Assembly: GCA_043805085.1 (NCBI GenBank) | Contig: JAZDII010000086.1 | Coordinates: forward strand, 2,807 to 66,806 | Direction of reading: 5' to 3' | Length of the DNA stretch: 64,000 nt | From: a bacterium | GTDB lineage: Bacteria > Verrucomicrobiota > Verrucomicrobiia > Methylacidiphilales > Verrucolacustridaceae | Part shown: piece by piece, positions 1-64,000 of the stretch | Layout of the letters: each line of letters starts with the position of its first letter | How positions within the stretch are numbered: the stretch's first letter is position 1 | Made by a program: the position numbers and the translations under genes | Notes under the pieces: generated by a model | Told to the model about the DNA's origin: nothing | The model's input: the letters and a program-made list of their open reading frames with translations, nothing else | Database searches by the model: none

Positions 1-595
1 GCGGCGTGTTGGGCGACGTCAATAATCCGGCAAAGTCCGCCCCTCCCCCATAATCATTCATTGCCTGAAAATCCCTTAAATCTATCACAAGCCCCTTCAA
101 CCCGCCCGCGCGCCAGTGATACCACGCCTCAATCAACCTCAAAATACCTTGCTCTGAAAAACTCGCCACACGCCAATATCCAACCCCCTCAAAAATCAAT
201 TCCGGTTTGATCGCCAAAAATTCCGAAGGCAAAGGCGTCGGCCCATCCCCCAACCTCACCCGCGCGCCTAATTTCCCCACCATTTCCTGAACATTACTCG
301 CGTTGATACTCGCGCCCGCAAGGAACGGCGCATCGAAAAAATTGCTCTGAAGCAAATCCGCCGCTTCCGCCGCCTCATCCGACCTCAAAACAACAGGCTG
401 CGGCGCGGGCGGCGTTTTAGGAATCATTTTCTCTAACTTAGGCGACTGGTTTTGAGCGAGCTTTCTTGGAATAAATTGAAAAGAATTCACCGCCTCTCTT
501 TTGCGCTCCAAAACAGGCTTCACGGCAAAATAAGCCACCGCGCCGCCTGCCACAAAAGACCCGATGCAAGCCAATAAAATGAGAACCTTTTTCAT
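1..595 (-). CDS. S41-family (C-terminal processing) peptidase-like protein, N-terminal part; the gene runs off the left edge
   Basis: This frame is absent from the ORF track because it stays open to nt 1. Hand translation from the ATG (reverse complement of 593-595) gives MKKVLILLACIGSFVAGGAVAYF..., an N-terminal anchor or signal. It continues to VGYWRVASFSEQGI...GLKGLVIDLRDF...GGG, which resembles the GYxRIxxF...GLIxDLRxNxGG core of S41 peptidases. I saw no stop codon in this frame. Confidence 0.45.
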   Translation of the reverse strand, partial: MKKVLILLACIGSFVAGGAVAYFAVKPVLERKREAVNSFQFIPRKLAQNQSPKLEKMIPKTPPAPQPVVLRSDEAAEAADLLQSNFFDAPFLAGASINASNVQEMVGKLGARVRLGDGPTPLPSEFLAIKPELIFEGVGYWRVASFSEQGILRLIEAWYHWRAGGLKGLVIDLRDFQAMNDYGGGADFAGLLTSPNTP

Positions 596-677
596 CCAGC
601 GTCAACTTGACGCGCACTAACGAACTTTATTTACGCCTTGGCCGCAAGCAGTAAATTGTTCGCCAACACCCTAAAAC

Positions 678-1541
678 ATGAAAAAAGCAATTCTTGGCGC
701 GGTCTTCTTCCTTCTCGCCGTCATTTTATTAAGCGCAGTTCTTTCCCCGCCGGTTTTCTGGATAGTGGACAGCTGGATGCCGCGCGTTTTCCCCTTCCGC
801 CGCGTGTTCAACCGCATGGTCATGATCAGCGCGCTGGTCTCGCTCTGGCCCTTGGCGCGTTACTGGGGCGTGGCGTCATGGAAACAACTCGGACTGGCCG
901 ACCCGGCTTGGAAAAAGGAATGGCTGCGCGGCCTTGCTTTAGGCTGCGCCACGATGGCCGTCCTCTTTTCATTGCACCTCATCGGCGGCGCGCGCGCATG
1001 GCTCAATAATTTAGGAGGACAAAAAATCGCGGCGTTCCTTGCCACCGCGCTCGTCGTCGGATTTTTAGAAGAACTGCTTTTTCGCGGCCTCTTCTTTCAC
1101 GCGCTGCGGGAAAAACTCGGCAAATGGGCCGGTCTCTGGGCGGTTCTTTTATCCGCGTTCTTTGCCGACGCGCATTTCCTCAAAGCTCAAAACGTCGCCC
1201 TCCCCATTCACTGGCAAAGCGGCTGGGAAGCGTGGGGCGGCATCCTGCCCACGCTCTCTCAAACAGTGGAAATTCTGCCGCATTGGTTCAGCTTGTTTTT
1301 AGTGGGATTGATCCTTTGCGCCGCCGTGTGGAGACAGCGTAGCTTATGGCTGGCGATTGGCTTGCACACAGGCTGGATACTGATCCTCAAATGCGGCGAA
1401 AGCTTAACCATCCCCTCGCCCTTGCTGCCTAATTTTTGGTTTGGAGAAACCGTCACAACGGGCGCGTGGGCCATTTTTCTCCTGTTTGGTTTGCTCGCCG
1501 TTTTTCTCGCGCCGTCCCGACACCAACAACCGACACGATGA
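678..1541 (+). CDS. CPBP (CAAX/Abi) family intramembrane metalloprotease
   Basis: The 287-aa ORF is multi-pass hydrophobic. It carries EELLFRG and FFADAHF (FxxxH), the motifs characteristic of CPBP proteases. Confidence 0.8.
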   Translation: MKKAILGAVFFLLAVILLSAVLSPPVFWIVDSWMPRVFPFRRVFNRMVMISALVSLWPLARYWGVASWKQLGLADPAWKKEWLRGLALGCATMAVLFSLHLIGGARAWLNNLGGQKIAAFLATALVVGFLEELLFRGLFFHALREKLGKWAGLWAVLLSAFFADAHFLKAQNVALPIHWQSGWEAWGGILPTLSQTVEILPHWFSLFLVGLILCAAVWRQRSLWLAIGLHTGWILILKCGESLTIPSPLLPNFWFGETVTTGAWAIFLLFGLLAVFLAPSRHQQPTR

Positions 1542-2200
1542 ACATCTGGCTAAAAAGTCTTCTTGATCTTGTTTATCCCGCCGAGCCGCCGCCGGATGAA
1601 CTGCCCGTCCTCCAACCACCCCTTTGCCAGCGTTGCGGCGAACCTTTTGAAGGCCAAATCGCCGCCGCCTTTATTTGCCGCTCTTGCCAAACCCACACAT
1701 GGGCCATCCGCCAAGCGCGCGCGCCTTATGTCTCCGCTGGTTACGTCAGAGAAACCATCCACGCCTTCAAATACGAACGCCAATTTCATCACCTCCCCCA
1801 GCTTTCTCAATGGCTGGAAGAAGGCTATCGCCGCTTTTATGCCGACGAATCCTTCGACGGCATCACGCCCGTGCCGCTTCATTGGTCGAGGAAATGGGCG
1901 CGCGGTTTTAACCAAGCTAAGGAACTTGCGCACCGCCTCTCGCGTCAAACAGGCTCCCCCTTGCTCGATTGTCTCAAACGAATCAAAAAAACAAAAACCC
2001 AAACCCGTTTGCGCCGCAGCGAACGTTTTCAAAACCAACGCAACGCTTACGCCCTCAAAATCGGTGCAAATGTTCGGGGCGCGAAACTCCTTCTCATTGA
2101 CGACATCTTCACCACCGGCGCCACCACCGACGCCTGCGCACGCGCCTTGCGCAAATCCGGCGCGGCGGAAGTGGCTGTGTTGACGGTGGCGAGGGGATAA
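1538..2200 (+). CDS. comF: ComF family phosphoribosyltransferase-domain protein
   Basis: The C-terminus has the PRTase motif LLLIDDIFTTGATTDA. The N-terminus has paired CxxC motifs (CQRCGE...CRSCQ). The ATG at 1538 overlaps the upstream stop (ATGA), so the ORF-track start at 1436 is an upstream extension inside the CPBP gene. Confidence 0.8.
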   Translation: MNIWLKSLLDLVYPAEPPPDELPVLQPPLCQRCGEPFEGQIAAAFICRSCQTHTWAIRQARAPYVSAGYVRETIHAFKYERQFHHLPQLSQWLEEGYRRFYADESFDGITPVPLHWSRKWARGFNQAKELAHRLSRQTGSPLLDCLKRIKKTKTQTRLRRSERFQNQRNAYALKIGANVRGAKLLLIDDIFTTGATTDACARALRKSGAAEVAVLTVARG

Positions 2201-2277
2201 TCACTCAAATTAAGGACACCACCGCTGCCGCCCCTTGCTTGACAGCAGCGCAACGGAACTTACCCTTTCCCTTTTGA

Positions 2278-2985
2278 ATGAAACAACTCTGGACATTTTT
2301 TGCCTCCTCTCTTGGCCGCAAATACCTCATGTCCGTTACAGGCTGCGCGTTGTCCCTTTTTGCCCTCGTTCACATGGTCGGCAATCTGCAAATTTTTCTG
2401 GGAAAAGAAACCATCAACGCCTACGGCTATCATCTGCACACTTTGCCATGGCCTATTTTCTGGGGATTCCGACTCGGCCTCGCCACATGCGCGCTGGTTC
2501 ACATTGTCGTAGCGGCATGGCTGACGACGGAAAATCTTCTCGCTCGCCCCAAAGGTTACCGCGTCAAGAAAGCCGTGGAAGCCTCATGGGCCTCGCGCAC
2601 GATGCCCCTCACAGGCGCGCTTCTTTTGGCGTTTATCGTCTTTCACTTGGCTAATTTCACCTTGGGCATCACGCCGGAACCTTACGACATTACCCTTCCC
2701 AGAGTGACGATGGAGATTAACGACAAGATAGTGAAAGTATTTGATGTCTACGCCATGATGATTTCCTCTTTTTCCATTCCGTGGCTGTCTGTTTCTTACA
2801 TCATCGCCATGGGATTGCTTTGCTTTCACCTCGCCCACGGCATCGGCAGCATGTTCCAAAGCGTGGGCTTGAGAAATCACAAGTGGCGTTTCATCCTTGA
2901 TAAAGCCGGCGCGGCCTACGGCTGGTTTCTTTTCATCGGCTTTGCCATCATCCCCGTCGCCGTGCTAACAGGATTTTTAAAGTGA
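2278..2985 (+). CDS. sdhC: Succinate dehydrogenase/fumarate reductase cytochrome b subunit (single large membrane anchor, b558 type)
   Basis: The 235-aa protein has about five hydrophobic helices with conserved His residues (LVHMVGN, CFHLAHG). It lies directly upstream of the flavoprotein and Fe-S subunits. Confidence 0.75.
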
Positions 2986-2986
2986 T

Positions 2987-4903
2987 ATGAACCTCGACGC
3001 TCACATTCCCGACGGCCCCTTGGTGGAAAAATGGGAACACCATAAGTCCAGCAGCAAACTCGTCAGCCCGCCCAACCGCCGCAAGCGGCGCGTCATCGTC
3101 GTCGGCTCCGGCTTGGCCGGAAGCTCCGCCGCCGCCACTTTAGGAGAGCTTGGTTACAACGTGGATTGCTTCTGCTTCCATGACAGCCCTCGGCGCGCGC
3201 ACAGCATCGCGGCGCAAGGCGGCGTCAACGCAGCCAAGAACTACCAAAATGATAGCGACAGCGTGCAGCGTCTTTTTTACGACACGCTCAAAGGCGGCGA
3301 TTTCCGCGCGCGCGAGGCCAATGTCTACCGCCTCGCCGAACTAAGCGTGCGCATCATTGACCAATGCGCCGCGCAAGGCGTGCCCTTCGCCCGCGATTAC
3401 AGCGGCCTCCTCGCCAACCGTTCCTTCGGCGGCATGCAAGTGAGCCGCACCTTTTACGCGCGCAGTCAAACGGGCCAGCAACTGCTCCTCGGCGCATATT
3501 CCGCTCTAAGCCGTCAAATCGCCCTCGGCACGGTAACAATGCATAACCGCCACGAGATGCTGGACGTCGTATTATCAGACGGCCACGCAAAAGGCATCGT
3601 CACACGCGATTTGGAAACCGGCGACATCCGCCCGTGGAGCGCAGACGCCGTCATCCTCGCCACCGGTGGTTACAGCAACGTCTTTTTCCTTTCCACCAAT
3701 GCCTGCGGCTGCAACGCCACCGCCCTTCACCGCGCTTACAGAAAAGGCGCGGGCTTCGCCAATCCCTGCTTCACCCAAATCCATCCCACCTGCATCCCCC
3801 AATACGGCGAGCACCAATCGAAGCTGACGCTGATGTCTGAATCCTTGCGCAATGATGGCCGCATTTGGGCGCCCAAGAAAAAAGAAGACTGCGGCAAAGA
3901 CCCTCAAGAAATTGCCGAAGAAAATCGCGATTATTTTCTCGAACGCAAATACCCCGCCTTCGGCAACCTGACCCCACGCGACATCGCCTCGCGCGCCGCC
4001 AAGGAAGCTTGCGACGCGGGCCACAGCATCGTCCCCGGCGGTTCAGGCGTTTATCTGGACTTTGCCGATTCCATTCGCCGCTTCAACCAAACCGCGATTG
4101 AAGAACGTTACGGCAATCTTTTTGAAATGTACGAGCGCATCACCGGCGACAACGCTTACAAAACGCCCATGCGCATCTACCCCGCGCCGCATTATACGAT
4201 GGGCGGTCTTTGGGTGGATTATGATCTCATGAGCAACGTCCCCGGCCTTTTCGTTCTGGGCGAAGCGAACTTCTCCGACCACGGCGCCAACCGCCTCGGC
4301 GCATCCGCGCTGATGCAGGGCCTCGCCGACGGCTATTTCATTATCCCCGTCGCCATCGCCAATTATTTTGCCTCCATCCCGCTCGGCTGCCCCAACATTG
4401 ACGCCCCTGAATTCCGCGACGCTCTCCAAGAAACGCGCGACCGCACCAAACGGCTCCTCTCCGTCCCCGGCAAACGCTCCGCCCGCTCGTTCCACATCGA
4501 ACTGGGCAAAATCATGTGGGAACACTGCGGCATGGCGCGCAACGAACGCGGCCTGCAAAAAGCTCTTTCACTCATCCCGGCTCTGCGCGAAGAATTTTGG
4601 AAAAACGTGCGCGTCACCGGCGGCGCAAGAGAACTCAACCCCGAACTGGAACGCGCCGGCCGCGTGGCGGACTTCCTCGAATTCGCCGAGCTGATGTGCC
4701 GCGACGCCCTTGAACGGCGCGAATCCTGCGGCGGCCATTTCCGTGAGGAATATGAAACGCCTGACGGCGAAGCCAAGCGCGACGACGCTAACTTCGCGCA
4801 CGTCGCCGTGTGGAAATTTCAAGGCGACAATCGCCCTCCAAAAAAGCACAAAGAAGAGCTTTATTACGAACAAACGAAGATGATCGTCCGCAATTACAAG
4901 TAA
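2987..4903 (+). CDS. sdhA: Succinate dehydrogenase/fumarate reductase flavoprotein subunit
   Basis: [14 protein letters not shown] is the FAD-binding fold. [10 protein letters not shown] holds the covalent-FAD histidine. [10 protein letters not shown] and the C-terminal [12 protein letters not shown] motif are also present. Confidence 0.95.
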
Positions 4904-4906
4904 CCC

Positions 4907-5659
4907 ATGAACTTCACTCTCAAAATCTGGAGGCAAAAAACCAGCGACGCCAAAGGCGGCCTCGAGACCTACTCCCTCCAAGACGTTTCGGAAGATATTT
5001 CTTTTTTGGAAATGCTCGACACGCTCAATGAACAACTCGTGAACGACGGCAGCGACCCTGTCGCCTTTGACCATGATTGCCGCGAGGGCATTTGCGGCAT
5101 ATGCTCGCTCGTCATCAACGGCGTCCCGCACGGTCAACGCAAAACCACCACCTGCCAGCTCCACATGCGCCATTTCAAAGACGGCGAAACCATCACCATC
5201 GAGCCTTTCCGCGCCAGACCCTTCCGCGTCATCAAAGACCTGATCACAGATCGCGCGCCGTTCGACACGATCATCCAATCCGGCGGCTACATTTCCGTGA
5301 ACACGGGCGTGACGATTGACGCCAACGCTATCCCCATCCAACACGAAATCGCAGAAAAAGCCATGGACGCCGCCGCGTGCATCGGCTGCGGAGCTTGCGC
5401 TGCGGCCTGTCCCAACGCCTCCGCCATGCTCTTCGTCGCCGCCAAAATTTCCCATCTCAATCTCTTGCCGCAAGGCAAACCGGAGAAAGACCGCCGCGTT
5501 CTCACCATGACTCAAGCCATGGACGCCGCAGGCTTCGGCAACTGCACGAACATCGGCGAATGCCAAGCCGTCTGCCCCAAAGACATCTCTCTGGATTTCA
5601 TCGCCAAAATGAACCGCGACTACGCCCTCGCCTCCGTCAAAAAACTCCTCGGCGTCTAA
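4907..5659 (+). CDS. sdhB: Succinate dehydrogenase/fumarate reductase iron-sulfur subunit
   Basis: The cysteine clusters [10 protein letters not shown] (2Fe-2S), [12 protein letters not shown] (4Fe-4S) and CQAVCPK (3Fe-4S) are all present. Confidence 0.95.
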
Positions 5660-6987
5660 ACCGGCGTCGCCGTCAGCGTTTGAGTAATGTCGGCAGGCGA
5701 CTGCGCTTCAGTGAACTCCTCCAAAACCCGATCCACAAAAGGATCAACATACGTCAACGTCGGATACTGATTGCTCAACTGAAAATCAATCCGCCCGTTT
5801 CGCTTCGTCGCCTTCATAGAAATTTCATCCAAGCGGACGGGGTACATCTGCCACTGCTCCTCGGGATGAACAAAATTATCCAACTGCTCCCACAAATTCG
5901 CCACATGCCTCTCCATGCCGGCATCCATCAACCCTTGATTCATGTCCACCCGATCCGTGCCCAGCACAATCACCACGCCTAAATTAAAAATCGGCTGGTC
6001 TTTATAATCGCCGTCAACTTTCGCGTCAAAAATCTTAGTCTTCAACGTCGCTTCATGATGCGCGTGCGCCACATTGCGCTCGCTTGCGGGATCGTCAAAA
6101 TCGCAAGAAGTCTTGATGTAATAATCCATCTGCAACGTCCACTGCAACTCCGCCGGAATTTCAAAACGCGCCGTGCCGCGCGCGGTCAACGTCGCATCGC
6201 CCGCTTGCGTCAACTCCACCCTGTCGCTGGAAATGCTGTAAGCATAACCCAATCGCAAGCCCCTTGAATGCGACGTGTCGGCCAGTCGAATCTCAAAACG
6301 ATTCTCCCCCTTATACTGCGCCAAATAATTTCGATCGGGAACAACCCAGCCGCTATAAGTCTCGTAAGGAATCGGATTACGCACAAGAGACTCAATCTCA
6401 AAACCGCGCCCCGCGCTTGAAAAATGCGCCTCTATCACCTTGTTCTTTGCCCCCGAAGACGGCCACGTCACGGCGGGATCATACGCGCATGCGTCAATCC
6501 ACAGCCGCGAAGCTCCTCCGCCTGTCAGCGGCGCGCCCGGGTTGATAATCATCGTCGGACTACTGCTCATAATTGGTTGATCTCCTTCCGTCCACTCCGC
6601 CTCATCTTCGTTTCCAAAAGCGCGCCGTTCCCAGCGAGAACCTAATCCCAAAGCGCCCGCGCCGGAAGCTCGCCCATCGGCTTCGATCAAGAAAAAATCG
6701 CAATCACTCGCCGAAGTGTCAAACAACCGGCTCCGCCGCACGCCAAGCGCAGCCTTCACTGAAGCCGCGCCGCTCAACTGCGCGCCCGGCAACGCGAACC
6801 GTCCGCAAAGGCTGGCGCGAACGGTCGCCACGCCTTGAACCGAGGCCATTAAACCCGTCTTTTCATAAGACAGGCTCGCTTCCGTATAACTGCTCCCCGC
6901 CAGCGAACCTTGCAAACTCTGAAAAGCCTGCAACTCCGCCGACACGCTTGCCGCGCCGGAAACGCTCGTCTGAATATCCCGTATCAT
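5656..6987 (-). CDS. Hypothetical protein, tail-fibre-like (degenerate G/A/S/V repeats at the N-terminus); last gene of the phage-like module
   Basis: The 443-aa intact ORF overlaps the upstream 134-aa gene by ATGA. The N-terminus repeats [11 protein letters not shown] / [13 protein letters not shown] / [12 protein letters not shown] recognise no catalytic motif, so the function is inferred from context only. Confidence 0.4.
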
Positions 6988-7388
6988 GCTTCCACAACCG
7001 TCAGCGCCCCTGCCGCAAACCGCGCCTGATCGCCGTTATTCACCGTTTTGCTGGAAGTCAACGCGCCATAATACAGCATATTCCCCGCGCTTGCCGCGTC
7101 GAACAAAGCAAAATGCGTCACCGTCCCCCAATCGCCTCCTGAAGCCGATGCAAACTCAATCGCCACTCCATTACTCTTGGCTCCGTTAGAAGCGTTCGGC
7201 CAATTTGTGGAATTATTCGCCACATCCTTCCGCGCATAAGCGTAACCGCTCACTTCCGTGCCGCCGCCGGCGTCATTCGGCGCCGCCGTGTAAAGAGCCA
7301 CATAAATCGTGCTCGGCGGCGTGAAACTATTTCCGCCCAACACCAAATCCACCATTTTATTTTCCAAATAATCCGACTTCGCACTCAT
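6984..7388 (-). CDS. Small phage-associated conserved protein (family seen next to tail-fibre genes)
   Basis: The 134-aa sequence LVLGGNSFTPPSTIYVALYTAAPNDAGGGTEVSGYAYARKDV...DWGTVTHFALFDAASAGNMLYYGAL...NGDQARFAAGALTV matches a pattern I recall from phage and prophage proteins; this is memory, not a search. An AGGA-type ribosome-binding site lies upstream. Confidence 0.45.
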   Translation of the reverse strand: MSAKSDYLENKMVDLVLGGNSFTPPSTIYVALYTAAPNDAGGGTEVSGYAYARKDVANNSTNWPNASNGAKSNGVAIEFASASGGDWGTVTHFALFDAASAGNMLYYGALTSSKTVNNGDQARFAAGALTVVEA

Positions 7389-7422
7389 ACTTTTTTCCTT
7401 TCTATTTTAAACTTCAAAAAAT

Positions 7423-9852
7423 TCATCCTCTCCCCTGTCGCTTCCAACCGACCGCCCAATTCCTCACCGCAAAATCCTTCCCCTGCTCCACCCAAACCGT
7501 GAAATGCGCCCGCAACGCCGCGCCGCTCAACATAGTGAGAACCTTGTGCCGTTCCTTCCCGAACACCTCGCCGTAATACACATCCTTGGCCGCGCCCCCG
7601 CTCGTCTCCAACCGCAAACACACCAGCCCGCTTGAGCATTTCACCACGCTCCAATAAAACTCGTAAAAACCCTTCTCCGTCTCCGGCTCGCCGAAATCCA
7701 GCCAGCCCGTCCTCAACCGCAAAACATTTCCCTTCAGCACGCTCTTATTGTTTTTAAGAAAAATCGCCCCGAACCCCTGCTGCTCCGCCGCCTCAATGGA
7801 AGCGGAATTAGAATCCACCGTCGTCACGCCCGCCGTGTTCGCAAACGAGCCGAAAGGCCGCGCCAATTTTCTTAAATCCCAAACAAACAATTCGCCGCGC
7901 AAGGTCAACCCAACCAAACGTCCGTCCGCCGCAGACACGCTCGTCACGCTGATAAACGACGGCAAATAAAAAGGCCCCGTCAATTCCCCTCGCTCAAAAT
8001 CAAACGCAAAACCCGCCATGCCCCCGAACTTCGCCCGCGTCCAAATCCACCACAACCGATTGACAAAATCCGCTGCCCCGTGCGGCGCGACGCTGTCGTT
8101 AATATCCGCATACTCGCGGATATAACCGCTGATCTTTTCCGAAACGAGAGCATCCAACGGCGCGCTCGTTGCGGCCTGCGGCGACGCGCTGATGCGGTAA
8201 AGATTAAAATCCTTGCCTAAATAATAGTAACTCCCGTTCGTCCAATTGACGCCCGTCCAAGAATTGACAGGCCCGCACAAAACCGCGTGTTCCGCTTTTG
8301 CTTTAGATTCGTAAGCCATCCTGCCGGCAAAAGCCAACACCCCGCCGCGAAACTCCGCCAACGCCGTAATCCCCTCGCTGCCCGAACCCTGCGGCGTCAA
8401 ATCCTCATAAAGCTCCTCGCCCGTCGTCTCCGTCAACACCTGCTCCGACGTCCGCTCCTGCGTAAATGAAACGCGAAGCGGCCTCTCCCAATTTCCCGCC
8501 ATATAAATGCGATTGCCCGCACAAACAAACGCCCGCGACGGCGCGGGAGAACGCGCCGCCAACAAATTTTTCTCCTCCACCAAACGCCCTTCCCGCGCCA
8601 AATCCGTCCGCGCCCGCTCATTCACATGCCAAGGATAAACCGTCACCCGCTGACTCTCGTTCGGCAGCTCAAAAAGCCGAAGCAATTTCGTTCGTCGGTC
8701 GCATGTGCAATCCAAACAAATCTCCGCCGCATAAACGCGAATCCCAGTCCAACCATCTGCATCCGGCGAAAGCCCGTCCTTTTCAATATTGACCTGCACC
8801 GCGTGCGCCCTTGAACCGACGCGCGAAGTCTCAATCCGCGCATCTGAACTCGGCGCCGACTCCACAATACCCAGCCGTTCGTCCTTTTTAATATACGTCA
8901 GCAACACCCGCACGCCCATGCGCACATAAGCGTTATAGACCTTTTCAAATTCATCCGTCTCCACACCGCTATGCCGGGGAGGAACCTCATCCGTCCCGCC
9001 TCCAATCGCTGACGACGGAAACAAAGGAGCTTGCTCCTCTGAAGAAGAAACATGCGCGCAAGTCACCACTCCTGATGCATTCGGATCGCGCTCAATAAAC
9101 CAAGCCAGCTGCTGATTCGTCGACAACGGCGCGGGACACGTCACCACATAATTTAACGGATCGCAAAACGTCCCCTTGCCCGCGACGCTGCTGCTAAACC
9201 CGATCCCCGTCCCGCCGCGCACGGTGACAAGAACATGAGCGCGCCGCAAACCCGCCTCAAATCTCAATCCGCCCGCCTCCAAAAAAGACGGCGCGGAAAC
9301 TTGATTCACCATGCCCACCAACGCCAGCGTTGGCGGCAAAGGCGCGACGCCGACTCCCATCACGCTCAAACAATTTAAATCCGCGTCATAAACCAAATTC
9401 GCGTCAACACCGTTGCCCAAATAAAGCCGTCCCGAAATTAGCGTCCCATTCCACTTCACGCGCGGCGACAAACCCCGCCACAACACCTGATGCACAGAAT
9501 CAACCGCCGTCAGCGTCGGCCCGCCGTCCAACCGTCCTTCAAACTCAACATCCTTGCCCGCGTAAAACACGCCCAGCCCCATGTCGTTGGCAAAATCATA
9601 AAAAACCAAACACGTCTCGCCCTCATTCACCAACTTCACACAACACGTGTGATCCGCGCGCGACACGCCCAACGCGCTCTTCAAGTCTCCTAGCGAAACC
9701 AATCCCCACAACCGCTCATACTCCGGCGCGCGGCTAAACCCGCCCGACGGCCTCAACACCACACCCTCCGCATATTCCAAAGGCGTCACCTTCCGGTTCT
9801 TCGCGTCGGGAAAACGATCCACGCCGCCGAATGTCTGAATTGCCGTCAACAT
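7423..9852 (-). CDS. Large beta-rich hypothetical protein (positional analogue of a podovirus tail-tube/nozzle protein)
   Basis: The 809-aa intact ORF is rich in Gly, Val, Thr and Trp, which suggests a beta-propeller-like fold rather than a helical portal. It lies directly downstream of the capsid-like gene. The function rests only on size, composition and position. Confidence 0.35.
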   Translation of the reverse strand: MLTAIQTFGGVDRFPDAKNRKVTPLEYAEGVVLRPSGGFSRAPEYERLWGLVSLGDLKSALGVSRADHTCCVKLVNEGETCLVFYDFANDMGLGVFYAGKDVEFEGRLDGGPTLTAVDSVHQVLWRGLSPRVKWNGTLISGRLYLGNGVDANLVYDADLNCLSVMGVGVAPLPPTLALVGMVNQVSAPSFLEAGGLRFEAGLRRAHVLVTVRGGTGIGFSSSVAGKGTFCDPLNYVVTCPAPLSTNQQLAWFIERDPNASGVVTCAHVSSSEEQAPLFPSSAIGGGTDEVPPRHSGVETDEFEKVYNAYVRMGVRVLLTYIKKDERLGIVESAPSSDARIETSRVGSRAHAVQVNIEKDGLSPDADGWTGIRVYAAEICLDCTCDRRTKLLRLFELPNESQRVTVYPWHVNERARTDLAREGRLVEEKNLLAARSPAPSRAFVCAGNRIYMAGNWERPLRVSFTQERTSEQVLTETTGEELYEDLTPQGSGSEGITALAEFRGGVLAFAGRMAYESKAKAEHAVLCGPVNSWTGVNWTNGSYYYLGKDFNLYRISASPQAATSAPLDALVSEKISGYIREYADINDSVAPHGAADFVNRLWWIWTRAKFGGMAGFAFDFERGELTGPFYLPSFISVTSVSAADGRLVGLTLRGELFVWDLRKLARPFGSFANTAGVTTVDSNSASIEAAEQQGFGAIFLKNNKSVLKGNVLRLRTGWLDFGEPETEKGFYEFYWSVVKCSSGLVCLRLETSGGAAKDVYYGEVFGKERHKVLTMLSGAALRAHFTVWVEQGKDFAVRNWAVGWKRQGRG

Positions 9853-9870
9853 AAAGAAATTTGTTTTACA

Positions 9871-9912
9871 AAACCGCCGTCGAAAGGGGCGGCGTCATGG
9901 CAACGCCGCCCC
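9871..9912 (-). terminator. GC-rich hairpin after the capsid-like gene (partial terminator or attenuator)
   Basis: On the minus strand a perfect 9-bp stem forms between ggggcggcg (9912-9904) and cgccgcccc (9894-9886), followed by ttt. A weaker alternative stem, cgccg/cggcg, is followed by gttttgt. The structure lies in the 80-nt gap between the 486-aa and 809-aa genes. Confidence 0.45.
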
Positions 9913-9932
9913 GTTCCTTTCATTCACTTCCA

Positions 9933-11393
9933 TCAGGACAAAGAAACATCCACGCCCCGATGAGTTACCGCATGGCGAATGAGCACATAATTCGCGCCCA
10001 AACCATCCGTCCGCACGCACGGCGCTTGGCCGAAGATGGACTTCACGCCAATGCCCCTATCATCGCCGTAATTTTGATGATCCGAAACAATACGCAGATT
10101 CTTAATCCGGCCATACGCCCGCACCGCAGCCATCGCGCCGAAGAGAAACGTCGAACCAATCGGCACGCCATTCTCATTCGCCTCAATAATCAGCGAACCT
10201 TCCGGGTGAGCATCCGTATGCTTAGCCGCATTCCACGTCACGCCGCCCAGAGTCGTCTCGGCAATGCCGCCCGCCGCAGCTCTCAAACGCCCGGCCATCA
10301 CCAGCTTATTGCCGGAATTGGTCACATACTGATAGAAACCCCACTTGCCCGCGTTCGCGCCTGTCAGGTTATAAACAATGACATAGCGATCTGTCGTGAA
10401 CGTCTCCGCATCTTGATCGGCAAAGAACTTAAAGTCGTAGTTCGAGAACGACTCAAAGTATTGCGGCGCGGGCGTCCGAGCCACATTAGCCGTATTGCCG
10501 CCGCCGTAAATATCCTGCGCCGTGTCCGCCGCTGTAACCGCCGAACCCAAATACGCCTTCGGCAACATCGGGCAACCCACCGGCCCCGCGCCTGCATAAT
10601 CTACAGGCGAAAATTCAAAAATACCCTGACCAGCCCAATCCGTATAACCGCCAGCAAAAAGCGGATTATCCTGACCGCGCAAAGCCGCCTCGCGCAAACC
10701 CTGCAAATAAGCCGTCGAAGCCTTCACACTGCGCAAACCCGTCTTCGTTCCCACCACAAGAAACTGATGAACCTCGCTGCCGTGAACCGACTGGCCGATA
10801 TTCGCCGGAATCGCGCCGTTGATCTGCGCGGCTTCCGCTGCGTCCTCGATTACCGTCGTCGAAAGCGTGTCGACCAACGTCAACGTGCTGTCGCTCTGCC
10901 TGCTGTTAGGGCGAACGGTATTGCGCTGCTGCGCGCTATTGATCAACTTCAACATCATCGCCGTCTGCTTATAACGCCCCATCCAATCGGCCAGCGCGTC
11001 GCGGCATCTATTATCCAACTCCGAGCCGACATCCGTGAACTCCGATGCCGCAAACTGTAACCCAACAACCTTGCGCACAATCTCCACGCGCACATCATAA
11101 CTCCCCAAACTCAACTGCTCCTCCTGCCCCTCCGCGTCATTGCTGCCTAAAATCGCCGGCCCGCCGAGACCCTCCATCACATGAAAATGCAACGTGTCCC
11201 CGCGCCCCTTGCTCAAATCCTCGCGCACATAAAAAGGCTTGCGACTGCCGTCCGTCCCCTCCAACGCGCTGAAAATATCCTTCGTCTGACTCAACAACTC
11301 CAAATGATTGGACCAAAACTCTTCCTTAGCCTTTGGATCTTGCGCCAAAACATCCGCCAAAGAATTAACCTCTAATTTATTTAATGAACTCAT
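9933..11393 (-). CDS. Phage major capsid protein-like (N4-gp56 / DUF4043-type, HK97 fold predicted)
   Basis: In this 486-aa protein the segment ...LSKGRGDTLHFHVMEGLGGPAILGSNDAEGQEEQLSLGSYDVRVEIVRK... matches the (K)GD-x-I-x-F...L-x-G-x-G...GD..LEG-x-EE-x-L...V-x-ID-x-xRH pattern I recall for N4-type capsid proteins. The assignment needs an HMM or structure check. Confidence 0.55.
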   Translation of the reverse strand: MSSLNKLEVNSLADVLAQDPKAKEEFWSNHLELLSQTKDIFSALEGTDGSRKPFYVREDLSKGRGDTLHFHVMEGLGGPAILGSNDAEGQEEQLSLGSYDVRVEIVRKVVGLQFAASEFTDVGSELDNRCRDALADWMGRYKQTAMMLKLINSAQQRNTVRPNSRQSDSTLTLVDTLSTTVIEDAAEAAQINGAIPANIGQSVHGSEVHQFLVVGTKTGLRSVKASTAYLQGLREAALRGQDNPLFAGGYTDWAGQGIFEFSPVDYAGAGPVGCPMLPKAYLGSAVTAADTAQDIYGGGNTANVARTPAPQYFESFSNYDFKFFADQDAETFTTDRYVIVYNLTGANAGKWGFYQYVTNSGNKLVMAGRLRAAAGGIAETTLGGVTWNAAKHTDAHPEGSLIIEANENGVPIGSTFLFGAMAAVRAYGRIKNLRIVSDHQNYGDDRGIGVKSIFGQAPCVRTDGLGANYVLIRHAVTHRGVDVSLS

Positions 11394-11430
11394 AAACCTT
11401 CTTTCTTAAAAATGAGGAAACACGCGCCGC

Positions 11431-12024
11431 TTATTTCCGCGCCTGCTGGGCAGCCGCGCTCAACACCGCCAAAAGCGCGTCTCGCCGATCCGCCCAAGAC
11501 AAACCCTTCAACCTCTCCAACACATGATCCCCCGTCATCGTACTCCTCCCATTCGTTGTCCCAAAACTCCCGGGAGCAGGAGTAAAAGGATTCTTCAAAA
11601 CACCCGTCCGCCGCGCCTCCGCAATAACAGGAACAACCGTCTTCTGACGGTTCGCATTTAAACTGCCCATCCCTTGCCCTTGCGCAGGCGGCGGCGTCAA
11701 ACCCAACGCCTCGCGCGCCAACCGATCCGCACACGTTCCATCCAACTCCGGACGCTCCCGAAGAAACTCCAGAGTCTTCCGCCTCAACGGCGTCAAATTT
11801 TGAAAACGCATGCGCAGCCCTTTCGCAGCTTGATTGACAGGCGAAGCGCTCGATCCCTCCGACAAAGACTGGCCGCTCTCCTCGGATTCCTCCTGAAAAA
11901 CGCCAGAACCAGCGGGCTCAACACCCTGCTGACACACAGACTCCGCAACAAGCGGCTCAACGCGCGCTCCATTGCCTCCTGCCTCTTCCTTCGTCGGTTG
12001 ATTCAAACTCATGCGCGCCAACAT
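11431..12024 (-). CDS. Hypothetical acidic/low-complexity protein in the scaffold position, upstream of the capsid gene
   Basis: The 197-aa ORF is the first gene of the minus-strand block. An alternative ATG lies at 12012. It is rich in Glu, Ser, Gly and Pro with no recognisable domain. Confidence 0.35.
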   Translation of the reverse strand: MLARMSLNQPTKEEAGGNGARVEPLVAESVCQQGVEPAGSGVFQEESEESGQSLSEGSSASPVNQAAKGLRMRFQNLTPLRRKTLEFLRERPELDGTCADRLAREALGLTPPPAQGQGMGSLNANRQKTVVPVIAEARRTGVLKNPFTPAPGSFGTTNGRSTMTGDHVLERLKGLSWADRRDALLAVLSAAAQQARK

Positions 12025-12138
12025 ACGCGCGTTCGCATTTCGTCAACTTAATCGCATGCTCGCGGCAATAAATCTTGACGAACACAAAGCTTTCGCATTA
12101 ATGCTTATCAAGCTTTCCAACCCACGCGGCATTTTTTT

Positions 12139-12711
12139 ATGACAACGACAACAACTCCACCAGTATCGCCTAAAAACACTACAAAGTGTTTCCCGTGGTT
12201 CTCATTTAGTAGTGTTGTCTGCATCATAGCAGCAGCTGCTGCTATTCTTTTCTTTGTCCACACAAATTACTCATTACAAGACAAAGTCGTGCAATTGCAG
12301 TTCCAGTTGGAGCAAACGCGCAATCAATTACAAGAAGCTAAAAATGAAATTGCCCAAACATTGTCGCAATTAGAGCAATCACAATCTCAATTAGAAAAAA
12401 CCCGGCACGAAATTACTCAATTACAACCACTGGCTGAAAAAGCGCGTCTTTTGCCTATCACTGTTTCTTTCAGAAAAGCGCAGCTCGGCCACGGTCAAGT
12501 CCTCCGAATTAGCAGCGAACTCAAAAAAGAGTTGCCACTGAAAATTAAAGTGACGAGTCCAACTTTTAATAAAACAGAAGTTTTTGAAAAAATTGTTTCC
12601 GGAATTTCACCACTCGAAATCGGGCATTTGCAAGGTTGGGCTTTTTCTTCTGGTGATTTAATTGAGATATCAAGCGCAGACTTTGATCCAATAACAACAA
12701 AAATGCCTTGA
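12139..12711 (+). CDS. Membrane-anchored coiled-coil protein, unknown function
   Basis: The 190-aa protein has one N-terminal TM helix (FPWFSFSSVVCIIAAAAAILFFV) followed by a Q/E/L heptad-like stretch (QLQFQLEQTRNQLQEAKNEIAQTLSQLEQSQSQLEKTRHEITQLQ). Its DNA is visibly more A/T-rich than the neighbouring genes. Confidence 0.55.
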   Translation: MTTTTTPPVSPKNTTKCFPWFSFSSVVCIIAAAAAILFFVHTNYSLQDKVVQLQFQLEQTRNQLQEAKNEIAQTLSQLEQSQSQLEKTRHEITQLQPLAEKARLLPITVSFRKAQLGHGQVLRISSELKKELPLKIKVTSPTFNKTEVFEKIVSGISPLEIGHLQGWAFSSGDLIEISSADFDPITTKMP

Positions 12712-12769
12712 TTTTTCATTCAATTTCTTTTTTCTCGAAATTCTCCGCCCCTGCGCAAAACTAGCCCCC

Positions 12770-14404
12770 GTGAAGATCGGCTGCCTGCAACTCAACGCCG
12801 CCATCGGCGCGTTCGACGCCAATATCAAAAAAACTTTCGACGCCTACCAACGCGCCGTCCGCATGGGCGCTGACATCGTCGCCGCTCCCGAGCTTTTCAT
12901 CTCCGGCTATCCGCCGCGCGATTTACTTCACCGCCGCGACTTCATCCAAGCCAACATGCGCGCCCTCGACAAACTCGCCCAACACATCGGCGAAATCCCC
13001 CTCATCATCGGCACACTCGCCCCCAGCGAAAAACGCCCCGGCAAACCTCTCTTCAACTCCGCCGCGATTCTCCTCAACGGCGGCATCCATCGCCTCATCA
13101 ACAAAAGCCTGCTCCCCTTTTACGATGTCTTTGACGAAACGCGCTACTTCGAACCAGCCGAAGACGAACCCTTCATTTTCGCCCATCGCGGCGCGCGCAT
13201 CGGCGTCACCATTTGCGAAGACATCTGGAACGACGAAGACTTCTGGCCTGAACGCCTCTACCGCCGCGACCCCGTGAAAAATCTCGTCGCGCAAGGCGTC
13301 AACGTTCTCATCAACATCGCCGCATCCCCTTGGCATCTCGGCAAAGAACGCCTCCGCCAACAAATGCTAAGCCGCATCGCGCGCGACGAAAAAATCTCCG
13401 TCATCCAAATCAACACCGTCGGCGGCAACGACGAACTCCTCTTCGACGGCCAAAGCATGGCCTTCAACACGCGCGGCGAACTCATCTTCCTCGGCAACGC
13501 ATTCGGCGAAGACGTCGCCGTCATTGACCTACAAAGCGCGCCCATCATCCCTCAACCAACCGAAGAACCCGCGCAACTTTTCTACGCCCTCGCTATGGGC
13601 GTACGCGACTACGTCCACAAATGCGGCTTCAGCAAAGTCGCGCTCGGCCTAAGCGGCGGCATTGACTCCTCCCTCGTCGCCGCCATCGCCGTCGAAGCCC
13701 TCGGCCCCGATAACGTCCTCGGCGTCGCCATGCCCTCCGACTACTCCAGCCCCGCAAGCCTCACCGATGCTGAATCCCTGGCCCGCGTATTAGAAATCGA
13801 ATTTCAAATCGTCCCCATCCAAGAAAACTTTGAACACATCTTGCGAACCCTGCTCCCCACCTTTGGCAAAGCTGCGTGGGACACCACCGAAGAAAACATC
13901 CAATCGCGCCTGCGCGGCCTCCTCCTCATGGCCATCTCCAACAAAACCGAACGGCTCGTCCTCACCACAGGCAACAAATCCGAACTCGCCGTCGGCTACT
14001 GCACCCTCTACGGCGACATGTGCGGTAGCCTCGCCGTCATCGGCGACGTTCTGAAAACACAAATCTACCGCATCGCCGAATGGCTCAACAAAAAAACAAC
14101 CATCATCCCGCCCAACGCCATCGCACGCCCGCCCAGCGCGGAACTGCGCCCCAACCAAACCGACCAAGACACACTTCCGCCTTACGCCGCTCTGGACGAC
14201 ATCATTCGCGCTTATGTTGTCGAAGAAAAAACGCTCGAAGAAATCCTCGCCCTCGGCCACGACGAAAAAACCGTCCGCGACATCCTGCGCAAAATAACCT
14301 CCAGCGAATTCAAACGCCGCCAAGCCCCGCCCACCCTCAAAATCACGCCCAAAGCCTTCGGCACAGGCCGCCGCCAACCCATCGCGCAACGGTTTGAATC
14401 ATAA
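12770..14404 (+). CDS. nadE: Glutamine-dependent NAD+ synthetase
   Basis: The N-terminal CN-hydrolase domain shows ELFISGYPP and GVTICEDIW. The C-terminal ATP-pyrophosphatase domain shows the SGGIDSS motif. The start codon is GTG. Confidence 0.9.
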   Translation: MKIGCLQLNAAIGAFDANIKKTFDAYQRAVRMGADIVAAPELFISGYPPRDLLHRRDFIQANMRALDKLAQHIGEIPLIIGTLAPSEKRPGKPLFNSAAILLNGGIHRLINKSLLPFYDVFDETRYFEPAEDEPFIFAHRGARIGVTICEDIWNDEDFWPERLYRRDPVKNLVAQGVNVLINIAASPWHLGKERLRQQMLSRIARDEKISVIQINTVGGNDELLFDGQSMAFNTRGELIFLGNAFGEDVAVIDLQSAPIIPQPTEEPAQLFYALAMGVRDYVHKCGFSKVALGLSGGIDSSLVAAIAVEALGPDNVLGVAMPSDYSSPASLTDAESLARVLEIEFQIVPIQENFEHILRTLLPTFGKAAWDTTEENIQSRLRGLLLMAISNKTERLVLTTGNKSELAVGYCTLYGDMCGSLAVIGDVLKTQIYRIAEWLNKKTTIIPPNAIARPPSAELRPNQTDQDTLPPYAALDDIIRAYVVEEKTLEEILALGHDEKTVRDILRKITSSEFKRRQAPPTLKITPKAFGTGRRQPIAQRFES

Positions 14405-14411
14405 ACAAAAC

Positions 14412-15077
14412 CTACCTCGCCTCATTCCACTTCAGCGTCCCGTAACGCTCCCGCTCTAGTTGCGCTGCGCGTTTCTCTTCGGCAAACGTCAAAACAGACT
14501 CCTCCATTTTACTTCCTAAAAAAACACACAGCCGCGGCGCAAGAGCTTCAACAATCTTTTCAAGATTCAACAAACGACTTTCCAGCGCATCCAAAAGAAT
14601 ACTCCCCTGATGAAGACATCCCTCTCGCGTCCGTCTCTGCGCCGCTCCGGCAACCTTCCGCCCGTTCAACATCACATCAAACTTTACCGGCTTCTGAAAA
14701 CAAGCATCGCCTGCGCCCACCACTTTTTCCTTCGCTAATTCAACCCGCGCCCCGCAATCTTTCAACCCCTCCGCAATCACCCGATGCGCCGCTTCATAAC
14801 TCCGCGCCGCGCCCATTTGATAAAACTCGTGCCCCCTTGGCGTGACAATCGAATACGTCACATCCGCCCCATGATCCACCAACCCGCCCCCCGTATAACG
14901 CCTCACAAAAACACGCCCCTTCGGCACAACCGAACAACATTGAAAATAACCAATCGAAACCGCCGGCTCACACCACCCATAAAACCTCAAAACCGGCTCC
15001 CTGCATTCCCTCAACAACGCCTCATCCACCGCCATATTCCAAGCAGAACCACCCAAAGAATGAATCAACAAACGCAC
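14412..15077 (-). CDS. Biotin/lipoate A/B protein ligase family protein (LplA/LipB-like)
   Basis: The 221-aa protein shows WNMAVDEALL...LRFYGW..PAVSIGYFQ and AGAAQRR, the pattern of the lipoate-protein ligase catalytic domain. The start codon is GTG. Confidence 0.7.
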   Translation of the reverse strand: MRLLIHSLGGSAWNMAVDEALLRECREPVLRFYGWCEPAVSIGYFQCCSVVPKGRVFVRRYTGGGLVDHGADVTYSIVTPRGHEFYQMGAARSYEAAHRVIAEGLKDCGARVELAKEKVVGAGDACFQKPVKFDVMLNGRKVAGAAQRRTREGCLHQGSILLDALESRLLNLEKIVEALAPRLCVFLGSKMEESVLTFAEEKRAAQLERERYGTLKWNEAR

Positions 15078-15119
15078 AACGGCAGAAATGTCTTAATTAA
15101 AAACGCGACTCTTCCTCAC

Positions 15120-16487
15120 TCACCCTGCCAATCGAATCCTTCGCATATCTGGACTTTCTATTGCCTTTAGAGAAGCGTATGCTGCCGCCTCGTCTCTAGA
15201 AAGCCGTTCCCTACTTTCAATAAAATGGTTTTCAGCCAAAAACGGCTTTCCACCCCACACGTTACCACACCCCTTTTCCAAAAATCTCCAACCTTTCCCT
15301 ATAACATGCCTGCACGCTTGACCTGCAAGGTGCGCCAAAAGATTGGAGGGTTTCTTGGCCTTTGCTTCAGCCCTCATTTCCTCGATGTGATAGAAACAAA
15401 GATCTCTAGCATGTACCATGGTATTCAAAGTGCTTTGCTTTACTTCTTCCGCTCCAATGATTTTCAAATTAAGATTCCTTCGAGGCGCGTAGCTATCTTC
15501 TATTCCCAAACTCTGTTCTAGACCGCCTACTTTGAGTTTCAGATCTGACAAACATTTGGCAAAATCACTTCCCCGACCGTCCAAATCCGTCAATTTGTGC
15601 TTTAGGGGAGTCCCTATCACTTCAAAACTCTTTACCGCAAACCTCAATAACCTTACAGCCATCTTTTTCTGATATGCATAATTAGTATTTTTAGAAAATT
15701 GAAAACTAATTTTTTCTATGATATCCTTGTTGTCGGGGTGAGGCGTCTCCGCCAAAACCACACCATCAAAATCATCATTCCTGATTGCCTCCTCCAATTT
15801 CAATGCAAGCTCACGAATGGCTGCAGCCCCGGTAGGCGAGTTCAACCTGCTACGCTCAAGTTTAAGAATCGTGGAATATTTTAATGCTATAAACAGCTCT
15901 TCCGTTTCAGCCTCAAGAGGCTTAGGTTTCTTTTTTTCTTTTTTTTCACTCTCCTCGTCTTTCTCTTCCTCCTCTTCCACTTTATCTTCTGCAGTTTCAG
16001 AAACCGCCTTAAGAAACAGCCGTTTTAATCTTTCTTTGGTTTTTATTTCTTGCTGGCTTATTTTTTGCGACTCCACTCTTTTTTGCAGATCTACCAAACA
16101 TGCGTCAAAATTCTTTTTTACGCCGTCTATAATTAAATTCGGCATCTTGTGAGCGACTCCTATCTCTCGACAGTAATACAGCGCAAGATTCGCTAACTCT
16201 CGTGCCTTCTTTTCCGAAGGCACAGGATTAGGATCATTCGTATATTTACGAACATAGTCCACTACTCTCTTGTCTTCAGAAGAGAGAGATGATGAGTCCA
16301 ATCTGGCTCCACCAAAAACGCCCTTCTCTATTGCTCTCACCATCTTCAACGCAATTTCAAAAACAGCCACACACCCTTCAGTCGAATGTAATTCATCATG
16401 AACGTTTTTTTTGATTTTAAAAACTGCGCGAATGTTAGGAACTCTCTCAAGAAATTCTTCCCTTAACTCTTCTCTAGTCTTAGGCAT
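15120..16487 (-). CDS. Hypothetical protein with an internal ~100-aa duplication and a Glu/Lys-rich linker
   Basis: The 455-aa intact ORF lies in an A/T-rich stretch. Residues ~35-140 and ~220-325 align without gaps (ALK..AI..F.G..L...DK...KK...IG...DG..F..CL.DL..KV). The linker reads EDKVEEEEEKDEESEKKEKKKPKP. I recognise no known domain. Confidence 0.6.
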   Translation of the reverse strand: MPKTREELREEFLERVPNIRAVFKIKKNVHDELHSTEGCVAVFEIALKMVRAIEKGVFGGARLDSSSLSSEDKRVVDYVRKYTNDPNPVPSEKKARELANLALYYCREIGVAHKMPNLIIDGVKKNFDACLVDLQKRVESQKISQQEIKTKERLKRLFLKAVSETAEDKVEEEEEKDEESEKKEKKKPKPLEAETEELFIALKYSTILKLERSRLNSPTGAAAIRELALKLEEAIRNDDFDGVVLAETPHPDNKDIIEKISFQFSKNTNYAYQKKMAVRLLRFAVKSFEVIGTPLKHKLTDLDGRGSDFAKCLSDLKLKVGGLEQSLGIEDSYAPRRNLNLKIIGAEEVKQSTLNTMVHARDLCFYHIEEMRAEAKAKKPSNLLAHLAGQACRHVIGKGWRFLEKGCGNVWGGKPFLAENHFIESRERLSRDEAAAYASLKAIESPDMRRIRLAG

Positions 16488-16537
16488 AAAGCGCCATTCT
16501 TTACTTTAAAAAATTCACGATCTCAACTTTACTCACT

Positions 16538-17239
16538 TTAAGCCGCCATCTTTGCCACCGCCCCATCATTACGCTCAATGATAGCGCCTTTCCCCGATTC
16601 CACTCCTTTTTCCGATTCCACTCCGGGAAAACCACCTTCTTTTTTGCCCATTTTTTCTTTCATCCGCGCCAAAGCATTTTCCATCGTCGGATCTTTCTCA
16701 CCCAATAACTTTAGCCTTAAATAACGTCCAAGGCGAAACATCATCCTGTTCAATTCTGCAAATCCAGCTTCAGGAAGTTCTTTGTTTCTCGCCGCGCGAT
16801 CTCCCGCTCGCCAAGCCTTCCAAAAAGTCTCAAACCGCGTCGCTGAAAATTTCTTCGGCAACGCTCCTTTCAAAGGCTTATAAACTTCCTCCATCTTTGA
16901 CAAACGCGCCTGATCCGCTTCTTTCATTCCCCGTTTACGAGTAATCGCCTTAGCCGCGCCCAGCATAAGTCCGGCTGTAAGAGCCCGATCTTTCACAGAA
17001 CTTCCTTCGCCCTCCCCTTCGCCGCTTATCGCATCATTAAAAAATGCCTCGCACTCATCCAGCGTAAGATCATCCCCTGTGAATCTTTCTCCCAATGCCT
17101 CGAAAAGCTCATCATGACACTGACCAACACCCCCGCTTGCGTTAGCTTCAGTGTATCTCCGATTCCAATCGCCTAATTCTTCCTTAGAAAAAAGCTCCAC
17201 ATCAGCTTGCGCTCCTTGATTTTCGTTCTCTACGCTCAT
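16538..17239 (-). CDS. Hypothetical protein
   Basis: The 233-aa intact ORF runs in the same direction as the hybrid kinase upstream and the 455-aa ORF downstream. The N-terminus is acidic and the C-terminus is K/G-rich. I recognise no domain. Confidence 0.55.
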   Translation of the reverse strand: MSVENENQGAQADVELFSKEELGDWNRRYTEANASGGVGQCHDELFEALGERFTGDDLTLDECEAFFNDAISGEGEGEGSSVKDRALTAGLMLGAAKAITRKRGMKEADQARLSKMEEVYKPLKGALPKKFSATRFETFWKAWRAGDRAARNKELPEAGFAELNRMMFRLGRYLRLKLLGEKDPTMENALARMKEKMGKKEGGFPGVESEKGVESGKGAIIERNDGAVAKMAA

Positions 17240-17304
17240 TTTTTCTCCTCAACTTCTCTTGTGTCCTCTGTCCACTTCCGTCAAGCGCGCGGCATTCTAA
17301 AGCG

Positions 17305-18690
17305 TTATAATTTCAACCTCTTCAAGGCATCTCTAAGACCCTGCGGTTCAATTGGCTTTGAAAGAAGCAGGTCCACATTTTTTGGCTCACGGCCAGACTC
17401 CTTCATTAAATCCCCAAACCCCGTCAACATGATCACCGGCAAAGACGGGTTCACTTCCTTAATCCTTTTAGCCAAAAGTTCTCCCGTCATGCCAAGCATC
17501 GCTTGATCCGTGATCACCACGTCAAAATTTTCCTTTTGCACCTTTTTCCAACCGTCCGAGCCCGAAAAAGCCGTCATCACTTTATGCCCGTCGCGCTCCA
17601 GCGTTTCCGCGAGCATGCTGCGCAACGGCTCTTCATCATCCACCACCAAAATCCGCCGCGACGGCACATGACCATTTCCGTTGGGTAAAGGCGGACTCAA
17701 CACTTGGTCAACACTCTTCCCCTCTTTTCTTTTCTCCATAGACGGCAAACAAAGCCGCACCGTCGTGCCCTTGCCCTCTTGACTCATCACCTCCAACGTT
17801 CCCTTATGCCCTTTAATAATCCCATACGCCACCGACAACCCTAAGCCGGAACCCTTCTCCAGCTTCGTCGTATAAAAAGGCTCCAAACAATTTGCCCGCG
17901 CCGCCTCCTTCATTCCCGCGCCTGTATCCTTCACCTCAATCACCGCCCACGCCCCTTCGCAACGAGTGGAAAATATCACACTGCCCTTGCGCTGAATCGC
18001 CTCGACGGCGTTAAACACGATATTCACCAACGCCTCGCTTAACTCCTCGCGCGAACCCTTCACAAAACACGGCGACTGAAAATCCGTATGAACTTCAACC
18101 GAGCAACCTCGCGCCTGCGCTTCATCCTTCCAACGCGGCCTCGTAAAATCCACCACCTCCTGCACCAACTCACGAACATCGATCTCCTCCGCCTCTCCCG
18201 TAGCGGACGGGCGGTAAAACCGCGACAACTGCTTCACCGTATGCGCCGCCTCCTGCGCAGCTTTCACAATCACATTCGCATATTTCCGGACATACACGTC
18301 GCCCTTCGCGCAAACGCCCTCGCTCGCCAGCATACTCCCCGCCAGCATAATGGGCTGCAAAAAATTATTAAACCCGTGCGCCATGCCCCGCGCCATCCGC
18401 CCCAACGCCGTCAACCGCTCCTGCTGCAAAAGCCGTTCCTGCGCCTGCTGCAAATCCTCCAACGCCTGCTTCAACTCTTGCTGCGTATTGAAAAATTTAC
18501 TTTGCGCAAGCTCGCTAAACCGCGCTAATTGCGATGTCTTTTTAAAAAGCCCCTCGCAATGACTCATCAAAGCAATCTTCGCTTCATCATGGGCTAAAGA
18601 CGTGCCTGAAAAAAATTGATCCATCTCGCTTCCTCTTTCGCTATTCGCCATCACTCGCTCCGAACACTCACAGCATGAATACGTAATCAA
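17305..18690 (-). CDS. Hybrid sensor histidine kinase/response regulator (soluble)
   Basis: The H-box is GMAHGFNNFLQPI, the N-box is NAVEA, G1 is DTGAGM and G2 is GSGLGLS. The C-terminal receiver domain shows ILVVDDEE...ITDQAMLGMTG...SKP. There is no TM segment. The true start may be the internal MANSERG. Confidence 0.85.
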   Translation of the reverse strand: MITYSCCECSERVMANSERGSEMDQFFSGTSLAHDEAKIALMSHCEGLFKKTSQLARFSELAQSKFFNTQQELKQALEDLQQAQERLLQQERLTALGRMARGMAHGFNNFLQPIMLAGSMLASEGVCAKGDVYVRKYANVIVKAAQEAAHTVKQLSRFYRPSATGEAEEIDVRELVQEVVDFTRPRWKDEAQARGCSVEVHTDFQSPCFVKGSREELSEALVNIVFNAVEAIQRKGSVIFSTRCEGAWAVIEVKDTGAGMKEAARANCLEPFYTTKLEKGSGLGLSVAYGIIKGHKGTLEVMSQEGKGTTVRLCLPSMEKRKEGKSVDQVLSPPLPNGNGHVPSRRILVVDDEEPLRSMLAETLERDGHKVMTAFSGSDGWKKVQKENFDVVITDQAMLGMTGELLAKRIKEVNPSLPVIMLTGFGDLMKESGREPKNVDLLLSKPIEPQGLRDALKRLKL

Positions 18691-18771
18691 AAAAAGCCAA
18701 GCGCTTTTACGGTTTATTTTTCACTTTAAACTTGCCTCTCCCTCCACAAACGAGAAACTCTACCGTCTTCT

Positions 18772-19299
18772 ATGAAATCCCTCTTCTTTTCTTCCATTTC
18801 TTGCCTTCTTCTAGGCGTTTTAATCTCCTGCTCCAACCCAACCGAACCTAAAGCCGATTCTAAAAAAACCGAAGCGCGCCAAGCCGCGCCGGATTTTGAA
18901 TTTCGAGATTTGGACGACAAACTCGTCAACAGCCAAACTTTCCACGGCAAATGGGTTGTGCTCAACGTTTGGGCAACGTGGTGCCCTCCCTGCGTGCGAG
19001 AAATCCCGGACTTCATCGCCCTGCAAAATGAACTCAAGAAAAAGAACGTCCAATTCATCGGCATCTCCGTGGACGAAGGAGGCGCGGCAGACGTCAAACC
19101 CTTCGCGCAAAAAGTGAACTTCAACTACCCCGTCCTTTTGGCCAACATGGAATCCTTGGAAAAACTTTTCGGCGCCATTGACGCCATCCCCACCACCTTC
19201 ATCATTGACCCCCAATGGCGCATCGCCAGCCGTAACACCGGCTCATTGAGCAAAGAAGAATTAAACGACGAAGTGCAGCGCGCAATGAAGGAAAAATAA
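18772..19299 (+). CDS. TlpA/ResA-family thiol-disulfide oxidoreductase lipoprotein
   Basis: The signal peptide has a lipobox-like LLGVLISCS. The thioredoxin motif WATWCPPC is present. Confidence 0.85.
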   Translation: MKSLFFSSISCLLLGVLISCSNPTEPKADSKKTEARQAAPDFEFRDLDDKLVNSQTFHGKWVVLNVWATWCPPCVREIPDFIALQNELKKKNVQFIGISVDEGGAADVKPFAQKVNFNYPVLLANMESLEKLFGAIDAIPTTFIIDPQWRIASRNTGSLSKEELNDEVQRAMKEK

Positions 19300-19302
19300 A
19301 CG

Positions 19303-19809
19303 CTACCACCCCTCTGCCACAAGCTTCACTAAATTAACCGCCAAATCATCCGCTGCGGATGGCAACGCTTGACGCTCTCCCTCTTGCAAGTTGTCTTGAA
19401 CAAAATACCGCGTCTTGCCTGTAACCTTGCGCTTGGTGAAAATCCTCTTGCCCGATTTTAAATTCGTCAACGTCGCTTCCGCTTCCAACGTCACTTCATA
19501 CTCATCCGTCACCTGAACATCCTCGCGCGACCGCCTCAAAGGCGACCTCGTCAGACGCGTGACCCTCACCTCCAACGTCGCATCCGCTTGACCTTCACGC
19601 GAAGAAGAAAACGTTCCGTCATTGTCAATGCGCCGCAAAATAGCATTCGTCACCATCACCGGCAAACCCGGCTCATAACTGTCATTCTTGACCACAGGCA
19701 CAAAAATCGTTTTGACGCCCTTCATCTCTGCGCTCGGAATATTTCCTAAACGGTAACCCGCGCAACTCATCAACACGCACATCGCTCCCAAAAAAATCCA
19801 CTTCTTCAT
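19303..19809 (-). CDS. lptE: LptE-like LPS-assembly lipoprotein
   Basis: The lipobox is LMSCAGYRLG. The 168-aa size and overall pattern (C-GY-x-L...NxSxxPG...) resemble LptE. It overlaps the upstream BamD-like gene by 4 nt. Confidence 0.5.
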   Translation of the reverse strand: MKKWIFLGAMCVLMSCAGYRLGNIPSAEMKGVKTIFVPVVKNDSYEPGLPVMVTNAILRRIDNDGTFSSSREGQADATLEVRVTRLTRSPLRRSREDVQVTDEYEVTLEAEATLTNLKSGKRIFTKRKVTGKTRYFVQDNLQEGERQALPSAADDLAVNLVKLVAEGW

Positions 19810-20834
19810 GTTAAAGGCGCTCCTTCTTTCTTCTCTTCTTTTGTTTGATCTTTCTCATCTCCTGTTTGAGTCGTTTCCTTTTGAGAATCTCCCTTTTCCA
19901 TCTGCGGCTTTAACGCCTCCACGCGCTCCTTCGCCTCGCGCCCCTGCTTGGAATCAGGATTCTGCCTCACCACCTCATTGTAATAAATATAAGCCGCCTT
20001 CAAGTTATCTTGTCTCTCATAAAATCTGGCAATATTCAACGCGCCTTGAGAAATACGCCCCTTCAACGCCGCAATATGCGCCTTTGCCTGCTCCGCCTTC
20101 TCACTATTAGGAAAGCGCGTCAAAAAATCCTGAAACGCCTGAATAGACTTCTCCGCCGCGCTCTGGTCATAATCCGGTTCGCTGGCGGCGTTAAGCCAAG
20201 CAAAACCAATCTGATACTGCGCGTCATCCACCAAATCACTGCCGGGATACTTGTCTAAGATCATATTGTAAGAAGCAATCGCATCCGTCCACTTCCTCTG
20301 CTTTTCCCGCGCAAGACCGATCTGAAAATAAGCTGGCGCGGCATAGTCCCCGTAAGGCGCGGCGCGAATCACACTCTCGAAAATTTCCACCGCCTTATTC
20401 ATCGAAGGCAGCAACGGAATCTTCCAAAGCCGCTGCGGTTCGCCCGCAAAAAAAAGATTCCCGATGGCATATTGCCTTTCCACCGCGAGATTGAAAAATT
20501 GGCTGTTCGGGTATTTTTCCACCACCTTCTTATAAGCTTGAAACGCCGGCCAAAATTCCCCCCTCTTCTCCAACATCAGCCCCATCTTAAACTGCGCCTC
20601 GCTGGCATAAGTGGACAGCGGCCATTGTCTCAACAAAACGCGATACGCTCGAAAAGCATCCTGCCACGCCTGCTTCGCTTCCAAATCCCGCGCCAAATCC
20701 AGCTGCGATTTGACATCCTTGGCGTGAGTCGCGTCGCCGCTTTCATCCGCCCAGCCCTCGCCCGGCCTCCACGTCAGAATAGCGGAAGCTGGTTGAACCA
20801 TAGCCATCAAAAGAAAAATGATGATCCAGCGCAT
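19806..20834 (-). CDS. bamD: BamD/YfiO-like TPR outer-membrane assembly protein
   Basis: A signal peptide is followed by repeated TPR-like units (AQFKMGLMLEKRGEFWPAFQAYKKVVEKYPNS; AQYQIGFAW...; FLTRFPNSEKAEQA). There is no clear lipobox Cys, so the call is tentative. Confidence 0.5.
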   Translation of the reverse strand: MRWIIIFLLMAMVQPASAILTWRPGEGWADESGDATHAKDVKSQLDLARDLEAKQAWQDAFRAYRVLLRQWPLSTYASEAQFKMGLMLEKRGEFWPAFQAYKKVVEKYPNSQFFNLAVERQYAIGNLFFAGEPQRLWKIPLLPSMNKAVEIFESVIRAAPYGDYAAPAYFQIGLAREKQRKWTDAIASYNMILDKYPGSDLVDDAQYQIGFAWLNAASEPDYDQSAAEKSIQAFQDFLTRFPNSEKAEQAKAHIAALKGRISQGALNIARFYERQDNLKAAYIYYNEVVRQNPDSKQGREAKERVEALKPQMEKGDSQKETTQTGDEKDQTKEEKKEGAPLT

Positions 20835-20873
20835 CGTTAAAACCTAGCAGTTTGACCAACAAATTGCGAGACA

Positions 20874-21743
20874 TTATCCCTTGGTGCTCGCCCCGCTCCA
20901 CCGAAGCTTCTGGCGGACAATGTTGTAGAAACTAGCCTCTGGCAAATGAGCCAAAAGGGCGGGTTCTTTTGCGGCAAAAATTTTCACTCGATCTTTCGGC
21001 TGCAACTTCAAATGCGTCACCCCATCTGACTGAAGAACCACCGGTGGGCTATTCTCTGGAACAACAAAATGCATCGGCTCGCGCGCCGCAACGATCAACG
21101 GACGATTGCTCAACGTATGCGCGCAAATAGGCGTGATAGAAAAAGCCGAAGCTTGCGGACTGATAATCGGCCCGCCAGCGGAAAGCGAATACGCCGTGCT
21201 GCCCGTCGGCGTCGCAAAAATCAACCCGTCGCAATGAAACTGCGTCAACAACTCATCCCCCACCTCCACCGTCAACCGAATCATGTGCCCATGGCTCCCG
21301 CGCGTCACAACAACATCATTCAACGCCCACCCCTCCTTCATGGTCTTCCCGCCCCTTTGCACCCTAAACTGCAGCGCCATACGCTTGCTTACAACGTAAT
21401 CGCCAGCCAACGCCCTCGGTAAAGCCACATGAATTTCATGATGAGGAATGGAAGTCAAAAAGCCCAAACTACCCAAATTAATTCCCAACAAAGGCACGCC
21501 GCTTCCTCTTGTCAACCTCGCCGCCCTCAACAATGTTCCATCTCCGCCCCCGACAATAATCATATCTTCCCCGCGCAAAGCAATAGGCTTCAGGTCAAGC
21601 GCAGTATTCACCTTAGGCATCGGAACCGACCGCGCTCTCACACTTGCGGCTTTCAAAATACTCTCCAACTCTTTGCCCATCTCTTGGGCATAGCCCTTCG
21701 TCGGATTGATCGCCACCACCACACTGCGAACTTTTGCGCGCAT
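20874..21743 (-). CDS. nadK: NAD+ kinase
   Basis: The GGDGTLLRAARL motif, the NxGxLGFL motif (INLGSLGFLT) and TPTGSTAYSLSAGGPI are all present. Confidence 0.9.
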   Translation of the reverse strand: MRAKVRSVVVAINPTKGYAQEMGKELESILKAASVRARSVPMPKVNTALDLKPIALRGEDMIIVGGGDGTLLRAARLTRGSGVPLLGINLGSLGFLTSIPHHEIHVALPRALAGDYVVSKRMALQFRVQRGGKTMKEGWALNDVVVTRGSHGHMIRLTVEVGDELLTQFHCDGLIFATPTGSTAYSLSAGGPIISPQASAFSITPICAHTLSNRPLIVAAREPMHFVVPENSPPVVLQSDGVTHLKLQPKDRVKIFAAKEPALLAHLPEASFYNIVRQKLRWSGASTKG

Positions 21744-21791
21744 AAAAATACCTATGCCATTTCTTCCACTAAATAAAAGTAAGAAACATTC

Positions 21792-22925
21792 TTAACCATA
21801 CGGATGCCCGTCAAAAACAGTCTGCACAATCATCCGCGCCGTCTTCTTCCAATCGAACGACCGGCCATGCTCCCTTGCCCGTTGGCCAAAACTTTGCCGC
21901 ATCGCCGCGTCCTCCATTAACCTTCTCACCGCGGCAGCAGCGCCCTCTAAATCCCCCTCATTCACCAACCACCCCGTCTTGCCGTGCAACACTGCCTCCC
22001 CAACCCCGCCCGTCCTAAATGCCACCGCAGGCTTGCCGTGATAAGCCGCTTCCAAATAACTCATGCCAAATCCCTCCACACTGTCCGCTAACGAACGACT
22101 CGTCATCATGAACAAATCGCAACTAGCATAGACCCTTGCCAAATTCTTATCCGCCACCGCGCCAAGCGTCTTGCACCGCACGCCATGTTGACGGCAAAAC
22201 ACCTTCACCTTCCACAAATAACCGAAACTACCCTTTCCGCCGACAACATAAACCACCTTCGCCCTCAACTGCTCCGGCAACAACGCCAAACTCCGCGCCG
22301 TCTCCAACTGCCCCTTGCGCGGATGAATCCTTGCCAGCGTCAACACACGAAACTCCTCTTTCTCCCTCGGTTTCAATTCTCCAACCTCTTGCGCGGCGGC
22401 GGAACTTGCCGCGCAGGGAGCTAAAATAATATGCCGCGCCCAAAAATGGCTCTCCAAAAGCTTGCGCGTGAATTCAGAAGCCACAAAAACCGCCTCCGCG
22501 CGCTTAAAAAAACGCTTCGCCAACCGCCGCCAAAAAGCGCTTCGATGAAATTTTAAAATTTCCGAACTGTGCAATAAACTGAAAAGCTTGCACCCCCTCA
22601 ACCCTCCCATCGCCATCAAAAGCATCACCGCCCGATGCGCCGCCACACTGCCAGCGATCAAACTCGCGCCGCGCAACTGCTTTCTTTTCAAAAATAAAGC
22701 CAAAACCATGAGGCATAAATTCAATAGACTCAATCTCCTGCCGCAAAAAATCATCCGCTCATTGCTCAACGGAATAACACGTCTCCGCGCTCTCTTGCTC
22801 CGCCAAGGAACCCAAACCTCTAACGGCAAAGATTGCTCGCCGGCCGCCTTGGCCGTCTCGTAACAATAAGTCGCTATCCCACCCCGAAAAGGGGGATATT
22901 CATGCGTTAATAAAATTACCTTCAT
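21792..22925 (-). CDS. Glycosyltransferase family 4 (GT-B, retaining type)
   Basis: The N-terminus reads MKVILLTHEYPPFRGGIATY. The C-terminal EGFGMSYLEAAYHGKPAVA motif is typical of the E-x7-E glycosyltransferases. Confidence 0.8.
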   Translation of the reverse strand: MKVILLTHEYPPFRGGIATYCYETAKAAGEQSLPLEVWVPWRSKRARRRVIPLSNERMIFCGRRLSLLNLCLMVLALFLKRKQLRGASLIAGSVAAHRAVMLLMAMGGLRGCKLFSLLHSSEILKFHRSAFWRRLAKRFFKRAEAVFVASEFTRKLLESHFWARHIILAPCAASSAAAQEVGELKPREKEEFRVLTLARIHPRKGQLETARSLALLPEQLRAKVVYVVGGKGSFGYLWKVKVFCRQHGVRCKTLGAVADKNLARVYASCDLFMMTSRSLADSVEGFGMSYLEAAYHGKPAVAFRTGGVGEAVLHGKTGWLVNEGDLEGAAAAVRRLMEDAAMRQSFGQRAREHGRSFDWKKTARMIVQTVFDGHPYG

Positions 22926-22986
22926 AAAAGTTTCTTGTGAAATCTTCCGTTTCCCTTAATCATAGGGAGCTTTACAGGAATTTTTC

Positions 22987-23880
22987 ATGGGCCGCAACTT
23001 AAGTGAAGCAGAATTAGAGCAAATCCGAAACTCCTTTCGTCGTTGTAATCACGAAACGATAGAAGCCATCGTTAAGCTACGTCAAACAGGTGATTCCTCT
23101 CTTATCCCTACCATCGTCTATGGCATCATTGAACGCTACGCGCCCGCAGGCTCTTCCAAAAAAATTTCCGAACTCCCCCCCAATACCCGCCTCATCGAAG
23201 ACCTCGCCATTGATTCCTTAACCATGCTGGAAGTCGTCCTTTCCATTGAAGAAGCTTTGCAGATACGCATCGAAAACGAAGAACTCCCTAAAATTCGCAC
23301 ACTGGAAGAAGTTAAAACATTCATCACCGAAAAAAACGCAGGCGTAAAATCAACTCCATCCACTCCAACAACCATGAAACTTGATCGCAGCGCCATCCTA
23401 GCCGTTCTTCCCCAGCAACCTCCCTTCCTCTTCCTCAACGCGGCGGAAATAGAAGGCGAAACCATTCGCGCGCGCTATAAAATCACCGGCGAAGAATACT
23501 TCCTGCAAGGTCACTTCAAAGGCAACCCCGTCTTCCCCGCTTCACTTGTCTTCGAAGCCATGGGCCAAGCCGCCTGCCTTTGGCTCTTGGGCCGTCCTGA
23601 ATCTCAATCCCTCGATTCCAAAAACGTTCTCTTCGGCTCCATGGAATCCGCCCACTTTTACCGCAAAGCCAAGCCGGGCGAAACCATCGAACTAGAAATC
23701 TCCCTTAGCAAACTCCGCAAACCTTTAGCCATCTTTAATGGCAAAGCATCCGTCAACGGCGAAAAACTTTCCTCCATCGAAGAACTCGTCATCGTTTTCG
23801 GCGAAGCCACGGAAGGCATTGTTCAACACGAAGCAACTCCTCCTGCTGCTTCCAAGCCTTCCGCCAAAACCCGTTCCTAA
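22987..23880 (+). CDS. Acyl carrier protein fused to a FabZ/FabA-like hotdog dehydratase
   Basis: The N-terminal half has the phosphopantetheine-attachment motif LAIDSLTMLEVV. The C-terminal half reads LPQQPPFLFLN...LQGHFKGNPVFPASLVFEAMGQA, which carries the catalytic His and Glu context of FabZ. Confidence 0.75.
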   Translation: MGRNLSEAELEQIRNSFRRCNHETIEAIVKLRQTGDSSLIPTIVYGIIERYAPAGSSKKISELPPNTRLIEDLAIDSLTMLEVVLSIEEALQIRIENEELPKIRTLEEVKTFITEKNAGVKSTPSTPTTMKLDRSAILAVLPQQPPFLFLNAAEIEGETIRARYKITGEEYFLQGHFKGNPVFPASLVFEAMGQAACLWLLGRPESQSLDSKNVLFGSMESAHFYRKAKPGETIELEISLSKLRKPLAIFNGKASVNGEKLSSIEELVIVFGEATEGIVQHEATPPAASKPSAKTRS

Positions 23881-23896
23881 AAACTACAGCAACTTC

Positions 23897-25159
23897 ATGA
23901 GACGCGCCGTTGTCACAGGCTTGGGATTCATCACAAGCATCGGAAACGACCTTCCGACCGTTTTAACCAACCTCAAAGAAGGACGTTCCGGCGTCGAACT
24001 TTTTCATGAATTCGACGAAGAGAACATCCCCGTCAAACTAGCCGGAACGATTAAAGATTTTTCCTTCCCCACTCCTCATTTTGAAGATTGGACATTTCCG
24101 GAAAAATACACTCTCACGCGAGAACAACGCCGCCCCATGACGCCCAACTCGCTCTATGCTTTTTGCGCCATGCAACAAGCCATCGAAGACGCCAAACTCT
24201 CTTCCAAACAAGTTTCCCACAATCCTCGAACCGGCCTCATGTGCGCTTCCGGCGGCTCGATGTGGATGGCCTACGAAACCCTCCACACCATGCTCAACCA
24301 CGGCCTCCAGCGCGTGCCGCCCATGTCAGTCATCAACAGCATCCCCGGCTCTCTTTATATCAACCTCGGCTCGACATTTAAAATCCAAGGCGGCGCGCTC
24401 GGCTTCTCCAGCGCATGCTCCTCCTCCTCTCACGCTCTAGGAACGGCGCGGGACTTAATCGCCCTCGACCGCCAAGACCGCGTTTTCGTCGTCGGCGCGG
24501 AAGATTGCAACAAGTACACGCTCCTCCCCTTTACCTCCATCCGCGCCTTGAGTTCTCAAAAAGACCCGCGCAAAGCGCCTCGCGCCTTTGACAAAAAACG
24601 CGATGGCTTCGTTGGAACCGGCGGCGCATGCGTTCTTGTTGTGGAAGAATTAAAAACAGCTCAAGCGCGCAACGCTCCTATTTACGCGGAAATCCTAGGT
24701 TGGGGACAATCCTCCGACGGCTACAACATCCTCGCTCCCGAACCCACTGGTGACGGCCTTGCCCGCAGCATGCAAACAGCCCTCAAAGAAGCCTCCATCC
24801 TTCCTGAACAAGTGGATTACATCAACGCCCACGCCACATCCACCGTCGTCGGCGATATCGCGGAAATCAAAGCCATCAAAACAGCTTTCCCCAACGGCAA
24901 ACGCCCCCTTGTCAGCAGCACAAAAAGCATCACAGGCCACGGCCTTTCTCTCGCAGGCGCGATGGAAGCCGCCTTTTGCTGCTTATCTATTAAAGAAAAA
25001 TTCGTTCCTATCTCCGCCAACATCACGGAACTCGACCCCGAATGCCACGGCGTCCCCATCATCACCCAACCCACAAAAGCCGAACCTAAAATCGTCATCT
25101 CCAACTCAAGCGGCTTCGGCGGCTCGAACGTCTCGGTCATTCTTGGGCCAACCCCCTGA
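23897..25159 (+). CDS. Beta-ketoacyl-ACP synthase (KAS I/II, FabB/FabF-like)
   Basis: The sequence shows MRRAVVTGLGFITSIGN, the active-site Cys in FSSACSSSSHALG, and the catalytic His residues in NAHATST and SITGHGL. The ORF-track start at 23738 is an upstream extension that overlaps the previous gene. Confidence 0.9.
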   Translation: MRRAVVTGLGFITSIGNDLPTVLTNLKEGRSGVELFHEFDEENIPVKLAGTIKDFSFPTPHFEDWTFPEKYTLTREQRRPMTPNSLYAFCAMQQAIEDAKLSSKQVSHNPRTGLMCASGGSMWMAYETLHTMLNHGLQRVPPMSVINSIPGSLYINLGSTFKIQGGALGFSSACSSSSHALGTARDLIALDRQDRVFVVGAEDCNKYTLLPFTSIRALSSQKDPRKAPRAFDKKRDGFVGTGGACVLVVEELKTAQARNAPIYAEILGWGQSSDGYNILAPEPTGDGLARSMQTALKEASILPEQVDYINAHATSTVVGDIAEIKAIKTAFPNGKRPLVSSTKSITGHGLSLAGAMEAAFCCLSIKEKFVPISANITELDPECHGVPIITQPTKAEPKIVISNSSGFGGSNVSVILGPTP

Positions 25160-25164
25160 ACAGC

Positions 25165-25974
25165 ATGCCCAACGTCTTCCTCACGGGCGCCAGCGCGGGC
25201 ATCGGTCTTACCACAGCAAAACGACTAACCGGCGAGGGCTTCCAAGTTTGGGGAACCTCGCGCGACATCTCCCGCCTGCCAAATCTCAAAAACTTTCACC
25301 CGCTTCAACTTAACCTCAACGATTCTCAATCCATCGAAACCGCTTTCCGCCGCGCCCTCGCTGAAGCAGGCGCTCTGGACATCCTCATCAACAACGCTGG
25401 CTGCGGCTATTTTGCCCCGCTCGAACATCTCTCTCCTGAAATTTGGCAAGAACAACTCCAAACACTCCTCCTCGGCCCGCTCCAACTCATCCGACTTGCG
25501 CTGCCCGTAATGAAACAAAAAAAAGGACTGATCATTAACGTCGCCTCCCTAGCCGCGCGCTTTCCCCTTCCGTTCATGTCGCCTTACAACGCGTCAAAAG
25601 CCGCGCTCCATTCCCTCACGCAAACGTTGCGACTGGAACTCGGTCCGCGCTCTCCCGTTCAAGTCGTTGAGCTTCAGCCGGGCGACATTCGCACTCCCTT
25701 CCACGATTCCATGCGCTGCCAATCTCAAACGGAAGACTACGCGTCGGCCATGAAAAACGCCCATGCCGTGATGACGCGTAACATCCAAGCAGCCCCGCCG
25801 CCGGAAAAAGTCGCTGAAATCATCCTGCGCATCATCCGCGCTCCCTCTCCAAAACCCCTCTACAAAGCCGGTGATTTTTTCCAAACGGCGCTCGCCCCTC
25901 TCGGCTCTAGACTTTTTCCCGCCGCGCTTTTAGAACGCGCTTTGAGATTGTTCTATCGCTTGGATGAAAAATAA
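25165..25974 (+). CDS. Short-chain dehydrogenase/reductase (SDR)
   Basis: TGASAGIG is the cofactor-binding motif, NNAG is present, and YNASKAAL is the catalytic Yxxx(K) motif. Confidence 0.85.
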   Translation: MPNVFLTGASAGIGLTTAKRLTGEGFQVWGTSRDISRLPNLKNFHPLQLNLNDSQSIETAFRRALAEAGALDILINNAGCGYFAPLEHLSPEIWQEQLQTLLLGPLQLIRLALPVMKQKKGLIINVASLAARFPLPFMSPYNASKAALHSLTQTLRLELGPRSPVQVVELQPGDIRTPFHDSMRCQSQTEDYASAMKNAHAVMTRNIQAAPPPEKVAEIILRIIRAPSPKPLYKAGDFFQTALAPLGSRLFPAALLERALRLFYRLDEK

Positions 25975-25985
25975 CGCCGCGCCCG

Positions 25986-27215
25986 TCACATCTTAAACGT
26001 CTCTTTAATCACCTCAAACGCCGCGTCCGCTTTTTGAAGCGTCTCTTGGACATCCTTGGGCTGATGCGCCGCGCACAGAAACCAATTATGATGCGGATGG
26101 AAAAAGATGCCGCGCTTCACGCATTCCGCGGCAAAACGCTGCGAGCGGTAAAAATTCGTCTCCTCCGCAAAAGTAAGAAACGGCAGAGACGGCGGCCCTG
26201 AACAACGCACAGGAATACCGTGTTTATCCGCCAGCTCATGCAATCCGCCCATCAAAAGTTCCCCCATGCGCTGCATGTGCGCGATGCTTTTTTCCCGCTC
26301 CAACACTTGCAAACAAGCCAGCGCGACGGCCATAGGCACAGCGTTATTCCAAAAACTTCCCGTCAAAAAAACCCGCGACGCCGCGATCTCCAGTTCCTTC
26401 CTCCCCAACGCCGCGGAAATGGGATAACCGTTGCCAAGCGCTTTGGAAAAGCAAATCACATCCGGTTCAAATCCAAAAAACCGATGCGATCCGCCCAGAT
26501 GCAAACGAAACCCCGCGCGCACATCGTCGAGAATGAAAACAATCCCCTCCCGCCGACATGTGATTTCGATTTCCTTAAAAAATCCGGAATTGGGCAAAAC
26601 GGAATCGCCAAAAGCAGGATGATGAAAAGGCGTCATCACTATCGCCGCGATTTGATTGCGGTATTTTTTTATCTGACGATGAAAATCATCCAAATCGTTC
26701 CACAGAAAATCGTGAACATGCGCCCGATCCTCTTCCATCAAACCTCCGTGGCCGATCGTGCACCATGCGTGCCAACCATGATAAGCGCCTCTGACCTTTA
26801 AAATTTTCTTCCGTTTCGTGAACTCGCGCGCCACTTGCGTCGCCCACGTCGTCATATCCGACCCATTCTTGCCGAACACCGCCCAATCCGCAAAATCCAC
26901 CAACTCCACCAACCGCTCCGCCAATTCCACCATCAAATACGTGGGATGATTGAAACAATCGCCGTCCCGCCGTTGGCGTTGCGCCGCTGCTTCCACTTCC
27001 GGATGTTTATAACCCAAAACAATCGGCCCGTAAGCGCACATGTAATCAATATATTCCCGTCCATCCACATCCACATAACGACACCCCTCCGCCTTGCTGG
27101 CGAAATAAGGAAACTCTCCGGCAACAGTCAAAGCTGGACTGCTGTGCCCGTAGATGCCGGCGGGAATCACCCGCGCCGCCCGCTCAAAAAGCTTCATGGA
27201 TTCTGGGAACATCAT
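25986..27215 (-). CDS. Class-III (glutamate-1-semialdehyde aminomutase-like) PLP aminotransferase
   Basis: The sequence shows GHSSP...AEGCRYVDVDGREYIDY...GP..LGY, FILDDVRAGFR, and the PLP lysine in CFSKALGNGYPISA. Confidence 0.8.
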   Translation of the reverse strand: MMFPESMKLFERAARVIPAGIYGHSSPALTVAGEFPYFASKAEGCRYVDVDGREYIDYMCAYGPIVLGYKHPEVEAAAQRQRRDGDCFNHPTYLMVELAERLVELVDFADWAVFGKNGSDMTTWATQVAREFTKRKKILKVRGAYHGWHAWCTIGHGGLMEEDRAHVHDFLWNDLDDFHRQIKKYRNQIAAIVMTPFHHPAFGDSVLPNSGFFKEIEITCRREGIVFILDDVRAGFRLHLGGSHRFFGFEPDVICFSKALGNGYPISAALGRKELEIAASRVFLTGSFWNNAVPMAVALACLQVLEREKSIAHMQRMGELLMGGLHELADKHGIPVRCSGPPSLPFLTFAEETNFYRSQRFAAECVKRGIFFHPHHNWFLCAAHQPKDVQETLQKADAAFEVIKETFKM

Positions 27216-27226
27216 CGCAATAACCC

Positions 27227-28030
27227 TTAAAGATACTCGCCCACACGCTCCATCACAAGACCGATGCTATCCGCCAACGGCGCAAAACCTTCGATGCGCA
27301 AGAGGCCCTTTCCAATCGCCGCCTGTGTATCAAGCTTTTGACTGGCCAAAGCGCAAACAATTTCCGGCTTGCTAAAAATGACCCTCACATCCGGCAACGC
27401 CGAAGGCGTCTGACCAAAACCCTCCAAAAGTTGTCCCTTTAAAGAACGCACCCACACCACGCCTTCCTGCCCCTCAATCCCAAACACCGCCAATCCCTCC
27501 GGAAAATGATCAAGAGCCGCTTGCGCAATAGGATCAAGCCCGCTCACAATCACCGTGCTGCGGATAAGCGCGTGAAGGGTCATTTGCGCGTGACGCCGCA
27601 AAAACGCGCGATCTTCCAAAGCGGCGGCCTCCGGCTTTAAATAATGCGTCAACAACGCCGCTAATTTACCGATTTTCTTTAATTTAAAGAGATGTAAAAG
27701 GTTTCCCGTAAATAAAGGCGGAAAGAAAATCTTCCCCTCAAAAAACCGGTTGAACTGGTTGTAAGTGGCATACCTGACGTTCAACTTCATCCCAAACGGC
27801 CTCTTTTTAGGACCGACACTGCGCCGAATCATACCATCATCAAAAACCAACGTCGTGGACGGCCCGCCGATCACTCCGATTTTTAAAGCAAAGTGCCATC
27901 CCCTCGTCAAATCCCGCGCCTCTTGCGAATAGGAAGCCAAATCTTCCATCCCCGTAAGAATCGCGCGCAAATATAAGTGCGCCCGAATTTTTGCATGCAA
28001 CCGATTTTTCACGCCGCTTTTAACCTGCAT
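27227..28030 (-). CDS. SCP2 sterol/lipid-carrier-like domain protein
   Basis: The C-terminal QKLDTQAAIGKGLLRIEGFAPLADSIGLVM resembles the ...G-K-l-k-I-x-G-d... end of SCP2 domains. The annotated ATG lies inside a perfect 12-bp palindrome, so an internal start (MEDLASY) is possible. Confidence 0.45.
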   Translation of the reverse strand: MQVKSGVKNRLHAKIRAHLYLRAILTGMEDLASYSQEARDLTRGWHFALKIGVIGGPSTTLVFDDGMIRRSVGPKKRPFGMKLNVRYATYNQFNRFFEGKIFFPPLFTGNLLHLFKLKKIGKLAALLTHYLKPEAAALEDRAFLRRHAQMTLHALIRSTVIVSGLDPIAQAALDHFPEGLAVFGIEGQEGVVWVRSLKGQLLEGFGQTPSALPDVRVIFSKPEIVCALASQKLDTQAAIGKGLLRIEGFAPLADSIGLVMERVGEYL

Positions 28031-28236
28031 ATCTCACAATCTTTTGTGAGATATGCACCCTGAAGGACAGCTTTTTCTTTAGGAAAGAGCTGGGTTAACC
28101 CCGCTCCTTCCTTCGAGTAGCTACATCTCATATACTGTTTTTATTCTCTACCATAATTTTGACTCTATTTTTCCTTCTCTTCAGAAGGAGCGGTTCGGCT
28201 CCCGCCGAATGAATTTCTCACAAATTCGTGAGAAAT

Positions 28237-29367
28237 TCAGGTCAACTCCGCCAATTTTTCAAAAATGTTCAAAGGATGATTCTTTGGCCGGATCTCCGCC
28301 ATGCGACGGCGAATCTCCTCCAACCGCTCCGGATGCCGCATCCACTCTGCAACGATAACCGGCAAATCCCGTGCGCGCCGCGCCATTTGCCCTAAACCAT
28401 ATTTGCGACAAAACTTCACCGTGATTCCTTCTTGCGGCATCACGCCCCCCAACCCGTTAAAAATAAGAGGACAGCCGGAAAGAATCGCCTCGCTCGTCGT
28501 GCCCGTGCCCGGTCGCGCGACAATCGCCGAAGCCGCGCCCAAAATGCGCGGCATGTCATCAGTATAAGCCATAGCTTTGACGGGAAATCCCGAATGTAGC
28601 CTAGCCCAGCCCTTCACTTCTGCAAGCGTTCGCTTCGACCTCCCGCAAAGAGCCAAAACCTGCGACCTCACACCGGCTTTCCAAAGAGCGTTAAGAAACC
28701 GAAGATGACAATTCGCCCCCATCGCGCCCGTTCCCAAAACGAGAAGAAACTGCCGAGGATCAAAACCAAGTTCTTTTTCAACAAACTGATCCCTCTCTTG
28801 CTCGCGCCATGAGCCAGCCCAAAAAGCCGGCCTCAACAAAAAACCCCCGCTCCAAATCCGCTCCAACGGCATTCCCCAATCCGCCGCCGCCTGACACGTC
28901 TCGTCCACCGCGCCGATGAATAAATCCGCCTGCGGATTGACCCAGTGTTTACTAAAACCGTAGCCGCCGAACAACTCGCCGCAATAGGTGACGCACTTCA
29001 CATCTTTTAACACCGCACGCGCCAACTCAAAAAAACCGTGGTTCAGCGTCCCGTGCACGCTGACGATGACATCCGGCCTTGTTTCTTTTAACACGCGCTG
29101 AAACTTCTTTTTCCCTAACATACGCCGCGAGCTCCGGCACATACCGGCAACTTCAAGAAAGTTAAAATAGACATGGTGCAATGCGGGACAATTTTTCTGG
29201 ATAAAATTATAAAACCCCACGCCGAACCGATACAACCCGTGCGCGTCCTCCAATGCTTGATGCACGACTGCTTCCGCGTCCGCCGCGCGCGCCGCCCACT
29301 CGCGCAACGCCCGCGCGCGCATATCATGCCCGCCGCCGGTGCTGGAAGTAAGAACAAGAATTTTCAT
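28237..29367 (-). CDS. MGDG-synthase/MurG-like glycosyltransferase (GT28)
   Basis: MKILVLTSSTGGGHDMRARAL...FYNF...HHVYFNFLE is typical of the N-terminal domain of monogalactosyldiacylglycerol synthases. The ORF-track start at 29706 adds ~113 residues that are not homologous and overlap the divergent gene. Confidence 0.75.
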   Translation of the reverse strand: MKILVLTSSTGGGHDMRARALREWAARAADAEAVVHQALEDAHGLYRFGVGFYNFIQKNCPALHHVYFNFLEVAGMCRSSRRMLGKKKFQRVLKETRPDVIVSVHGTLNHGFFELARAVLKDVKCVTYCGELFGGYGFSKHWVNPQADLFIGAVDETCQAAADWGMPLERIWSGGFLLRPAFWAGSWREQERDQFVEKELGFDPRQFLLVLGTGAMGANCHLRFLNALWKAGVRSQVLALCGRSKRTLAEVKGWARLHSGFPVKAMAYTDDMPRILGAASAIVARPGTGTTSEAILSGCPLIFNGLGGVMPQEGITVKFCRKYGLGQMARRARDLPVIVAEWMRHPERLEEIRRRMAEIRPKNHPLNIFEKLAELT

Positions 29368-29436
29368 CGCAAACAAGCCCGCCCATTCCTCCATAGACAA
29401 GACTTCAAACAAGGAGCATAAATAACACTCCCCGCT

Positions 29437-30474
29437 ATGGCAAAGATTCTCTACGGCGTCATGGGCAACACGTATGGCCACATTATGCGAGCCCGCGCGA
29501 TTGTGAACCAGTGGAAAGGGCATGAATTCTACTTCATCGGCGGCGGGCGCGTGATGGAAACGTTGAAAAAAGAATTCCCCGTTCTTGAAGTCCCCGTTCT
29601 GCGCACGGTGCACCGCAAGCAAAGCGTGAATGTGCCCGCCGTCATCGAACAAATCTTCGGGCGGCTTTGGGACATCCCGCGCGTCTGCAAACGCATCGCG
29701 CGGCACATCGAATCATGGCAGCCGGACTTGGCCGTTTGCGACCGCGAGTTTTTCCTCCCGTTCGCTTGCCGCCGAACCGGCCTGCGCTGCGTTTCCGTTG
29801 ACCATTCCCATGTCCTCATCAACTGCCGCTACCCCGTGCCTTCATCCCAACGCCTTTCGTGGTCTCTTGCGATGGCCAACGATCTCCTCCTCTTCAACCA
29901 CACGCGCGAAAACTGCATCGTCTCGTTTTTTCATCCGCCGTTGAAAAAAAACGCGCCCGCCTTTCTTTTCCCGCCTGTGCTGCGACCAGAAGTCACCGCC
30001 ATTCAGCCCGGCCACGGCGAACATGTCCTCGTTTATCAAACCAGCCCCACGTTCAAATTCCTCATAGACGCGCTGCGCAGCCTGAAACGCAAAGTGATTG
30101 TCTACGGCTTCAGAAACGAGCTGGAAACGCAAAGAAACATCACTTTCAAACCTTACAACCTCAACTCCATCCTCGAAGACCTTGCCGGTTGCGCCTATGC
30201 CGTCGTCAACGGCGGGCACAACCTCATCTCCGAAGCCCTTTTCTTCGGCAAACCCGTCCTGTGTTTTCCCATCGCCAATCTTTTCGAGCAATTCCTCAAC
30301 GCATGGCACGTCCGCGAACTCGGCTACGGCGATTTTTCCCTTTCCACAAAACCCAACGCGGCTTTGTTTGAACAATTCGAAGCCAAACTCGACTCATTTC
30401 ACATCGAAGGAAAAAACTTCGACGGCACGAGCCAAGTTGTCCATTACCTGCAAAATCGTCTGCCGTCCGCATGA
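29437..30474 (+). CDS. Glycosyltransferase (GT-B, MJ1255/TIGR00661-like)
   Basis: The sequence shows MAKILYGVMGNTYGHIMRA... and C-terminal AVVNGGHNLISEALFFGKPVLCFP. Confidence 0.65.
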   Translation: MAKILYGVMGNTYGHIMRARAIVNQWKGHEFYFIGGGRVMETLKKEFPVLEVPVLRTVHRKQSVNVPAVIEQIFGRLWDIPRVCKRIARHIESWQPDLAVCDREFFLPFACRRTGLRCVSVDHSHVLINCRYPVPSSQRLSWSLAMANDLLLFNHTRENCIVSFFHPPLKKNAPAFLFPPVLRPEVTAIQPGHGEHVLVYQTSPTFKFLIDALRSLKRKVIVYGFRNELETQRNITFKPYNLNSILEDLAGCAYAVVNGGHNLISEALFFGKPVLCFPIANLFEQFLNAWHVRELGYGDFSLSTKPNAALFEQFEAKLDSFHIEGKNFDGTSQVVHYLQNRLPSA

Positions 30475-31778
30475 AACCGCGCCTCGCTTATTTCACCGTG
30501 CGCTATCCCACGCTGACGCAAACGTTCATCCAGCGCGAAGTCGAAGGCCTTTGCCGTCAAGGACTGGACGTGCACGTTTTCCCCTGCCAACAATTCGGCC
30601 TGCCGGTCCCAAGCAAAGCGGGAGAAAGACCCGCCATACATCCTTTGGACTCAAAAAACTGGGCGCATTTATTGAGCGAAACCGCCTCCGCTCTTTGGCG
30701 GGAACCGAAGTTGGCCTTAAGTTTCCTTCATTTCGTCAAAGTTTATCACATCAACAAAAGCCGCAGTTTTCTTTCTGAAAAATTTTCAGAAAACATTTTC
30801 GGTTGCCGCGTCTTTTCGGAAAATTTCTTGGCCAATCTTTGGGGATGCTTGGCCGCGCTTGCCCATCTACACAAGCTGCGGGAACTGGATGTTCACATGG
30901 TTCACGGCGCATGGGCCACCATGCCCGCCACTGCCGCAGCCGTTTGCTCTTATTTTCTAAAAAAACCGTTCTCCTTCGGCGCGCATGCTTACGATCTCTA
31001 CCGCCACGGCGGCGACGGCTTGCTCAAGGAAAAACTCAACGCCGCCGCTTTTGTCCACACCACCACGCAAACCAACTCGCGCCTTTTGCTCTCGCTCATC
31101 CAGCAAAATAAAAACCGATGCGACATGGTGGCCGTCCCTCGTGGTTTGCCCGACCTGCCGCCGTTCATCGAACGCGCCGAGCTACCTCAAACGATCCGCA
31201 TCCTCTCCGTTGGCAGACTCATTTCTAAAAAAGGCCACACGCACCAAATCGAAGCCTGCCGCGTTCTTAAAAAACGCGGTCTTCCCTTTCATCTCAAAAT
31301 CATCGGCGACGGCCTGCTGCGCCAAGAACTGCAAAACAAAATCAATTCCCTCGGCTTAACGACACAAATCGAACTCGCCGGCGCGCTCTTGCCGGAAGCC
31401 GTTTGGAAGGCTTACCATGACGCCGATCTCTTTTGGCACACCGGCATCGTGGACGCCTTTGGCGACCGCGATGGCCTACCCAACGTCATCCCCGAAGCCA
31501 TGGCGCATGGCGTTCCCGTCATCTCCTCAACCGGCGAAGGAGCTGCGGAAGCCGTCCAACACAACATCACCGGCCTCATCGTAGACGTGACCTCGCCTGA
31601 AGCGTTGGCAACAGCCGTGGAACAGCTCGCCCAACAGCGCGACCTCCGCGCCCGCCTCGCTCGCAACGCCCGCCAATGGGTCGAAGAAAACTTTTCTACA
31701 GAAAAAAACACCGCCGTCCTCGCCAACGCTTTTGTCCGAGCCATTGCTAAACATAACTCCGCAACACCATCTCCTTAG
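30471..31778 (+). CDS. Glycosyltransferase family 4 (WcaL-like)
   Basis: The sequence shows VGRLISKKGH, and DGLPNVIPEAMAHGVPVISS matches the E-x7-E motif. It overlaps the upstream glycosyltransferase gene by 4 nt. Confidence 0.8.
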   Translation: MKPRLAYFTVRYPTLTQTFIQREVEGLCRQGLDVHVFPCQQFGLPVPSKAGERPAIHPLDSKNWAHLLSETASALWREPKLALSFLHFVKVYHINKSRSFLSEKFSENIFGCRVFSENFLANLWGCLAALAHLHKLRELDVHMVHGAWATMPATAAAVCSYFLKKPFSFGAHAYDLYRHGGDGLLKEKLNAAAFVHTTTQTNSRLLLSLIQQNKNRCDMVAVPRGLPDLPPFIERAELPQTIRILSVGRLISKKGHTHQIEACRVLKKRGLPFHLKIIGDGLLRQELQNKINSLGLTTQIELAGALLPEAVWKAYHDADLFWHTGIVDAFGDRDGLPNVIPEAMAHGVPVISSTGEGAAEAVQHNITGLIVDVTSPEALATAVEQLAQQRDLRARLARNARQWVEENFSTEKNTAVLANAFVRAIAKHNSATPSP

Positions 31779-31814
31779 CTTGTTTTCATTCTTCTTTTGT
31801 GTTACTCATCAAAC

Positions 31815-32039
31815 ATGAAACTGCCCAAACTAACCGTCATCATTGAGCACACGCCGCGATTTTTCGTCGCCACTTGTCCTGAGTTAGACATCGTTAGCCA
31901 AGGGAAAACATTCAAGGAAGCCGAACGCAACATTCAAGAAGCGGTGGAACTTTTTTTGGAATGCGCTTCTGAAAAAGAAATCAACCGCCGTTTAGAACGC
32001 AAAGTGCAAATCAAACGTTTGGAATTAGCGCATGCCTAA
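31815..32039 (+). CDS. hicB: HicB-family antitoxin
   Basis: LTVIIEHTPRFFVATCPELDIVSQGKTFKEAERNIQEAVELFLE fits the UPF0150/HicB fold pattern. I chose the ATG at 31815; the track's TTG at 31797 is less likely. Confidence 0.75.
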   Translation: MKLPKLTVIIEHTPRFFVATCPELDIVSQGKTFKEAERNIQEAVELFLECASEKEINRRLERKVQIKRLELAHA

Positions 32040-32256
32040 GCTTAAGGTTCTATCAGGCAAAGAAACCTGCGCCATTTTAGAAAAACACGGCTTTGTGAAA
32101 GTAAGGCAAAAAGGAAGTCACATCATCATGCGACGCGAATTGGAGTATGAAGACAGTGTCACTGTTCCCGTGCCCAATCATCGAGAACTTGATAAAGGTA
32201 CACTGAACGGAATTATTCGCCAATCTGGTATCAACAAAAACGCTTTTCTTTGTTAA
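32032..32256 (+). CDS. hicA: HicA-family mRNA interferase toxin
   Basis: MPKLKVLSGKETCAILEKHGFVKVRQKGSHIIM...VPVPNHRELDKGTLNGIIRQSGI is the YcfA/HicA signature. It overlaps hicB by 8 nt. Confidence 0.85.
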   Translation: MPKLKVLSGKETCAILEKHGFVKVRQKGSHIIMRRELEYEDSVTVPVPNHRELDKGTLNGIIRQSGINKNAFLC

Positions 32257-32274
32257 AAACGTTTCAGTCCTAAT

Positions 32275-32823
32275 ATGAAACTTGTTCGCTTCTTTTCTGC
32301 GCTTCTTTTTCTCACCCTTCCATTCTCAAGCAATGCCAACGCGGCAACAACCTTCACCGGCAGAGTCGTCGGTGTGAGCGACGGCGACACCATGGAAGTC
32401 ATGAAAGGCCGAAGAGCCGTCAAAATTCGTCTCTACGGCATTGACTGCCCTGAAAAATCCCAACCCTTCGGCCAACGCGCTAAGCAATTCACCTCGTCTT
32501 TTGCCTTTGGAAAAACCGCGCGAGTCGAAAGCAAAGAAAAAGACCAATACAACCGTTTCGTCGCAGAAGTTTTCGTGGACAACAAAAGCCTCAACGCCGC
32601 GCTCGTGGAAAACGGCCTCGCATGGGCCTACCGGCATTATACCACAAAATTCGTCCCGCTCGAAGAACAAGCCCGCCAAGCCAAGCGCGGCCTTTGGGCC
32701 GACCCCAACCCCACCCCGCCTTGGGAATTTCGCCGCAACCCGCCTAAAAATTTTCAGCACCTGTCCCAACGCTGTCGGGATTGGCTTCGGTTCTTCCGCG
32801 CTCTCTTGAAAGAAACCCGTTAA
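32275..32823 (+). CDS. Secreted thermonuclease (staphylococcal nuclease, SNase) homologue
   Basis: A signal peptide is followed by GRVVGVSDGDTMEV...IRLYGIDCPEKSQPFG...YNRFVAEV...NAALVENGLAW, the SNase core pattern. Confidence 0.85.
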   Translation: MKLVRFFSALLFLTLPFSSNANAATTFTGRVVGVSDGDTMEVMKGRRAVKIRLYGIDCPEKSQPFGQRAKQFTSSFAFGKTARVESKEKDQYNRFVAEVFVDNKSLNAALVENGLAWAYRHYTTKFVPLEEQARQAKRGLWADPNPTPPWEFRRNPPKNFQHLSQRCRDWLRFFRALLKETR

Positions 32824-32844
32824 AACTTTATCCTCCCTCTTTTC

Positions 32845-33396
32845 ATGAACCCTCAACCAACACTTCACACCTCACGTCTTATCCTTAGACCATTTCAATT
32901 GGAAGACGCGCCGATGGTTCAAAAACTGGCCGGAGACAAAGACGTCGCCTCAACAACGCTAACCATTCCTCATCCTTACGAGGACGGCATGGCGGAAAAA
33001 TGGATTAAAACGCGCACGATAGACTACGAAAAAGGTGAAAGAATAACCTTTGCCATCACCCATAAAAGCAGCCTTATCGGCGCGATTAACCTCCGCAACG
33101 ACGAACACATTCACCAATGCGCTGAAATAGGCTATTGGATTGGCAAGCCTTATTGGAAAAACGGATTTTGCACCGAAGCCGCCCTCGCCCTTTTATGTTA
33201 CGGCTTTCAGGAACTAGGCTTGAACCGCATCTACGCCACACATTTTGTTCGCAATCCGGCATCCGGCCGCGTGATGCAAAAAATCGGCATGAAAAAAGAA
33301 GGTGTTCTCCGTCAAAGCGTCCAAAAATGGGGGGTATTTGAAGACCAGGTCCTCTACGGCATCCTCAAAAGCGAATTTGAATCAGCTCAAAAATAA
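32845..33396 (+). CDS. GNAT family N-acetyltransferase (RimJ/RimL-like)
   Basis: The sequence shows LHTSRLILRPFQLEDAP..., IGYWIGKPYWKNGFCTEA and NPASGRVMQKIGMKKEG. Confidence 0.85.
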   Translation: MNPQPTLHTSRLILRPFQLEDAPMVQKLAGDKDVASTTLTIPHPYEDGMAEKWIKTRTIDYEKGERITFAITHKSSLIGAINLRNDEHIHQCAEIGYWIGKPYWKNGFCTEAALALLCYGFQELGLNRIYATHFVRNPASGRVMQKIGMKKEGVLRQSVQKWGVFEDQVLYGILKSEFESAQK

Positions 33397-33409
33397 ATCT
33401 TGCCTCGCC

Positions 33410-34960
33410 TCACGGCGTGCAACGGCTTTCTTTTTTCTTCCCGCCAACCTGCAGCCAGCGATTCACGGCGTTGAGATAAGCCCGTGCGCTGGCTTCGATA
33501 ACGTCCGTTGACGACGCTTTTCCTGCGATGAGCTCGCCGCCTTTTTCAAACTGCACTTTCAACGCCACCTCGCCGATGGCGTCCTTGCCCTGTGTCACGG
33601 CGCGAACGTTGTATTCCATCAAATTGCCGCTCTGGCCGACGATGCGGTCAATGGTCTTCATCGCCGCGTCCACCGCGCCGTCGCCCATGCCAGCGTCGGA
33701 CAATACTTGCGCGCCTTTTTTGATGCGCACCGTGGCCGTCGGCACCGTGCCCGTGCCGGAATTGACGTTCAGATACGCCAAGGAAAACGTCTCTTTCACT
33801 TCGGCGATTTGCTCATTAACCAACGCCGTCAAATCATCGTCATAGACAAACTTCTTCTTGTCGCCGATTTCTTTGAACTTGGCGAAAATCCGGCCAATCT
33901 CCGCTTCGTTCAATTTGAAGCCGAGTTGCTGCAACCGCCGCGCGATGGCATTGCGCCCGCTGTGTTTGGTGAGCGGCAACTCCGTCTCGCCCCAACCAAT
34001 CTTGCGCGGGTCCATGATTTCATACGTCTCGCGCTTCTTGATAATACCGTCTTGATGAATCCCCGCGCTATGCGCAAACGCATTCTCGCCGACGACCGCT
34101 TTATTGCGCTGCACAATCATGCCGGACATGCGCGACACCAAGCGCGATGTTTTCACGATTTCCTTCAAATTCAAATTCGTGCGAAAATTTTTGAAATGAT
34201 CCCTGCGCGTCGTCAACGCCATGACGATTTCCTCCAGCGCCGCATTGCCCGCGCGTTCGCCGATGCCGTTGATCGTCCCTTCGACCTGCCGCGCGCCGTT
34301 TTGGATTGCCGCCAGTGAATTTGCCACAGCCAATCCAAGATCATTATGGCAGTGCACGCTGATAACCGCATCGTCAATGTTCTTCACATTCGAGCGCAGA
34401 TACGCAATCAACGCGCCGTATTCCTCCGGCGTGGAATAACCCACCGTATCGGGAATGTTGACCGTCCTCGCGCCCGCGCGGATGACCGCCTCCGTCACCT
34501 TCGCCAAAAACTCCGGCTCTGTGCGCGATGCGTCTTCCGGCGAAAACTCCACGTCCTTCACCAGCCCCCGCGCCCGCTTCACGCCTTCCACAGCCAAGCG
34601 CAAAATTTCGTCCTGCGCTTTGTTGAACTTGAACTCGCGGTGAATTTTGGACGTCGCCAAAAACACATGAATCCGCGCGCGCGAACCAGCGGGCTTCAAC
34701 GCCGCCGCCGCCGCGTCAATATCCTTCGACACGCACCGCGCCAAACCGGCGATAACCGGCCCCTTAATCTGCGAAGCAATCTGATGCACCGACGCAAAAT
34801 CCCCCTCGCTGATGACGGGAAACCCCGCCTCAATGATGTCTATATTGAGCCGTTGCAACTGCCGCGCCACCTCCAGCTTTTGACGGGGATTCATGCTCGC
34901 GCCCGGGCATTGCTCTCCGTCTCTCAACGTGGTGTCAAAAAATTTGATGACTTCTGACAT
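33410..34960 (-). CDS. leuA: 2-isopropylmalate synthase
   Basis: [10 protein letters not shown] and [16 protein letters not shown] are present, together with the C-terminal LeuA dimerisation/regulatory domain. Confidence 0.95.
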
Positions 34961-34974
34961 AAACCTTCTCTCGT

Positions 34975-35001
34975 GTCATCCCCGCGAAAGCGGGAATCCA
35001 G
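34975..35001. repeat. Palindromic repeat, subtype A (gtcatccccgcgaaagcgggaatccag)
   Basis: A hairpin forms between cccgc and gcggg with a gaaa loop. It lies in the 53-nt gap between the ilvC stop and the leuA start. Related copies are at 52341, 60864 and 60913. Confidence 0.7.
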
Positions 35002-35013
35002 TTCACTCGAACC

Positions 35014-36039
35014 TTAATAAGCCGCCTGCACCCCTTTAATATTTTTCTTCCCAACCCACGGCATCATCGCGCGCAAACGCTGCCCCGTCTTTTCAATGGG
35101 ATGATTTGCGCCCTTGGCCAGCAAAGCCTTGTATTTTTTGCAACCTGCTTTGTATTCCTTCACCCACTCGCGCACAAACGAGCCAGAGCGAATGTCCCCA
35201 AGGCACTTCTCCATATTCTTCTTCACGCGCGCGTCAACGATTTGAGGCCCGCGCGTCACGTCGCCGTATTTGGCCGTGTCCGAAATGGAAAAACGCATGC
35301 CGCTGATGCCCGCTTCATTGATGAGGTCCACAATCAATTTCATCTCATGCAACACCTCAAAATAAGCCATCTCCGGCTGATACCCGGCCTTCACCAGCGT
35401 TTCATAGCCCGACAAAATCAGCGACGTCACCCCGCCGCAAAGCACCGCTTGCTCGCCGAACAAATCCGTTTCCGTCTCTTCCTTGAACGTCGTCTGAATC
35501 ACGCCCGCGCGCGTCGCGCCGATGCCCTTCGCCCACGCCAACGCCATCTGTTTCGCTTTCTTCGATTTGTCCTGATAAATTGCGATTAACGCCGGCACGC
35601 CTTTGCCTTCGAGATATTGACGGCGCACGATATGCCCCGGCCCCTTCGGTGCGACCATGATCACGTCCACATCTTTCGGCGGCGCGATAAGCTTGTAATG
35701 AATCGCCAACCCATGCGCAAAAAGCAGCGTCTTGCCGTGTTTCAAATTCGGTTTGATGTCCTTTTCATACACGCTGGGAATCACCATGTCCGGCGTGGAA
35801 ACAAAAACCACATCGGCCTGCTTCACCGCTTCGGCATTGGAAACAACCTTAAAACCCTTTTGCTTCGCCACGGGAATAGACTTGCTGCCGTTATAAAGAC
35901 CGATGATGACCTTGACCCCGCTATCCTTAAGGTTCAGCGCATGGGCATGGCCTTGCGCGCCGAAGCCGATAACGGCCACGGTTTTATTTTTCAAAAATTT
36001 CAAATCTGCGTCTTTGTCCGTATAAATTTTAGCGGGCAT
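35014..36039 (-). CDS. ilvC: Ketol-acid reductoisomerase
   Basis: GFGAQGHAHALNLKDSG is the NADP-binding motif. The 341-aa length fits the class I enzyme. Confidence 0.95.
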   Translation of the reverse strand: MPAKIYTDKDADLKFLKNKTVAVIGFGAQGHAHALNLKDSGVKVIIGLYNGSKSIPVAKQKGFKVVSNAEAVKQADVVFVSTPDMVIPSVYEKDIKPNLKHGKTLLFAHGLAIHYKLIAPPKDVDVIMVAPKGPGHIVRRQYLEGKGVPALIAIYQDKSKKAKQMALAWAKGIGATRAGVIQTTFKEETETDLFGEQAVLCGGVTSLILSGYETLVKAGYQPEMAYFEVLHEMKLIVDLINEAGISGMRFSISDTAKYGDVTRGPQIVDARVKKNMEKCLGDIRSGSFVREWVKEYKAGCKKYKALLAKGANHPIEKTGQRLRAMMPWVGKKNIKGVQAAY

Positions 36040-36127
36040 TTTTCTTTCCTTTTTTGAATGTTAAACAGCTCGTTCGACGAGCAAACCATTATTCTACGCC
36101 AAAGCGCAGCGTGCTTGAAGTCTTTTT

Positions 36128-36601
36128 TTAACTTCGCGCCAAAGCAATCTTCCCCGTTCGGCTTAAATCAAGAATGCCGAAGGGGGTCATCAGCTCGATG
36201 AACTTCGTCACTTTCCCTTCGTTGCCCGTGACCTCGATGGTCAAGCTATGGGGCTGAACGTCCACGATTTTCGTGCGGAAAATATCGCAAATTTGCATCA
36301 CTTCGGCGCGGGATTGCGCCTTCACTTTCACCTTCACCAACACCAATTCCCTGTCCACAGATTCGTCGCCCTTGAAGTCCTGCACTTCCTTCACGTCCAC
36401 GAGCCGGTTCAGTTGCTTGATGACTTGATCGAGCACCTGATCATCCCCCACCACGACAATCGTCATGCGGGAAATTTTCGTGTCATGAGTCGGGCCGACG
36501 TTGAGCGTGTCAATATTGAACCCGCGCCCGCTGAACAAACCGGCGATGCGTGTCAGCACGCCGAATTTATTCGCCACTAAAACGGAAATCGTATGTCTCA
36601 T
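36128..36601 (-). CDS. ilvN: Acetolactate synthase small (regulatory) subunit
   Basis: The ACT domain reads HTISVLVANKFGVLTRIAGLFSGRGFNIDTL. The protein is 157 aa. Confidence 0.9.
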   Translation of the reverse strand: MRHTISVLVANKFGVLTRIAGLFSGRGFNIDTLNVGPTHDTKISRMTIVVVGDDQVLDQVIKQLNRLVDVKEVQDFKGDESVDRELVLVKVKVKAQSRAEVMQICDIFRTKIVDVQPHSLTIEVTGNEGKVTKFIELMTPFGILDLSRTGKIALARS

Positions 36602-36604
36602 AAT

Positions 36605-37339
36605 TTACTTTTTGTTAGGAATAAAAAGCCTTTGCCCCACGCGCAGCTTATCTCCCGGTTTCATATCATTTGCCTTGCAAATATCCTCCACCGTCACATG
36701 CACGCCTTTTTTCTGATAAGCTTGCGCAATGATCCATAACGTCTGCCCCTTCTCCACCACATGCTCATACCCTTCCTCTTTTTCCTCTTCCTTTTTAACT
36801 TGGGCTTGAGGCTTTTCCTTGGCGTCCGGCTTAATGTCAACCGCAGGCTCCGACTTGGGAGGATCATCGGGCAGGTCAGATTTTTTTTCAACATCCTCGG
36901 CTTGAGGTTCCTCTTTTGTTTCCGGTTTGGATTTTGATTCTTCCACAGGCGCCGCCTCATTTTCCTGCGCGCTCTTACTGGAAGTTCCTTTCTTTTTTTG
37001 AGCGACAATCTTAGCCACCTCCATCAAAATGGCGTCGCGTTCTTGAACTCTTTTATCTTCGCTTGCGGTTAAATCCTTTTTCAAACGACCATTCTCCGAG
37101 CGCAGCGACGTGACGTCTTCTCTTAACAAATCCATCTCCCGCCTCGAAGCCTGCATGTCCTGCTGCATTTCCGATATCTGGCGCGTCACCGTGTCAATCT
37201 GGTCCGCCGCGCGAAGCAACCGCGTCCGCTCGATCGCCGCGTCCTCGGCCATCGCAGGATCGTTATATTGAGCGAAAACCGGAACGGCCCAAACTGCGCA
37301 TCCCGCCAACGCCACACCTAACCAACGTTGAGAAATCAT
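36605..37339 (-). CDS. Secreted coiled-coil protein with C-terminal LysM domain
   Basis: A signal peptide (AVPVFAQ) is followed by a charged low-complexity middle. The C-terminal YEHVVEKGQTLWIIAQAY...GDKLRVGQRLFIP is a LysM motif. Confidence 0.75.
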   Translation of the reverse strand: MISQRWLGVALAGCAVWAVPVFAQYNDPAMAEDAAIERTRLLRAADQIDTVTRQISEMQQDMQASRREMDLLREDVTSLRSENGRLKKDLTASEDKRVQERDAILMEVAKIVAQKKKGTSSKSAQENEAAPVEESKSKPETKEEPQAEDVEKKSDLPDDPPKSEPAVDIKPDAKEKPQAQVKKEEEKEEGYEHVVEKGQTLWIIAQAYQKKGVHVTVEDICKANDMKPGDKLRVGQRLFIPNKK

Positions 37340-37349
37340 GCGGCAAAAC

Positions 37350-39349
<2,000 letters not shown>

Positions 39350-39360
<11 letters not shown>

Positions 39361-39697
39361 AACAAAAAAAACGCCTCGCCAACCATAACCCCAAAGAAAC
39401 GCCCGCCACATCCATCATCCAGTCATACACGTCGGGAAACCGTCCCGGAATCCAATGCTGATAAAACTCGTCGAATCCGCTTAACGCGGCGCCCAACAAC
39501 AAAAGCACAACCGCTCGCGTCCGCGTCCCGCCTAAAAGAAAACCAAAAATCGCATAAAGCGAAATATGAACAAGCTTGTCCATGTAGGCGAATTGAGGAA
39601 GAGAAGCCAACGCTTCGCCGGGAACGGAAGAAAGGCATAAAATCAAAAGGTAATAAAGAACCACCCCCGCCCAAACCATCCCAACTCTTGCTTTCAT
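39350..39697 (-). CDS. VanZ-like family membrane protein
   Basis: The 115-aa protein has 3-4 TM helices and shows DKLVHISLYAIFGFLL...GFDEFYQHWIPGR..DVYDWMMDVAGV, the VanZ pattern. Confidence 0.7.
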
Positions 39698-39796
39698 ACC
39701 TCAAAAGTATTTCCTTCCCTCTCAAAAGCAAACACGGAAAAGCCACCCCCATTTTTTAGCTTTTCACTATGATAGAAACAGCAATAGTGATGTGTT

Positions 39797-42700
39797 GTGA
39801 GAAATAATTACGTTACCGTGGACGGCTGTGAAGCGGCGGCAACTGTCGCCTACAAAGCCAGTGAAGTCATTGTCATCTACCCTATCACCCCCTCCTCGCC
39901 CATGGGCGAATCGGCAGACGCTTGGGCGGCAGCTGGAAAAACCAATCTCTGGGGCAGCATTCCCGCCGTTCAGGAAATGCAGTCCGAAGGCGGCGCGGCA
40001 GGCTCCGTTCACGGCGCGCTCCAAGCCGGCTCTCTAGCCACAACATTCACGGCGTCTCAAGGTCTTCTTTTGATGCTGCCGAACATGTATAAAATCGCAG
40101 GTGAACTCACCAGCGCGGTTTTTCACGTCACCGCGCGCTCTATCGCCACTAGCGCGCTTTCCATCTTTGGCGATCAAAGCGATGTGATGGCCGCCCGCGC
40201 CACCGGCTGGGTCATGCTTTTTTCTAACTCCGTCCAAGAAGCGGCGGACATGGCGCTTGTCTCCCATGCCGCCACATTGGAAGCGCGTCTGCCGTTCATG
40301 CACATCATGGACGGTTTCCGCACCTCGCACGAAGTGATGAAAATCCAAATCCCGGACGACGTGGTCATCCGCTCCATGATTGACGATGATCTTGTCCTCC
40401 AACACCGCGCCCGCGCGCTCTCGCCCGATCGTCCGTTCATTCGCGGCACCGCCCAAAACCCGGACGTCTTCTTCCAAACCCGCGAGGCGGTGGCGCCTTA
40501 TTACAAAGCCGTGCCGGAGATTATTCAACGCGCGATGAGTAAACTCGGCGGCGCGACGGGACGTTCTTACCACCTCTTTGATTACGTCGGCGCGCCGGAC
40601 GCCGAGCGCGTCATCATCGCCATGGGTTCAGCATGCGAAACCATTCACGAAACTATCGAGTGGCTGCAAGCGAAAGGTGAAAAAGTGGGTCTTATTAAAG
40701 TGCGCCTTTTCAGGCCGTTTTCCGCCGCTCACCTGATCGCCGCGCTGCCCAAAACTGTCCAATCCGTCGCCGTGCTTGACCGAACCAAAGAACCCGGCAG
40801 CGCGGGCGAGCCTCTTTATCAAGACGTCGTCACCGCCTTTGCCGAAACGGGACGCTCCATTCGAGCCATCGGAGGCCGCTACGGCCTAGGTTCTAAGGAA
40901 TTCACTCCTGCAATGGCCCAAGCTATTTTTGCCGAACTTAAAAAACCAAATCCCAAAAACCATTTCACCGTCGGCATCACGGATGACGTCTCCGGCACAA
41001 GCCTTGAGACAAATTCCTTTGCCCAAATCGAACCGGACGATTGCTTCCGCGCCGTTTTCTGGGGACTTGGCTCCGACGGCACGGTGGGCGCGAATAAAAA
41101 TTCCATCAAAATCATCGGCGACACGACGGATTTTTACGCGCAAGGCTATTTCGTTTATGATTCTAAAAAAGCCGGAGCGCGCACGATTTCCCATCTCCGC
41201 TTTGGCCCGCGCCCCATCCGCTCCACCTATCTCATTCAATCAGCCAACTTCATTGCCGTCCACCAATTCAGCTTCCTCTTCTGTTATCCCGTTTTGGATA
41301 ACGTCGCGCAAGGCGCAACGGTTCTCATCAACTCGCCCTATCCCGCCGACCAAGTCTGGTCCTACATCCCGCGTGTCGTCCAAGAAACCATCATCCAACG
41401 CAAACTGCGCCTCTTTGTCGTGGACGCTTACAGCGTCGCCAAAGAAGCCGGCCTCGGCGGGCGCATGAACACGATTTTGCAAACCTGCTTCTTCTCCATC
41501 TCTAAAGTAATCCCCACCGAAGACGCCATCACCGCCATCAAAACCGCCATCAAAAAAACCTACGGCAAACGCGGCGAAGCCGTGGTGCAGCAAAATATCA
41601 ACGCCGTGGACGCCGCCCTCTCGCACTTGGCGGAAGTCACCGTGCCCGCCAAAGCCGGAGGCGTGGAATTGCCTCCTATCGTTTCTCCCAACGCGCCCGC
41701 TTTCGTGCGTAATGTCACCGCGACCATCCTCGCCGAAAAAGGCGACACGCTGCCCGTTTCCAAACTACCCGCCGACGGCACATTCCCCTGCGCCACCAGC
41801 AAATGGGAAAAGCGCGGCCTCGCCCAAGAAGTCCCCGTTTGGGACCCCGAAGTCTGCATCCAATGCGGCAAGTGCGTCTTCGTCTGCCCTCACGCCGTCA
41901 TCCGTTCCAAAATCGTTTCTCCTTCAGAAATCGCCAACGCCCCGGAAGGATTCCTGACAACAAAAGCCAAATGGAAAGAAATTCCCGACACTCTTTTCAC
42001 CATCCAAGTTTCGGCGGAAGACTGCACCGGCTGCGCTCTCTGCGTGGAAGTGTGCCCGGCCAAAAACCGCAAACAAGCCGGACTCAAAGCCATCAACATG
42101 CGCCCGCTAGAGCCTCTGCGCGCCGATGCCCGCAAACATTGGAGCCACTTTCTCGGCATGAAAAATCATCCCGAAACGCAGTCGCTCTCGCTCCACCTTG
42201 TCCGCAACGTTCAAACGCACGAACCTCTCTTTGAATTTTCCGGAGCCTGCGCCGGTTGCGGCGAAACGCCCTACATCAAACTCGTCACCCAACTCTTCGG
42301 CGATCGCGCCCTCGTCGCCAACGCCACCGGCTGCTCCTCCATCTACGGCGGCAATCTTCCCTCAACGCCTTGGGCCACCAATACAGCCGGACGCGGCCCG
42401 GCATGGAGCAACTCGCTCTTTGAAGACAACGCCGAATTCGGCTTCGGCATGAGGCTCGCCCTCGACCAACAACAAAGACGCGCCAAAGAACTGCTTCAAC
42501 AACTCACGCTCACGCCCAATAATGTTAGCGATGAACTTTGCCAGGACATTCTCAAGGAGCTGCAAGAAAAAACGACGGATACTTTCCTCGAAATCCAGCG
42601 CGAAAGAATCGCTAAACTCAAAATCAAGCTTTCTTCCATCAACGATCCGCGCGCCAAGGAACTCCTTACTCTAGCGGATACGCTCGCTAAAAAATCTGTT

Positions 42701-43375
42701 TGGATTATCGGCGGCGACGGTTGGGCGTATGACATCGGCTACGGCGGCCTTGACCATGTGCTCGCGCAAGGACTGAACGTCAACGTGCTGGTGCTCGACA
42801 CGCAAATCTACTCCAACACCGGCGGGCAATCTTCCAAAGCCACGCCTATGGCCGCTGTTGCTAAATTCGCCGCCGCAGGCAAACGCACGCCGAGAAAAGA
42901 ACTCGGCATCATGGCCATGAGCTACGGCCACGTCTACGTCGCCCAAATCGCCATGGGCGCGGACGAAGCCCACACACTCCGCGTCCTCCAAGAAGCGGAA
43001 GCCTACGATGGCCCTTCGCTCATCATTGCTTATTCCCACTGCGTCGGCCACGGCTATGACATGCGCCAAGGCATGAACCATCAAAAACTCGCCACACAAT
43101 CCGGCGCATGGCCGCTCTACCGCTTTAACCCAGCCTTGGTGAAGGAAGGTAAAAACCCCTTCACCCTTGATTCCGAACTGCCTTCTATCGAACTCAAAGA
43201 CTTCTTTTCCCAAGAAGGCCGCTTCCGCATTCTTCAACAAAGCCATCCCGAAATCGCCAAAGAATTGCTCCAAGCCGCCCAAGAAGACGTTCGTAAAAAA
43301 TGGGCTTCGCTGGAACGCATGGCATCTCCTTCTCCCGTTTCCTCCACTTCAACCCCTGCGGCTGCGTCCGCCTAA
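39797..43375 (+). CDS. nifJ: Pyruvate:ferredoxin (flavodoxin) oxidoreductase, single-polypeptide type
   Basis: The 1192-aa protein has the ferredoxin-type clusters CIQCGKCVFVCPHA and CTGCALCVEVCP. The TPP-binding motif is GGDGWAYDIGYGGLDH. The start codon is GTG. Confidence 0.95.
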   Translation: MRNNYVTVDGCEAAATVAYKASEVIVIYPITPSSPMGESADAWAAAGKTNLWGSIPAVQEMQSEGGAAGSVHGALQAGSLATTFTASQGLLLMLPNMYKIAGELTSAVFHVTARSIATSALSIFGDQSDVMAARATGWVMLFSNSVQEAADMALVSHAATLEARLPFMHIMDGFRTSHEVMKIQIPDDVVIRSMIDDDLVLQHRARALSPDRPFIRGTAQNPDVFFQTREAVAPYYKAVPEIIQRAMSKLGGATGRSYHLFDYVGAPDAERVIIAMGSACETIHETIEWLQAKGEKVGLIKVRLFRPFSAAHLIAALPKTVQSVAVLDRTKEPGSAGEPLYQDVVTAFAETGRSIRAIGGRYGLGSKEFTPAMAQAIFAELKKPNPKNHFTVGITDDVSGTSLETNSFAQIEPDDCFRAVFWGLGSDGTVGANKNSIKIIGDTTDFYAQGYFVYDSKKAGARTISHLRFGPRPIRSTYLIQSANFIAVHQFSFLFCYPVLDNVAQGATVLINSPYPADQVWSYIPRVVQETIIQRKLRLFVVDAYSVAKEAGLGGRMNTILQTCFFSISKVIPTEDAITAIKTAIKKTYGKRGEAVVQQNINAVDAALSHLAEVTVPAKAGGVELPPIVSPNAPAFVRNVTATILAEKGDTLPVSKLPADGTFPCATSKWEKRGLAQEVPVWDPEVCIQCGKCVFVCPHAVIRSKIVSPSEIANAPEGFLTTKAKWKEIPDTLFTIQVSAEDCTGCALCVEVCPAKNRKQAGLKAINMRPLEPLRADARKHWSHFLGMKNHPETQSLSLHLVRNVQTHEPLFEFSGACAGCGETPYIKLVTQLFGDRALVANATGCSSIYGGNLPSTPWATNTAGRGPAWSNSLFEDNAEFGFGMRLALDQQQRRAKELLQQLTLTPNNVSDELCQDILKELQEKTTDTFLEIQRERIAKLKIKLSSINDPRAKELLTLADTLAKKSVWIIGGDGWAYDIGYGGLDHVLAQGLNVNVLVLDTQIYSNTGGQSSKATPMAAVAKFAAAGKRTPRKELGIMAMSYGHVYVAQIAMGADEAHTLRVLQEAEAYDGPSLIIAYSHCVGHGYDMRQGMNHQKLATQSGAWPLYRFNPALVKEGKNPFTLDSELPSIELKDFFSQEGRFRILQQSHPEIAKELLQAAQEDVRKKWASLERMASPSPVSSTSTPAAASA

Positions 43376-43380
43376 AAACT

Positions 43381-44412
43381 ATGGCCAACCTTCGCACGAC
43401 TTATCTTGGGCTCAAACTCAAAAACCCCATCATTCCTTCCGCTTCGCCGCTCTCGCACAATGTGGACGGCATCCTCCGCATGGAAGACGCCCACGCCAGC
43501 GCGGTGGTTCTTTACTCTCTATTTGAAGAGCAAATCTGCTACGACAGCCATCTCCTCAACGAAACCCTTCAGCGCGGCACGGAAGCTTTCGCGGAATCGT
43601 TGACCTACCTGCCCGACATGAAAAATTACAACGTCGGCACAGGGCATTACCTCCAACTCATCAACGACGCTAAACAAAAAGTCAACATCCCCATCATCGC
43701 CTCCATCAACGGAACATCCCTTGGCGCATGGGTGGATTACGCCAAAAAAATCCAAGAAGCCGGAGCGGATGCTTTAGAACTGAATCTCTACCGCCTTCCT
43801 TCCGACCCCTCCATCACCGGAGCCGAAATCACGGCGGAATACTTGGAAATCGTCTCGGAAATCCGCAAAACCATTTCCATCCCTCTTTCCGTTAAAATCA
43901 GTCCTTTCATCAGTTCCATCCCTCATCTAGCCAAAGAAATCGCCCAAATCGGCGCTCAAGGCATCGTCATTTTCAACCGCTTCTATCAAGCCGATATCCA
44001 CACCGAAACGCTGGAAGTCGTGCACAAAGTCAATTATAGCGATTCAGACGACCTGCTCCTTCCCCTGCGCTGGACAGCCATCCTTTACGGCCAAGTCAAC
44101 ATCGACATCGCCGTCACAAGCGGCGTCCACACCAGCCAAGACGCGATTAAAGCCATCATGGCCGGAGCTCATGTGACGATGATGGCCTCCGAACTGCTCC
44201 GCAACGGCGTCAAGCGCATCCCTGTTATCCTCACTGAAATGGAGCAATGGATGAATGAACACGGCCATCCGTCCGTTGAAGAAATGCGCGGCAACATGAG
44301 CCTCCAAAACGTGGCCAATCCGGAAAAATACGAGCGCGCTCAATACCTGCGCGTGCTGGACTCCCTCAAACCCGACTCCGCAAAAATTATTTCCACCCCG
44401 CCCGCGGCCTAA
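43381..44412 (+). CDS. Dihydroorotate dehydrogenase-like (class 1 PyrD fold) protein
   Basis: The sequence begins MANLRTTYLGLKLKNPIIPSASPL and shows TIM-barrel flavoprotein patterns (ELNLY, IVIFNR). I chose the ATG at 43381, 5 nt after the PFOR stop; the track's start at 43300 overlaps PFOR. Confidence 0.7.
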   Translation: MANLRTTYLGLKLKNPIIPSASPLSHNVDGILRMEDAHASAVVLYSLFEEQICYDSHLLNETLQRGTEAFAESLTYLPDMKNYNVGTGHYLQLINDAKQKVNIPIIASINGTSLGAWVDYAKKIQEAGADALELNLYRLPSDPSITGAEITAEYLEIVSEIRKTISIPLSVKISPFISSIPHLAKEIAQIGAQGIVIFNRFYQADIHTETLEVVHKVNYSDSDDLLLPLRWTAILYGQVNIDIAVTSGVHTSQDAIKAIMAGAHVTMMASELLRNGVKRIPVILTEMEQWMNEHGHPSVEEMRGNMSLQNVANPEKYERAQYLRVLDSLKPDSAKIISTPPAA

Positions 44413-44420
44413 AGAGAGCC

Positions 44421-45281
44421 CTACGCCCCACTCTTGATCCCCGCTGATTTCATCAGCCAGCTCGTTATTCCGCGACGCGCGACGCGCGGGAACAATTCCG
44501 ACCCTAAACAAAACATTCTCTGAAAAGTCGAGGTCCACGCCAGCGGCCGCTCTTTCTCCAACGCCTTCAATCCGGCTTTCACCACCTCTTCCACCGACTG
44601 TGCATGCGCAAAGAAACGCGGATCGAGATTCGCCTTCTCCTGAAATTCCGTGTCCACCGGCCCGGGACAAAGACAGGAAACCAGCACGCCCCTGTCTTTC
44701 ACTTCGTCATATAATGCTTCGGACAAGTTGATGACGTAGCTCTTCGTCGCCGCATAAACGGAAAAATAAGGCACCGGCTGAAAGCCCGCCGTTGAAGCAA
44801 TGTTCAGAATAAAACCCGACCTTCGCTCAATCATCGGCGGCAAAAACAAACGGCAAAGATGGGTCAGAACAATCAAGTTCACCGTCAACATCCGATCCAC
44901 CTGCTCCTGTGAAAGCTCATGCAAAGCCGCTTGCCAACCCAACCCCGCATTATTGATCAGCCCTTTCACTTCCAATCCCTTTTCACGGCACTTGGCGAAC
45001 AGCAACTCCGCCGCGCCAATCTGATACAAATCAAACGGCATCGGCACAATATCCACATCTTTAAATTCATTCCGTAGGGCATTGAGCCTCTCTTCGCGGC
45101 GGGAAACCAAAATCAAAGAAACACCGCGCTGGGCCAGCGCGCGGGCAAAACCCGCGCCGATGCCGCTGCTCGCGCCCGTAATCAAAACATAAGGATTGCT
45201 CACAATCCCGCCTATCTTTCCGCTTCTCTTCGGCGAATCAAACGAATTTTGCGCAATCTTACGGAACACGCTCCACAGCAC
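44421..45281 (-). CDS. SDR family oxidoreductase
   Basis: The motifs ITGASSGIG, NNAG and YAATKSYV are present. The start is uncertain: GTG at 45281 or an internal GTG before VSNPYVLITG. Confidence 0.8.
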   Translation of the reverse strand: MLWSVFRKIAQNSFDSPKRSGKIGGIVSNPYVLITGASSGIGAGFARALAQRGVSLILVSRREERLNALRNEFKDVDIVPMPFDLYQIGAAELLFAKCREKGLEVKGLINNAGLGWQAALHELSQEQVDRMLTVNLIVLTHLCRLFLPPMIERRSGFILNIASTAGFQPVPYFSVYAATKSYVINLSEALYDEVKDRGVLVSCLCPGPVDTEFQEKANLDPRFFAHAQSVEEVVKAGLKALEKERPLAWTSTFQRMFCLGSELFPRVARRGITSWLMKSAGIKSGA

Positions 45282-45322
45282 GCATTTTTTGTTTTTTCAT
45301 TGGATAACCTCTCGTTTCATTT

Positions 45323-45817
45323 ATGATGAATCAACGTATGCAACGCACCGGCATTGGTTATGACGTCCACCGACTCGTCGAAGGCCGCAAGCTTTTCCTC
45401 GGCGGCATTGAAATACCTTATTCCTTGGGACTAGACGGCCATTCAGACGCCGACGTTCTGATTCATGCGATGGCTGACGCCCTCCTCGGCGCATTGGGCG
45501 AGGGCGACATCGGCGTTCATTTTCCTAACACCGACGCGCAGTGGAAAAACGTTCGCAGCACAATTTTTCTCCAAAAAGCGGCGGAGATGATTCGGAAAAA
45601 AAACGGAAAAATCGTGAACCTTGACGCCACACTCATCGCCGAAGCGCCCCGACTTGTCCCCCACATTCCCGCCATGAAAAAGGCGCTGGCGGAAGCCCTT
45701 TCCATCCCCGCCGACCTCATTAATCTTAAAGCCACCACAAATGAAAAAATCGGCTTCATTGGCCGAGGCGAAGGCATCGCCGCCCTTGCTGTGGCCAGTA
45801 TTTCCTTGCCGGAATGA
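45323..45817 (+). CDS. ispF: 2-C-methyl-D-erythritol 2,4-cyclodiphosphate synthase
   Basis: The motifs GIGYDVHRL and GHSDADVLIHA are present. Confidence 0.95.
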   Translation: MMNQRMQRTGIGYDVHRLVEGRKLFLGGIEIPYSLGLDGHSDADVLIHAMADALLGALGEGDIGVHFPNTDAQWKNVRSTIFLQKAAEMIRKKNGKIVNLDATLIAEAPRLVPHIPAMKKALAEALSIPADLINLKATTNEKIGFIGRGEGIAALAVASISLPE

Positions 45818-46464
45818 AAGGCAAATTCATTACATTGGAAGGCTCGGAAGGTTGCGGCAAAACGACGCAAATCGAGCTTCTCGCTACTTGGCTGAAAGAA
45901 AAAAACAAGCCCGTCGTCTGCTTGCGCGAGCCGGGCGGCACGCCCCTCGGCGAAACCGTCCGCCGCTTGCTCAAACATGATCCCGCTGGCCACGGCATGT
46001 GCGCAGAGGCGGAACTGCTGCTCTTCGCCGCCAGCAGAGCGGAACTGGTTCGGCGCGTCATTCAACCCTCCCTTGAAAAAGGCGAGTGGGTTTTGTGCGA
46101 CCGTTTTTTGGATTCGACGACCGTCTATCAAGGCATCGCGCGCGGCCTTGACGCCAAAACTGTCGCCGCCATCAATCACTTCGCCGTTGCTTCCTGTCTG
46201 CCGGATTTAACGCTCGTGCTGGAACTGGAAGCGGAAGAAGCGCGCCGACGCCTGCTCCGCCGCCCGCGCCCTGCCGGACTTGCGCCAGACCGCATGGAAA
46301 GCGAGCCGGAATTATTTTTTCAAAAAGTCCGCGAGGGCTACCAAAAACTTGCCAAGCAAGAACCGCAGCGCGTACGCTTGATTCCCGCGCGCGGCTCGCG
46401 CCAAGAAATCGCCGACCTCATTCAAAAGGAACTGCGCCATGCCTTTCCCCGCCTCTTGGATTGA
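45814..46464 (+). CDS. tmk: dTMP (thymidylate) kinase
   Basis: The P-loop reads FITLEGSEGCGKTTQ, and the DRF motif (CDRFLDST) is present. It overlaps ispF by 4 nt. Confidence 0.9.
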   Translation: MKGKFITLEGSEGCGKTTQIELLATWLKEKNKPVVCLREPGGTPLGETVRRLLKHDPAGHGMCAEAELLLFAASRAELVRRVIQPSLEKGEWVLCDRFLDSTTVYQGIARGLDAKTVAAINHFAVASCLPDLTLVLELEAEEARRRLLRRPRPAGLAPDRMESEPELFFQKVREGYQKLAKQEPQRVRLIPARGSRQEIADLIQKELRHAFPRLLD

Positions 46465-47290
46465 AGAGCACATCATCAAAGCCACCCGCGCCGGACGGCT
46501 CGGCCACGCTTTCCTTATCAGCGGGTCTGATCTTGATTCAATGGAAACCCTCTTCCATCGCCTCGCGGCTGCTCTTTTGGAAGAGAACAATCCTCAACAT
46601 CCCGATCTTCACCTCCTTCGTCCCGAATCCAAATCGCGCCGCATCACGGTGGCTCAAATCCGCGAGCTAGAGCATGTCCTCCAACTCAAACCCTACCGCG
46701 CTCCGCTTAAAGTGGCCGGCATCATCGCCGCCGACCGCATGTGCCTCGGCTCCGCTGAACCGGCGAACGCTTTTCTCAAAACCCTCGAAGAACCGCCTGA
46801 CCGCACGATTCTTTTTCTTCTCACGGACAACCCCGAACAACTGCTCCCCACCATCCGCTCGCGCTGCCTCTTCCTGCCTTTAAAAGACGGCCGCGCCGCG
46901 CCTGATCCCGAATTGCAAACCTTGGCCGCCGCATGGATGGAAACCAAAGGCAACGCCGCCGACACCGCCTACCGCCGCGCTCATCTGCTGGCGACCTACT
47001 GGCAACAACAACGCGCCAATCTGGAAAAGGAACTTCCCGACGATGAAGCGGAAGACGACGAAAAAGCGGCGATAGCGCAAATCGAAAGCCGCTTTCTCCT
47101 CATCCGCGACCGCTCTCTTGCCCACCTCCTCGCGGAAACATGGCAACGCGCGCAAAAAGGCGCTTTGTCCCGCGCCGAAGCCGAATTAGCCTGCGAAAGT
47201 CTGGAAGAACTCCGCCTTTCCCTTAGCCGCAACATGGAACAAGGCTTCGCTTTGGAACGCTGCTGCATGAAAATCGGCGGATTGATTTAA
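46439..47290 (+). CDS. holB: DNA polymerase III delta-prime subunit
   Basis: The sequence shows LGHAFLISG, ANAFLKTLEEPP and PTIRSRC. Confidence 0.8.
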   Translation: MPFPASWIEEHIIKATRAGRLGHAFLISGSDLDSMETLFHRLAAALLEENNPQHPDLHLLRPESKSRRITVAQIRELEHVLQLKPYRAPLKVAGIIAADRMCLGSAEPANAFLKTLEEPPDRTILFLLTDNPEQLLPTIRSRCLFLPLKDGRAAPDPELQTLAAAWMETKGNAADTAYRRAHLLATYWQQQRANLEKELPDDEAEDDEKAAIAQIESRFLLIRDRSLAHLLAETWQRAQKGALSRAEAELACESLEELRLSLSRNMEQGFALERCCMKIGGLI

Positions 47291-47292
47291 CA

Positions 47293-47925
47293 ATGAAACC
47301 GCGCAGAGCCCTTCTCCAAGCCGCCCGACTCTACGGCATTTTAGACACAAGCTATGCTGCGCCTGACAAATGGCCTGCGCTGACCGAGCAACTCATCTCC
47401 GGCGGCGTTCAGGTTCTCCAAATCCGCGCCAAGTCCGCCTCTGAAAAAGAAATTATCCAATGGACGCAACCGCTCCTTCCTTTAGTGCAAAACATTTTGC
47501 TCATCCTTAACGATTATCCTCATCTTGTTCCCGAACTCGGCGCGGACGGCTGTCACATCGGGCAAGACGACCTCTCCGTCGCCGAAGCGCGGCAGCAAGC
47601 AGGCGAACACGCGCTCGTCGGCAAATCCACGCATTCGGTGGAACAAGCCCTCGCCGCCGAAAAAGAAGGCGCGGATTACATCGGCTTTGGGCCACTCTTT
47701 GCCACTCCCACCAAACCAACCGCGCCACCCATCGGTCTTTCTCTTATCCAAGAAACCGCGCGCCGCGTTGCCATCCCACAATTCTGCATCGGCGGCATTA
47801 AATTGGAAAACATACCCGCCGTGCTTCAAGCTGGCGCTCAGCGCGTGGTCATCGTCTCAGGGCTGCTCACTGCGCCATCGCCGACAAAATATGCGCAAGC
47901 TGTTTGCCATTTACTGCGTCATTAG
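47293..47925 (+). CDS. thiE: Thiamine-phosphate synthase
   Basis: The sequence shows LYGILD, VQVLQIRAK and GADYIGFGPLFAT.TK. Confidence 0.9.
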   Translation: MKPRRALLQAARLYGILDTSYAAPDKWPALTEQLISGGVQVLQIRAKSASEKEIIQWTQPLLPLVQNILLILNDYPHLVPELGADGCHIGQDDLSVAEARQQAGEHALVGKSTHSVEQALAAEKEGADYIGFGPLFATPTKPTAPPIGLSLIQETARRVAIPQFCIGGIKLENIPAVLQAGAQRVVIVSGLLTAPSPTKYAQAVCHLLRH

Positions 47926-47954
47926 GTAGAAGGGACTTTGTTAGGAACACAACT

Positions 47955-48509
47955 ATGCATTCTATTACCAGCATTCAAAAATCCGAAGCAGTTTTCTCGC
48001 CATGTGGAAAATATAGATTTTGGCTTTGTCGTGAGTGGGGCTTAAAAGCTCCTTTTGGAGTTTTTTTACTTGCTAATCCGTCCAAAGCAGACGCTTTGTG
48101 GTTAGACCCGACTACGATGAATTGTTCCAACCTTGCAATTCAGTGGGGATGGAGAGGTTTTGGTATTGTCAATTTGAATCCTTTTATCGATCCAGTCCCC
48201 GCAAACGCTGCCAAACACACCCCTAAAAGCGAAGTAGCTAACATCAACAATCACTGGATTCAAACAGCAAGAAATCTTGCGGATGTTTTTGTTCTAGCAA
48301 CTGGAGAAGATGGATTGGAAAAAACTCAAACCTTAATAAAAAAACTTAAAACACCATTCTACGTAATCCGTCTTAATAAAGGTAAAGGATTTTTACACCC
48401 TGCTAGAATGACAGAAAAAGATTTTGCAGAATGCCCTTGTCCGATCTTACTTGAGAAAGATTGGAGTATGGAACGCAAAAACGTGTTGGAAAAGAAAACC
48501 AATTCTTGA
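47955..48509 (+). CDS. DUF1643 domain protein
   Basis: FSPCGKYRFWLCREWG...FGVFLLANPSKAD...DPTTMNC...WGWRGFGIVNLNPF matches the DUF1643 pattern as I recall it. The stretch is A/T-rich. I chose the ATG at 47955. Confidence 0.7.
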   Translation: MHSITSIQKSEAVFSPCGKYRFWLCREWGLKAPFGVFLLANPSKADALWLDPTTMNCSNLAIQWGWRGFGIVNLNPFIDPVPANAAKHTPKSEVANINNHWIQTARNLADVFVLATGEDGLEKTQTLIKKLKTPFYVIRLNKGKGFLHPARMTEKDFAECPCPILLEKDWSMERKNVLEKKTNS

Positions 48510-48515
48510 AATTTT

Positions 48516-49418
48516 ATGTCAGTGCTTATCACAGGCTCCATGGCGATGGATGACATCGCCACACCTTCTCACAAAAAGAAAAACCTCCTCGGCGGTTCCG
48601 CTTCTTACGCCAGCGTGGCGGCCAGTTTCTTCAGCGACGTGTTTCTCGTCAGCGTCGTTGGGACGGATTTCCCTGAAGAACATCGCCGGTTGTTTAAAAA
48701 GCGCAAAATTGATATGGAGGGGTTAGAGGCGGCCAAAGGAAAAACCTTTCGCTGGTCCGGCGTGTATGAAAAAAACATGAACAACCGCCGCACTCTTTCC
48801 GTTCATCTCAATGTTTTCGAAACCTTCTCGCCGCGCCTGCCGGAAAAATACCGCCGCGCTTCTCACGTTCTTCTGGCCAACATCTCGCCGGAACTGCAAC
48901 TCCAAGTCCTCGACCAACTCCATCGTCCTAAATTCGTCGTCGCCGACACGATGGATTTATGGATCAACACCACCCGCGCCCAGCTTCTCAAACTCCTCGC
49001 GCGCGTGAATCTTCTTATTTTAAACGACAGCGAAGCGCGCCAACTTTCCGGCGAAGACAACCTCATCCGCGCCGCCGCATGGTTAAGAAAACAAGGCCCG
49101 CCTTTCGTCGCCATTAAAAAAGGCGAGCACGGCTGCCTCCTCTTCGGCCCCAAAGATCAATTCTTCACCGCTCCCGCCGTGCCGCTTGATCGCGTCATTG
49201 ATCCCACCGGCGCGGGCGACGCCTTTGCGGGCGGCCTCGTCGGCCACCTCGCCTCATCAGGCAAAACTGATTTTGAAAACCTGAAAAAAGGCGTCATCGA
49301 AGGCACCATCCTCGCCTCCTTCACCGTCCAAGACTTCAGCCTGAACCGCCTCATCAAACTCACCCCCGCCGAAATCAAAAAACGCAAACAACTCCTGCGT
49401 TCTTTGATCCATTATTAA
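48516..49418 (+). CDS. PfkB-family carbohydrate/nucleoside kinase
   Basis: GGSASY lies near the N-terminus. The C-terminal DPTGAGDAFAGG motif is diagnostic of the ribokinase superfamily. Confidence 0.85.
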   Translation: MSVLITGSMAMDDIATPSHKKKNLLGGSASYASVAASFFSDVFLVSVVGTDFPEEHRRLFKKRKIDMEGLEAAKGKTFRWSGVYEKNMNNRRTLSVHLNVFETFSPRLPEKYRRASHVLLANISPELQLQVLDQLHRPKFVVADTMDLWINTTRAQLLKLLARVNLLILNDSEARQLSGEDNLIRAAAWLRKQGPPFVAIKKGEHGCLLFGPKDQFFTAPAVPLDRVIDPTGAGDAFAGGLVGHLASSGKTDFENLKKGVIEGTILASFTVQDFSLNRLIKLTPAEIKKRKQLLRSLIHY

Positions 49419-49511
49419 CCGCTTTCTTTCGGCTGGAATAAAAGAGGTTTTTCTCTGTTTGACTTTATCTTATTCCCTTCACATGATTTCATGGTTTTTC
49501 CATAAAATTCC

Positions 49512-50117
49512 ATGAAAATGTTCTTCCTCGTCATCCTTTGTTCATTGGCCTGCGCCGCAGCTCAAGCGGCTGAAGCCCCTTCAACGAGACTCACTGTTGA
49601 AAACGCGCCAAAGAGCAACAGCAATTACGTCATTTGCTCAAACGACCTTCTTCACATCACCGTCTTTCAAGAAGATGACCTCGAACGCAAAATGCGCATT
49701 TCCAAGGATGGCACCATCAATTATCCCCTCATTGGCGTCATCACTCTTGGCGGCAAAACCGTTGCGGAAGCCACCTCTTACATCCAAGACCTCTTGGAAA
49801 AAGACTACCTCGTCAATCCGCACGTAACGATTTCCATTGAGGAATACTCCAAACGCCGTTTCTCCGTCCTCGGCCAAGTGCAAAAACCCGGCTATTATGA
49901 AATCCCTAACGAAGAAACAGTGGACTTGCTTCAAGCCATCGCCATGGCGGGCGGTTACACGCGCATCGCCGATCCGGGCCGCATCACGGTCAAGCGCGTG
50001 ACAGAAACAGGCGACAAAATTTTTAGACTCAACGCCAAAGAAATGGCTAAAAAAGCCGACAAATCATTTGAAATCTTGTCCAACGACACGATCACCGTTG
50101 GCGAAAGCATCTTTTAA
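49512..50117 (+). CDS. wza: Polysaccharide export outer-membrane protein (Wza-like, Poly_export + SLBB)
   Basis: A signal peptide is followed by YVICSNDLLHITVF...ISKDGTINYPLIGVITLGGKTVAEA and then an SLBB-like segment. Confidence 0.8.
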   Translation: MKMFFLVILCSLACAAAQAAEAPSTRLTVENAPKSNSNYVICSNDLLHITVFQEDDLERKMRISKDGTINYPLIGVITLGGKTVAEATSYIQDLLEKDYLVNPHVTISIEEYSKRRFSVLGQVQKPGYYEIPNEETVDLLQAIAMAGGYTRIADPGRITVKRVTETGDKIFRLNAKEMAKKADKSFEILSNDTITVGESIF

Positions 50118-50138
50118 CGTCTTAAACTGGAGTATACT

Positions 50139-52310
50139 TTGCGCATCCCCACTTATCCCACACATACCGACGATTTGGTCAACGTTGATCACCGCGAAAT
50201 CATTCACGCGCTTACGCGCTGGTCATGGGTCATCGGCCTCTGCCTGCTTGTGGCAGTTTTTCTGGCGTTATCTTACCTGCAAAGCGCTATGCCTATTTAC
50301 GCCTCCAAAGCCGTTGTTCAGGTGGAACAAGCTCAAAAGCATGTGCTGAAAATCGAGGACATTCAAAAAGAAGATTTAAGAGACGCGGAACTCTTAAGAA
50401 CCATCGAAAACAATTTTAATTCCAAAGACCTTTTCCTCCGCGTTGTTCTCGCCAACAATCTCCCCTCCAACCCCAAGTTCCTTCCCCCGTCAAAATCGCC
50501 CGCATGGTGGAAAATCCCTTTCCGAGCCATCGGTCTCATGTCCTCTTCTAAAGAAGCAAAACCTTTGGAAGAAAAAGACTATGCCAATCGGCTCGCCGAA
50601 ATGGTGAAATCAAAATTGCGGCGAGGCACAAGATTGATTGACGTCGTTGTCGAGCATCACGACCCGGAGCTGGCTCAACAATTAGCTCAAAGCATGACCA
50701 AAGAATTTGAGAGGTGGATACTGGAGCAACGTTCCGGCGTTTCCAGCACAGCTTATGAATTTCTCCAAGCCGAAGCGGAACGACTGAAAGCGAAGGTGCA
50801 GGAATCCGAACTGGCTTTGCAAAACTACCGTGAAAAATCCGGCTCTGTTTCTGTCGAAGACCGTCAAAATATCGTCGTGGACAAACTCAAAGAACTAAAT
50901 TCCAAAGCCACTACCGCCAGCGCAGAACGCTTGCAAATGGCCGCCGACATGGAGCAAGCCTTTCAATTAGTCGCCCAAAGCAAAACCGAAGAACTGCTCG
51001 CCATTCCCAGCATCGCAAGCGACAACGTGGTCACAGAACTGCAAAAACAACTGGAACATGAGGAAGCTGACTTTGCCAATCTCCAGCAACGCTACAAACC
51101 CAAACATCCTAAATACATTCAAGCCAAAAGCAAAATTGCTGAAATGAAGCAAGCTCTCTTGAACAGCGCCCAAGCCGCTTTGGAACGGCTGAAAACAAAA
51201 TACCAAGCCACTACCACCACGGAAGAAAACCTAAAAACAGCTCTCAAGCAACAAGAAGAAATCTCTCTCCAATTGAGCCGTCAAATGATGGATTACAATA
51301 ATTTCGCCCGTGAAGCGCAATCTGACCGCACGATGTATCAAAGCGTCCTCGACCGCCTCAAAGAAACCAGCGTGAGCAAGGGATTAGGCGAAGACATCGT
51401 GCGCGTGGTGGAAAGCCCTCCACTTCCCGCTTATCCCGTTAGACCTAAAAAAATGCTCACCCTTGCCGCCGCTATCGTTGGCGGTCTTGGATTAGGCGTT
51501 CTCCTCACTTTCTTTATCAACTCGCTGGATACTTCCATCCGAACGGTTGATCAAGCCGAACAATTTCTTAACCATCCCGTCGTCGGCTCTATTCCGCGAA
51601 ATCCCAAGCCCCTCGACTCCACATCTTCCCTCATTCTTGCCCACGAACCGGAATCTATCATGGCGGAGTCTATCCGCACGCTGCGCGCTTCTCTTTCCTT
51701 ATTAGGAACGGAAGATGACCGTCGCACTTTTCTTTTCACCAGCGCGATTCCAGCTGAAGGCAAAAGCTTTATCTGTTCCAATTACGCCAGCAGCTTAGCT
51801 ATGCAGGGCTTGAAAACTCTTTTGATTGACGCTGACCTTCGCCGTCCAACGATTTACAAATATTTTGATTTGCAACATCATTCCACCGGCGTGGCGGATT
51901 ACCTCGTTGGCCGCGCTAAATTGCCCGAACTGGCGCAAGCCACCAAAGTGGAAAACCTCCACGTCCTTACCGCCGGTTCACGCGCGCCTAATCCGTCCGA
52001 GCTACTTGCCGCGTCAACTTTTGCGAACTTAATCAAAGACGCGCTCGCTTCCTACGATCGCATCGTTATTGACACCGCGCCGGTGAATTCCGTCAGCGAC
52101 ACACTGCTCATCGCGCGCCATGTTCAGACGACCTGTCTCGTCGTTCGTTTCGGCAAAACCCCGCGCAAGGCCATCCAGCGTGCTCTTCAATCCATCAAAC
52201 AAGCCGGAGCGAAAATCGGTGGCGTGGTTCTCAACTACCTCCCCGCCCGCAGCGGCTTCGGCTACTACTATTACTATTCTTCCAACGACTATTATAGCCG
52301 GAAGAGTTGA
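50139..52310 (+). CDS. wzc: Polysaccharide co-polymerase / tyrosine autokinase (Wzc/GumC-like)
   Basis: A Wzz-like domain with two TM helices and a long coiled coil comes first. The kinase domain then shows Walker A (SAIPAEGKS), A-prime (LIDADLRRP) and B (IVIDTAP). The C-terminal Tyr cluster reads GYYYYYSSNDYY. The start codon is TTG. Confidence 0.85.
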   Translation: MRIPTYPTHTDDLVNVDHREIIHALTRWSWVIGLCLLVAVFLALSYLQSAMPIYASKAVVQVEQAQKHVLKIEDIQKEDLRDAELLRTIENNFNSKDLFLRVVLANNLPSNPKFLPPSKSPAWWKIPFRAIGLMSSSKEAKPLEEKDYANRLAEMVKSKLRRGTRLIDVVVEHHDPELAQQLAQSMTKEFERWILEQRSGVSSTAYEFLQAEAERLKAKVQESELALQNYREKSGSVSVEDRQNIVVDKLKELNSKATTASAERLQMAADMEQAFQLVAQSKTEELLAIPSIASDNVVTELQKQLEHEEADFANLQQRYKPKHPKYIQAKSKIAEMKQALLNSAQAALERLKTKYQATTTTEENLKTALKQQEEISLQLSRQMMDYNNFAREAQSDRTMYQSVLDRLKETSVSKGLGEDIVRVVESPPLPAYPVRPKKMLTLAAAIVGGLGLGVLLTFFINSLDTSIRTVDQAEQFLNHPVVGSIPRNPKPLDSTSSLILAHEPESIMAESIRTLRASLSLLGTEDDRRTFLFTSAIPAEGKSFICSNYASSLAMQGLKTLLIDADLRRPTIYKYFDLQHHSTGVADYLVGRAKLPELAQATKVENLHVLTAGSRAPNPSELLAASTFANLIKDALASYDRIVIDTAPVNSVSDTLLIARHVQTTCLVVRFGKTPRKAIQRALQSIKQAGAKIGGVVLNYLPARSGFGYYYYYSSNDYYSRKS

Positions 52311-52340
52311 CGGATTATTTTGTAAAAAACACTGCTCCCT

Positions 52341-52375
52341 GTCATTCCCGAGAGCGCAGCGAGTCGGGAATCCAG
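52341..52375. repeat. Palindromic repeat, subtype B (gtcattcccgagagcgcagcgagtcgggaatccag)
   Basis: The stem pairs attcccga with tcgggaat. It lies in the 85-nt gap between convergent wzc and rdgB. A near-identical inverted copy is at 60913-60950. Confidence 0.7.
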
Positions 52376-52395
52376 AAGATTGCTCTGATTATAGG

Positions 52396-53010
52396 TCAAC
52401 TTATTTTGTGAATTTGAAACAATTCCCTCATTGCTTGGCTGCGATGACTAATTTGTCCCTTAATCTCCGCCGCCAGTTCGCCAAAGGTTTGGTGATAACC
52501 TTCCGGCACAAAAACAGGATCATAGCCAAATCCGCCGCTCCCTTCGGGAGCGTTGGCAATCGCCCCGCGGCAAACACCTTCCGCCCTTGCCAAAACTTTT
52601 CCTCTTTCCGCCAAAACCAAAACGCAGCGATATTGCGCGCCGCGCTTTTCCCGAGAAACGTTTTTCAATTCGCTCAATAATTTTTCTGTGTTTCGCGCAT
52701 CGTCCGCAGGCTCGCCCGCGTAACGCGCGGAAAAAACGCCCGGCTTTCCTCCCAGAAAATCCACTTCCAATCCCGAATCGTCCGCCAATACCCAGCCTTC
52801 ATAAAAAGCCGAAACCTCTAATGCTTTCTTTCGAGCGTTTCCTTCAAACGTCGCGCCGTCTTCCGCGACTTCCGGAATCTGCGGGAAGTCGGCCAACGTC
52901 TCCACGCGCCAACCCTCGCCCAGCATCGCCGCCAATTCCCGCGCCTTGCCGCGATTGCGCGTCGCCACTAAAAGCCGTCGCCCCGCTGCTTGTCCCTTGG
53001 CATCGTCCAT
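52396..53010 (-). CDS. rdgB: dITP/XTP pyrophosphatase (RdgB/HAM1 family)
   Basis: The sequence shows [24 protein letters not shown] and [12 protein letters not shown] chose the ATG at 53010; the track's start at 53127 overlaps leuS. Confidence 0.85.
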
Positions 53011-53038
53011 GCCCTGTGCTACCGTGATTTCTTTTACG

Positions 53039-55498
53039 ATGCAAACTCGCAAACAATATCCTTTCTCGCAATTTGAACCCAAGTGGCAAGCCCACTGGGC
53101 CGAGCACAACTGCTTTCGCGCCGCCAATCCGGGCGAGGCTGGTTCGGAAAAGCCGAAGTATTACGTGCTCGACATGTTCCCTTATCCTTCCGGCGCGGGT
53201 CTGCACGTTGGCCATTTGGAAGGATACACCGCCACGGACATCGTCGCCCGCTACAAGCGCATGCGCGGCTTCAACGTGCTTCACCCGATGGGCTGGGACG
53301 CCTTCGGCCTGCCCGCCGAGCAGCACGCTATCGCCACGGGTACGCATCCGCGCGAGACGACGCGCCGCAACATCGCCACGTTCAAACGCCAAATTCAGGC
53401 GATGGGGTTTTCTTACGATTGGCAACGCGAAGTGGACACAACCGACCCGCGTTATTACCGATGGACGCAATGGATTTTTCTCCAGCTCTATAAAAAAGGA
53501 CTCGCTTACGTGGCCGAAGCGCCGGTGTGGTATTGTCCCGCGCTCGGCACGGTGTTGGCCAACGAAGAAGTGCTGGCCACGCCCGAAGGCCCACGCTCCG
53601 AGCGCGGCAATCATCCCGTCGAACGCCGCTCGTTGCGCCAATGGATGCTGCGCATCACGGCCTACGCCGAGCGGTTGTTGAAGGATTTGGAGTTGCTGAA
53701 CTGGCCGGAATCGCTCAAGGAAATGCAGCGCAACTGGATTGGCCGCAGCGAAGGCGCGGAAGCGGTTTTTCCGCTTGTCGGCCATGAGCAAGCCATCACG
53801 GTTTTCACGACGCGCCCTGACACGCTTTTCGGCGCGACGTATATGGTGCTTTCGCCCGAGCATCCACTTGTTTCTCAAATCACCACGCCCGACCAGCGCG
53901 CCGAGGTGGAAGCTTATCGCAAAACCGTCGCGGTAAAATCCGATCTCGAACGCACGGATCTCGCCAAAGACAAAACCGGCGTCTTCACGGGCGCGTATGC
54001 CATCAATCCCGTCAATCAACAAAAAATCCCCGTCTGGATTGCCGATTACGTGCTGATGGGCTACGGCACGGGTTGCATCATGGCCGTGCCCGCGCACGAC
54101 ACGCGCGACCATGAGTTCGCTCTGAAGTTCAGCCTGCCGATCATCGAAGTCGTCGCCCGCCCCGCCGACGCGACGGAAGAATGTTTCACAGGCGACGGCG
54201 TTTCCATCAATTCCGGTTTTCTCAACGGCCTGCCGACGCCTGAAGCCAAGCACAAGATCACGGACTGGCTCGAAGCCCAAAAATACGGCAAACGCGCGGT
54301 GCAATATAAATTGCGCGACTGGCTTTTCTCGCGCCAACGCTACTGGGGCGAGCCGTTTCCGATTGTCTGGAAAGGCAAAGAACACGCGCCGCTTGCTGAA
54401 ACAGAGCTGCCACTTCTTCTCCCCGAAATGTCCGATTACAAACCCAGCCCGACAGGCGACGCGCCGCTCGCCAAAGCAACGGACTGGGTCAACCTGCCGG
54501 GCGGCTTGAAGCGCGAGATTAACACGATGCCGCAATGGGCGGGCTCTTGTTGGTATTATCTGCGCTATTGCGACGTTGAGAACGACAAAAAACTCATCGG
54601 CGAAAAAGTGGAGCGTTACTGGATGTCGCCCAACGGCATTGACCTTTACGTCGGCGGCGCGGAACACGCCGTCCTGCACCTGCTCTACGCCCGTTTCTGG
54701 CACAAGGTTCTTTACGACATCGGCGCGGTCTCAACGCCAGAGCCGTTCCACAAGCTCGTCAATCAAGGCATCATCCTCGGCGAAGACAGCCGCAAGATGT
54801 CTAAATCCATCGGCAATGTCGTCAACCCCGACGACATGCTCCAAGAGTACGGCGCGGACGCCCTGCGCCTTTTTGAAATGTTCATGGGGCCGCTGGAACA
54901 ATCCAAACCGTGGAACATGAAAGGCGTTGAAGGCGTCTATCGTTTCCTCGGCAGGACGTGGCGTTTGGTGATGCAAGAAAACGAACAAGGCGAATGCTCG
55001 CTCAATCCGCAAGCGCAAGACGTCGCTCCTTCCGCCGCGATTCAAAAAGCCCTGCATCACGCCATCAAAGAAGTGACCGAAGACCTCGAAGGTATGCGCT
55101 TCAACACGGCCATCGCAGAACTGATGACGTTGGTCAACGAACTCACCAAAGCGGAACAAAAACCGCGCAGTGTTTTGAATACGCTTTGCTTATTGCTATC
55201 GCCCTTCGCGCCGCATATCGCCGAGGAACTCTGGTCGCAACTCGGCCACGAAAAAAGCCTCTGCTACGAACCATGGCCGACTTACGACCCCGCGTTACTC
55301 GTCGAAGACCAAGTAGAAATTGCTATCCAAGTGAATGGAAAATTGCGCGACCGTCTCAACGTCGCCTCCAACCTCGAAGCCAAAGACTACGAACCCCTCA
55401 TCCGCAATCACGCTTCTTTGGAAAAATGGACCGGCGGCAAAACCATCCGCAAAATCATCGCCGTGCCGCAGAAATTAGTGAATGTGGTGATAGGCTAA
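53039..55498 (+). CDS. leuS: Leucyl-tRNA synthetase
   Basis: The HIGH-type motif (HVGHLEGY) and the KMSKS motif are present, along with the editing domain. I chose the ATG at 53039. Confidence 0.95.
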
Positions 55499-55591
55499 GC
55501 TCCAATACCTTTGAGCTGTTGCCCATTTTCTACTCCGACCCCTTCGGGGGAAAATGGAAGACCCCGATAAGTCGGGGTAACAAATGCAACA

Positions 55592-55662
55592 CGTAGTGCA
55601 TTGTCATTGCGAGAAGACCCGACTTTGTCGGCGCGACGAAGCAATCTCGGGCGCAAGGGAGG
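55592..55662. repeat. Left inverted repeat flanking the GIY-YIG gene
   Basis: cgtagtgcattgtcattgcgag...cgacgaagcaatctcgggcgcaagggagg is the imperfect reverse complement of 55957-56016. Confidence 0.75.
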
Positions 55663-55670
55663 TAAAATAT

Positions 55671-55955
55671 TCAAAACAATTCACTCAAATCTTGCCATTT
55701 TCGGTTCATACTTTTGATAAGAGTTTCTTTCTTCTTTCGAGAACCTCCTTTGATTTGTTTTTCTCTCGCAATTGCCATCCACACATCATGAAATGTTTCC
55801 ACATAAACAAGCCGATCCACGCAATAACTTTTGGTGAATCCTTCGTTTTTTTTGCTCTTATGCTCCCACACTCTTCGCCTTAAATCGTTTGTCATGCCAG
55901 TATAAATGACCGTGCGGCATGTATTGCACATCATGTAAACGTGGTAATTTTTCAT
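55671..55955 (-). CDS. GIY-YIG (URI) nuclease domain protein
   Basis: HVYMMCNTCRTVIYTGMTNDLRRRVWEHK...YVETF...AIAREKQIKGGSRKKK matches GIY-(x10)-YTG, the Arg, and the E..IK motifs of stand-alone GIY-YIG proteins. Confidence 0.85.
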   Translation of the reverse strand: MKNYHVYMMCNTCRTVIYTGMTNDLRRRVWEHKSKKNEGFTKSYCVDRLVYVETFHDVWMAIAREKQIKGGSRKKKETLIKSMNRKWQDLSELF

Positions 55956-55956
55956 A

Positions 55957-56016
55957 CCTCCCCTGCGCCCGAGATTGCTTCGTCACTTCGTTCCTCGCAA
56001 TGACAAATGCGCTACG
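55957..56016. repeat. Right inverted repeat flanking the GIY-YIG gene
   Basis: Its reverse complement reads cgtagcgcatttgtcattgcgaggaacgaagtgacgaagcaatctcgggcgcaggggagg, which pairs with 55592-55662. Confidence 0.75.
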
Positions 56017-57553
56017 CCCACAACTGACGATCCAGCGTGCGGTATTGGACGGCCTCGCTGACGTGTTCGACGGTGATGTTTGCTGCGTTCGCCAGATCGG
56101 CAATGGTGCGGGAGACTTTGAGAATGCGGTCATAGGCGCGCGCGCTTAGGTTCAAATCGGACATAGCGTGCTTCAGCAATTCCTTGCTCTCGTCATCAAG
56201 CGCCGCGTATGCCTTGATGTCCTTCGCCGCCATTTGCGCGTTGCACCAGATGCGGTTTCTTTCTTTGAATCGCTCCAGTTGAATTTGCCGCGCGGCAATG
56301 ATGCGCTGTCGAATAGCAGAAGACGGTTCCGCGTCGGCGGGATGAACCAACTCTTCATGCCGCAGGGCGGTGACTTCCAGATGAATGTCAATGCGGTCGA
56401 GCAAGGGTCCTGAAATTCTGTTCAAGTAACGCTGCACCGCCGCCGCACTGACTTTGCCGCGCCTCGCGTCTTGCGCGCCGCCGGTGGGCGTCGGATTCAT
56501 GGCGGAGACGAACATGAAACGCGCGGGAAAAGTGAGCGTTCCGGACGCGCGCGAGATGGTGACGTGCCCGTCCTCTAACGGCTGGCGAAGCGTCTCCAGC
56601 GCGGATCGCTTGAACTCCGGCAGCTCATCCAAAAACAACACGCCGTGATGCGCAAGGCTCACTTCGCCCGGCGTCAGTTGCGCCGAGCCGCCGATGAGAC
56701 CGATATCGGAAATCGTGTGATGCGGCGCGCGAAAAGGCCGTTCCTTGACCAAAGCCATTCCGGGCGGCAGCAAACCGACGACGCTGTGAATCTTCGTCGT
56801 CTCCAGCGATTCCTCCAGCGTCATCGGCGGCATGATGGACGGAATGCGCTTGGCCAACATGCTTTTGCCCGAGCCGGGCGGGCCGATCATGAGCAAGTTG
56901 TGTCCGCCCGCGACGGCAATCTCAATGGCGCGCTTGACGCTCTCCTGCCCTTTCACATCTGAAAAATCCAATTCCGCCGCGTCCGACGCAAAACTGTGAT
57001 CCGCGCCGTTCTTTTGCTGATACGGCTGTAACTCGGTTCTGCCCTCCAAAAAATCCGTCACCCCGCGCAAATGATCCACCGCATAGATGTTCAGATTTTG
57101 CACGACCGACGCTTCCTGCGCGTTCTCGGCGGGAACGATGATGCCTTTCTTGCCCATTTGACGCGCCACGAGAGCCATCGGCAGTGTGCCGCGCACGGGC
57201 CGCACCGAGCCTTTCAACGCCAGCTCGCCCACGACAATGTAATCCCGCGCATGATCCTGCTTGATCTGGCCGGACGCGGCCAGCAACCCCAGCGCAATGG
57301 GCAAATCAAAAAGCGGCCCTTCCTTGCGCACGTTGGCGGGGGCTAGGTTAATCGTCACGCGGCCATCGGGATTTTTGAATCCGCTGTTTTCCAACGCCGC
57401 CTTCACGCGGTCGCGCGATTCCTTCACCGCAGCGTCCGGCAGCCCCACCACCACCGCGCCTTTGTCGGAAAATCCGCGCCCTACATAAACCTCCACTTCC
57501 ACAGGAAAAGCTCTGATGCCCATGACCGAAGCGGAATGAAGCGTGGCCAGCAC
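56012..57553 (-). CDS. comM: YifB/ComM family Mg-chelatase-like AAA+ ATPase
   Basis: An N-terminal Lon-protease-like domain is followed by Walker A (GPPGSGKSMLA), FLDELPEF, and the C-terminal SARAYDRILKVSRTIADL. Confidence 0.9.
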   Translation of the reverse strand: MLATLHSASVMGIRAFPVEVEVYVGRGFSDKGAVVVGLPDAAVKESRDRVKAALENSGFKNPDGRVTINLAPANVRKEGPLFDLPIALGLLAASGQIKQDHARDYIVVGELALKGSVRPVRGTLPMALVARQMGKKGIIVPAENAQEASVVQNLNIYAVDHLRGVTDFLEGRTELQPYQQKNGADHSFASDAAELDFSDVKGQESVKRAIEIAVAGGHNLLMIGPPGSGKSMLAKRIPSIMPPMTLEESLETTKIHSVVGLLPPGMALVKERPFRAPHHTISDIGLIGGSAQLTPGEVSLAHHGVLFLDELPEFKRSALETLRQPLEDGHVTISRASGTLTFPARFMFVSAMNPTPTGGAQDARRGKVSAAAVQRYLNRISGPLLDRIDIHLEVTALRHEELVHPADAEPSSAIRQRIIAARQIQLERFKERNRIWCNAQMAAKDIKAYAALDDESKELLKHAMSDLNLSARAYDRILKVSRTIADLANAANITVEHVSEAVQYRTLDRQLWA

Positions 57554-57661
57554 GCGCCGAGTTTAAGGCAGGTTTTGAAAAAGGCGACAGAACTTATTAA
57601 GATTGCCCTTATCGTGGCGCGGGTGTAACGTGCATACGTTAGTCGAATCGAAAGGAGCAGT

Positions 57662-57808
57662 ATGTTGCGCACCATAGCTGTCATATTGATTATCTTGTGG
57701 CTTCTGGGACTGGTTAGTAATTATACCATGGGAGGGTTCGTCCATATCTTATTGGTGATTGCTCTTGTCATGGTGCTGGTCAACTTTATTGGAGGACGGA
57801 GGCTGTAA
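57662..57808 (+). CDS. Small membrane protein, lmo0937 family
   Basis: This 48-aa ORF is below the track's size cutoff. It reads MLRTIAVILIILWLLGLVSNYTMGGFVHILLVIALVMVLVNFIGGRRL. A strong AAAGGAG ribosome-binding site lies 5 nt upstream. The pattern matches the lmo0937 family as I recall it. Confidence 0.7.
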   Translation: MLRTIAVILIILWLLGLVSNYTMGGFVHILLVIALVMVLVNFIGGRRL

Positions 57809-57859
57809 ACTCCCGCAGCAAGGCGGCAGCCGCTCCTAAAAAGCTGGCGTTGGCTGCGC

Positions 57860-59566
57860 CTATTCAGCCAACATCTTCTCCAACCGCGCGGCGATTTGAC
57901 CTAACGGCGCAAGCTCAAAGTCTTTCGCGTTGCGGCGTTTGATTTCCACGCCGCCTTTGGCCAGCGACTTCGCGCCGACGGTGACGCGGATGGGAAATCC
58001 GATCAAATCGGCGTCCTTGAATTTAACGCCGGGGCGTTCATCGCGGTCGTCCCATAAAACATCCCAGCCGCGTTCAGCGCATTCGGCGTAAATTTTCTCG
58101 CACGCCGCATGAACCTCGGCTGCTTGCGGGTCTAGCTCCAGCAAAACAATCGCATAAGGCGCGACAGAAACCGGCCAGATGATGCCGTCCTTGTCGTGAT
58201 TTTGCTCCATCACCGCTTGCAACGTCCGCGTCACGCCGATGCCGTAACAGCCCATCACCGCAGGCTGGGACTGGCCGCTCTCATCCAGAAAACGCGCGCC
58301 GAGAGCCTCGGAATATTTCGTGCCGAGCTTAAACACGTGCCCCACTTCAATCGCCCGTTCCACGCGCAACGGCTGGCCATTGTTCACCGCAGCTTCGCCC
58401 GCTTGAACGGTTCGCAAATCCACCCAATCCGTCACAATCATGTCTCGCTCCACCGAAACGTTGCGCACATGAAAACCGTCCTCGTTCGCGCCCGTCGTCA
58501 TGCCTGCTTGTCCCTTCAAAATGGGATCAGCCAAAATGCGCGCTTGCTTCACGCCGCATGCGCCCAAGCTGCCGACATGCGCGCCTAAGCATTGAAAAAT
58601 TTCCTCGTCCGTTGCCGGACGATACTCGTTCGTCTTCAAAAACGCCGCCAGCTTAGCCTCGTTCAACTGATGATCGCCGCGCAAGAGAATCAAAATGATT
58701 TTTGAATCCACCAAATAAACCAGCGTCTTGATCTGGTCTTGCGCCGGAACGGAATAAAGCGGCTTGGTCAAATCTTCAATCGTCTTCGCGTTGGGCGTGG
58801 CGAACTTCTCCATCAACGCAGACGTTTTCGGATTCACTCGCTCGGAAGCGCGGGACGCCGCCTTCTCCAACGTCGCGGCGTAGGAACCGTCCTCGGTAAA
58901 AGCAATCTCGCCCTCGCCAATCTCGGCGGGCACGGAAAACTCGTGCGAAAAGCTACCGCCCATGACGCCTGTGTCCGCTTCCACGATTTTATACCTCAAC
59001 CCCACGCGGCTGAAAATGTGGCTGTAAGCTTCATACATCTTCCGATAACTCTCTTCCGCCGCCGCGTCGGAAACGTCGAAGCTGTAAGCGTCCTTCATGA
59101 TGAACTCCCGCGCGCGCATAAGACCGAAGCGCGGCCTGATTTCATCGCGGAACTTCACTTGAATCTGATAAAAATTTTTCGGCAGTTGCTTGTGGCTTTG
59201 AATCTCGCCCGCGACGAGAGAAGTGATGACCTCTTCATGCGTCGGGCCGAGAATCCAGCTTCGGTTCTGGTGATCGCGCACGTTGAAAAGAACATCCCGC
59301 GCCGCCGTCAATCGCCCGCTCTTTTCCCATAAATCCGGCGGCTGCAAAGCGGGCATGAGCAACTCCAACGCGCCCGCTCTGTTCATTTCCTCTCGAATAA
59401 TTTTCTCCACCTTGCGCAGCGCGCGCAAACCGAGCGGCAAAAACGTGTACACCCCACCCGCCAGCTTCCGCGCAAGTCCCGCGCGAAGTAAAAGCTGATG
59501 ACTGGCGATCTCCGCTTCTGCCGGAGCTTCGCGTAACGTGCTAATATGAGCTTGAGACCATTTCAT
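57860..59566 (-). CDS. proS: Prolyl-tRNA synthetase (bacterial type with INS editing domain)
   Basis: The sequence begins MKWSQAHISTLREAPAEAEIASHQLLLRAG and shows class II motifs (FRDE, GCYGIGVTR). I chose the ATG at 59566 (568 aa); the track's 736-aa version adds an N-terminus that is not homologous and overlaps dgt. Confidence 0.95.
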   Translation of the reverse strand: MKWSQAHISTLREAPAEAEIASHQLLLRAGLARKLAGGVYTFLPLGLRALRKVEKIIREEMNRAGALELLMPALQPPDLWEKSGRLTAARDVLFNVRDHQNRSWILGPTHEEVITSLVAGEIQSHKQLPKNFYQIQVKFRDEIRPRFGLMRAREFIMKDAYSFDVSDAAAEESYRKMYEAYSHIFSRVGLRYKIVEADTGVMGGSFSHEFSVPAEIGEGEIAFTEDGSYAATLEKAASRASERVNPKTSALMEKFATPNAKTIEDLTKPLYSVPAQDQIKTLVYLVDSKIILILLRGDHQLNEAKLAAFLKTNEYRPATDEEIFQCLGAHVGSLGACGVKQARILADPILKGQAGMTTGANEDGFHVRNVSVERDMIVTDWVDLRTVQAGEAAVNNGQPLRVERAIEVGHVFKLGTKYSEALGARFLDESGQSQPAVMGCYGIGVTRTLQAVMEQNHDKDGIIWPVSVAPYAIVLLELDPQAAEVHAACEKIYAECAERGWDVLWDDRDERPGVKFKDADLIGFPIRVTVGAKSLAKGGVEIKRRNAKDFELAPLGQIAARLEKMLAE

Positions 59567-59659
59567 GCGAAACCATCTTTCATACCGCCGCCAGCCGAAA
59601 ATTCCATGAAAAACCGCGCGAAAACTCGACAATCCTGCCAGCCACGTCAAAATGAAGCC

Positions 59660-60811
59660 ATGCTTCCGCGCCATTCTTGGGAAGAAAACGAGCGGCGTTT
59701 TCTTGCGCCTTACGCCATTTTCAGCGCGGACAGCCTCGGACGGCGTTATCCGGAAAAAGAACATCCCCTCCGCGCCGAATTTCAGCGCGACCGCGACCGC
59801 ATCATCCACAGCACCGCCTTTCGCAGGCTGGAATACAAAACCCAAGTCGTCATCAACGGCGCAGGTGACCATTTCCGCACCCGCTTGACGCACACTATCG
59901 AAGTCGCCTCCATCTCCCGCGCCATTGCCCGCGCGCTTGCGTTGAACGAGGACTTGGCGGAGGCCATCGCCCTTGCGCACGACCTCGGCCACCCTCCTTT
60001 TGGCCATCACGGGGAGGATACGCTCAACCAACTCATGGCCATGCACGGCGGGTTTGAACACAACAAGCAAAGCCTCCGTATCGTAGAAGAGTTAGAGATG
60101 AAGTATCCCGAATTTAACGGCCTCAACCTCACCCAAGAAACACGCGACGGCATCCGCCAAGGCCATCACTCCTCTCCAACCGATGAGCTTCAGCCCTCTC
60201 TGGAAGCGCAAATCACCGACATCGCCGATGAAATCGCTTACTGCTGCCACGATCTCGACGACATTCTGCAACACAATTTGCTCGACGTTAAACTCCTCCC
60301 CCAAGTCGCCCTATGCCAAAAAATAGACGCTTCCATTCGTCAACAATACCCCTCTCTTGACGCCAAACATTACCGGCTTTACCTCATCCGATGTCTGATT
60401 GACACCATGGCGGCAGACCTTTACCGCCAATCCGCCGACAACCTCGCCCAACATCCACCCGCCGACGCCCAAGCCGCGCGGCAACTTGACCGCCGCCTCA
60501 TCGCCTTCAGTCCTGAAATGCGCGAGCAGGCCAAGGAACTGCACGGCTTCCTTTATCAACATTTTTACGAACATCCGAAAATCGCCAAAGTCAAAGAACG
60601 CGCTTGCTCCATGCTCCAAGCTCTCTTTGACTTCTTTAACCGCAACCCGCGCCTCATCGGTGACAAAACCGCCGCGCGCATCGAAAAAGAAGGCAAAGAA
60701 CGCGCCGTTTGCGACTACATCGCCGGCATGACCGACCGTTACGCCATCCAACTTTACGCGCAACATTTCGGCGCAAAGGATTTACAACAGGAACTCGGCC
60801 TTCTTTTTTGA
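59660..60811 (+). CDS. dgt: dGTP triphosphohydrolase-like HD-domain protein
   Basis: The sequence shows FQRDRDRIIHS.AFRRL..KTQV, RLTHTIEV and HDLGHPPFGH. The start is ATG 59660 (MLPRHSWEE...) or ATG 59606; the track's 59546 overlaps the proS start. Confidence 0.85.
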   Translation: MLPRHSWEENERRFLAPYAIFSADSLGRRYPEKEHPLRAEFQRDRDRIIHSTAFRRLEYKTQVVINGAGDHFRTRLTHTIEVASISRAIARALALNEDLAEAIALAHDLGHPPFGHHGEDTLNQLMAMHGGFEHNKQSLRIVEELEMKYPEFNGLNLTQETRDGIRQGHHSSPTDELQPSLEAQITDIADEIAYCCHDLDDILQHNLLDVKLLPQVALCQKIDASIRQQYPSLDAKHYRLYLIRCLIDTMAADLYRQSADNLAQHPPADAQAARQLDRRLIAFSPEMREQAKELHGFLYQHFYEHPKIAKVKERACSMLQALFDFFNRNPRLIGDKTAARIEKEGKERAVCDYIAGMTDRYAIQLYAQHFGAKDLQQELGLLF

Positions 60812-60863
60812 ACTTACCCTATAAAAGTGCAGCCTATCGCAAAAAATCCAGCTCCCTCTTCAT

Positions 60864-60894
60864 GTCATTCCCGCTTTTAGCGGGAATCCAGAGG
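60864..60894. repeat. Palindromic repeat, subtype A (gtcattcccgcttttagcgggaatccagagg)
   Basis: This is the same family as 34975-35001. Its 3' arm ggaatccagagg (60883-60894) is the exact reverse complement of 60913-60924. Confidence 0.7.
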
Positions 60895-60912
60895 GCTAAA
60901 GGGAAATATTGG

Positions 60913-60950
60913 CCTCTGGATTCCCGACTCGCTTCGCTCTCGAGAATGAC
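60913..60950. repeat. Palindromic repeat, subtype B, inverted (cctctggattcccgactcgcttcgctctcgagaatgac)
   Basis: Its reverse complement, gtcattctcgagagcgaagcgagtcgggaatccagagg, differs from the copy at 52341-52375 at only two positions within the shared 35 nt. Confidence 0.7.
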
Positions 60951-61030
60951 AGAAAGCGTCATTTTCTTACAGCAGCAATGTGAACATTTTCTTTGCAAAA
61001 TAAAAAGCGGCTTTATGATATTTCCTTTCC

Positions 61031-61720
61031 ATGAAACGTTGTTTTTTGATTGTCATCCTTGCTCTGCAGCTAGGAGCTCTCTCTGCCTTCGCCAACGAAC
61101 ACATTGTCGTTAGCGGCGGGCCTGCGCTTTTTTACTTTGAAAAGCACAAAGCCAAGCCCCACGACAAATATTGGGGCAACTTCATCGACGCCGCCGCCGC
61201 CAAAATCCGCAGCATCAAACCTTCCGTGCCTTCAGGCGACACGATTACGTGGATGGTCTACCGCACCGGCTATGAAAAGCGCGGCAAGGAACAAGGCGAT
61301 GATCTTCTCGCTACCATCGCCGAACGCGCCAAAATATTGGGCGCCAACCTCGTTTATTTTAACGACCGCAAGGAATTCCTTAATTACCTCAACGACCGCC
61401 CCGACAACAACCTCATCGCGCGGTTAGAATACTTCGGCCATTCTAATAAACGCAACTGGATGTTTGATTACAGCAACAGACTGGACGGCTCATCCATCGA
61501 ACCCGCGATGCTGCATATTTGGAATCTTAAAAACATCGACAGCGGCATTTTCGCGTCCGACGCAGTTTGCCAGAGCTGGGGCTGTCATTCGGGCGAAGAA
61601 TACTCGGCGGCTTGGTTCAAACGCACAGGACGGCGCATGACGGGCGCCATCGGCAAAACCGATTACTCCCAAGGCGGCCTGCCGTTTCTCTCCACGGAAG
61701 GAGGCAAGTGGGTTCAATGA
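61031..61720 (+). CDS. Secreted hypothetical protein
   Basis: The 229-aa protein has a signal peptide (LALQLGALSAFANE). It contains conserved-looking YFGHSNKRNW and CQSWGCHSGEE segments. I recognise no family. Confidence 0.6.
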   Translation: MKRCFLIVILALQLGALSAFANEHIVVSGGPALFYFEKHKAKPHDKYWGNFIDAAAAKIRSIKPSVPSGDTITWMVYRTGYEKRGKEQGDDLLATIAERAKILGANLVYFNDRKEFLNYLNDRPDNNLIARLEYFGHSNKRNWMFDYSNRLDGSSIEPAMLHIWNLKNIDSGIFASDAVCQSWGCHSGEEYSAAWFKRTGRRMTGAIGKTDYSQGGLPFLSTEGGKWVQ

Positions 61721-62394
61721 AAAAAATCTCTTACTTCTTAACTCTATTCCTTTGCGCGACGGTTTTGTCTTGGGCCGAAGCTCCGGTTATTGAAACGGCT
61801 CCTAAAAAAGAACCTCAACCTGAAACAACGGCGACGAACGAGGTCAAACCAACCGAGCCGCCTGCTTCTCAATCTGCTTCCACAAATCAATCAACCGAAG
61901 CACCGGCAGAAACGGAAGACGAAGAGACTCCTTATCCTCAATCTCATGCCACCTCTGAAAAATCAGACACTCCGTCCAAACCCAGCGCGCCGCCTTCCAA
62001 ATACGGTGACGCTTCCGGCAAAGCATGGATCGGCCAGCGCGTCGTCGCGGAACGATACGCCGGTTGGGGCTGGATCAAGGAAGACGGCCAAAACTGGCGC
62101 AACTCCAAATGGATCATGCTTGAAGAACAACCCGGCAAAATCAACGCGCCCCAGCGTTTCTATTCCAACCGGGAAGCCTCTCACAACATGCAATTTCGCC
62201 TCTACGGAGAATTCGCTTCCTATAAAGGCTACGAACCCAACGCCGACGCCCTCGTCCCTGTCTTTGTTTTAAAAGGTTTTGAAACCATCGGCCAAGGCGA
62301 ACCCATCAACCTGCCCATGCCCGGCCCTTCGGGCGCGCGCAAAGGCCGCATCTCCGAACGCGGCGTGAACTCTGCTGCGCGGTTTGGAAGATAA
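61717..62394 (+). CDS. Secreted hypothetical protein with a Pro/Glu/Thr/Ser-rich linker
   Basis: The ATG at 61717 overlaps the upstream stop (ATGA). A signal peptide (FLCATVLSWAEA) is followed by an ~80-aa low-complexity PETS linker. The C-terminal ~120 aa form a globular, Trp-rich region. Confidence 0.6.
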   Translation: MKKISYFLTLFLCATVLSWAEAPVIETAPKKEPQPETTATNEVKPTEPPASQSASTNQSTEAPAETEDEETPYPQSHATSEKSDTPSKPSAPPSKYGDASGKAWIGQRVVAERYAGWGWIKEDGQNWRNSKWIMLEEQPGKINAPQRFYSNREASHNMQFRLYGEFASYKGYEPNADALVPVFVLKGFETIGQGEPINLPMPGPSGARKGRISERGVNSAARFGR

Positions 62395-62398
62395 TAAA

Positions 62399-63628
62399 AT
62401 GAAGAATATAGAAAAACGACGCGGCGATTTTCCAATCCTTCATCAACAAGTCAACGGCCATCCCCTCTCCTATCTCGACAACGCCGCCACAACGCAAAAA
62501 CCGCGCGCTGTCATTGACGCCCTTGTTCGCTTCTACGAGCAAGACAACAGCAACGTCCACCGCGGCATTCACACCTTAAGCAATCGCTCCACGGAAGCCT
62601 TTGAAAACGCGCGCAAACGCGTCGCCCAATTTATTAACGCGGCGGAAACGGAAGAAATCGTCTTCACGCGCGGCACGACAGAAAGCATCAATCTCGTCGC
62701 CGCTTCATGGGGCGCAGCCAACCTGCGCGCCAACGACACAATCTTGCTCACGGAAATGGAGCATCACAGTAACCTCGTGCCTTGGCAAATGCTTGCCGCC
62801 AAAACCGGCGCGCGTTTAAAATTTCTTCCCGTTAATCTTCAAACCGGTTTGCTTGACCTTGAACCACTCCCTCAATTACTAAAAAACGGCGTCAAGATTT
62901 TCGCCTTCACTCATATCTCCAACACGCTTGGAACGGTCAATCCCGTCGAAGACATCTGCAAACTCGCGCGGCAACACGGCGTGGTCACGTTGATTGACGC
63001 CGCCCAAAGCGCAGGCCACCGGCCGCTCGACGTGCAACGCATCGGTTGCGATTTCCTTGCCTTTTCCAGCCACAAAACATGCGGGCCGACAGGCATCGGC
63101 GTTCTCTATGGCCGCCGCGCCTTGTTGGAAGCAATGCCTCCTTACCAAGGCGGCGGGGAAATGATTAACTCCGTCACGCTGGAATCCAGCTCGTACAAAC
63201 CCGCTCCGCACAAATTTGAAGCCGGAACGCCCAACATCGCCGGAGCCGTCGGCCTCCGCGCCGCGTTGGATTATCTCGACGAAGTAGGGCGCGAAAACAT
63301 CGCCCGACACGACCGCGAGCTGGCCGCTTACGCTTATCAACGTCTTTCGGAAATCAACGGCCTCAACATCATCGGCCCCGCGCAAAACCGCGCCGGCCTT
63401 GTCAGCTTTTACTTCAAAGACATCCACGCGCACGACATCGTCCACCTCGCCGATCAAGAAGGCATCGCCCTGCGCGGCGGCCACCACTGCAACCAGCCGC
63501 TCATGCGCAAATTCGGCATCGCCTCCACTGCCCGCGCCAGCTTTTATTTCTACAACACGCCGGAAGAAATTGACTATCTCGTTGCCGCGCTGCAACGCAT
63601 CCAGAAATTTTTAAACCGTGGAACTTGA
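62399..63628 (+). CDS. sufS: Cysteine desulfurase, SufS type
   Basis: The sequence shows LDNAATTQKP, EHHSNLVPW, the PLP lysine in FSSHKTCGPTGIG, and the catalytic Cys in RGGHHCNQPL. I prefer the ATG at 62399 to the track's TTG at 62384. Confidence 0.9.
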   Translation: MKNIEKRRGDFPILHQQVNGHPLSYLDNAATTQKPRAVIDALVRFYEQDNSNVHRGIHTLSNRSTEAFENARKRVAQFINAAETEEIVFTRGTTESINLVAASWGAANLRANDTILLTEMEHHSNLVPWQMLAAKTGARLKFLPVNLQTGLLDLEPLPQLLKNGVKIFAFTHISNTLGTVNPVEDICKLARQHGVVTLIDAAQSAGHRPLDVQRIGCDFLAFSSHKTCGPTGIGVLYGRRALLEAMPPYQGGGEMINSVTLESSSYKPAPHKFEAGTPNIAGAVGLRAALDYLDEVGRENIARHDRELAAYAYQRLSEINGLNIIGPAQNRAGLVSFYFKDIHAHDIVHLADQEGIALRGGHHCNQPLMRKFGIASTARASFYFYNTPEEIDYLVAALQRIQKFLNRGT

Positions 63629-64000
63629 CGAATTATACCAAGACATCATCCTCGACCACTCGCGCCGTCCCCGCAACTACGGCGAACTGGCCGCCGCCAA
63701 TGTCCATGCGAACGGCGATAATCCTTCCTGCGGCGACGAAATCGCAGTGCACCTCCGCTTGAACGAGCGCGGCGTGGTGGAAGACATCCGCTTCACCGGC
63801 CAAGGCTGCGCCATCAGCCAAGCCGCCGCTTCCCTGATGACGCTTCAGGTCAAAGGCAAAACACGCGATGAAGCGTTGGCCCTTGTCGCGGAATTTCAGA
63901 ATATGCTGACCGGCGGGCCAAAAAATTCTCCCGCTTCTCCGACCCTCGGCGATTTACGAATCTTCCAAGGCGTCCAAAAATTTCCCCAGCGCGTCAAATG
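63618..64000 (+). CDS. sufU: SufU/IscU-like Fe-S cluster scaffold; partial, runs off the right edge
   Basis: This frame is absent from the track because it has no stop in the window. Hand translation from GTG 63618 gives ELDELYQDIILDHSRRPRNYGEL...NPSCGDEIAVHL...IRFTGQGCAISQAAASLM...FPQRVK, with the three conserved Cys contexts of SufU. Confidence 0.8.
   Translation, partial: MELDELYQDIILDHSRRPRNYGELAAANVHANGDNPSCGDEIAVHLRLNERGVVEDIRFTGQGCAISQAAASLMTLQVKGKTRDEALALVAEFQNMLTGGPKNSPASPTLGDLRIFQGVQKFPQRVK

Follow-up and report, generated by a model that had tools for sequence, protein, structure and literature searches.

Why should a bacterial chromosome carry, between sdhB and nadE, five intact genes for phage virion proteins while everything else that a phage needs is missing from the surroundings? 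An initial annotation of the window (the whole 64-kb stretch of DNA analysed here) had left the choice between a prophage stump and a domesticated particle-forming system of the GTA, tailocin or encapsulin kind. The five-gene cassette is best explained as part of an uncultured short-tailed phage's late (virion) operon, resident in the host for a long time and kept there by selection. We consider it very probable, from comparative sequence evidence, that the cassette is functional and domesticated.

The locus and its two relatives

The five tightly packed minus-strand open reading frames of the initial annotation were all recovered as described, intact and co-directional (Table 1). From gene 1 to gene 5 they are separated by gaps of 37, 80 and 34 nt and then overlap by 4 nt. 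The flanking sdhA, sdhB and glutamine-dependent NAD synthetase genes were confirmed with Pfam. The base composition, which had been noted as host-like, is indeed so: pooled GC and GC3 are 0.562 and 0.642 in the cassette (5656-12024) and 0.558 and 0.666 in the flanking core genes.

The same five-gene set was found in two other places, each time among housekeeping genes and with no further phage gene inside 10 kb: copy A (L001/L008) on a 166-kb contig of a Verrucomicrobiota MAG, and copy B (L005/L006) in a Logan assembly. The copy in the window is called copy W. Only these three genomes, all uncultured, carry the cassette across the large databases searched. Since independent assemblies (NCBI MAGs and the Logan runs DRR438493 and DRR438499) contain the same arrangement, it is not an assembly artefact.

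Searches for the rest of a phage bore out the initial annotation, which had seen neither portal nor terminase, integrase, lysis gene, tRNA or att-like repeat in or adjoining the block. The 64-kb window and the 21 kb around copy A contain no gene for a portal, adaptor, terminase or protease and none for lysis. Across the whole window there is no tRNA or tmRNA, and no att-like repeats bracket the cassette. Neither podophage portal and TerL queries nor the 21 kb of a related phage (including TerS, TerL, DnaB and Rep) matched any of the window's other open reading frames, and those without an assignment had no PHROG head, tail or packaging match.

Table 1. Features of the cassette in the window.
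Feature	Position	Strand	Basis
Gene 1 (scaffold-like, 197 aa as called)	11431-12024	minus	ORF list and alignment with other copies
Gene 2 (major capsid protein, 486 aa)	9933-11393	minus	PF13252, phrog_334 and PDB matches
Gene 3 (809-aa protein, tail-associated by position)	7423-9852	minus	Full-length homology to phage proteins
Gene 4 (Gp80-family small virion protein, 134 aa)	6984-7388	minus	PF23140, phrog_240, PDB 8jou_a
Gene 5 (443-aa protein, fibre-like by context)	5656-6987	minus	Homologues beside Gp80-family genes in phages
Promoter-like element	12012..12046	minus	Conserved layout in copies A and B and in phages
GC-rich hairpin, candidate attenuator or mRNA stabiliser	9886..9912	minus	In 80-nt gap after capsid gene

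Origin from a podophage late operon

All five proteins have homologues, in the same order, in the uncultured podophage contigs L002/L010 and L090, which supports the phage-virion origin of the block and the suggestion that its gene order is that of a podophage late operon. The order in these phages is a gene at the scaffold position, the capsid gene, one or two small genes, an SU10-type adaptor gene and the genes of an ~810-aa, a Gp80-family and an ~490-aa protein. The same contigs also encode Rep, DnaB, TerS, TerL and the SU10_adaptor protein (PF24175). Cleanly missing from within the cassette are the genes of an ~190-290-aa protein, of the SU10-type adaptor and of a second Gp80-domain protein; it also lacks TerS, TerL, replication genes and any portal gene.

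Capsid protein, scaffold-like protein and conserved non-coding elements

The assignment of the 486-aa protein as a capsid protein of the N4-gp56/DUF4043 type was confirmed by matches to PF13252 Phage_capsid_3 (E 4.5e-14, 52.6 bits at a cut-off of 23), to phrog_334 'major head protein' (E 1.4e-23) and to major capsid proteins of solved structure in the PDB (E 1.5e-9, or 1e-16 when searched as a profile). It is 82-83% identical to the capsid proteins of copies A and B and, over its full length, 44% identical to that of phage L002.

At its N-terminus the gene 1 protein is acidic and disordered; its conserved C-terminal part of ~110 aa closes with a basic tail. The protein is 41-45% identical to its counterparts in copies A and B and has no match in Pfam or PHROG. 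Its true start, to go by the alignment with the other copies, is probably the second ATG at 12012 (giving 193 aa). The C-terminal motifs can be aligned with two phage proteins about twice its length, of 361 and 402 aa, whose genes stand directly before the capsid gene in phages L002 and L007. The position of the gene suggests a scaffold role.

Directly upstream of gene 1 lies, on the minus strand, the element TTGACG-N15-TATGTT-N7-ATG, which probably acts as a promoter; its distance from the start codon implies that an mRNA beginning there would be leaderless or have a very short leader. In the alignment with copy A (L001 from 9298) ~32 of 39 positions agree (~82%), while synonymous sites are saturated. 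An equivalent layout is present in copy B (L005, just before 5872) and in the phage contigs L002 (about 8813) and L007, the common pattern being TTGAC(A/G/T), a 15-17-nt spacer, a weak -10 and 5-10 nt to the ATG. All three cassette copies thus keep, at the 5' end, a promoter layout of the phage type.

The 80-nt gap after the capsid gene contains a hairpin with a 10-bp stem (GGGGCGGCGU/ACGCCGCCCC) and folds with -29.1 kcal/mol (z -2.8). A near-identical stem stands at the equivalent site of copy A (-21.4 kcal/mol, z -3.8) and none in copy B; of the phages, L007 has a canonical terminator at this site and L002 a hairpin (-45 kcal/mol). The hairpin of the cassette may serve as an attenuator or mRNA stabiliser and so set the ratio of capsid to tail proteins.

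HK97-fold coat and scaffold proteins can form portal-less shells, as in P22. It could be asked, then, whether the truncated scaffold-like protein and the capsid protein build an encapsulin-like nanocompartment, the other three proteins serving separately, for example as an adhesin. The pair has been kept, portal and adaptor are absent locally (the adaptor from within the operon), and the scaffold-like protein has been halved with its C-terminal motifs spared, all of which would fit such a shell. We nevertheless regard it as unlikely, for there is no cargo enzyme or recognisable targeting-peptide partner and no match to an encapsulin family in Pfam, only to PF13252, and three tail-associated genes in the same operon and in phage order in all three lineages would be left unexplained.

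The three tail-associated proteins

The 134-aa protein belongs to PF23140 Gp80 (E 1.1e-48) and matches phrog_240 and PDB 8jou_a from phage GP4 (E 1e-16), in line with its first description as a member of a small phage family encoded beside fibre genes: 262 records of cultured phages contain the family, and its gene in small podophages follows an adaptor-like gene and precedes fibre genes. PF23140 is named after a fibre I component of podophage GP4. The protein is 81-84% identical to those of copies A and B. It is clearly of the same family as gp80 of the Ralstonia podophage GP4 (fibre I; PDB 8JOU), and both genes lie among tail and fibre genes; in an hhalign comparison, however, the neighbouring GP4 tail proteins gp74-gp83 did not resemble the 809-aa or 443-aa families.

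The 809-aa protein is 56-58% identical to those of copies A and B and has full-length homologues of 806 aa in phage L002 and 816 aa in L090 (28-29% identity, E 1e-70 to 1e-86); it is also homologous to the product of a truncated gene after the adaptor-like gene in phage L007. It has no match in Pfam, PHROG, the PDB or cultured-phage proteins and no similarity to portals, and its AlphaFold model is unusable (pLDDT 31.6). In the phage relatives the homologous gene directly follows the head-tail adaptor gene, the place of the nozzle gene (gp12) in T7 and of the proximal long fibre gene in SU10. This position is ambiguous, because the SU10 gene after the adaptor (gp12) encodes a 786-residue long-tail-fibre protein and not the SU10 nozzle. 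The label of a nozzle reflects this position in the phage relatives only and is not itself an observation.

The 443-aa protein, 50% identical to those of copies A and B, consists of a periodic N-terminal extension rich in A, S, G and V (residues 1-147) and a beta-rich core (160-440). Its family has 13 representatives among 1.84 billion proteins, and homologues adjoin Gp80-family genes in the phage contigs L002 (502 aa) and L090 (489 aa) and in a JGI contig. AlphaFold, run with 13 sequences, gave a core with a pLDDT of 70-92 and a low-confidence N-terminus, and Foldseek searches with the core against the PDB and BFVD returned nothing below E 0.01. The confidently modelled core thus matches no known fold, and the name fibre reflects the position in phage relatives only. 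For the 809-aa and 443-aa proteins a place in the tail is thus putative and suggested by synteny.

Selection and long residence

Between copies W, A and B synonymous divergence is saturated (dS 1.2-3.0), and yet 15 of 15 open reading frames are intact, with lengths and order unchanged. All five genes are under purifying selection. Their dN/dS values, which are approximate at saturated dS, are 0.07-0.09 for the capsid protein and about 0.1 for Gp80; the 809-aa protein has 0.17-0.25, the 443-aa protein 0.16-0.30 and the gene 1 protein 0.25-0.41. In 300 neutral simulations as little as 0.1 substitutions per site gave on average 21 stop codons and never fewer than 10, where none is observed. A frameshifted ligA on the same MAG contig indicates that the reading frames were not simply made intact by assembly polishing. 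In favour of an inert prophage remnant whose decay is still to come, the cassette lacks all that a phage needs to complete its cycle and is surrounded by housekeeping genes; with these numbers, and with the 39-nt non-coding promoter element conserved as well, such a remnant is highly improbable. Of the two readings in the initial annotation, the decaying stump is effectively excluded by the sequence comparison, and domestication is the one retained; nor does any relative carry a full prophage at this locus.

The cassette appears to have been inherited with its hosts. In the capsid tree the three copies form a monophyletic group, (W,(A,B)), nested among phage sequences, in agreement with a flank that is common to A and B and missing in W. 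The adjacent host gene of that flank (TPR+GT41) has a dS of 1.86 and a dN/dS of 0.17 between A and B, as in the cassette genes. GC3 of the cassette is shifted toward each host: cassette and host flanks have 0.64/0.67 in W, 0.58/0.51 in A and 0.55/0.59 in B, compared with 0.83 in the phage homologues. Long residence and vertical descent are thus supported, the vertical part by the one flanking gene common to A and B.

These data bear on a satellite-like hitch-hiker, a minimal mobile element to which a helper phage would give portal, adaptor, packaging and lysis, with selection acting on the element and not on the host. The cassette does have three different upstream contexts, in W its codon usage departs slightly from what is typical at that gene length, and capsid-encoding satellites (cf-PICIs) exist (PMC10085698). 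A mobile element is all the same very unlikely: no copy has an integrase, regulator, primase/replicase, terminase, att repeat or tRNA target, the downstream host gene of A and B has diverged as far in dS as the cassette itself, GC3 follows the host, near-identical copies across genomes are missing (the nearest is 82% identical at the protein level), and the models of cf-PICIs forbid tail genes.

We therefore propose long residence under selection, because saturated dS with intact open reading frames, low dN/dS, host-shifted GC3 and a retained promoter-like element and hairpin all point to it. The host lineage appears to have taken over the cassette for some purpose.

What the cassette may do

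One such purpose could be interference with phages. Diverged virion multimers expressed by the host, from scaffold and capsid to tail and fibre parts, would enter the assemblies of incoming phages of the same lineage or would sequester their proteins, so that dead-end particles result or receptors are blocked by free fibres. Gag-derived restriction factors such as Fv1 provide a mammalian analogy; for bacteria we know of no precedent. It would account for the retention of only those proteins that form homo-oligomers, with portal, adaptor and terminase, which connect and package, absent locally; environmental phages with homologues of all five proteins exist, and the more exposed 809-aa and 443-aa proteins evolve faster than the capsid protein. 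The capsid protein, however, is highly conserved (82-83% identity, dN/dS 0.07-0.09) and not diversifying as an arms race predicts, none of the five proteins matches a PADLOC defence family, no defence-island context surrounds W, A or B, and the phage relatives, with 58-66% GC compared with 48-56% in the hosts, may not infect these hosts. Interference thus seems unlikely.

Tentatively, and with some reserve, we suggest instead that the cassette supplies the structural genes for a host-controlled phage-like particle whose portal, adaptor and packaging genes come from elsewhere. This is the most economical reading because head and tail complex can be joined only via portal and adaptor. The five genes would be transcribed as a single operon from the retained promoter, and the hairpin would raise the output of capsid and scaffold over that of the tail proteins. 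The shortened scaffold-like protein would direct assembly of the capsid shell, and the 809-aa, Gp80 and 443-aa proteins would form a tail or fibre complex. The cassette would then be the structural core of a GTA-like or viriform-like particle, with portal, adaptor and packaging functions encoded at loci outside the contig or provided in trans by a related phage. That the missing parts are encoded elsewhere is an assumption, the searches having covered the 64-kb window and the 21 kb around copy A. The loss of the adaptor gene from inside the operon counts against this mechanism, being odd if head and tail still have to be joined.

Comparison with known systems

The cassette resembles the late operons of T7- and SU10-like phages in the succession of a scaffold-position gene, the capsid gene, (the adaptor gene), the gene of an ~800-aa protein and those of fibre-associated proteins, and in a hairpin or terminator directly after the capsid gene; in T7 a terminator follows gene 10. 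It differs from them by the lack of portal, adaptor, core/ejection proteins and terminase.

Of the three kinds of particle first considered, GTA, tailocin and encapsulin, the cassette lacks the defining features of each. As with the encapsulins, a shell protein of the HK97 fold is encoded in a bacterial chromosome where portal and packaging genes are absent from the neighbourhood. Unlike them, the cassette has no encapsulin-family match and no cargo gene, it retains a phage scaffold homologue and three tail-associated genes, and its capsid protein is a typical phage member of PF13252, 44% identical to a phage capsid protein.

With the cf-PICIs the cassette has in common that it is chromosomal and encodes its own HK97-type capsid and not a full virion (PMC10085698). 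The defining marks of a cf-PICI are integrase, regulator, primase-replicase, TerS, TerL, portal and head-tail connectors, together with the lack of tail genes (PMC10085698). The cassette is the opposite: tail-associated genes are present and all cf-PICI core genes are absent.

In known GTAs the head-tail clusters are siphovirus-like and contain terminase, portal, protease and head-tail connectors, and the genes of RcGTA from Rhodobacter capsulatus are spread over several loci. The cassette has no terminase, portal, protease or connectors locally and is derived from a podophage with an N4-gp56-type capsid. No GTA for Verrucomicrobiota is described in the literature searched. With the GTAs (viriforms; for the concept see PMC9662315) the cassette nevertheless shares phage-derived structural genes fixed in a bacterial chromosome without integrase, replication or repressor genes, inheritance with the host, purifying selection and a host-adapted composition.

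Layout and flanks of the cassette

The five minus-strand genes between sdhB and nadE correspond to the late operon of a podophage from which one or two genes between the capsid gene and the gene of the large 809-aa protein, including the adaptor gene, and everything outside the operon are missing. The initial annotation had described them as an orphan virion block next to sdhCAB, and this observation was correct: the ORFs, their families and the missing phage features were all found again.

Within the cassette the genes are separated by 37, 80 and 34 nt, followed by an overlap of 4 nt. On one side sdhA and sdhB are convergent with the cassette, the stop codons of sdhB and of the 443-aa gene overlapping; beyond the opposite end come first an AT-rich gene for a 190-aa membrane/coiled-coil protein and then the gene for glutamine-dependent NAD synthetase. 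In the 64-kb window there is no tRNA or tmRNA gene, an Rfam search gave no matches to known RNA elements, and no att-like repeat pair bracketing the cassette was found. None of the other ORFs of the window resembles the genes of the related phage or the podophage portal and terminase queries.

The 190-aa neighbour was considered as a spanin or cassette member and rejected, its weak spanin-like matches being driven by the coiled coil, and the gene being AT-rich and missing from the other two cassette copies. It forms one of three AT-rich islets, which contrast with the core GC3 of the window (0.55-0.74) and look like recent insertions not related to the cassette. The negative GC skew of the first part of the window points to a compositional bias, either of the replication strand or specific to the lineage.

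Coordinates of the cassette and of other features of the window, the cassette copies and the phage contigs
Feature	Sequence	Position	Strand	Remarks
Cassette	window	5656-12024	minus	gene 1 (197 aa), capsid (486 aa), 809 aa, Gp80 (134 aa), 443 aa
Implied start of gene 1	window	12012	minus	second ATG
AT-rich islet 1	window	12139-12711		190-aa membrane and coiled-coil protein between cassette promoter and nadE; GC 0.40, GC3 0.34
AT-rich islet 2	window	15120-17239		455- and 233-aa proteins; GC 0.42-0.49; no match in Pfam, PHROGs, PADLOC, NCBIfam
AT-rich islet 3	window	47904-48509		201-aa protein; GC 0.39; phrog_3230 (unknown function), E 1.6e-23
Negative GC skew	window	1-24000		-0.07 to -0.41, regardless of gene strand
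HicB- and HicA-like toxin-antitoxin pair	window	31797-32256		two small neighbouring ORFs, then thermonuclease-like and GNAT-like genes; all called by eye from translations only
NAD-dependent DNA ligase, ligA (split)	window	37350-39411	minus	ORFs 38680-39411 (243 aa, N-terminal) and 37350-38708 (452 aa), different frames, overlapping
TPR+GT41 gene, copy A	L001	15715-17478	that of cassette	36-40 nt downstream of cassette (both copies)
TPR+GT41 gene, copy B	L005	12315-14084	that of cassette
460-aa call for gene 1, copy B	L005	5017-6435		gene-calling artefact; start at 5872 (187 aa) indicated
Antisense ORF, copy B	L005	5017-5760	minus	247 aa, plausible
Chthoniobacter flavus Ellin428 locus	L009, NZ_ABVL01000026.1	~8187-15309		remote homologue of the capsid protein; 26% identity; PF13252, E 2.8e-10
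Continuation of phage contig IMGVR_UViG_3300045921_000943	L089	516-6893		789-, 667- and 438-aa proteins
TTGACA boxes/hairpins	L002	8813-8850, 11497-11560
TTGACA boxes/hairpins	L007	about 783-822, 3688-3745

Protein families of the cassette

The 486-aa protein matches Pfam family PF13252 (Phage_capsid_3, previously DUF4043) with 52.6 bits (gathering cut-off 23; E 4.5e-14), and phrog_334 ("major head protein") with E 1.4e-23. With NCBIfam TIGR04387, the capsid_maj_N4 equivalog, it reaches 26.2 bits, below the cut-off of 60, and it is a distant member of the superfamily rather than an equivalog of N4 gp56. The profile of the capsid family matches four major capsid proteins of known structure (26de_S, 1e-16; 8h89_A, 3e-16; 9vye_A, 8e-13; 7eel_A, 2e-5), which shows the 486-aa protein to be homologous to solved capsid proteins.

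The 134-aa protein, which matches PF23140 (Gp80) with 165 bits (cut-off 27; E 1e-48) over residues 4-131 of 134 and PDB entry 8jou_a of phage GP4 with E 9.7e-17, is a full-length member of the Gp80 family, that of the GP4 fibre I protein. In GP4, as in small podophages from culture, genes of this family come after the adaptor gene and before those of the fibres.

The other three proteins gave no match in Pfam, PHROG, NCBIfam or PADLOC. The product of gene 1 (197 aa) is half as long as the phage protein encoded at the scaffold position; two segments of it are conserved and its C-terminus is still basic, and the C-terminal motifs are visible in the alignment with the proteins of the phage contigs L002 and L007.

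For the 809-aa protein, of which indexed search could retrieve three homologues only, an AlphaFold model made from three sequences was unusable (pLDDT 31.6), and hhalign self-comparison revealed no internal repeats. It had been proposed to be a nozzle of the T7 type. No similarity to a known nozzle protein was found: there was no match in the PDB with sequence or profile, none in Pfam or PHROG, none among 50,697 phage records, and hhalign comparisons with 25 tail proteins (GP4, Venkman, MW202879) and with the portals of two podophages were negative; nozzle proteins share no sequence similarity with one another (PMC9509320). In the phage contigs L002, L090 and L007 the homologous gene lies directly 3' of an adaptor or adaptor-like gene. 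This position is occupied by the nozzle in T7 but by a 786-residue proximal long-tail-fibre protein in SU10 (PMC9509320), and because the two phages differ here we call the 809-aa protein a putative large tail protein and do not apply the label nozzle.

In the 443-aa protein an A/S/G/V-rich N-terminal extension is limited to the closest relatives, the core standing alone in other homologues. The core could be modelled with confidence; it matches no known fold, and Foldseek found nothing below E 0.01 in the PDB and BFVD. Weak Foldseek matches of the beta-sandwich and lectin-like kind are not counted as evidence. A role in the fibre complex would fit, because in three independent contigs of phage type homologues adjoin genes of the Gp80 family. 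The family has 13 representatives among 1.84 billion proteins, and the cassette gives both this rare family and that of the 809-aa protein a clear virion context.

Relation to uncultured podophages

Among cultured phages there is no close relative of the cassette. Of the phage-like contigs, L002 (46-54 kb; L010 in IMG/VR) is the closest. It has genes for a replication initiator, for DnaB and for TerS and TerL, followed in order by those for a 361-aa protein, a 496-aa capsid protein, a 289-aa protein, an SU10-type adaptor (PF24175) and proteins of 806 aa, 135 aa (Gp80), 282 aa (with a Gp80 domain), 502 aa and 295 aa. All five window proteins match their L002 counterparts in the same order. In L090 the order is capsid, 186 aa, 292-aa adaptor-like protein, 816 aa, Gp80 and 489 aa, the last three genes being contiguous as in the window, and in L007 a 402-aa protein and the capsid are followed by a pair of small genes, an adaptor-like gene and the beginning of an 809-like gene. 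Where the phage relatives carry the adaptor region, the cassette has only 80 nt. L010 also carries a tRNA-Met gene. The portal of the related phage was sought 10 kb further along, where the three proteins encoded on L089 showed neither a Pfam or PHROG match nor similarity to podophage portals.

Conservation of the five proteins between the window and phage contig L002 and among the three cassette copies (dN/dS are Nei-Gojobori estimates, to be read under the limit that dS is saturated at 1.2-3.0)
Protein	Identity with L002	Aligned part	Identity among copies	dN/dS
Gene 1 (197 aa)	37%	46-residue short motif (w197 70-111)	41-45%	0.25-0.41
Capsid (486 aa)	44%	full length	82-83%	0.07-0.09
809 aa	29%	full length	56-62%	0.17-0.25
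Gp80 (134 aa)	41%	1-131/134	81-84%	about 0.1
443 aa	31%	about 240 residues	50-55%	0.16-0.30

Copies in other bacteria

Two further copies of the cassette, A and B, were found on bacterial contigs. Exhaustive or near-exhaustive searches of proteins, GTDB species-representative genomes and JGI metagenome contigs gave none beyond these three and the phage-like relatives. Around copies A and B there are no further phage genes in the available sequence, and these two copies have the downstream flank alone in common. The assignment to Verrucomicrobiota applies to copy A; in the window even SdhA, IlvC and LeuA form singletons when clustered at 90% identity.

The three bacterial copies of the cassette and their surroundings
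Copy	Source	Upstream	Downstream	GC3 of module	GC3 of flank
Window	NCBI MAG	190-aa gene, nadE	sdhB	0.64	0.67
A (L001/L008)	Verrucomicrobiota MAG Betzabe_MAG075, 166-kb contig	response regulators	TPR+GT41	0.58	0.51
B (L005/L006)	Logan DRR438493, DRR438499	pheT side	TPR+GT41	0.55	0.59

The common downstream gene encodes a protein with TPR and GT41 (O-GlcNAc-transferase-like) domains; the two proteins are 60% identical, the gene is missing from the window, and we see in it a conserved neighbour or else an accessory, e.g. a glycosylating enzyme.

In copy B gene 1 had been called with 460 aa. Its interpretation as a cargo fusion was rejected as a gene-calling artefact, the first ~270 codons overlapping the antisense ORF; the conserved promoter layout at the later position (see below) points to the shorter form of the protein.

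The C. flavus locus was also rejected as a further copy, the capsid being the only thing in common. Genes for type I restriction-modification, a MazF-like protein and capsule or glycosyltransferase functions surround the capsid homologue; an 811-aa ORF matches phrog_9998, and the other four cassette genes are not recognisable there. Possibly this cultured, tractable verrucomicrobium has an orphan-capsid locus that is independent.

Selection and residence in the host

The initial annotation had left the choice between a prophage stump and a domesticated system. Fifteen intact ORFs, low dN/dS and saturated dS speak against the stump and for the domesticated module. When 2069 codons were left to evolve neutrally in a simulation, 0.1 substitutions per site already introduced 21 stop codons on average and 10 at the minimum; in the 15 ORFs of the three copies there are none. 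That the intact ORFs are a product of cosmetic assembly is contradicted by the frameshifted ligA on the same contig. (This frameshift near 38680-38708 is most likely an assembly or sequencing error of the MAG in an essential gene.) A decaying prophage stump can for practical purposes be excluded, and an inert remnant is hardly credible.

The host gene adjoining the cassette in copies A and B has a dS of 1.86 and a dN/dS of 0.17, the same as the cassette genes, and therefore cassette and flank have diverged together. In the capsid tree the three copies form one tight clade nested among phage sequences, with A and B as sisters. This agrees with the flank pattern, in which only A and B have one flank in common, and argues for a single acquisition; the support for vertical descent comes from this one flank, and the cassette is known from three uncultured genomes only. 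The GC3 of the cassette tracks that of each host, that of the phage homologues being 0.83; in the window the codon usage of the cassette is slightly more deviant than that of core genes of similar length.

Regulatory elements

Directly 5' of gene 1 the window and copy A have in common, by direct reading of the sequences, the element TTGACGAAATGCG...GCGTA..TT...GCGCATG with ~32 of 39 positions identical. The same layout, TTGAC(A/G/T), a spacer of 15-17 nt, a weak -10 box and 5-10 nt to the ATG, is present in copy B, L002 and L007. We infer a promoter with a very short leader or none; its position implies that gene 1 of the window probably starts at the second ATG.

A partial terminator 3' of the capsid gene is a classic means of phage operons to boost capsid output. 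At this site the same GC-rich stem occurs in the window (-29 kcal/mol) and in copy A (-21 kcal/mol), a stronger hairpin in L002 and a canonical terminator in L007; in copy B there is no hairpin after the capsid gene. In the phage contigs the TTGACA promoter-like box occurs twice, before the gene at the scaffold position and directly after the capsid gene near the strong hairpin or terminator, a repetition that looks like a modular late-operon design.

Possible function

We propose that capsid shells would be assembled, because only then does the retention of a scaffold homologue make sense, and that a tail or fibre complex would also be made, because three tail-associated genes have been kept in phage order. 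The joining of head and tail complex would require a portal and an adaptor, both absent from the cassette. The reading we prefer, if tentatively, is a host-controlled phage-like particle, the remaining parts of which would be encoded at other loci or borrowed. The same two assemblies could stay apart as a portal-less shell and a separate fibre complex, which we consider quite improbable. Structural interference with related phages is unlikely; the PADLOC search gave no matches, which speaks against a defence system.

An exapted, portal-less subset of podophage virion proteins that constitutes a new host-owned system, neither GTA, tailocin, encapsulin nor satellite, is given a low probability. 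It could have the form of a fibre-bearing protein shell or of an "assembly poison" with a dominant-negative effect on related phages; such a poison, if real, would be the bacterial counterpart of the animal capsid-derived restriction factors. What probability remains goes to a functional cassette with a mechanism other than those listed here.

Should the missing parts of the preferred host-controlled particle lie elsewhere in the genome, it would be the first podophage-derived viriform with an N4-type capsid and the first in Verrucomicrobiota-related lineages; should portal, adaptor and packaging parts truly be absent, the cassette would define a use of virion proteins that is new. It is a clean natural experiment on phage genes kept by a host.

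Comparison with known systems

Major bacterial innovations have come from domesticated phage parts, for example GTAs, tailocins, encapsulins and contractile injection systems. To our knowledge every known class of such parts retains a self-consistent set. In the cassette the proteins of head and tail are kept and the joining and head-filling parts are gone, yet it has persisted while its hosts diverged very deeply.

With GTAs and other viriforms it has in common that phage-derived structural genes reside in the chromosome, are inherited with the host and are under purifying selection, but neither the 64-kb window nor the 21 kb surrounding copy A contains a complete head-tail set with terminase and portal. 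The cassette is thus GTA-like in its evolutionary signature but not, locally, in its gene content.

Capsid-forming satellites (cf-PICI) are defined by integrase, regulator, primase-replicase, TerS, TerL, portal and connectors and have no tail genes (PMC10085698). In and beside all three cassette copies integrase, AlpA-type regulator and primase-replicase are absent; the cassette also lacks TerS, TerL, portal and head-tail connectors, whereas it has the tail-associated Gp80 with its partners. In this the cassette inverts the cf-PICI pattern, and a mobile satellite-like element is very unlikely.

Unlike an encapsulin, the shell protein matches PF13252 only, and the operon contains no enzyme-like cargo. 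Unlike a tailocin, the cassette has a capsid gene, and no tube, sheath or baseplate families are matched. Unlike a prophage, it has no integrase, att, lysis or replication genes nor pseudogenised remains of them, and none of its ORFs is disrupted. It belongs to none of these three. We class the cassette as a domesticated phage structural module, a known kind of thing; that it is something categorically new has a small but real chance.

Follow-up and report, generated by a model that had tools for sequence, protein, structure and literature searches.

Organization of the cluster

Nine adjacent genes in the 64-kb stretch of verrucomicrobial DNA analysed here (the window) raise the question of which lipid they make, and of whether they serve one pathway or several. 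All nine open reading frames that an earlier note had claimed were recovered at their coordinates, and each of its domain calls was confirmed by Pfam or NCBIfam, the SCP2-like assignment being weak on the single protein and solid family-wide. The three units it had described proved to be four transcription units: GT4a on the minus strand diverges from ACPDH-KAS-SDR on the plus strand, which converges on GT28-SCP2L-AT on the minus strand, itself divergent from MJ1255-GT4b on the plus strand. The features are as follows (ACP-DH, the ACP-FabZ fusion; SCP2L, SCP2-like protein; AT, aminotransferase).

21792-22925, minus strand: GT4a, family-4 glycosyltransferase, divergent from ACP-DH (PF00534 6.9e-29, PF13439 9e-11)
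22987-23880, plus strand: ACP-FabZ fusion (PF07977 6.2e-19, PF00550 2e-5)
23897-25159, plus strand: elongating beta-ketoacyl-ACP synthase, KAS I/II-like (FabF/FabB models)
25165-25974, plus strand: classical SDR (PF00106 2e-42)
25986-27215, minus strand: FumI-like class-III (PLP) aminotransferase (PF00202 5e-47)
27227-28030, minus strand: SCP2-like lipid-binding protein (SCP2 fold, family-level Pfam)
28032-28233, no strand: gap of 206 bp between GT28 and the SCP2-like gene, flanked by two perfect palindromes
28237-29373, minus strand: GT28, MGDG-synthase-like lipid glycosyltransferase (PF06925, PF04101)
29437-30474, plus strand: MJ1255/VC2487-type glycosyltransferase (PF13528 3.6e-64)
30471-31778, plus strand: GT4b, second family-4 glycosyltransferase (PF00534 2.5e-34)

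The true start of KAS is at 23897 rather than 23738, and that of GT28, the first gene of the GT28-SCP2L-AT operon, is at 29373; GT4b begins 4 nt inside the MJ1255-type gene, and NCBI calls a 403-aa version of the aminotransferase. The palindrome TCTCAC-N-GTGAGA, found at 28032-28051 and 28216-28233, has its sole two matches in the window there (0 in 100 shuffles), possibly representing operator sites or RNA hairpins. Separation from the housekeeping fab operon, also proposed earlier, was borne out by Pfam scans of 29 flanking ORFs, which revealed no fabD, fabH, fabI or acc gene, and the 64-kb window contains no ceramide-synthase candidate. LptE and BamD are neighbours in the window and in an 85% relative; the position of a GNAT gene near the window's cluster is not conserved.

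Conservation across Verrucomicrobiota

Linkage was counted in the surroundings of the ACP-DH gene at 81 non-redundant Verrucomicrobiota loci, with denominators varying by partner. KAS follows ACP-DH in 69/75 loci, the SDR accompanies it in 53 of 69, a divergent GT4 homologous to GT4a lies upstream in 51 of 79, and a GT4b homologue lies downstream in 27 of 50, while GT28 (37/50), the MJ1255-type enzyme (10/50) and the aminotransferase (12/81) are found nearby. This linkage is far beyond chance and the cluster is not a random neighbourhood; it is real and phylum-wide in Verrucomicrobia, and the counts bear out the dedicated, co-conserved lipid/glycolipid cluster that the earlier note had envisaged. 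Co-localisation recurs in lineages labelled Chthoniobacterales, Verrucomicrobiia, Methylacidiphilales and Opitutales, the last with the order ACPDH-KAS-SDR-GT28-GT4-GT4 on a single strand, the junctions between genes being short or overlapping. In the cultured Verrucomicrobium sp. GAS474 the architecture of the window recurs together with an alpha-oxoamine synthase (AONS), in the order AONS...GT4b-MJ1255-x-x-GT28-SCP2L-AT-x-SDR-KAS-ACPDH followed by the divergent GT4a, and in metagenome locus L135 a GT28-SCP2L-AT-AONS operon converges on an ACPDH/KAS-SDR-GT4 operon, past which lies a divergent GT4. In the literature no report of lipid chemistry was found for any carrier of the cluster.

The modules are nonetheless separable. 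GT28-SCP2L-AT lies ~90 kb from ACPDH-KAS-SDR in one 4.5-Mb genome, the triad is placed after panB-gpsA in Opitutales, and minimal loci in some relatives hold only ACPDH-KAS and the divergent GT4. The distant sub-clusters and the minimal loci, along with the affinity of KAS to FabB and the LptE and BamD neighbours, would fit a mixture of several pathways, in which ACP-DH and KAS (possibly with the SDR) tailor fatty acids in a FabA/FabB-like manner, the glycosyltransferases being common enzymes of the envelope or of LPS with no more than a tendency to lie close by. We regard such a mixture as unlikely, since it does not sit well with the single-stranded, tightly joined Opitutales order, the recurrence of co-localisation across several lineages, the direct adjacency of AONS and ACP-DH at two loci, and the parallel PKS-AOS-SCP2L-AT/SDR/GT4 architecture in other metagenomes.

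Acyl-chain enzymes and glycosyltransferases

The ACP-FabZ fusion comprises an N-terminal helical extension, a carrier domain, a linker and a FabZ-type hot-dog dehydratase, and Ser77 in the carrier DSL motif as well as His176 and Glu190 of the dehydratase are invariant across 21 relatives. Its AF2 model (pLDDT 83) superimposes the dehydratase domain on FabZ structures with TMt 0.84-0.90, and its family counts no fewer than 1400 protein clusters and is present in 455 or more species genomes, the named ones all Verrucomicrobiota/PVC. KAS matches the NCBIfam models FabF (365 bits) and FabB (356 bits), both under the equivalog cut-offs, and finds its best PDB match in FabB (7pps, 288 bits); in what we take to be the FabB active-site columns it has Cys, His and His, the 7pps chain having Ala at the first. 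The SDR scores under every curated cut-off, with NCBIfam KdsR third best (154 bits, below the 400-bit cut-off), and shares 44-49% identity with the SDR converging on the aminotransferase in PKS-AOS clusters, making it, as far as sequence can tell, a candidate 3-keto long-chain-base reductase of the KDSR/SgaC-like kind. Of the glycosyltransferases, GT28 is a member of the lipid-acceptor MGDG-synthase family (PDB matches MGD1 4wyi, 78 bits, and a processive DAG glucosyltransferase, 36 bits), and shares 50-52% identity with its counterparts in the GT28-SCP2L-AT triads of other Verrucomicrobiota. The MJ1255-type enzyme scores 147 bits against TIGR00661, below the 195.9-bit cut-off, and has orthologues of 54-63% identity beside the triad at two loci (L170 and L171).

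The aminotransferase and its SCP2-like partner

The aminotransferase matches FumI (PDB 6hbs) over its full length (E 1.5e-105, 357 bits, 43.5% identity over 400 residues), and its SKALGNG Lys aligns with the one in FumI GKCFANG. Scores are lower for the best GSA aminomutase (173 bits), the aminoglycoside C-6' aminotransferases (149 bits) and the MycA AMT domain (PDB 6kfm, 85 bits), and the curated models HemL (231 bits, cut-off 527) and BioA (TIGR00508, 97 bits, cut-off 405) are not reached. GSA aminomutase, the type named in the earlier note, is much more distant than FumI. The earlier analogy with MycA/ItuA, by which a KS and an aminotransferase would yield a beta-amino acyl thioester, is not supported: the AMT domain is more distant still, and the aminotransferase accompanies the SCP2-like gene even where KAS and ACP are not nearby.

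The aminotransferase family counts 3287 protein clusters at E<=1e-60, and the window's enzyme falls in a clade of 49-74% identity whose hallmarks are an SCP2-like partner gene upstream and biosynthetic surroundings. The SCP2-like gene is immediately upstream of the aminotransferase in 52 of 63 metagenome loci, and an SDR is convergent to the latter in 17 of 38. This pair is conserved across phyla and occurs also in unrelated contexts, for instance after hemB or beside DegT and hexapeptide-transferase genes. The window's SCP2-like protein alone gives a weak Pfam SCP2 match (E=0.026), but in its family of 289 representatives 35 of 60 relatives match SCP2 (best 8e-9), and Foldseek matches of its AF2 model (pLDDT 95) include SCP2, UbiJ-SCP2 and the C-terminal domain of alkylsulfatase. 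The protein is built from two alpha/beta halves, of which the C-terminal half is clearly an SCP2 domain.

Might the amino group reside on the sugar instead? GT28 would then glycosylate a common membrane lipid such as diacylglycerol, on which its known MGDG-synthase relatives act, the SDR would oxidise a sugar hydroxyl for the aminotransferase to convert into an amino sugar while the SCP2-like protein grips the lipid tail, and ACP-DH and KAS would merely tailor acyl chains. The conserved triad, retained with its GT28 even away from ACP-DH/KAS, the convergent SDR and the aminoglycoside C-6' enzymes among the PDB matches are compatible with this idea, which we nevertheless hold to be quite improbable: among characterised enzymes FumI is much the nearest, and its target is an amine on a lipid chain; the SDR looks like a KDS reductase and not like a sugar dehydrogenase; and the SCP2L-AT pair also stands behind PKS-AOS genes without GT28.

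Link to an alpha-oxoamine synthase

No alpha-oxoamine synthase was detected by tblastn in the entire 64-kb window. An Spt-like AONS is, however, encoded in 21 of the 81 ACP-DH loci, and directly adjoins ACP-DH in L037 (AONS-ACPDH-KAS) and L078 (ACPDH-AONS-GT4). The best PDB match of these relatives' enzymes is Spt of S. multivorum (315 bits vs 260 for a KBL/AONS enzyme), and their best NCBIfam match is Spt, under its cut-off, no curated cut-off being reached. The earlier observation that the layout is unlike those of sphingolipid clusters holds for the window alone; in its relatives the syntenic clusters carry this synthase. Metagenomes from soil and peat contain the SCP2L-AT pair immediately after a PKS of domain order KS-AT-DH-ER-KR-ACP and an AOS (SgaAB-type), with a convergent SDR and with GT4, GT21 and exporter genes nearby. 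PKS, AOS and KDSR-like SDR constitute the characterised SgaABC route to sphinganines (PMC12134224).

A route independent of Spt, generalising the idea of the earlier note, would have a keto intermediate of KAS (3-ketoacyl-ACP or a derived methyl ketone) aminated by the SCP2-assisted aminotransferase and then glycosylated, giving a beta-amino acyl or 2-aminoalkyl lipid. In its favour, the aminotransferase gene lies right next to the KAS-SDR genes, beta-ketoacyl thioesters are known substrates for class-III aminotransferases (MycA AMT), and besides its absence from the window AONS was missing within 10 kb in all 12 of the 12 ACP-DH-anchored loci with the aminotransferase. This apparent exclusivity is an artefact of the 10-kb flanks, as GAS474 and L135 hold both genes in one cluster; moreover, FumI is far closer to the aminotransferase than MycA AMT, and the SCP2L-AT pair is found without KAS or ACP and directly after AOS, leaving this route a rather doubtful one.

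Proposed pathway

Our preferred reading, with about an even chance of being correct, is that the region would be a local version of a Verrucomicrobiota-wide pathway to a glycosylated sphingoid-type long-chain-base lipid, all steps of which are suggested by homology and synteny. In its favour are the co-conservation and operon structure, the AONS of relatives, the FumI and SgaABC connections, the lipid-acceptor family of GT28 and the SCP2 fold; against it count the absence of AONS and of a ceramide-synthase candidate from the window, the sub-cut-off scores of the SDR and AONS, the separability of the modules, the SCP2L-AT pairs in other settings, and the lack of reported lipid chemistry. The most likely product is a sugar-decorated sphingolipid-like membrane lipid made by an undescribed route, and the (amino)glycolipid foreseen earlier is upheld insofar as an N-containing glycolipid is the most plausible outcome. 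The KAS I-like synthase would elongate an acyl chain on the carrier domain of the fusion, whose dehydratase would work in cis while housekeeping FabD, FabG and FabI supply the missing steps, resulting in a long acyl chain on a dedicated carrier, a logic that may be likened to rhizobial AcpXL/FabZXL/FabF-XL and, in dissociated form, to that of the iterative PKS SgaA. In the relatives, the Spt-like AONS of the same cluster would condense acyl-ACP with an amino acid to a 2-amino-3-keto base; for the source genome this gene presumably lies outside the window or has been lost. The KDSR/SgaC-like SDR would reduce the 3-keto group, and the SCP2-like protein may hold the hydrophobic base while the FumI-like aminotransferase, a soluble enzyme, would swap amine and ketone on the lipid by FumI-type exchange at C2, BioA-type amination of the 3-keto group to a vicinal diamine, or GSA-type 2,3 transposition. 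GT28 would then add the first sugar, and the MJ1255-type enzyme with the two GT4 enzymes would extend it to an oligoglycosyl envelope lipid.

Comparison with known systems

The MycA/ItuA AMT shares with the window's enzyme the fold of class-III PLP aminotransferases and a place in a lipid pathway that includes a KS, but at 85 bits only. It is part of a PKS/NRPS megasynthase, where its substrate is a beta-keto thioester bound to ACP, whereas the window's enzyme is free-standing with an SCP2-like partner. In biotin synthesis the alpha-oxoamine synthase BioF is followed by the class-III aminotransferase BioA, which aminates the keto group beside the new amine. The AOS-SCP2L-AT arrangement echoes this gene-pair logic, yet the aminotransferase is not BioA by its TIGR00508 score, bioD and bioB are missing, and its substrate is presumably a long lipid. 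The rhizobial acpXL-fabZXL-fabF2XL-fabF1XL-lpxXL cluster provides the very-long-chain fatty acid of lipid A, and similarly combines a special ACP, its own FabZ and KAS, and housekeeping FAS reductases to make an acyl chain for an envelope glycolipid. Here, in contrast, the cluster has an ACP fused to FabZ, a single KAS and no LpxXL-type acyltransferase, and the chain is probably passed to AONS, not to lipid A.

The ceramide pathway of the Caulobacter/Sphingomonas type employs Spt, ACP, acyl-ACP synthetase, bCerS, CerR and Sgt glycosyltransferases. A dedicated ACP beside an Spt-like enzyme (in the cluster's relatives) and glycosyltransferases for outer-membrane glycosphingolipids are common to both, but the cluster is without acyl-ACP synthetase, bCerS or CerR-type reductase, its ACP is fused to a dehydratase and loaded via KAS, and its reductase is a KDSR-type classical SDR. 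PMC11334938 is a related paper. In Sphingopyxis sp. MTA144 FumI serves as aminopentol aminotransferase: its substrate is a sphinganine analogue, a long-chain 2-amino-3-hydroxy lipid, whose C2 amine it transfers to pyruvate (PMC3136697). Despite the full-length similarity and shared class-III fold, FumI is catabolic and belongs to a fumonisin-degradation cluster, whereas the context of the window's enzyme is biosynthetic, with the SCP2-like partner upstream.

SgaABC is a PKS-derived sphinganine pathway of Pseudomonas fluorescens MYb115 whose AOS is a proven SPT (PMC12134224). Both systems have a dedicated carrier-bound acyl factory feeding an alpha-oxoamine synthase and then a KDSR-like SDR, and the window's SCP2-like gene, aminotransferase and SDR all have orthologues in the metagenome PKS-AOS clusters. 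The window differs in its dissociated acyl factory (ACP-FabZ and KAS I-like, as opposed to a KS-AT-DH-ER-KR-ACP megasynthase), in having no AOS and, as far as PMC12134224 describes SgaABC, in the addition of four glycosyltransferases and the SCP2L-AT pair. Finally, UbiJ assists ubiquinone synthesis as an accessory factor that binds lipids; its SCP2 domain (PDB 6h6o) shares its fold, and no further sequence similarity, with the SCP2-like protein, which by analogy would offer soluble enzymes a hydrophobic intermediate, but which has two halves and other partner enzymes.

Architecture of the cluster

The nine open reading frames that the earlier note claimed for the region 21792–31778 are all present at the positions assigned to them there, and the accompanying domain assignments hold throughout. 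The proposed gene starts stand as well, apart from two. That of the β-ketoacyl-ACP synthase (KAS) lies at 23897 (MRRAVVTGLG...), 16 nt past the stop of the gene encoding an ACP-FabZ fusion (ACP-DH), and that of the MGDG-synthase-like glycosyltransferase (GT28) lies at 29373, so that this gene does not overlap the divergent gene for the MJ1255-type (PF13528) glycosyltransferase. The genes form four units rather than the three originally described:

Minus strand: GT4a, a family-4 glycosyltransferase
Plus strand: ACP-DH, KAS and SDR, the last a classical SDR
Minus strand, convergent with the preceding unit: GT28, SCP2L (SCP2-like protein) and AT (class-III aminotransferase)
Plus strand: the MJ1255-type glycosyltransferase and GT4b, a second family-4 enzyme

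The rest of the window, in which fab and acc genes are absent, consists of housekeeping genes including those for SdhAB, NadE, LptE, BamD, NAD kinase, LeuA, IlvC, LigA, PFOR and ProS. No tRNA genes or Rfam matches were found within the 64-kb window, and scanning the region for promoters and terminators gave no excess over shuffled expectation. The unusually long 206-bp gap between GT28 and SCP2L is flanked by two perfect palindromes (28032–28051 and 28216–28233) with the common core TCTCAC...GTGAGA, the first just past the GT28 stop and the second just ahead of the SCP2L start; these are the only two matches in the whole 64 kb, compared with none in 100 shuffles, and they may represent an operator pair or RNA hairpins. 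Directly upstream of GT4a (19303–21743) lie LptE, BamD and NAD kinase, an order shared by an 85%-identical relative (L169, 2294–4747), and BamD is likewise close to the cluster in the cultured Verrucomicrobium sp. GAS474 (L171, 20807–21242), a neighborhood that loosely links the cluster to outer-membrane assembly genes.

Conservation and modularity

Named relatives of the ACP-FabZ fusion all belong to Verrucomicrobiota or PVC, and a one-genome-per-species scan identified at least 455 carriers, labelled Chthoniobacterales, Verrucomicrobiia, Methylacidiphilales, Opitutales and Puniceicoccaceae. Co-occurrence with the other genes was assessed by tblastn of the window proteins against 81 non-redundant loci.

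Co-occurrence of window genes with ACP-DH (denominator: loci with enough flank)
KAS: 69/75
SDR: 53/69
GT28: 37/50
Divergent GT4: 51/79
Downstream GT4: 27/50
MJ1255-type glycosyltransferase: 10/50
Aminotransferase: 12/81

Together with the Opitutales arrangement, in which ACP-DH, KAS, SDR, GT28 and two GT4 genes all follow one another on one strand, these counts establish that the cluster is real and bear out the earlier proposal of a co-conserved unit. It is also modular, comprising module A (GT4 divergent from ACP-DH, KAS and SDR), module B (the GT28-SCP2L-AT triad) and module C (MJ1255-type glycosyltransferase and GT4). In one 4.5-Mb genome an MJ1255-type gene and the triad lie ~90 kb from module A, and in Opitutales module B is found behind panB-gpsA-SET. 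The window GT28 is the orthologue of the triad GT28 (50–52% identity), and the GT28 found within the Opitutales cluster is a paralogue at 35–38%. The main reading, a pathway to glycolipids built on a sphingoid-type long-chain base, competes with three alternatives, to which, taken together, we assign somewhat less than an even chance. According to the first, a FabA/FabB-like module and envelope glycosyltransferases are mere neighbors; the ~90-kb separation seen in one genome speaks for this, and the single-strand Opitutales order and the recurrence of the cluster in several lineages speak against it.

A conserved pair of genes lacking Pfam matches, encoding, as judged from sequence, a protein of ~160 aa with a single hydrophobic segment and one of ~330 aa with many, separates the MJ1255-type gene from GT28 in L171 (6573–8032) and L170 (5262–6790), and also in L006, L019, L020, L023, L026, L029, L032, L036, L038, L089 and L105. 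The pair may represent a flippase or a membrane partner; tblastn against the window gave no match.

Putative acyl-supply genes

The carrier domain of the fusion is of the PP-binding type, and its DSL-motif Ser77 is invariant in 21 relatives, so that the window possesses a dedicated acyl carrier protein, a feature of Spt-type sphingolipid clusters. Equally invariant in these relatives is the FabZ-type dyad His176/Glu190, which accompanies a hot-dog fold: the AF2 model (pLDDT 83) aligns with FabZ structures in Foldseek at TMt 0.84–0.90. The NCBIfam FabZ score of this protein, which is also fused to ACP, is 81.5, under the 113-bit cut-off. It is 100% identical to a protein from an NCBI MAG, and an exact-sequence lookup with the window protein returned no match. 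A putative split form near the triad in L173 was rejected, as tblastn detected no similarity between the 181-aa protein concerned and the fusion; its FabA-type His/Asp motif makes it look like a genuine FabA unrelated to the fusion.

KAS aligns best with FabB and agrees with elongating KAS I/II enzymes of the thiolase fold in its presumed Cys-His-His triad. In the alignment with FabB 7pps it has Cys (ACSSS) and two His residues (HATST and GHGLS) at the columns that we take to be the FabB active-site positions, the first of which is Ala in the 7pps chain. Since KAS scores below both the FabF and the FabB equivalog cut-offs, it represents a distinct clade. In composition this acyl module resembles the rhizobial AcpXL/FabZXL/FabF-XL system for very-long-chain fatty acids, with which it shares ACP, FabZ and KAS; however, the LpxXL-type acyltransferase of that system has no counterpart in the window cluster, nor is one conserved in relatives.

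Aminotransferase and its SCP2-like partner

Comparison of the aminotransferase with characterized class-III enzymes placed it clearly closest to FumI.

Matches of the window aminotransferase
FumI (PDB 6hbs): 357 bits, E 1.5e-105, 43.5% identity over full length (400 columns)
Best GSA aminomutase: 173 bits
Aminoglycoside C-6' aminotransferases: 149 bits
MycA AMT domain (PDB 6kfm): 85 bits

The PLP lysine is retained, the Lys of SKALGNG aligning with that of GKCFANG in FumI. FumI deaminates hydrolysed fumonisin B1, which is a sphinganine analogue, at C2 and uses pyruvate as the acceptor (PMC3136697). The analogy to the MycA/ItuA AMT domain drawn in the earlier note is not sustained, in view of the low score to 6kfm and of a free-standing gene outside any PKS/NRPS module. 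A generalized form of that note's idea, an Spt-independent route to β-amino or 2-aminoalkyl lipids, is the second of the three alternatives; it accords with the lack of an Spt-like enzyme in the window, and the relatives that carry one (see below) stand against it. The third, an amino sugar formed on a GT28-made glycolipid, is consistent with the GT28-SCP2L-AT gene order, and has to be set against the gap in score between FumI and the aminoglycoside enzymes. An identity as HemL was rejected (TIGR00713, 231 against a 527-bit cut-off; PRK00062, 239 against 398). Biotin (BioF/BioA) and haem readings in general fare no better: the aminotransferase fails both curated models, the glycosyltransferases and SCP2-like protein fit neither pathway, and adjacency to hemB occurs in a single locus (L163). 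Plasmid-borne relatives (39–43% identity) were also set aside, the one locus inspected, from Burkholderia, having an unrelated context.

A metagenome scan with the aminotransferase alignment recovered 80 loci (49–70% identity). SCP2L lies directly upstream of the aminotransferase in 52 of 63 of them, preceded in turn by GT28 (12/48) or an α-oxoamine synthase (AOS; 13/48), and a convergent SDR, 44–49% identical to that of the window, follows downstream in 17 of 38. By itself the 267-aa SCP2-like protein gives a marginal SCP2 match (E 0.026), and a word-indexed search with it returned only itself. Its family comprises 289 representatives, with 35 of 60 members matching PF02036, and the AF2 model (pLDDT 95) shows the α/β fold of SCP2 lipid-binding domains, Foldseek retrieving such domains, including UbiJ-SCP2, at TMt about 0.65. 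The two genes are separate and tightly coupled (a 4-nt overlap in L029, an 11-nt gap in the window); an apparent 743-aa fusion in L026 is an ORF-calling artefact with an Arg/Ala-rich out-of-frame extension.

Other settings of SCP2L, with or without the aminotransferase, were also observed. GT28 and SCP2L stand behind panB-gpsA-SET in L084, L128 and L173 (the last labelled Opitutales), the series being completed by the aminotransferase in L128 and L173 or by an enoyl-CoA hydratase in L084, which implies that the SCP2-like protein partners with different enzymes. In L163 (3693–9774) the pair follows nuoF-nuoG-hemB, and in L136 (6215–11556) it precedes genes for a hexapeptide acetyltransferase, a DegT aminotransferase and GT4. 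For these last two contexts the main model offers no explanation.

α-Oxoamine synthase and relation to known sphingolipid systems

Clustering of ORFs from all loci revealed an AOS in 21 of 81. Its best PDB match is Spt of Sphingobacterium multivorum (315 bits, compared with 260 for a KBL/AONS enzyme), and its best NCBIfam match is Spt, under the cut-off. Relative to ACP-DH, the gene is the immediate upstream neighbor in L037, a Methylacidiphilales MAG, and the immediate downstream neighbor in L078, a Puniceicoccaceae MAG; elsewhere it is convergent on the last GT4. In contrast, tblastn of 21 verrucomicrobial AOS sequences against the whole 64 kb found none at E ≤ 1e-3. The earlier view that the cluster is unlike sphingolipid layouts thus holds for the window itself, but not for these relatives, nor for two further arrangements. 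GAS474 has the order AOS, BlaI/BlaR, GT4b, MJ1255-type gene, two membrane proteins, GT28, SCP2L, AT, SDR, KAS and ACP-DH, with GT4a divergent; in metagenome locus L135 a GT28-SCP2L-AT-AOS operon is convergent on an ACP-DH/KAS-SDR-GT4 operon, with a divergent GT4 beyond. These also dispose of the notion that the aminotransferase replaces Spt. Within 10-kb flanks 12 loci carry the aminotransferase, 21 the AOS and none both, but this exclusivity is an artefact of flank length, since the two genes are ~14 kb apart in GAS474 and share one operon in L135.

The SDR, a candidate 3-keto long-chain-base reductase, scores 154 bits on NCBIfam KdsR, its third-best model (cut-off 400). As for ceramide synthase, no conserved acyltransferase family emerged when the ORFs of 82 loci were clustered, and a GNAT at 32845–33396 was rejected for this role, because none of the relatives has a homologue of it close to the cluster. 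Curated cut-offs were missed by the SDR, AOS, KAS and FabZ alike, so that each is a putative member of its specific enzyme family.

A second architecture was found in soil and peat metagenomes, and solely in loci L094, L101, L107 and L122. Here a 2,500-aa KS-AT-DH-ER-KR-ACP synthase comes first, followed by the AOS, SCP2L and a FumI-like aminotransferase, the whole being convergent on an SDR and one or two GT4 genes, with GT21, a Wza-like protein and an ABC-2 transporter beyond. The SDR orthologue of these clusters reaches 173 bits on KdsR, also under the cut-off. They resemble a sphinganine pathway of the SgaABC type to which steps toward an exported glycolipid have been added. SgaABC consists of a PKS, an AOS and a KDSR-like SDR and was shown in 2025 to yield C24–C28 sphinganines in Pseudomonas fluorescens, SgaB being a proven SPT (PMC12134224). 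In strain MYb115 of that species (NZ_CP078138) the genes KW062_RS19780–RS19795 are situated between sgaB and sgaC. Whereas in SgaABC an iterative type I PKS adjoins the AOS, in the window ACP-DH and KAS are separate genes and no such PKS is present.

Proposed pathway

In the proposed pathway KAS, the in-cis FabZ domain and housekeeping FabD, FabG and FabI would elongate an acyl chain on the carrier of the fusion, making the acyl module a probable dissociated counterpart of SgaA. The Spt-like AOS, in-cluster in relatives and absent from the window, would convert the chain to a 2-amino-3-keto base, whose 3-keto group the SDR would reduce. The SCP2-like protein may present the lipid to the aminotransferase, and GT28, the MJ1255-type enzyme and the two GT4 enzymes would build the glycan. 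The aminotransferase step could take three forms: a FumI-type exchange at C2, as suggested by the nearest characterized homologue; a BioA-type reaction that aminates the 3-keto group and so yields a vicinal diamine, as suggested by the gene order of AOS followed by class-III aminotransferase; or a GSA-type transposition.

A bolder reading, which we consider unlikely as a whole, sees in SCP2L and the FumI-like aminotransferase an unrecognized multi-phylum device that aminates a membrane-embedded keto-lipid. In this genome it would act on a keto-lipid from ACP-FabZ and KAS, so that a sphingoid-like base would arise with no need for serine palmitoyltransferase; where the AOS is present (GAS474, L135 and the PKS-AOS clusters), 3-ketosphinganine would be aminated in BioF/BioA fashion. 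The product would then be 2,3-diamino long-chain bases, a lipid class of which we know no description so far.

Novelty and significance

Verrucomicrobiota are among the most abundant bacteria of soil, freshwater and gut, and their envelope lipids are, to our knowledge, barely characterized. No description of the cluster, the ACP-FabZ fusion or the SCP2L-aminotransferase pair was found in the open-access papers and preprints searched, where the sole related statement is that 22 Black Sea Verrucomicrobiota MAGs encode Spt-like proteins (PMC11334938). The cluster therefore appears to be a new variant form of bacterial sphingolipid/glycosphingolipid synthesis. Should the main reading be correct, glycosphingolipid-like lipids are made by members of several verrucomicrobial lineages and possibly by most of the phylum, and the fusion and FabB-like KAS constitute a new acyl supply, the third beside the acyl-ACP-synthetase and SgaA PKS routes. 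The SCP2-like/FumI-like pair would be a new tailoring step for bacterial sphingoid bases, common to PKS-AOS clusters of other phyla, and would hint at what enzymes of the FumI family do natively. The complete cluster in cultured GAS474 (closed genome LT629781.1) makes the hypothesis directly testable; Opitutaceae bacterium EW11 is a further cultured carrier.

Other features of the window

Three large minus-strand ORFs occupy 5656–11393, two of them (443 and 809 aa) having no Pfam match and the third (486 aa) a weak, partial Phage_capsid_3 match (E 4.5e-14); the locus may be a prophage remnant or encapsulin-like. GC skew is strongly negative (−0.10 to −0.36) in nearly all 2-kb bins of 1–64000 whatever the gene orientation, the exception being 56–58 kb (−0.03), which suggests that the window belongs in its entirety to a single replichore, in a genome whose strands are unusually asymmetric. 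Finally, 13–20 kb downstream of the cluster (50139–52310 and 44421–45281) are a Wzz/GNVR tyrosine-kinase-type polysaccharide co-polymerase and another classical SDR, which shares ~30–35% identity with the SDRs that relatives carry in the cluster.

Follow-up and report, generated by a model that had tools for sequence, protein, structure and literature searches.

The window analysed here, a stretch of 64,000 nucleotides from a small verrucomicrobial genome, carries a compact cassette between leuS and comM that consists of one short gene and two inverted arms (Table 1). The gene is intact, and its product matches the Pfam GIY-YIG domain over residues 4 to 76 with an E value of 4e-13; the Pfam search found this single domain and no other, and an NCBIfam search with the protein gave no match. 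The catalytic residues Y7, Y18, R28, H32, E65 and N84 are all present, and R28, H32 and N84 are also invariant in an alignment of 15 homologues. The sole relative of solved structure that could be recognized by sequence is the UPF0213 protein 1ZG2, which is distant (E 2e-6). Upstream of the nuclease gene, at a distance of 56 nt, lies comM, which is encoded on the same strand. An earlier note on this DNA had described a 94-residue GIY-YIG ORF enclosed by imperfect inverted repeats, an interior richer in A/T than the flanks, and a right repeat whose outer tip carries the TAG stop codon of comM. All three descriptions agree with our results: the arms of 73 and 62 nt enclose the ORF, the GC content of the ORF is 0.379 as compared with 0.57 in the arms, 0.572 in leuS and 0.598 in comM, and the comM stop codon is located inside the right arm, within the repeat-homologous sequence cgtagcgcattt at its outer end. 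A comparison of C-termini with 24 relatives showed that the length of comM and its native C-terminus (...RTLDRQLWA) are unaltered, and nucleotide homology with the comM genes of relatives begins at 56016/17.

Table 1. Features of the cassette and its surroundings in the window
Feature	Position	Strand	Remarks
leuS	52946-55498	+	
Degenerate partner half-repeat beside left arm	55523-55591		two hairpins, the second at 55561-55578
Terminator-like stem and T-run	55578-55561	-	downstream of the nuclease gene, beyond the left arm
Left arm, downstream of gene	55592-55664	+	SRM-like hairpin unit, subfamily T1; 73 nt
13-nt head of inverted repeats	55601-55613 / 55994-56006		100% complementary
Head of left arm	55603-55613		GTCATTGCGAG
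30-nt core of inverted repeats	55635-55664 / 55955-55984		97% complementary
GCAATC in tail of left arm	55641-55646		within CGAAGCAATCTC
ssn-like nuclease gene	55671-55955	-	intact 94-codon ORF; Pfam PF01541 GIY-YIG
Right arm, upstream of gene	55955-56016	-	subfamily T1; 62 nt
GCAATC in tail of right arm	55978-55973	-	minus-strand reading
Head of right arm	56004-55994	-	minus-strand reading
comM (YifB/ComM Mg-chelatase-like AAA+ ATPase)	56012-57553	-	Pfam Mg_chelatase E 1e-89
TAG stop codon of comM	56012-56014	-	inside the right arm

Each arm has the form GTC, stem strand ATTGC, internal loop, variable inner hairpin, GCAAT and C. In the left arm, the head is followed by an inner GC hairpin and then by the tail, and in the single-stranded DNA (ssDNA) fold ATTGC pairs with GCAAT around the inner stem. 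The hairpins of the two arms are thermodynamically weak (z -1.4 and -0.25), and the ssDNA fold of the segment from 55523 to 55664 has a z of -5.4. Among 55 units, the outer stem was part of the minimum-energy fold in 41, and 16 of the 55 surpassed 95% of the shuffles of their interior; the mean z against interior shuffles was -0.98. No Rfam match was found at E values up to 1. The pentamer cgtag at the outer ends of the arms had been considered a possible target duplication. This idea has to be abandoned because the same bases, as part of gcgtagtgc(a/g)ttt, stand before the head in many gene-less copies at other sites of the genome; cgtag, therefore, belongs to the conserved 5' extension of the repeat itself.

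The repeat to which the arms belong is dispersed throughout the genome. The 11-nt head GTCATTGCGAG has 63 exact copies in the 1.67-Mb assembly, and its degenerate form GTCATYGCGAG has 71, as compared with one copy of a reversed-pattern control. Sixty-five of the 71 heads (92%) lie outside long ORFs, under which approximately 88% of the genome falls, and 68 of the 71 do not adjoin any nuclease gene. The order within the repeat unit is the head, a variable stretch that is usually a short GC-rich hairpin, and then (C)GAAGCAATC(T/C)C. Subfamilies were distinguished as follows: T1 has the tail ...gcaatctcgggcgcaggggagg, T2 a tail with the long hairpin 'ccccattttc...gaaaatgggg', T3 the tail ...gcaacctccctgcgggcaaaaggga, and T4 the head GTCATCGCGAG together with the tail ...gtggcgatctttgttgc. 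Gene-less T1 copies number about 26. There are also 21 head-to-head doublets, nearly all of which combine a T1 unit with a T2-type unit across an ACGT-centred spacer of about 20 nt. The degenerate half-repeat next to the left arm resembles the tail hairpin of the T2 half of these doublets, and the repeat structure at the locus thus reaches farther to the left than first described. The outer stem shows covariation: heads with ATCGC are accompanied by GCGAT tails in seven of seven cases in this genome and in three of three elsewhere, and no ATTGC head with a GCGAT tail occurs in the genome.

Two further arrangements were observed among the dispersed copies. Many hairpin doublets are enclosed by an outer inverted-repeat pair, GGTAGTGTCCTAAttt ... 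aaaTTAGGACACTACC, other copies of which enclose unrelated short inserts or a T4/T5 doublet (in this genome, G000, at C8:1029-1240, C19:8157-8370, C29:12830-12940, C98:6649-6830 and about 15 more sites). This pair suggests either a second, nested family of miniature elements or a preferred landing site. Two T2 half-repeats (G000:C23:9580-9660 and C66:2900-2980) contain the same insertion of about 75 nt between tail and head, a further nested repeat.

Besides UvrC, the genome encodes three small GIY-YIG proteins, and the count and flank comparison that the earlier note had called for linked each of them to repeats. The window copy is bracketed by inward-pointing T1/T1 arms, the copy on contig C78 by inward-pointing T3/T3 arms and the copy on contig C104 by inward-pointing T4/T4 arms; thus, all three genes are bracketed, each by its own repeat subfamily. 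The three proteins are mutually 59-60% identical, form a single cluster on the family tree (SH-aLRT 89), and all keep the GIY Tyr, the YIG Tyr, the Arg, the His, the Glu and the Asn. Decayed nuclease genes were not found beside gene-less repeats in this genome. The neighbours of the other two copies are recD2 and a homoserine dehydrogenase gene (C78, L027) and, for the third copy, a porin gene. A functional link of the cassette to comM was considered and rejected, the neighbourhood not being conserved among the three copies. Two of the three cassettes do adjoin recombination helicase genes (comM in the window and recD2 on C78), which is probably due to chance since the third adjoins the porin gene.

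The association of the nuclease with hairpins extends far beyond this genome. Database searches yielded 2750 homologues of the window protein at E<=1e-5, the best of which, at 57-67% identity, belong to Cyanobacteria, Chloroflexota, KSB1, Ignavibacteria, Deferribacteres and other groups. We surveyed the flanks of 80 homologous loci in species-representative genomes of at least 16 phyla for heads with no more than two mismatches that point inward and lie within 220 nt. Such a head lay on the upstream side of the gene in 54 loci and on the downstream side in 59; 44 loci had one on each side. The density of heads near the gene was approximately nine times that in the far flanks of these loci. The sequence GCAAT[CT] followed 7-50 nt past the head in 74 of the 90 nearest arms. 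The stems between head and tail differ by compensatory changes (ccgc-gaa-gcgg, cccc-tgc-gggg, gtgc-gaa-gcac), and the minimal unit, which consists of the head, cgaagcgaa and GCAATC, contains d(GCGAAGC), a motif known to form a mini-hairpin of great stability in DNA.

A second head class, GTCATTCTGAG, flanks 20 loci. When the two classes, GCGAG and CTGAG, were mapped onto the protein tree, a single change accounted for their distribution, whereas shuffled assignments required 17.5 changes on average and none of 500 shuffles was as low; the tree was built from only 95 columns and many of its forks are unresolved. At least 16 phyla have the GCGAG class and at least 8 have the CTGAG class, and these host phyla overlap (Chloroflexota, for instance, contributes 8 and 7 loci, respectively). 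Given the one-change split and the overlap in host phyla, the type of hairpin tracks the lineage of the nuclease and not that of the host. The nuclease-hairpin pairing is ancient and crosses phyla.

A protein of the same size and fold has been characterized in Neisseria. SsnA of N. meningitidis is a single-domain GIY-YIG protein of 94 amino acids, classified as CDD cd10448 (Chenal et al. 2025, Nat Commun 16:2388, PMC11893778). It binds the NTS hairpin CGTCATTCCCGCGMAVGCGGGAATCYRG solely as ssDNA and solely in one orientation, and its cut falls a few nucleotides upstream; cutting depends most on the three nucleotides that precede the NTS palindrome, and binding depends most on the C that follows it (PMC11893778). 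Mutation of the catalytic residues Y6, Y17 and E64 showed that they are required for cleavage (PMC11893778). In many phyla, related hairpins (SRM) lie on either side of genes for Ssn homologues, some of which cut their own hairpin; the characterized enzymes act on ssDNA only and ignore RNA (PMC11893778). In Neisseria, the enzyme reduces transformation by NTS-bearing DNA (PMC11893778). The authors likened the NTS-ssnA-NTS arrangement to an insertion sequence and to REP/RAYT, and in their survey 19% of repeat-rich genomes were without the gene (PMC11893778).

The window protein has a homologue in N. gonorrhoeae, which was detected by tblastn with an E value of 3e-9 in a 7.3-Gb plasmid collection that includes mislabelled gonococcal chromosomes; this value, which depends on the database, is near, and not clearly beyond, the published criterion of E<1e-10 (PMC11893778). 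In a pairwise comparison, the two proteins are 38% identical over 85 aa without gaps (E 5e-18), and the window residues Y7, Y18 and E65 stand opposite Y6, Y17 and E64 of SsnA. Identity to the characterized Ssn enzymes is only 36-41%. The gonococcal gene is surrounded by five exact NTS repeats and by a sixth copy, which only the degenerate SRM pattern recognizes. In the arms of the window, GTC still precedes the stem and C still follows it, and the stem begins with ATT and ends with AAT. The published SRM pattern, HGTCWYN(0-2)YYVSBRHN(0-5)WNVSBRGN(0-2)RNCYNB, a search tool and not a definition of the family, matched none of the T1-T4 arms and none of the 80 homologous loci. Membership in the Ssn family, therefore, rests on protein homology together with the shared GTC...C frame. 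The pattern did find 42 sites in this genome, as compared with 6-20 in shuffled sequences. About 36 of the 42 read TGTCATTCCCGCGAAAGCGGGAATCCAG, a sequence identical to the Neisseria NTS consensus except for the first base; these NTS-like copies flank none of the three nuclease genes (an example lies at 34974-35001 of the window, equal to G000:C86:37780).

On this comparative evidence, we consider it probable that the cassette belongs to the Ssn family and that its product would be a hairpin-guided ssDNA nuclease that nicks a few nucleotides 5' of the hairpins of its own arms. What speaks against this placement is the failure of the SRM pattern to match the arms, the low identity to the characterized enzymes, the weakness of the individual hairpins, the different orientation of the arms in the gonococcus, and the relative G030, which has 76 heads and no Ssn-type gene. 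The earlier note had supposed that nuclease and repeats belong together, and this is borne out: all three paralogues are bracketed, the pairing recurs in at least 16 phyla, and homologous Ssn enzymes specifically bind and cut such hairpins (PMC11893778). The likeness to the Neisseria system covers a single-domain GIY-YIG protein of about 94 residues, the Tyr/Tyr/Glu residues, inverted and dispersed intergenic hairpins with the GTC...C frame, a wide and patchy distribution across phyla, and the existence of repeat-rich genomes without the gene. The hairpins themselves differ in that the stem here is ATTGC/GCAAT, with an internal loop (GAG / CGAA) and a variable second hairpin, whereas that of Neisseria is an 8-bp ATTCCCGC stem; in addition, three diverged nuclease-hairpin pairs reside here in one genome of 1.7 Mb. 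At the gonococcal gene the heads adjoin the gene, whereas here the tails do, and since the nearest gonococcal hairpins are thus oppositely oriented, the geometry of the arms is not a constant of the family. The core finding, a small GIY-YIG nuclease with flanking and dispersed hairpins, is already published. What our analysis adds is a hairpin class missed by the SRM pattern, three coexisting pairs, about 36 near-canonical NTS copies that have no partner, and a clean co-variation of nuclease and hairpin across phyla.

How the cassette may work can be sketched from its layout and from the Neisseria precedent. Read-through from comM would be the likeliest mode of transcription because no promoter-like site was found between comM and the nuclease gene, the right arm supplies a GGAGG, and a terminator-like hairpin follows the left arm. 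Translation would start from the ribosome-binding site in the right arm, whose tail 'ggggagg' places the Shine-Dalgarno sequence GGAGG 5 nt before the ATG, and transcription would end at the terminator-like stem. By homology, the enzyme is expected to bind single-stranded T1 hairpins and to nick just 5' of the head. Each strand of the cassette has one arm in the cleavable orientation, at the 5' end, which would place one nick on each strand, outside the cassette. The gene-less T1 copies might be acted upon whenever they become single-stranded, as in replication, repair or incoming transforming DNA, and such cutting would trim these copies or limit recombination at them. The cassette and the gene-less copies may spread, or may once have spread, by a nuclease-dependent route. 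Restriction of incoming single strands, as in Neisseria, maintenance of the repeats and self-spread are candidate roles.

One alternative is that the cassette is an autonomous mobile element, with the GIY-YIG protein acting as its transposase and with gene-less hairpins and doublets as its non-autonomous derivatives, analogous to REP/RAYT or to IS/MITE systems. This reading overlaps with the Ssn explanation and does not exclude it; we regard it as possible, with the odds somewhat against it. The numbers of heads are specific to lineages, with 71 in this genome, 16 in G001, 76 in G030 and 0-6 in 27 other relatives. The cassette is missing at the 3' end of comM in all of the relatives searched, the nuclease gene is AT-rich, its homologues in other phyla are as much as 57-67% identical, and only 2 of 69 pairs of loci whose genes have a nucleotide identity of 75% or more share flanking DNA. 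The gene-less copies also share arm sequence with the cassettes beyond the hairpin proper, and an IS-like architecture has been remarked upon (PMC11893778). As with REP/REPIN sequences and their RAYT genes ('REPtrons'), a gene lies between inverted dispersed hairpins, each paralogue has its own subfamily, the repeats are intergenic and the gene-less copies are mostly inverted doublets. The enzyme here is GIY-YIG only, however, and not a Y1 HUH tyrosine transposase (IS200/IS605-like), and where REPs have the conserved 5' tetranucleotide GTAG, the repeats here have GTC(A). The recognition of ssDNA hairpins, the cleavage at an offset from the hairpin, the tiny size and the gene-less derivatives recall IS200/IS605 as well as IS/MITE pairs with terminal inverted repeats. 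In IS200/IS605, both ends are cut on one strand, whereas here the arms are inverted and each strand has only one arm in the cleavable orientation, and simple single-strand excision of that style, therefore, does not follow. There is no HUH or DDE enzyme here and no target-site duplication, cgtag being repeat sequence; mobility is putative.

Other observations also count against mobility. No near-identical copies of the gene were found, and recent transposition of the gene is not indicated, as the three copies are 59-60% identical; pseudogene remnants were not found in the genome either. No pair of filled and empty sites was obtained. Among 30 relatives, which belong to other genera, have a comM of about 70% nucleotide identity and do not conserve leuS-comM synteny, no empty site was found at comM because the nearest comM protein anywhere is only 73% identical. 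A candidate pair in Anabaena, two genomes with 90% identical cassettes, turned out to represent a rearrangement junction and not a clean empty site. At G032:C40:13926-16126 (L048 / L134), a homologous cassette and its repeats lie exactly where two flanks meet, and in 19 congeners these flanks are 0.2-2.4 Mb apart where contigs are of megabase size (e.g. G042, G037, G034, G038) or fall on separate contigs. The cassette thus coincides with a break in synteny, an observation that speaks in favour of mobility. Finally, G030, a member of the same order and another family, has repeats without the gene. Many of its 76 heads form tails-in doublets of about 100 bp (e.g. G030:C1:73855-73955), yet no Ssn-type gene was found in its 95%-complete assembly, and its candidate head-to-head intervals of 380-450 bp held no nuclease gene. 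In its most specific form, the mobile reading proposes an autonomous GIY-YIG element of about 0.4 kb, three orthogonal lineages of which seeded some 70 gene-less hairpins in a RAYT/REPIN-like manner, and holds the TGCGAG-class hairpin to be the main site of a large cross-phylum Ssn clade. We offer this proposal only tentatively and would sooner expect it to fail than to hold; if true, it would imply a transposition chemistry not yet described for bacteria. A literature search for GIY-YIG together with REP, REPIN, RAYT or MITE, or for the head sequence, returned nothing relevant.

The earlier note had also suggested a homing-type element. In such a scenario, the repeats spread by other means and offer a selfish nuclease gene a safe harbour in many copies; the gene targets them and comes to lie between the two halves of its target. 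The repeat-rich G030 without the gene would fit, as would the roughly 36 canonical NTS-like copies without a partner gene and the gene-less tails-in T4/T5 doublets, which would look like a target that the C104 copy has not occupied. The corresponding gene-less tails-in T1/T1 doublet was not seen in the genome, however. I-TevI and the Seg enzymes join a nuclease to a separate DNA-binding domain and occur in introns or free-standing in phages, whereas the protein here is a single domain of 94 residues without a DNA-binding module, is chromosomal and intergenic, and has no intron, intein or target-gene context. Moreover, the characterized relatives cut ssDNA only (PMC11893778), which would not give the double-strand break that homing requires, and we, therefore, disfavour homing and consider it quite improbable. 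Still less probable, and strongly disfavoured, is the view that the repeats are generic intergenic hairpins (terminators, mRNA stabilizers or REP-like sequences) unrelated to the nuclease, through coincidence or a role at the level of RNA. It would account for the intergenic position of 92% of the repeats, for the 68 of 71 heads that are away from nuclease genes and for the terminator-like character of one hairpin next to an arm. It is difficult to reconcile with the bracketing of all three paralogues by a different subfamily each, with the pairing in 44-59 of 80 loci across phyla at an approximately ninefold local enrichment, and with a hairpin class that follows the nuclease clade. The absence of an Rfam match and the very stable d(GCGAAGC) DNA mini-hairpin in the minimal unit also argue against it, and the published Ssn enzymes ignore RNA (PMC11893778).

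The preferred reading, an Ssn-type nuclease paired with its own hairpins, has some practical bearing. To our knowledge, no nucleases other than the Ssn enzymes cut ssDNA site-specifically, and every nuclease-hairpin pair could become a tool. The locus adds the hairpin class GTC-ATTGC-GAG...CGAA-GCAAT-C, with a second, variable inner hairpin, which escapes the published search pattern and yet, across at least 16 phyla, lies beside most of the closest homologues. With its three diverged pairs, this genome provides natural material for testing how a protein of 94 residues encodes specificity. The locus also bears on, and does not settle, whether such cassettes move and create families of repeats.

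Small GIY-YIG genes are not all of this type. The UPF0213 proteins (E. coli YhbQ type; PDB 1ZG2, B. halodurans BH0048) also have a small stand-alone GIY-YIG fold; they belong to a different subfamily, are far more distant from the window protein than the Ssn homologues are, and have no reported flanking hairpin repeats. The only small GIY-YIG gene of G030 is likewise of a different, tRNA-adjacent type (L116, G030:C53:9139-9348). It lies right downstream of a tRNA gene without hairpin repeats, as do two genes in G001 (L115 and L117, G001:C13).
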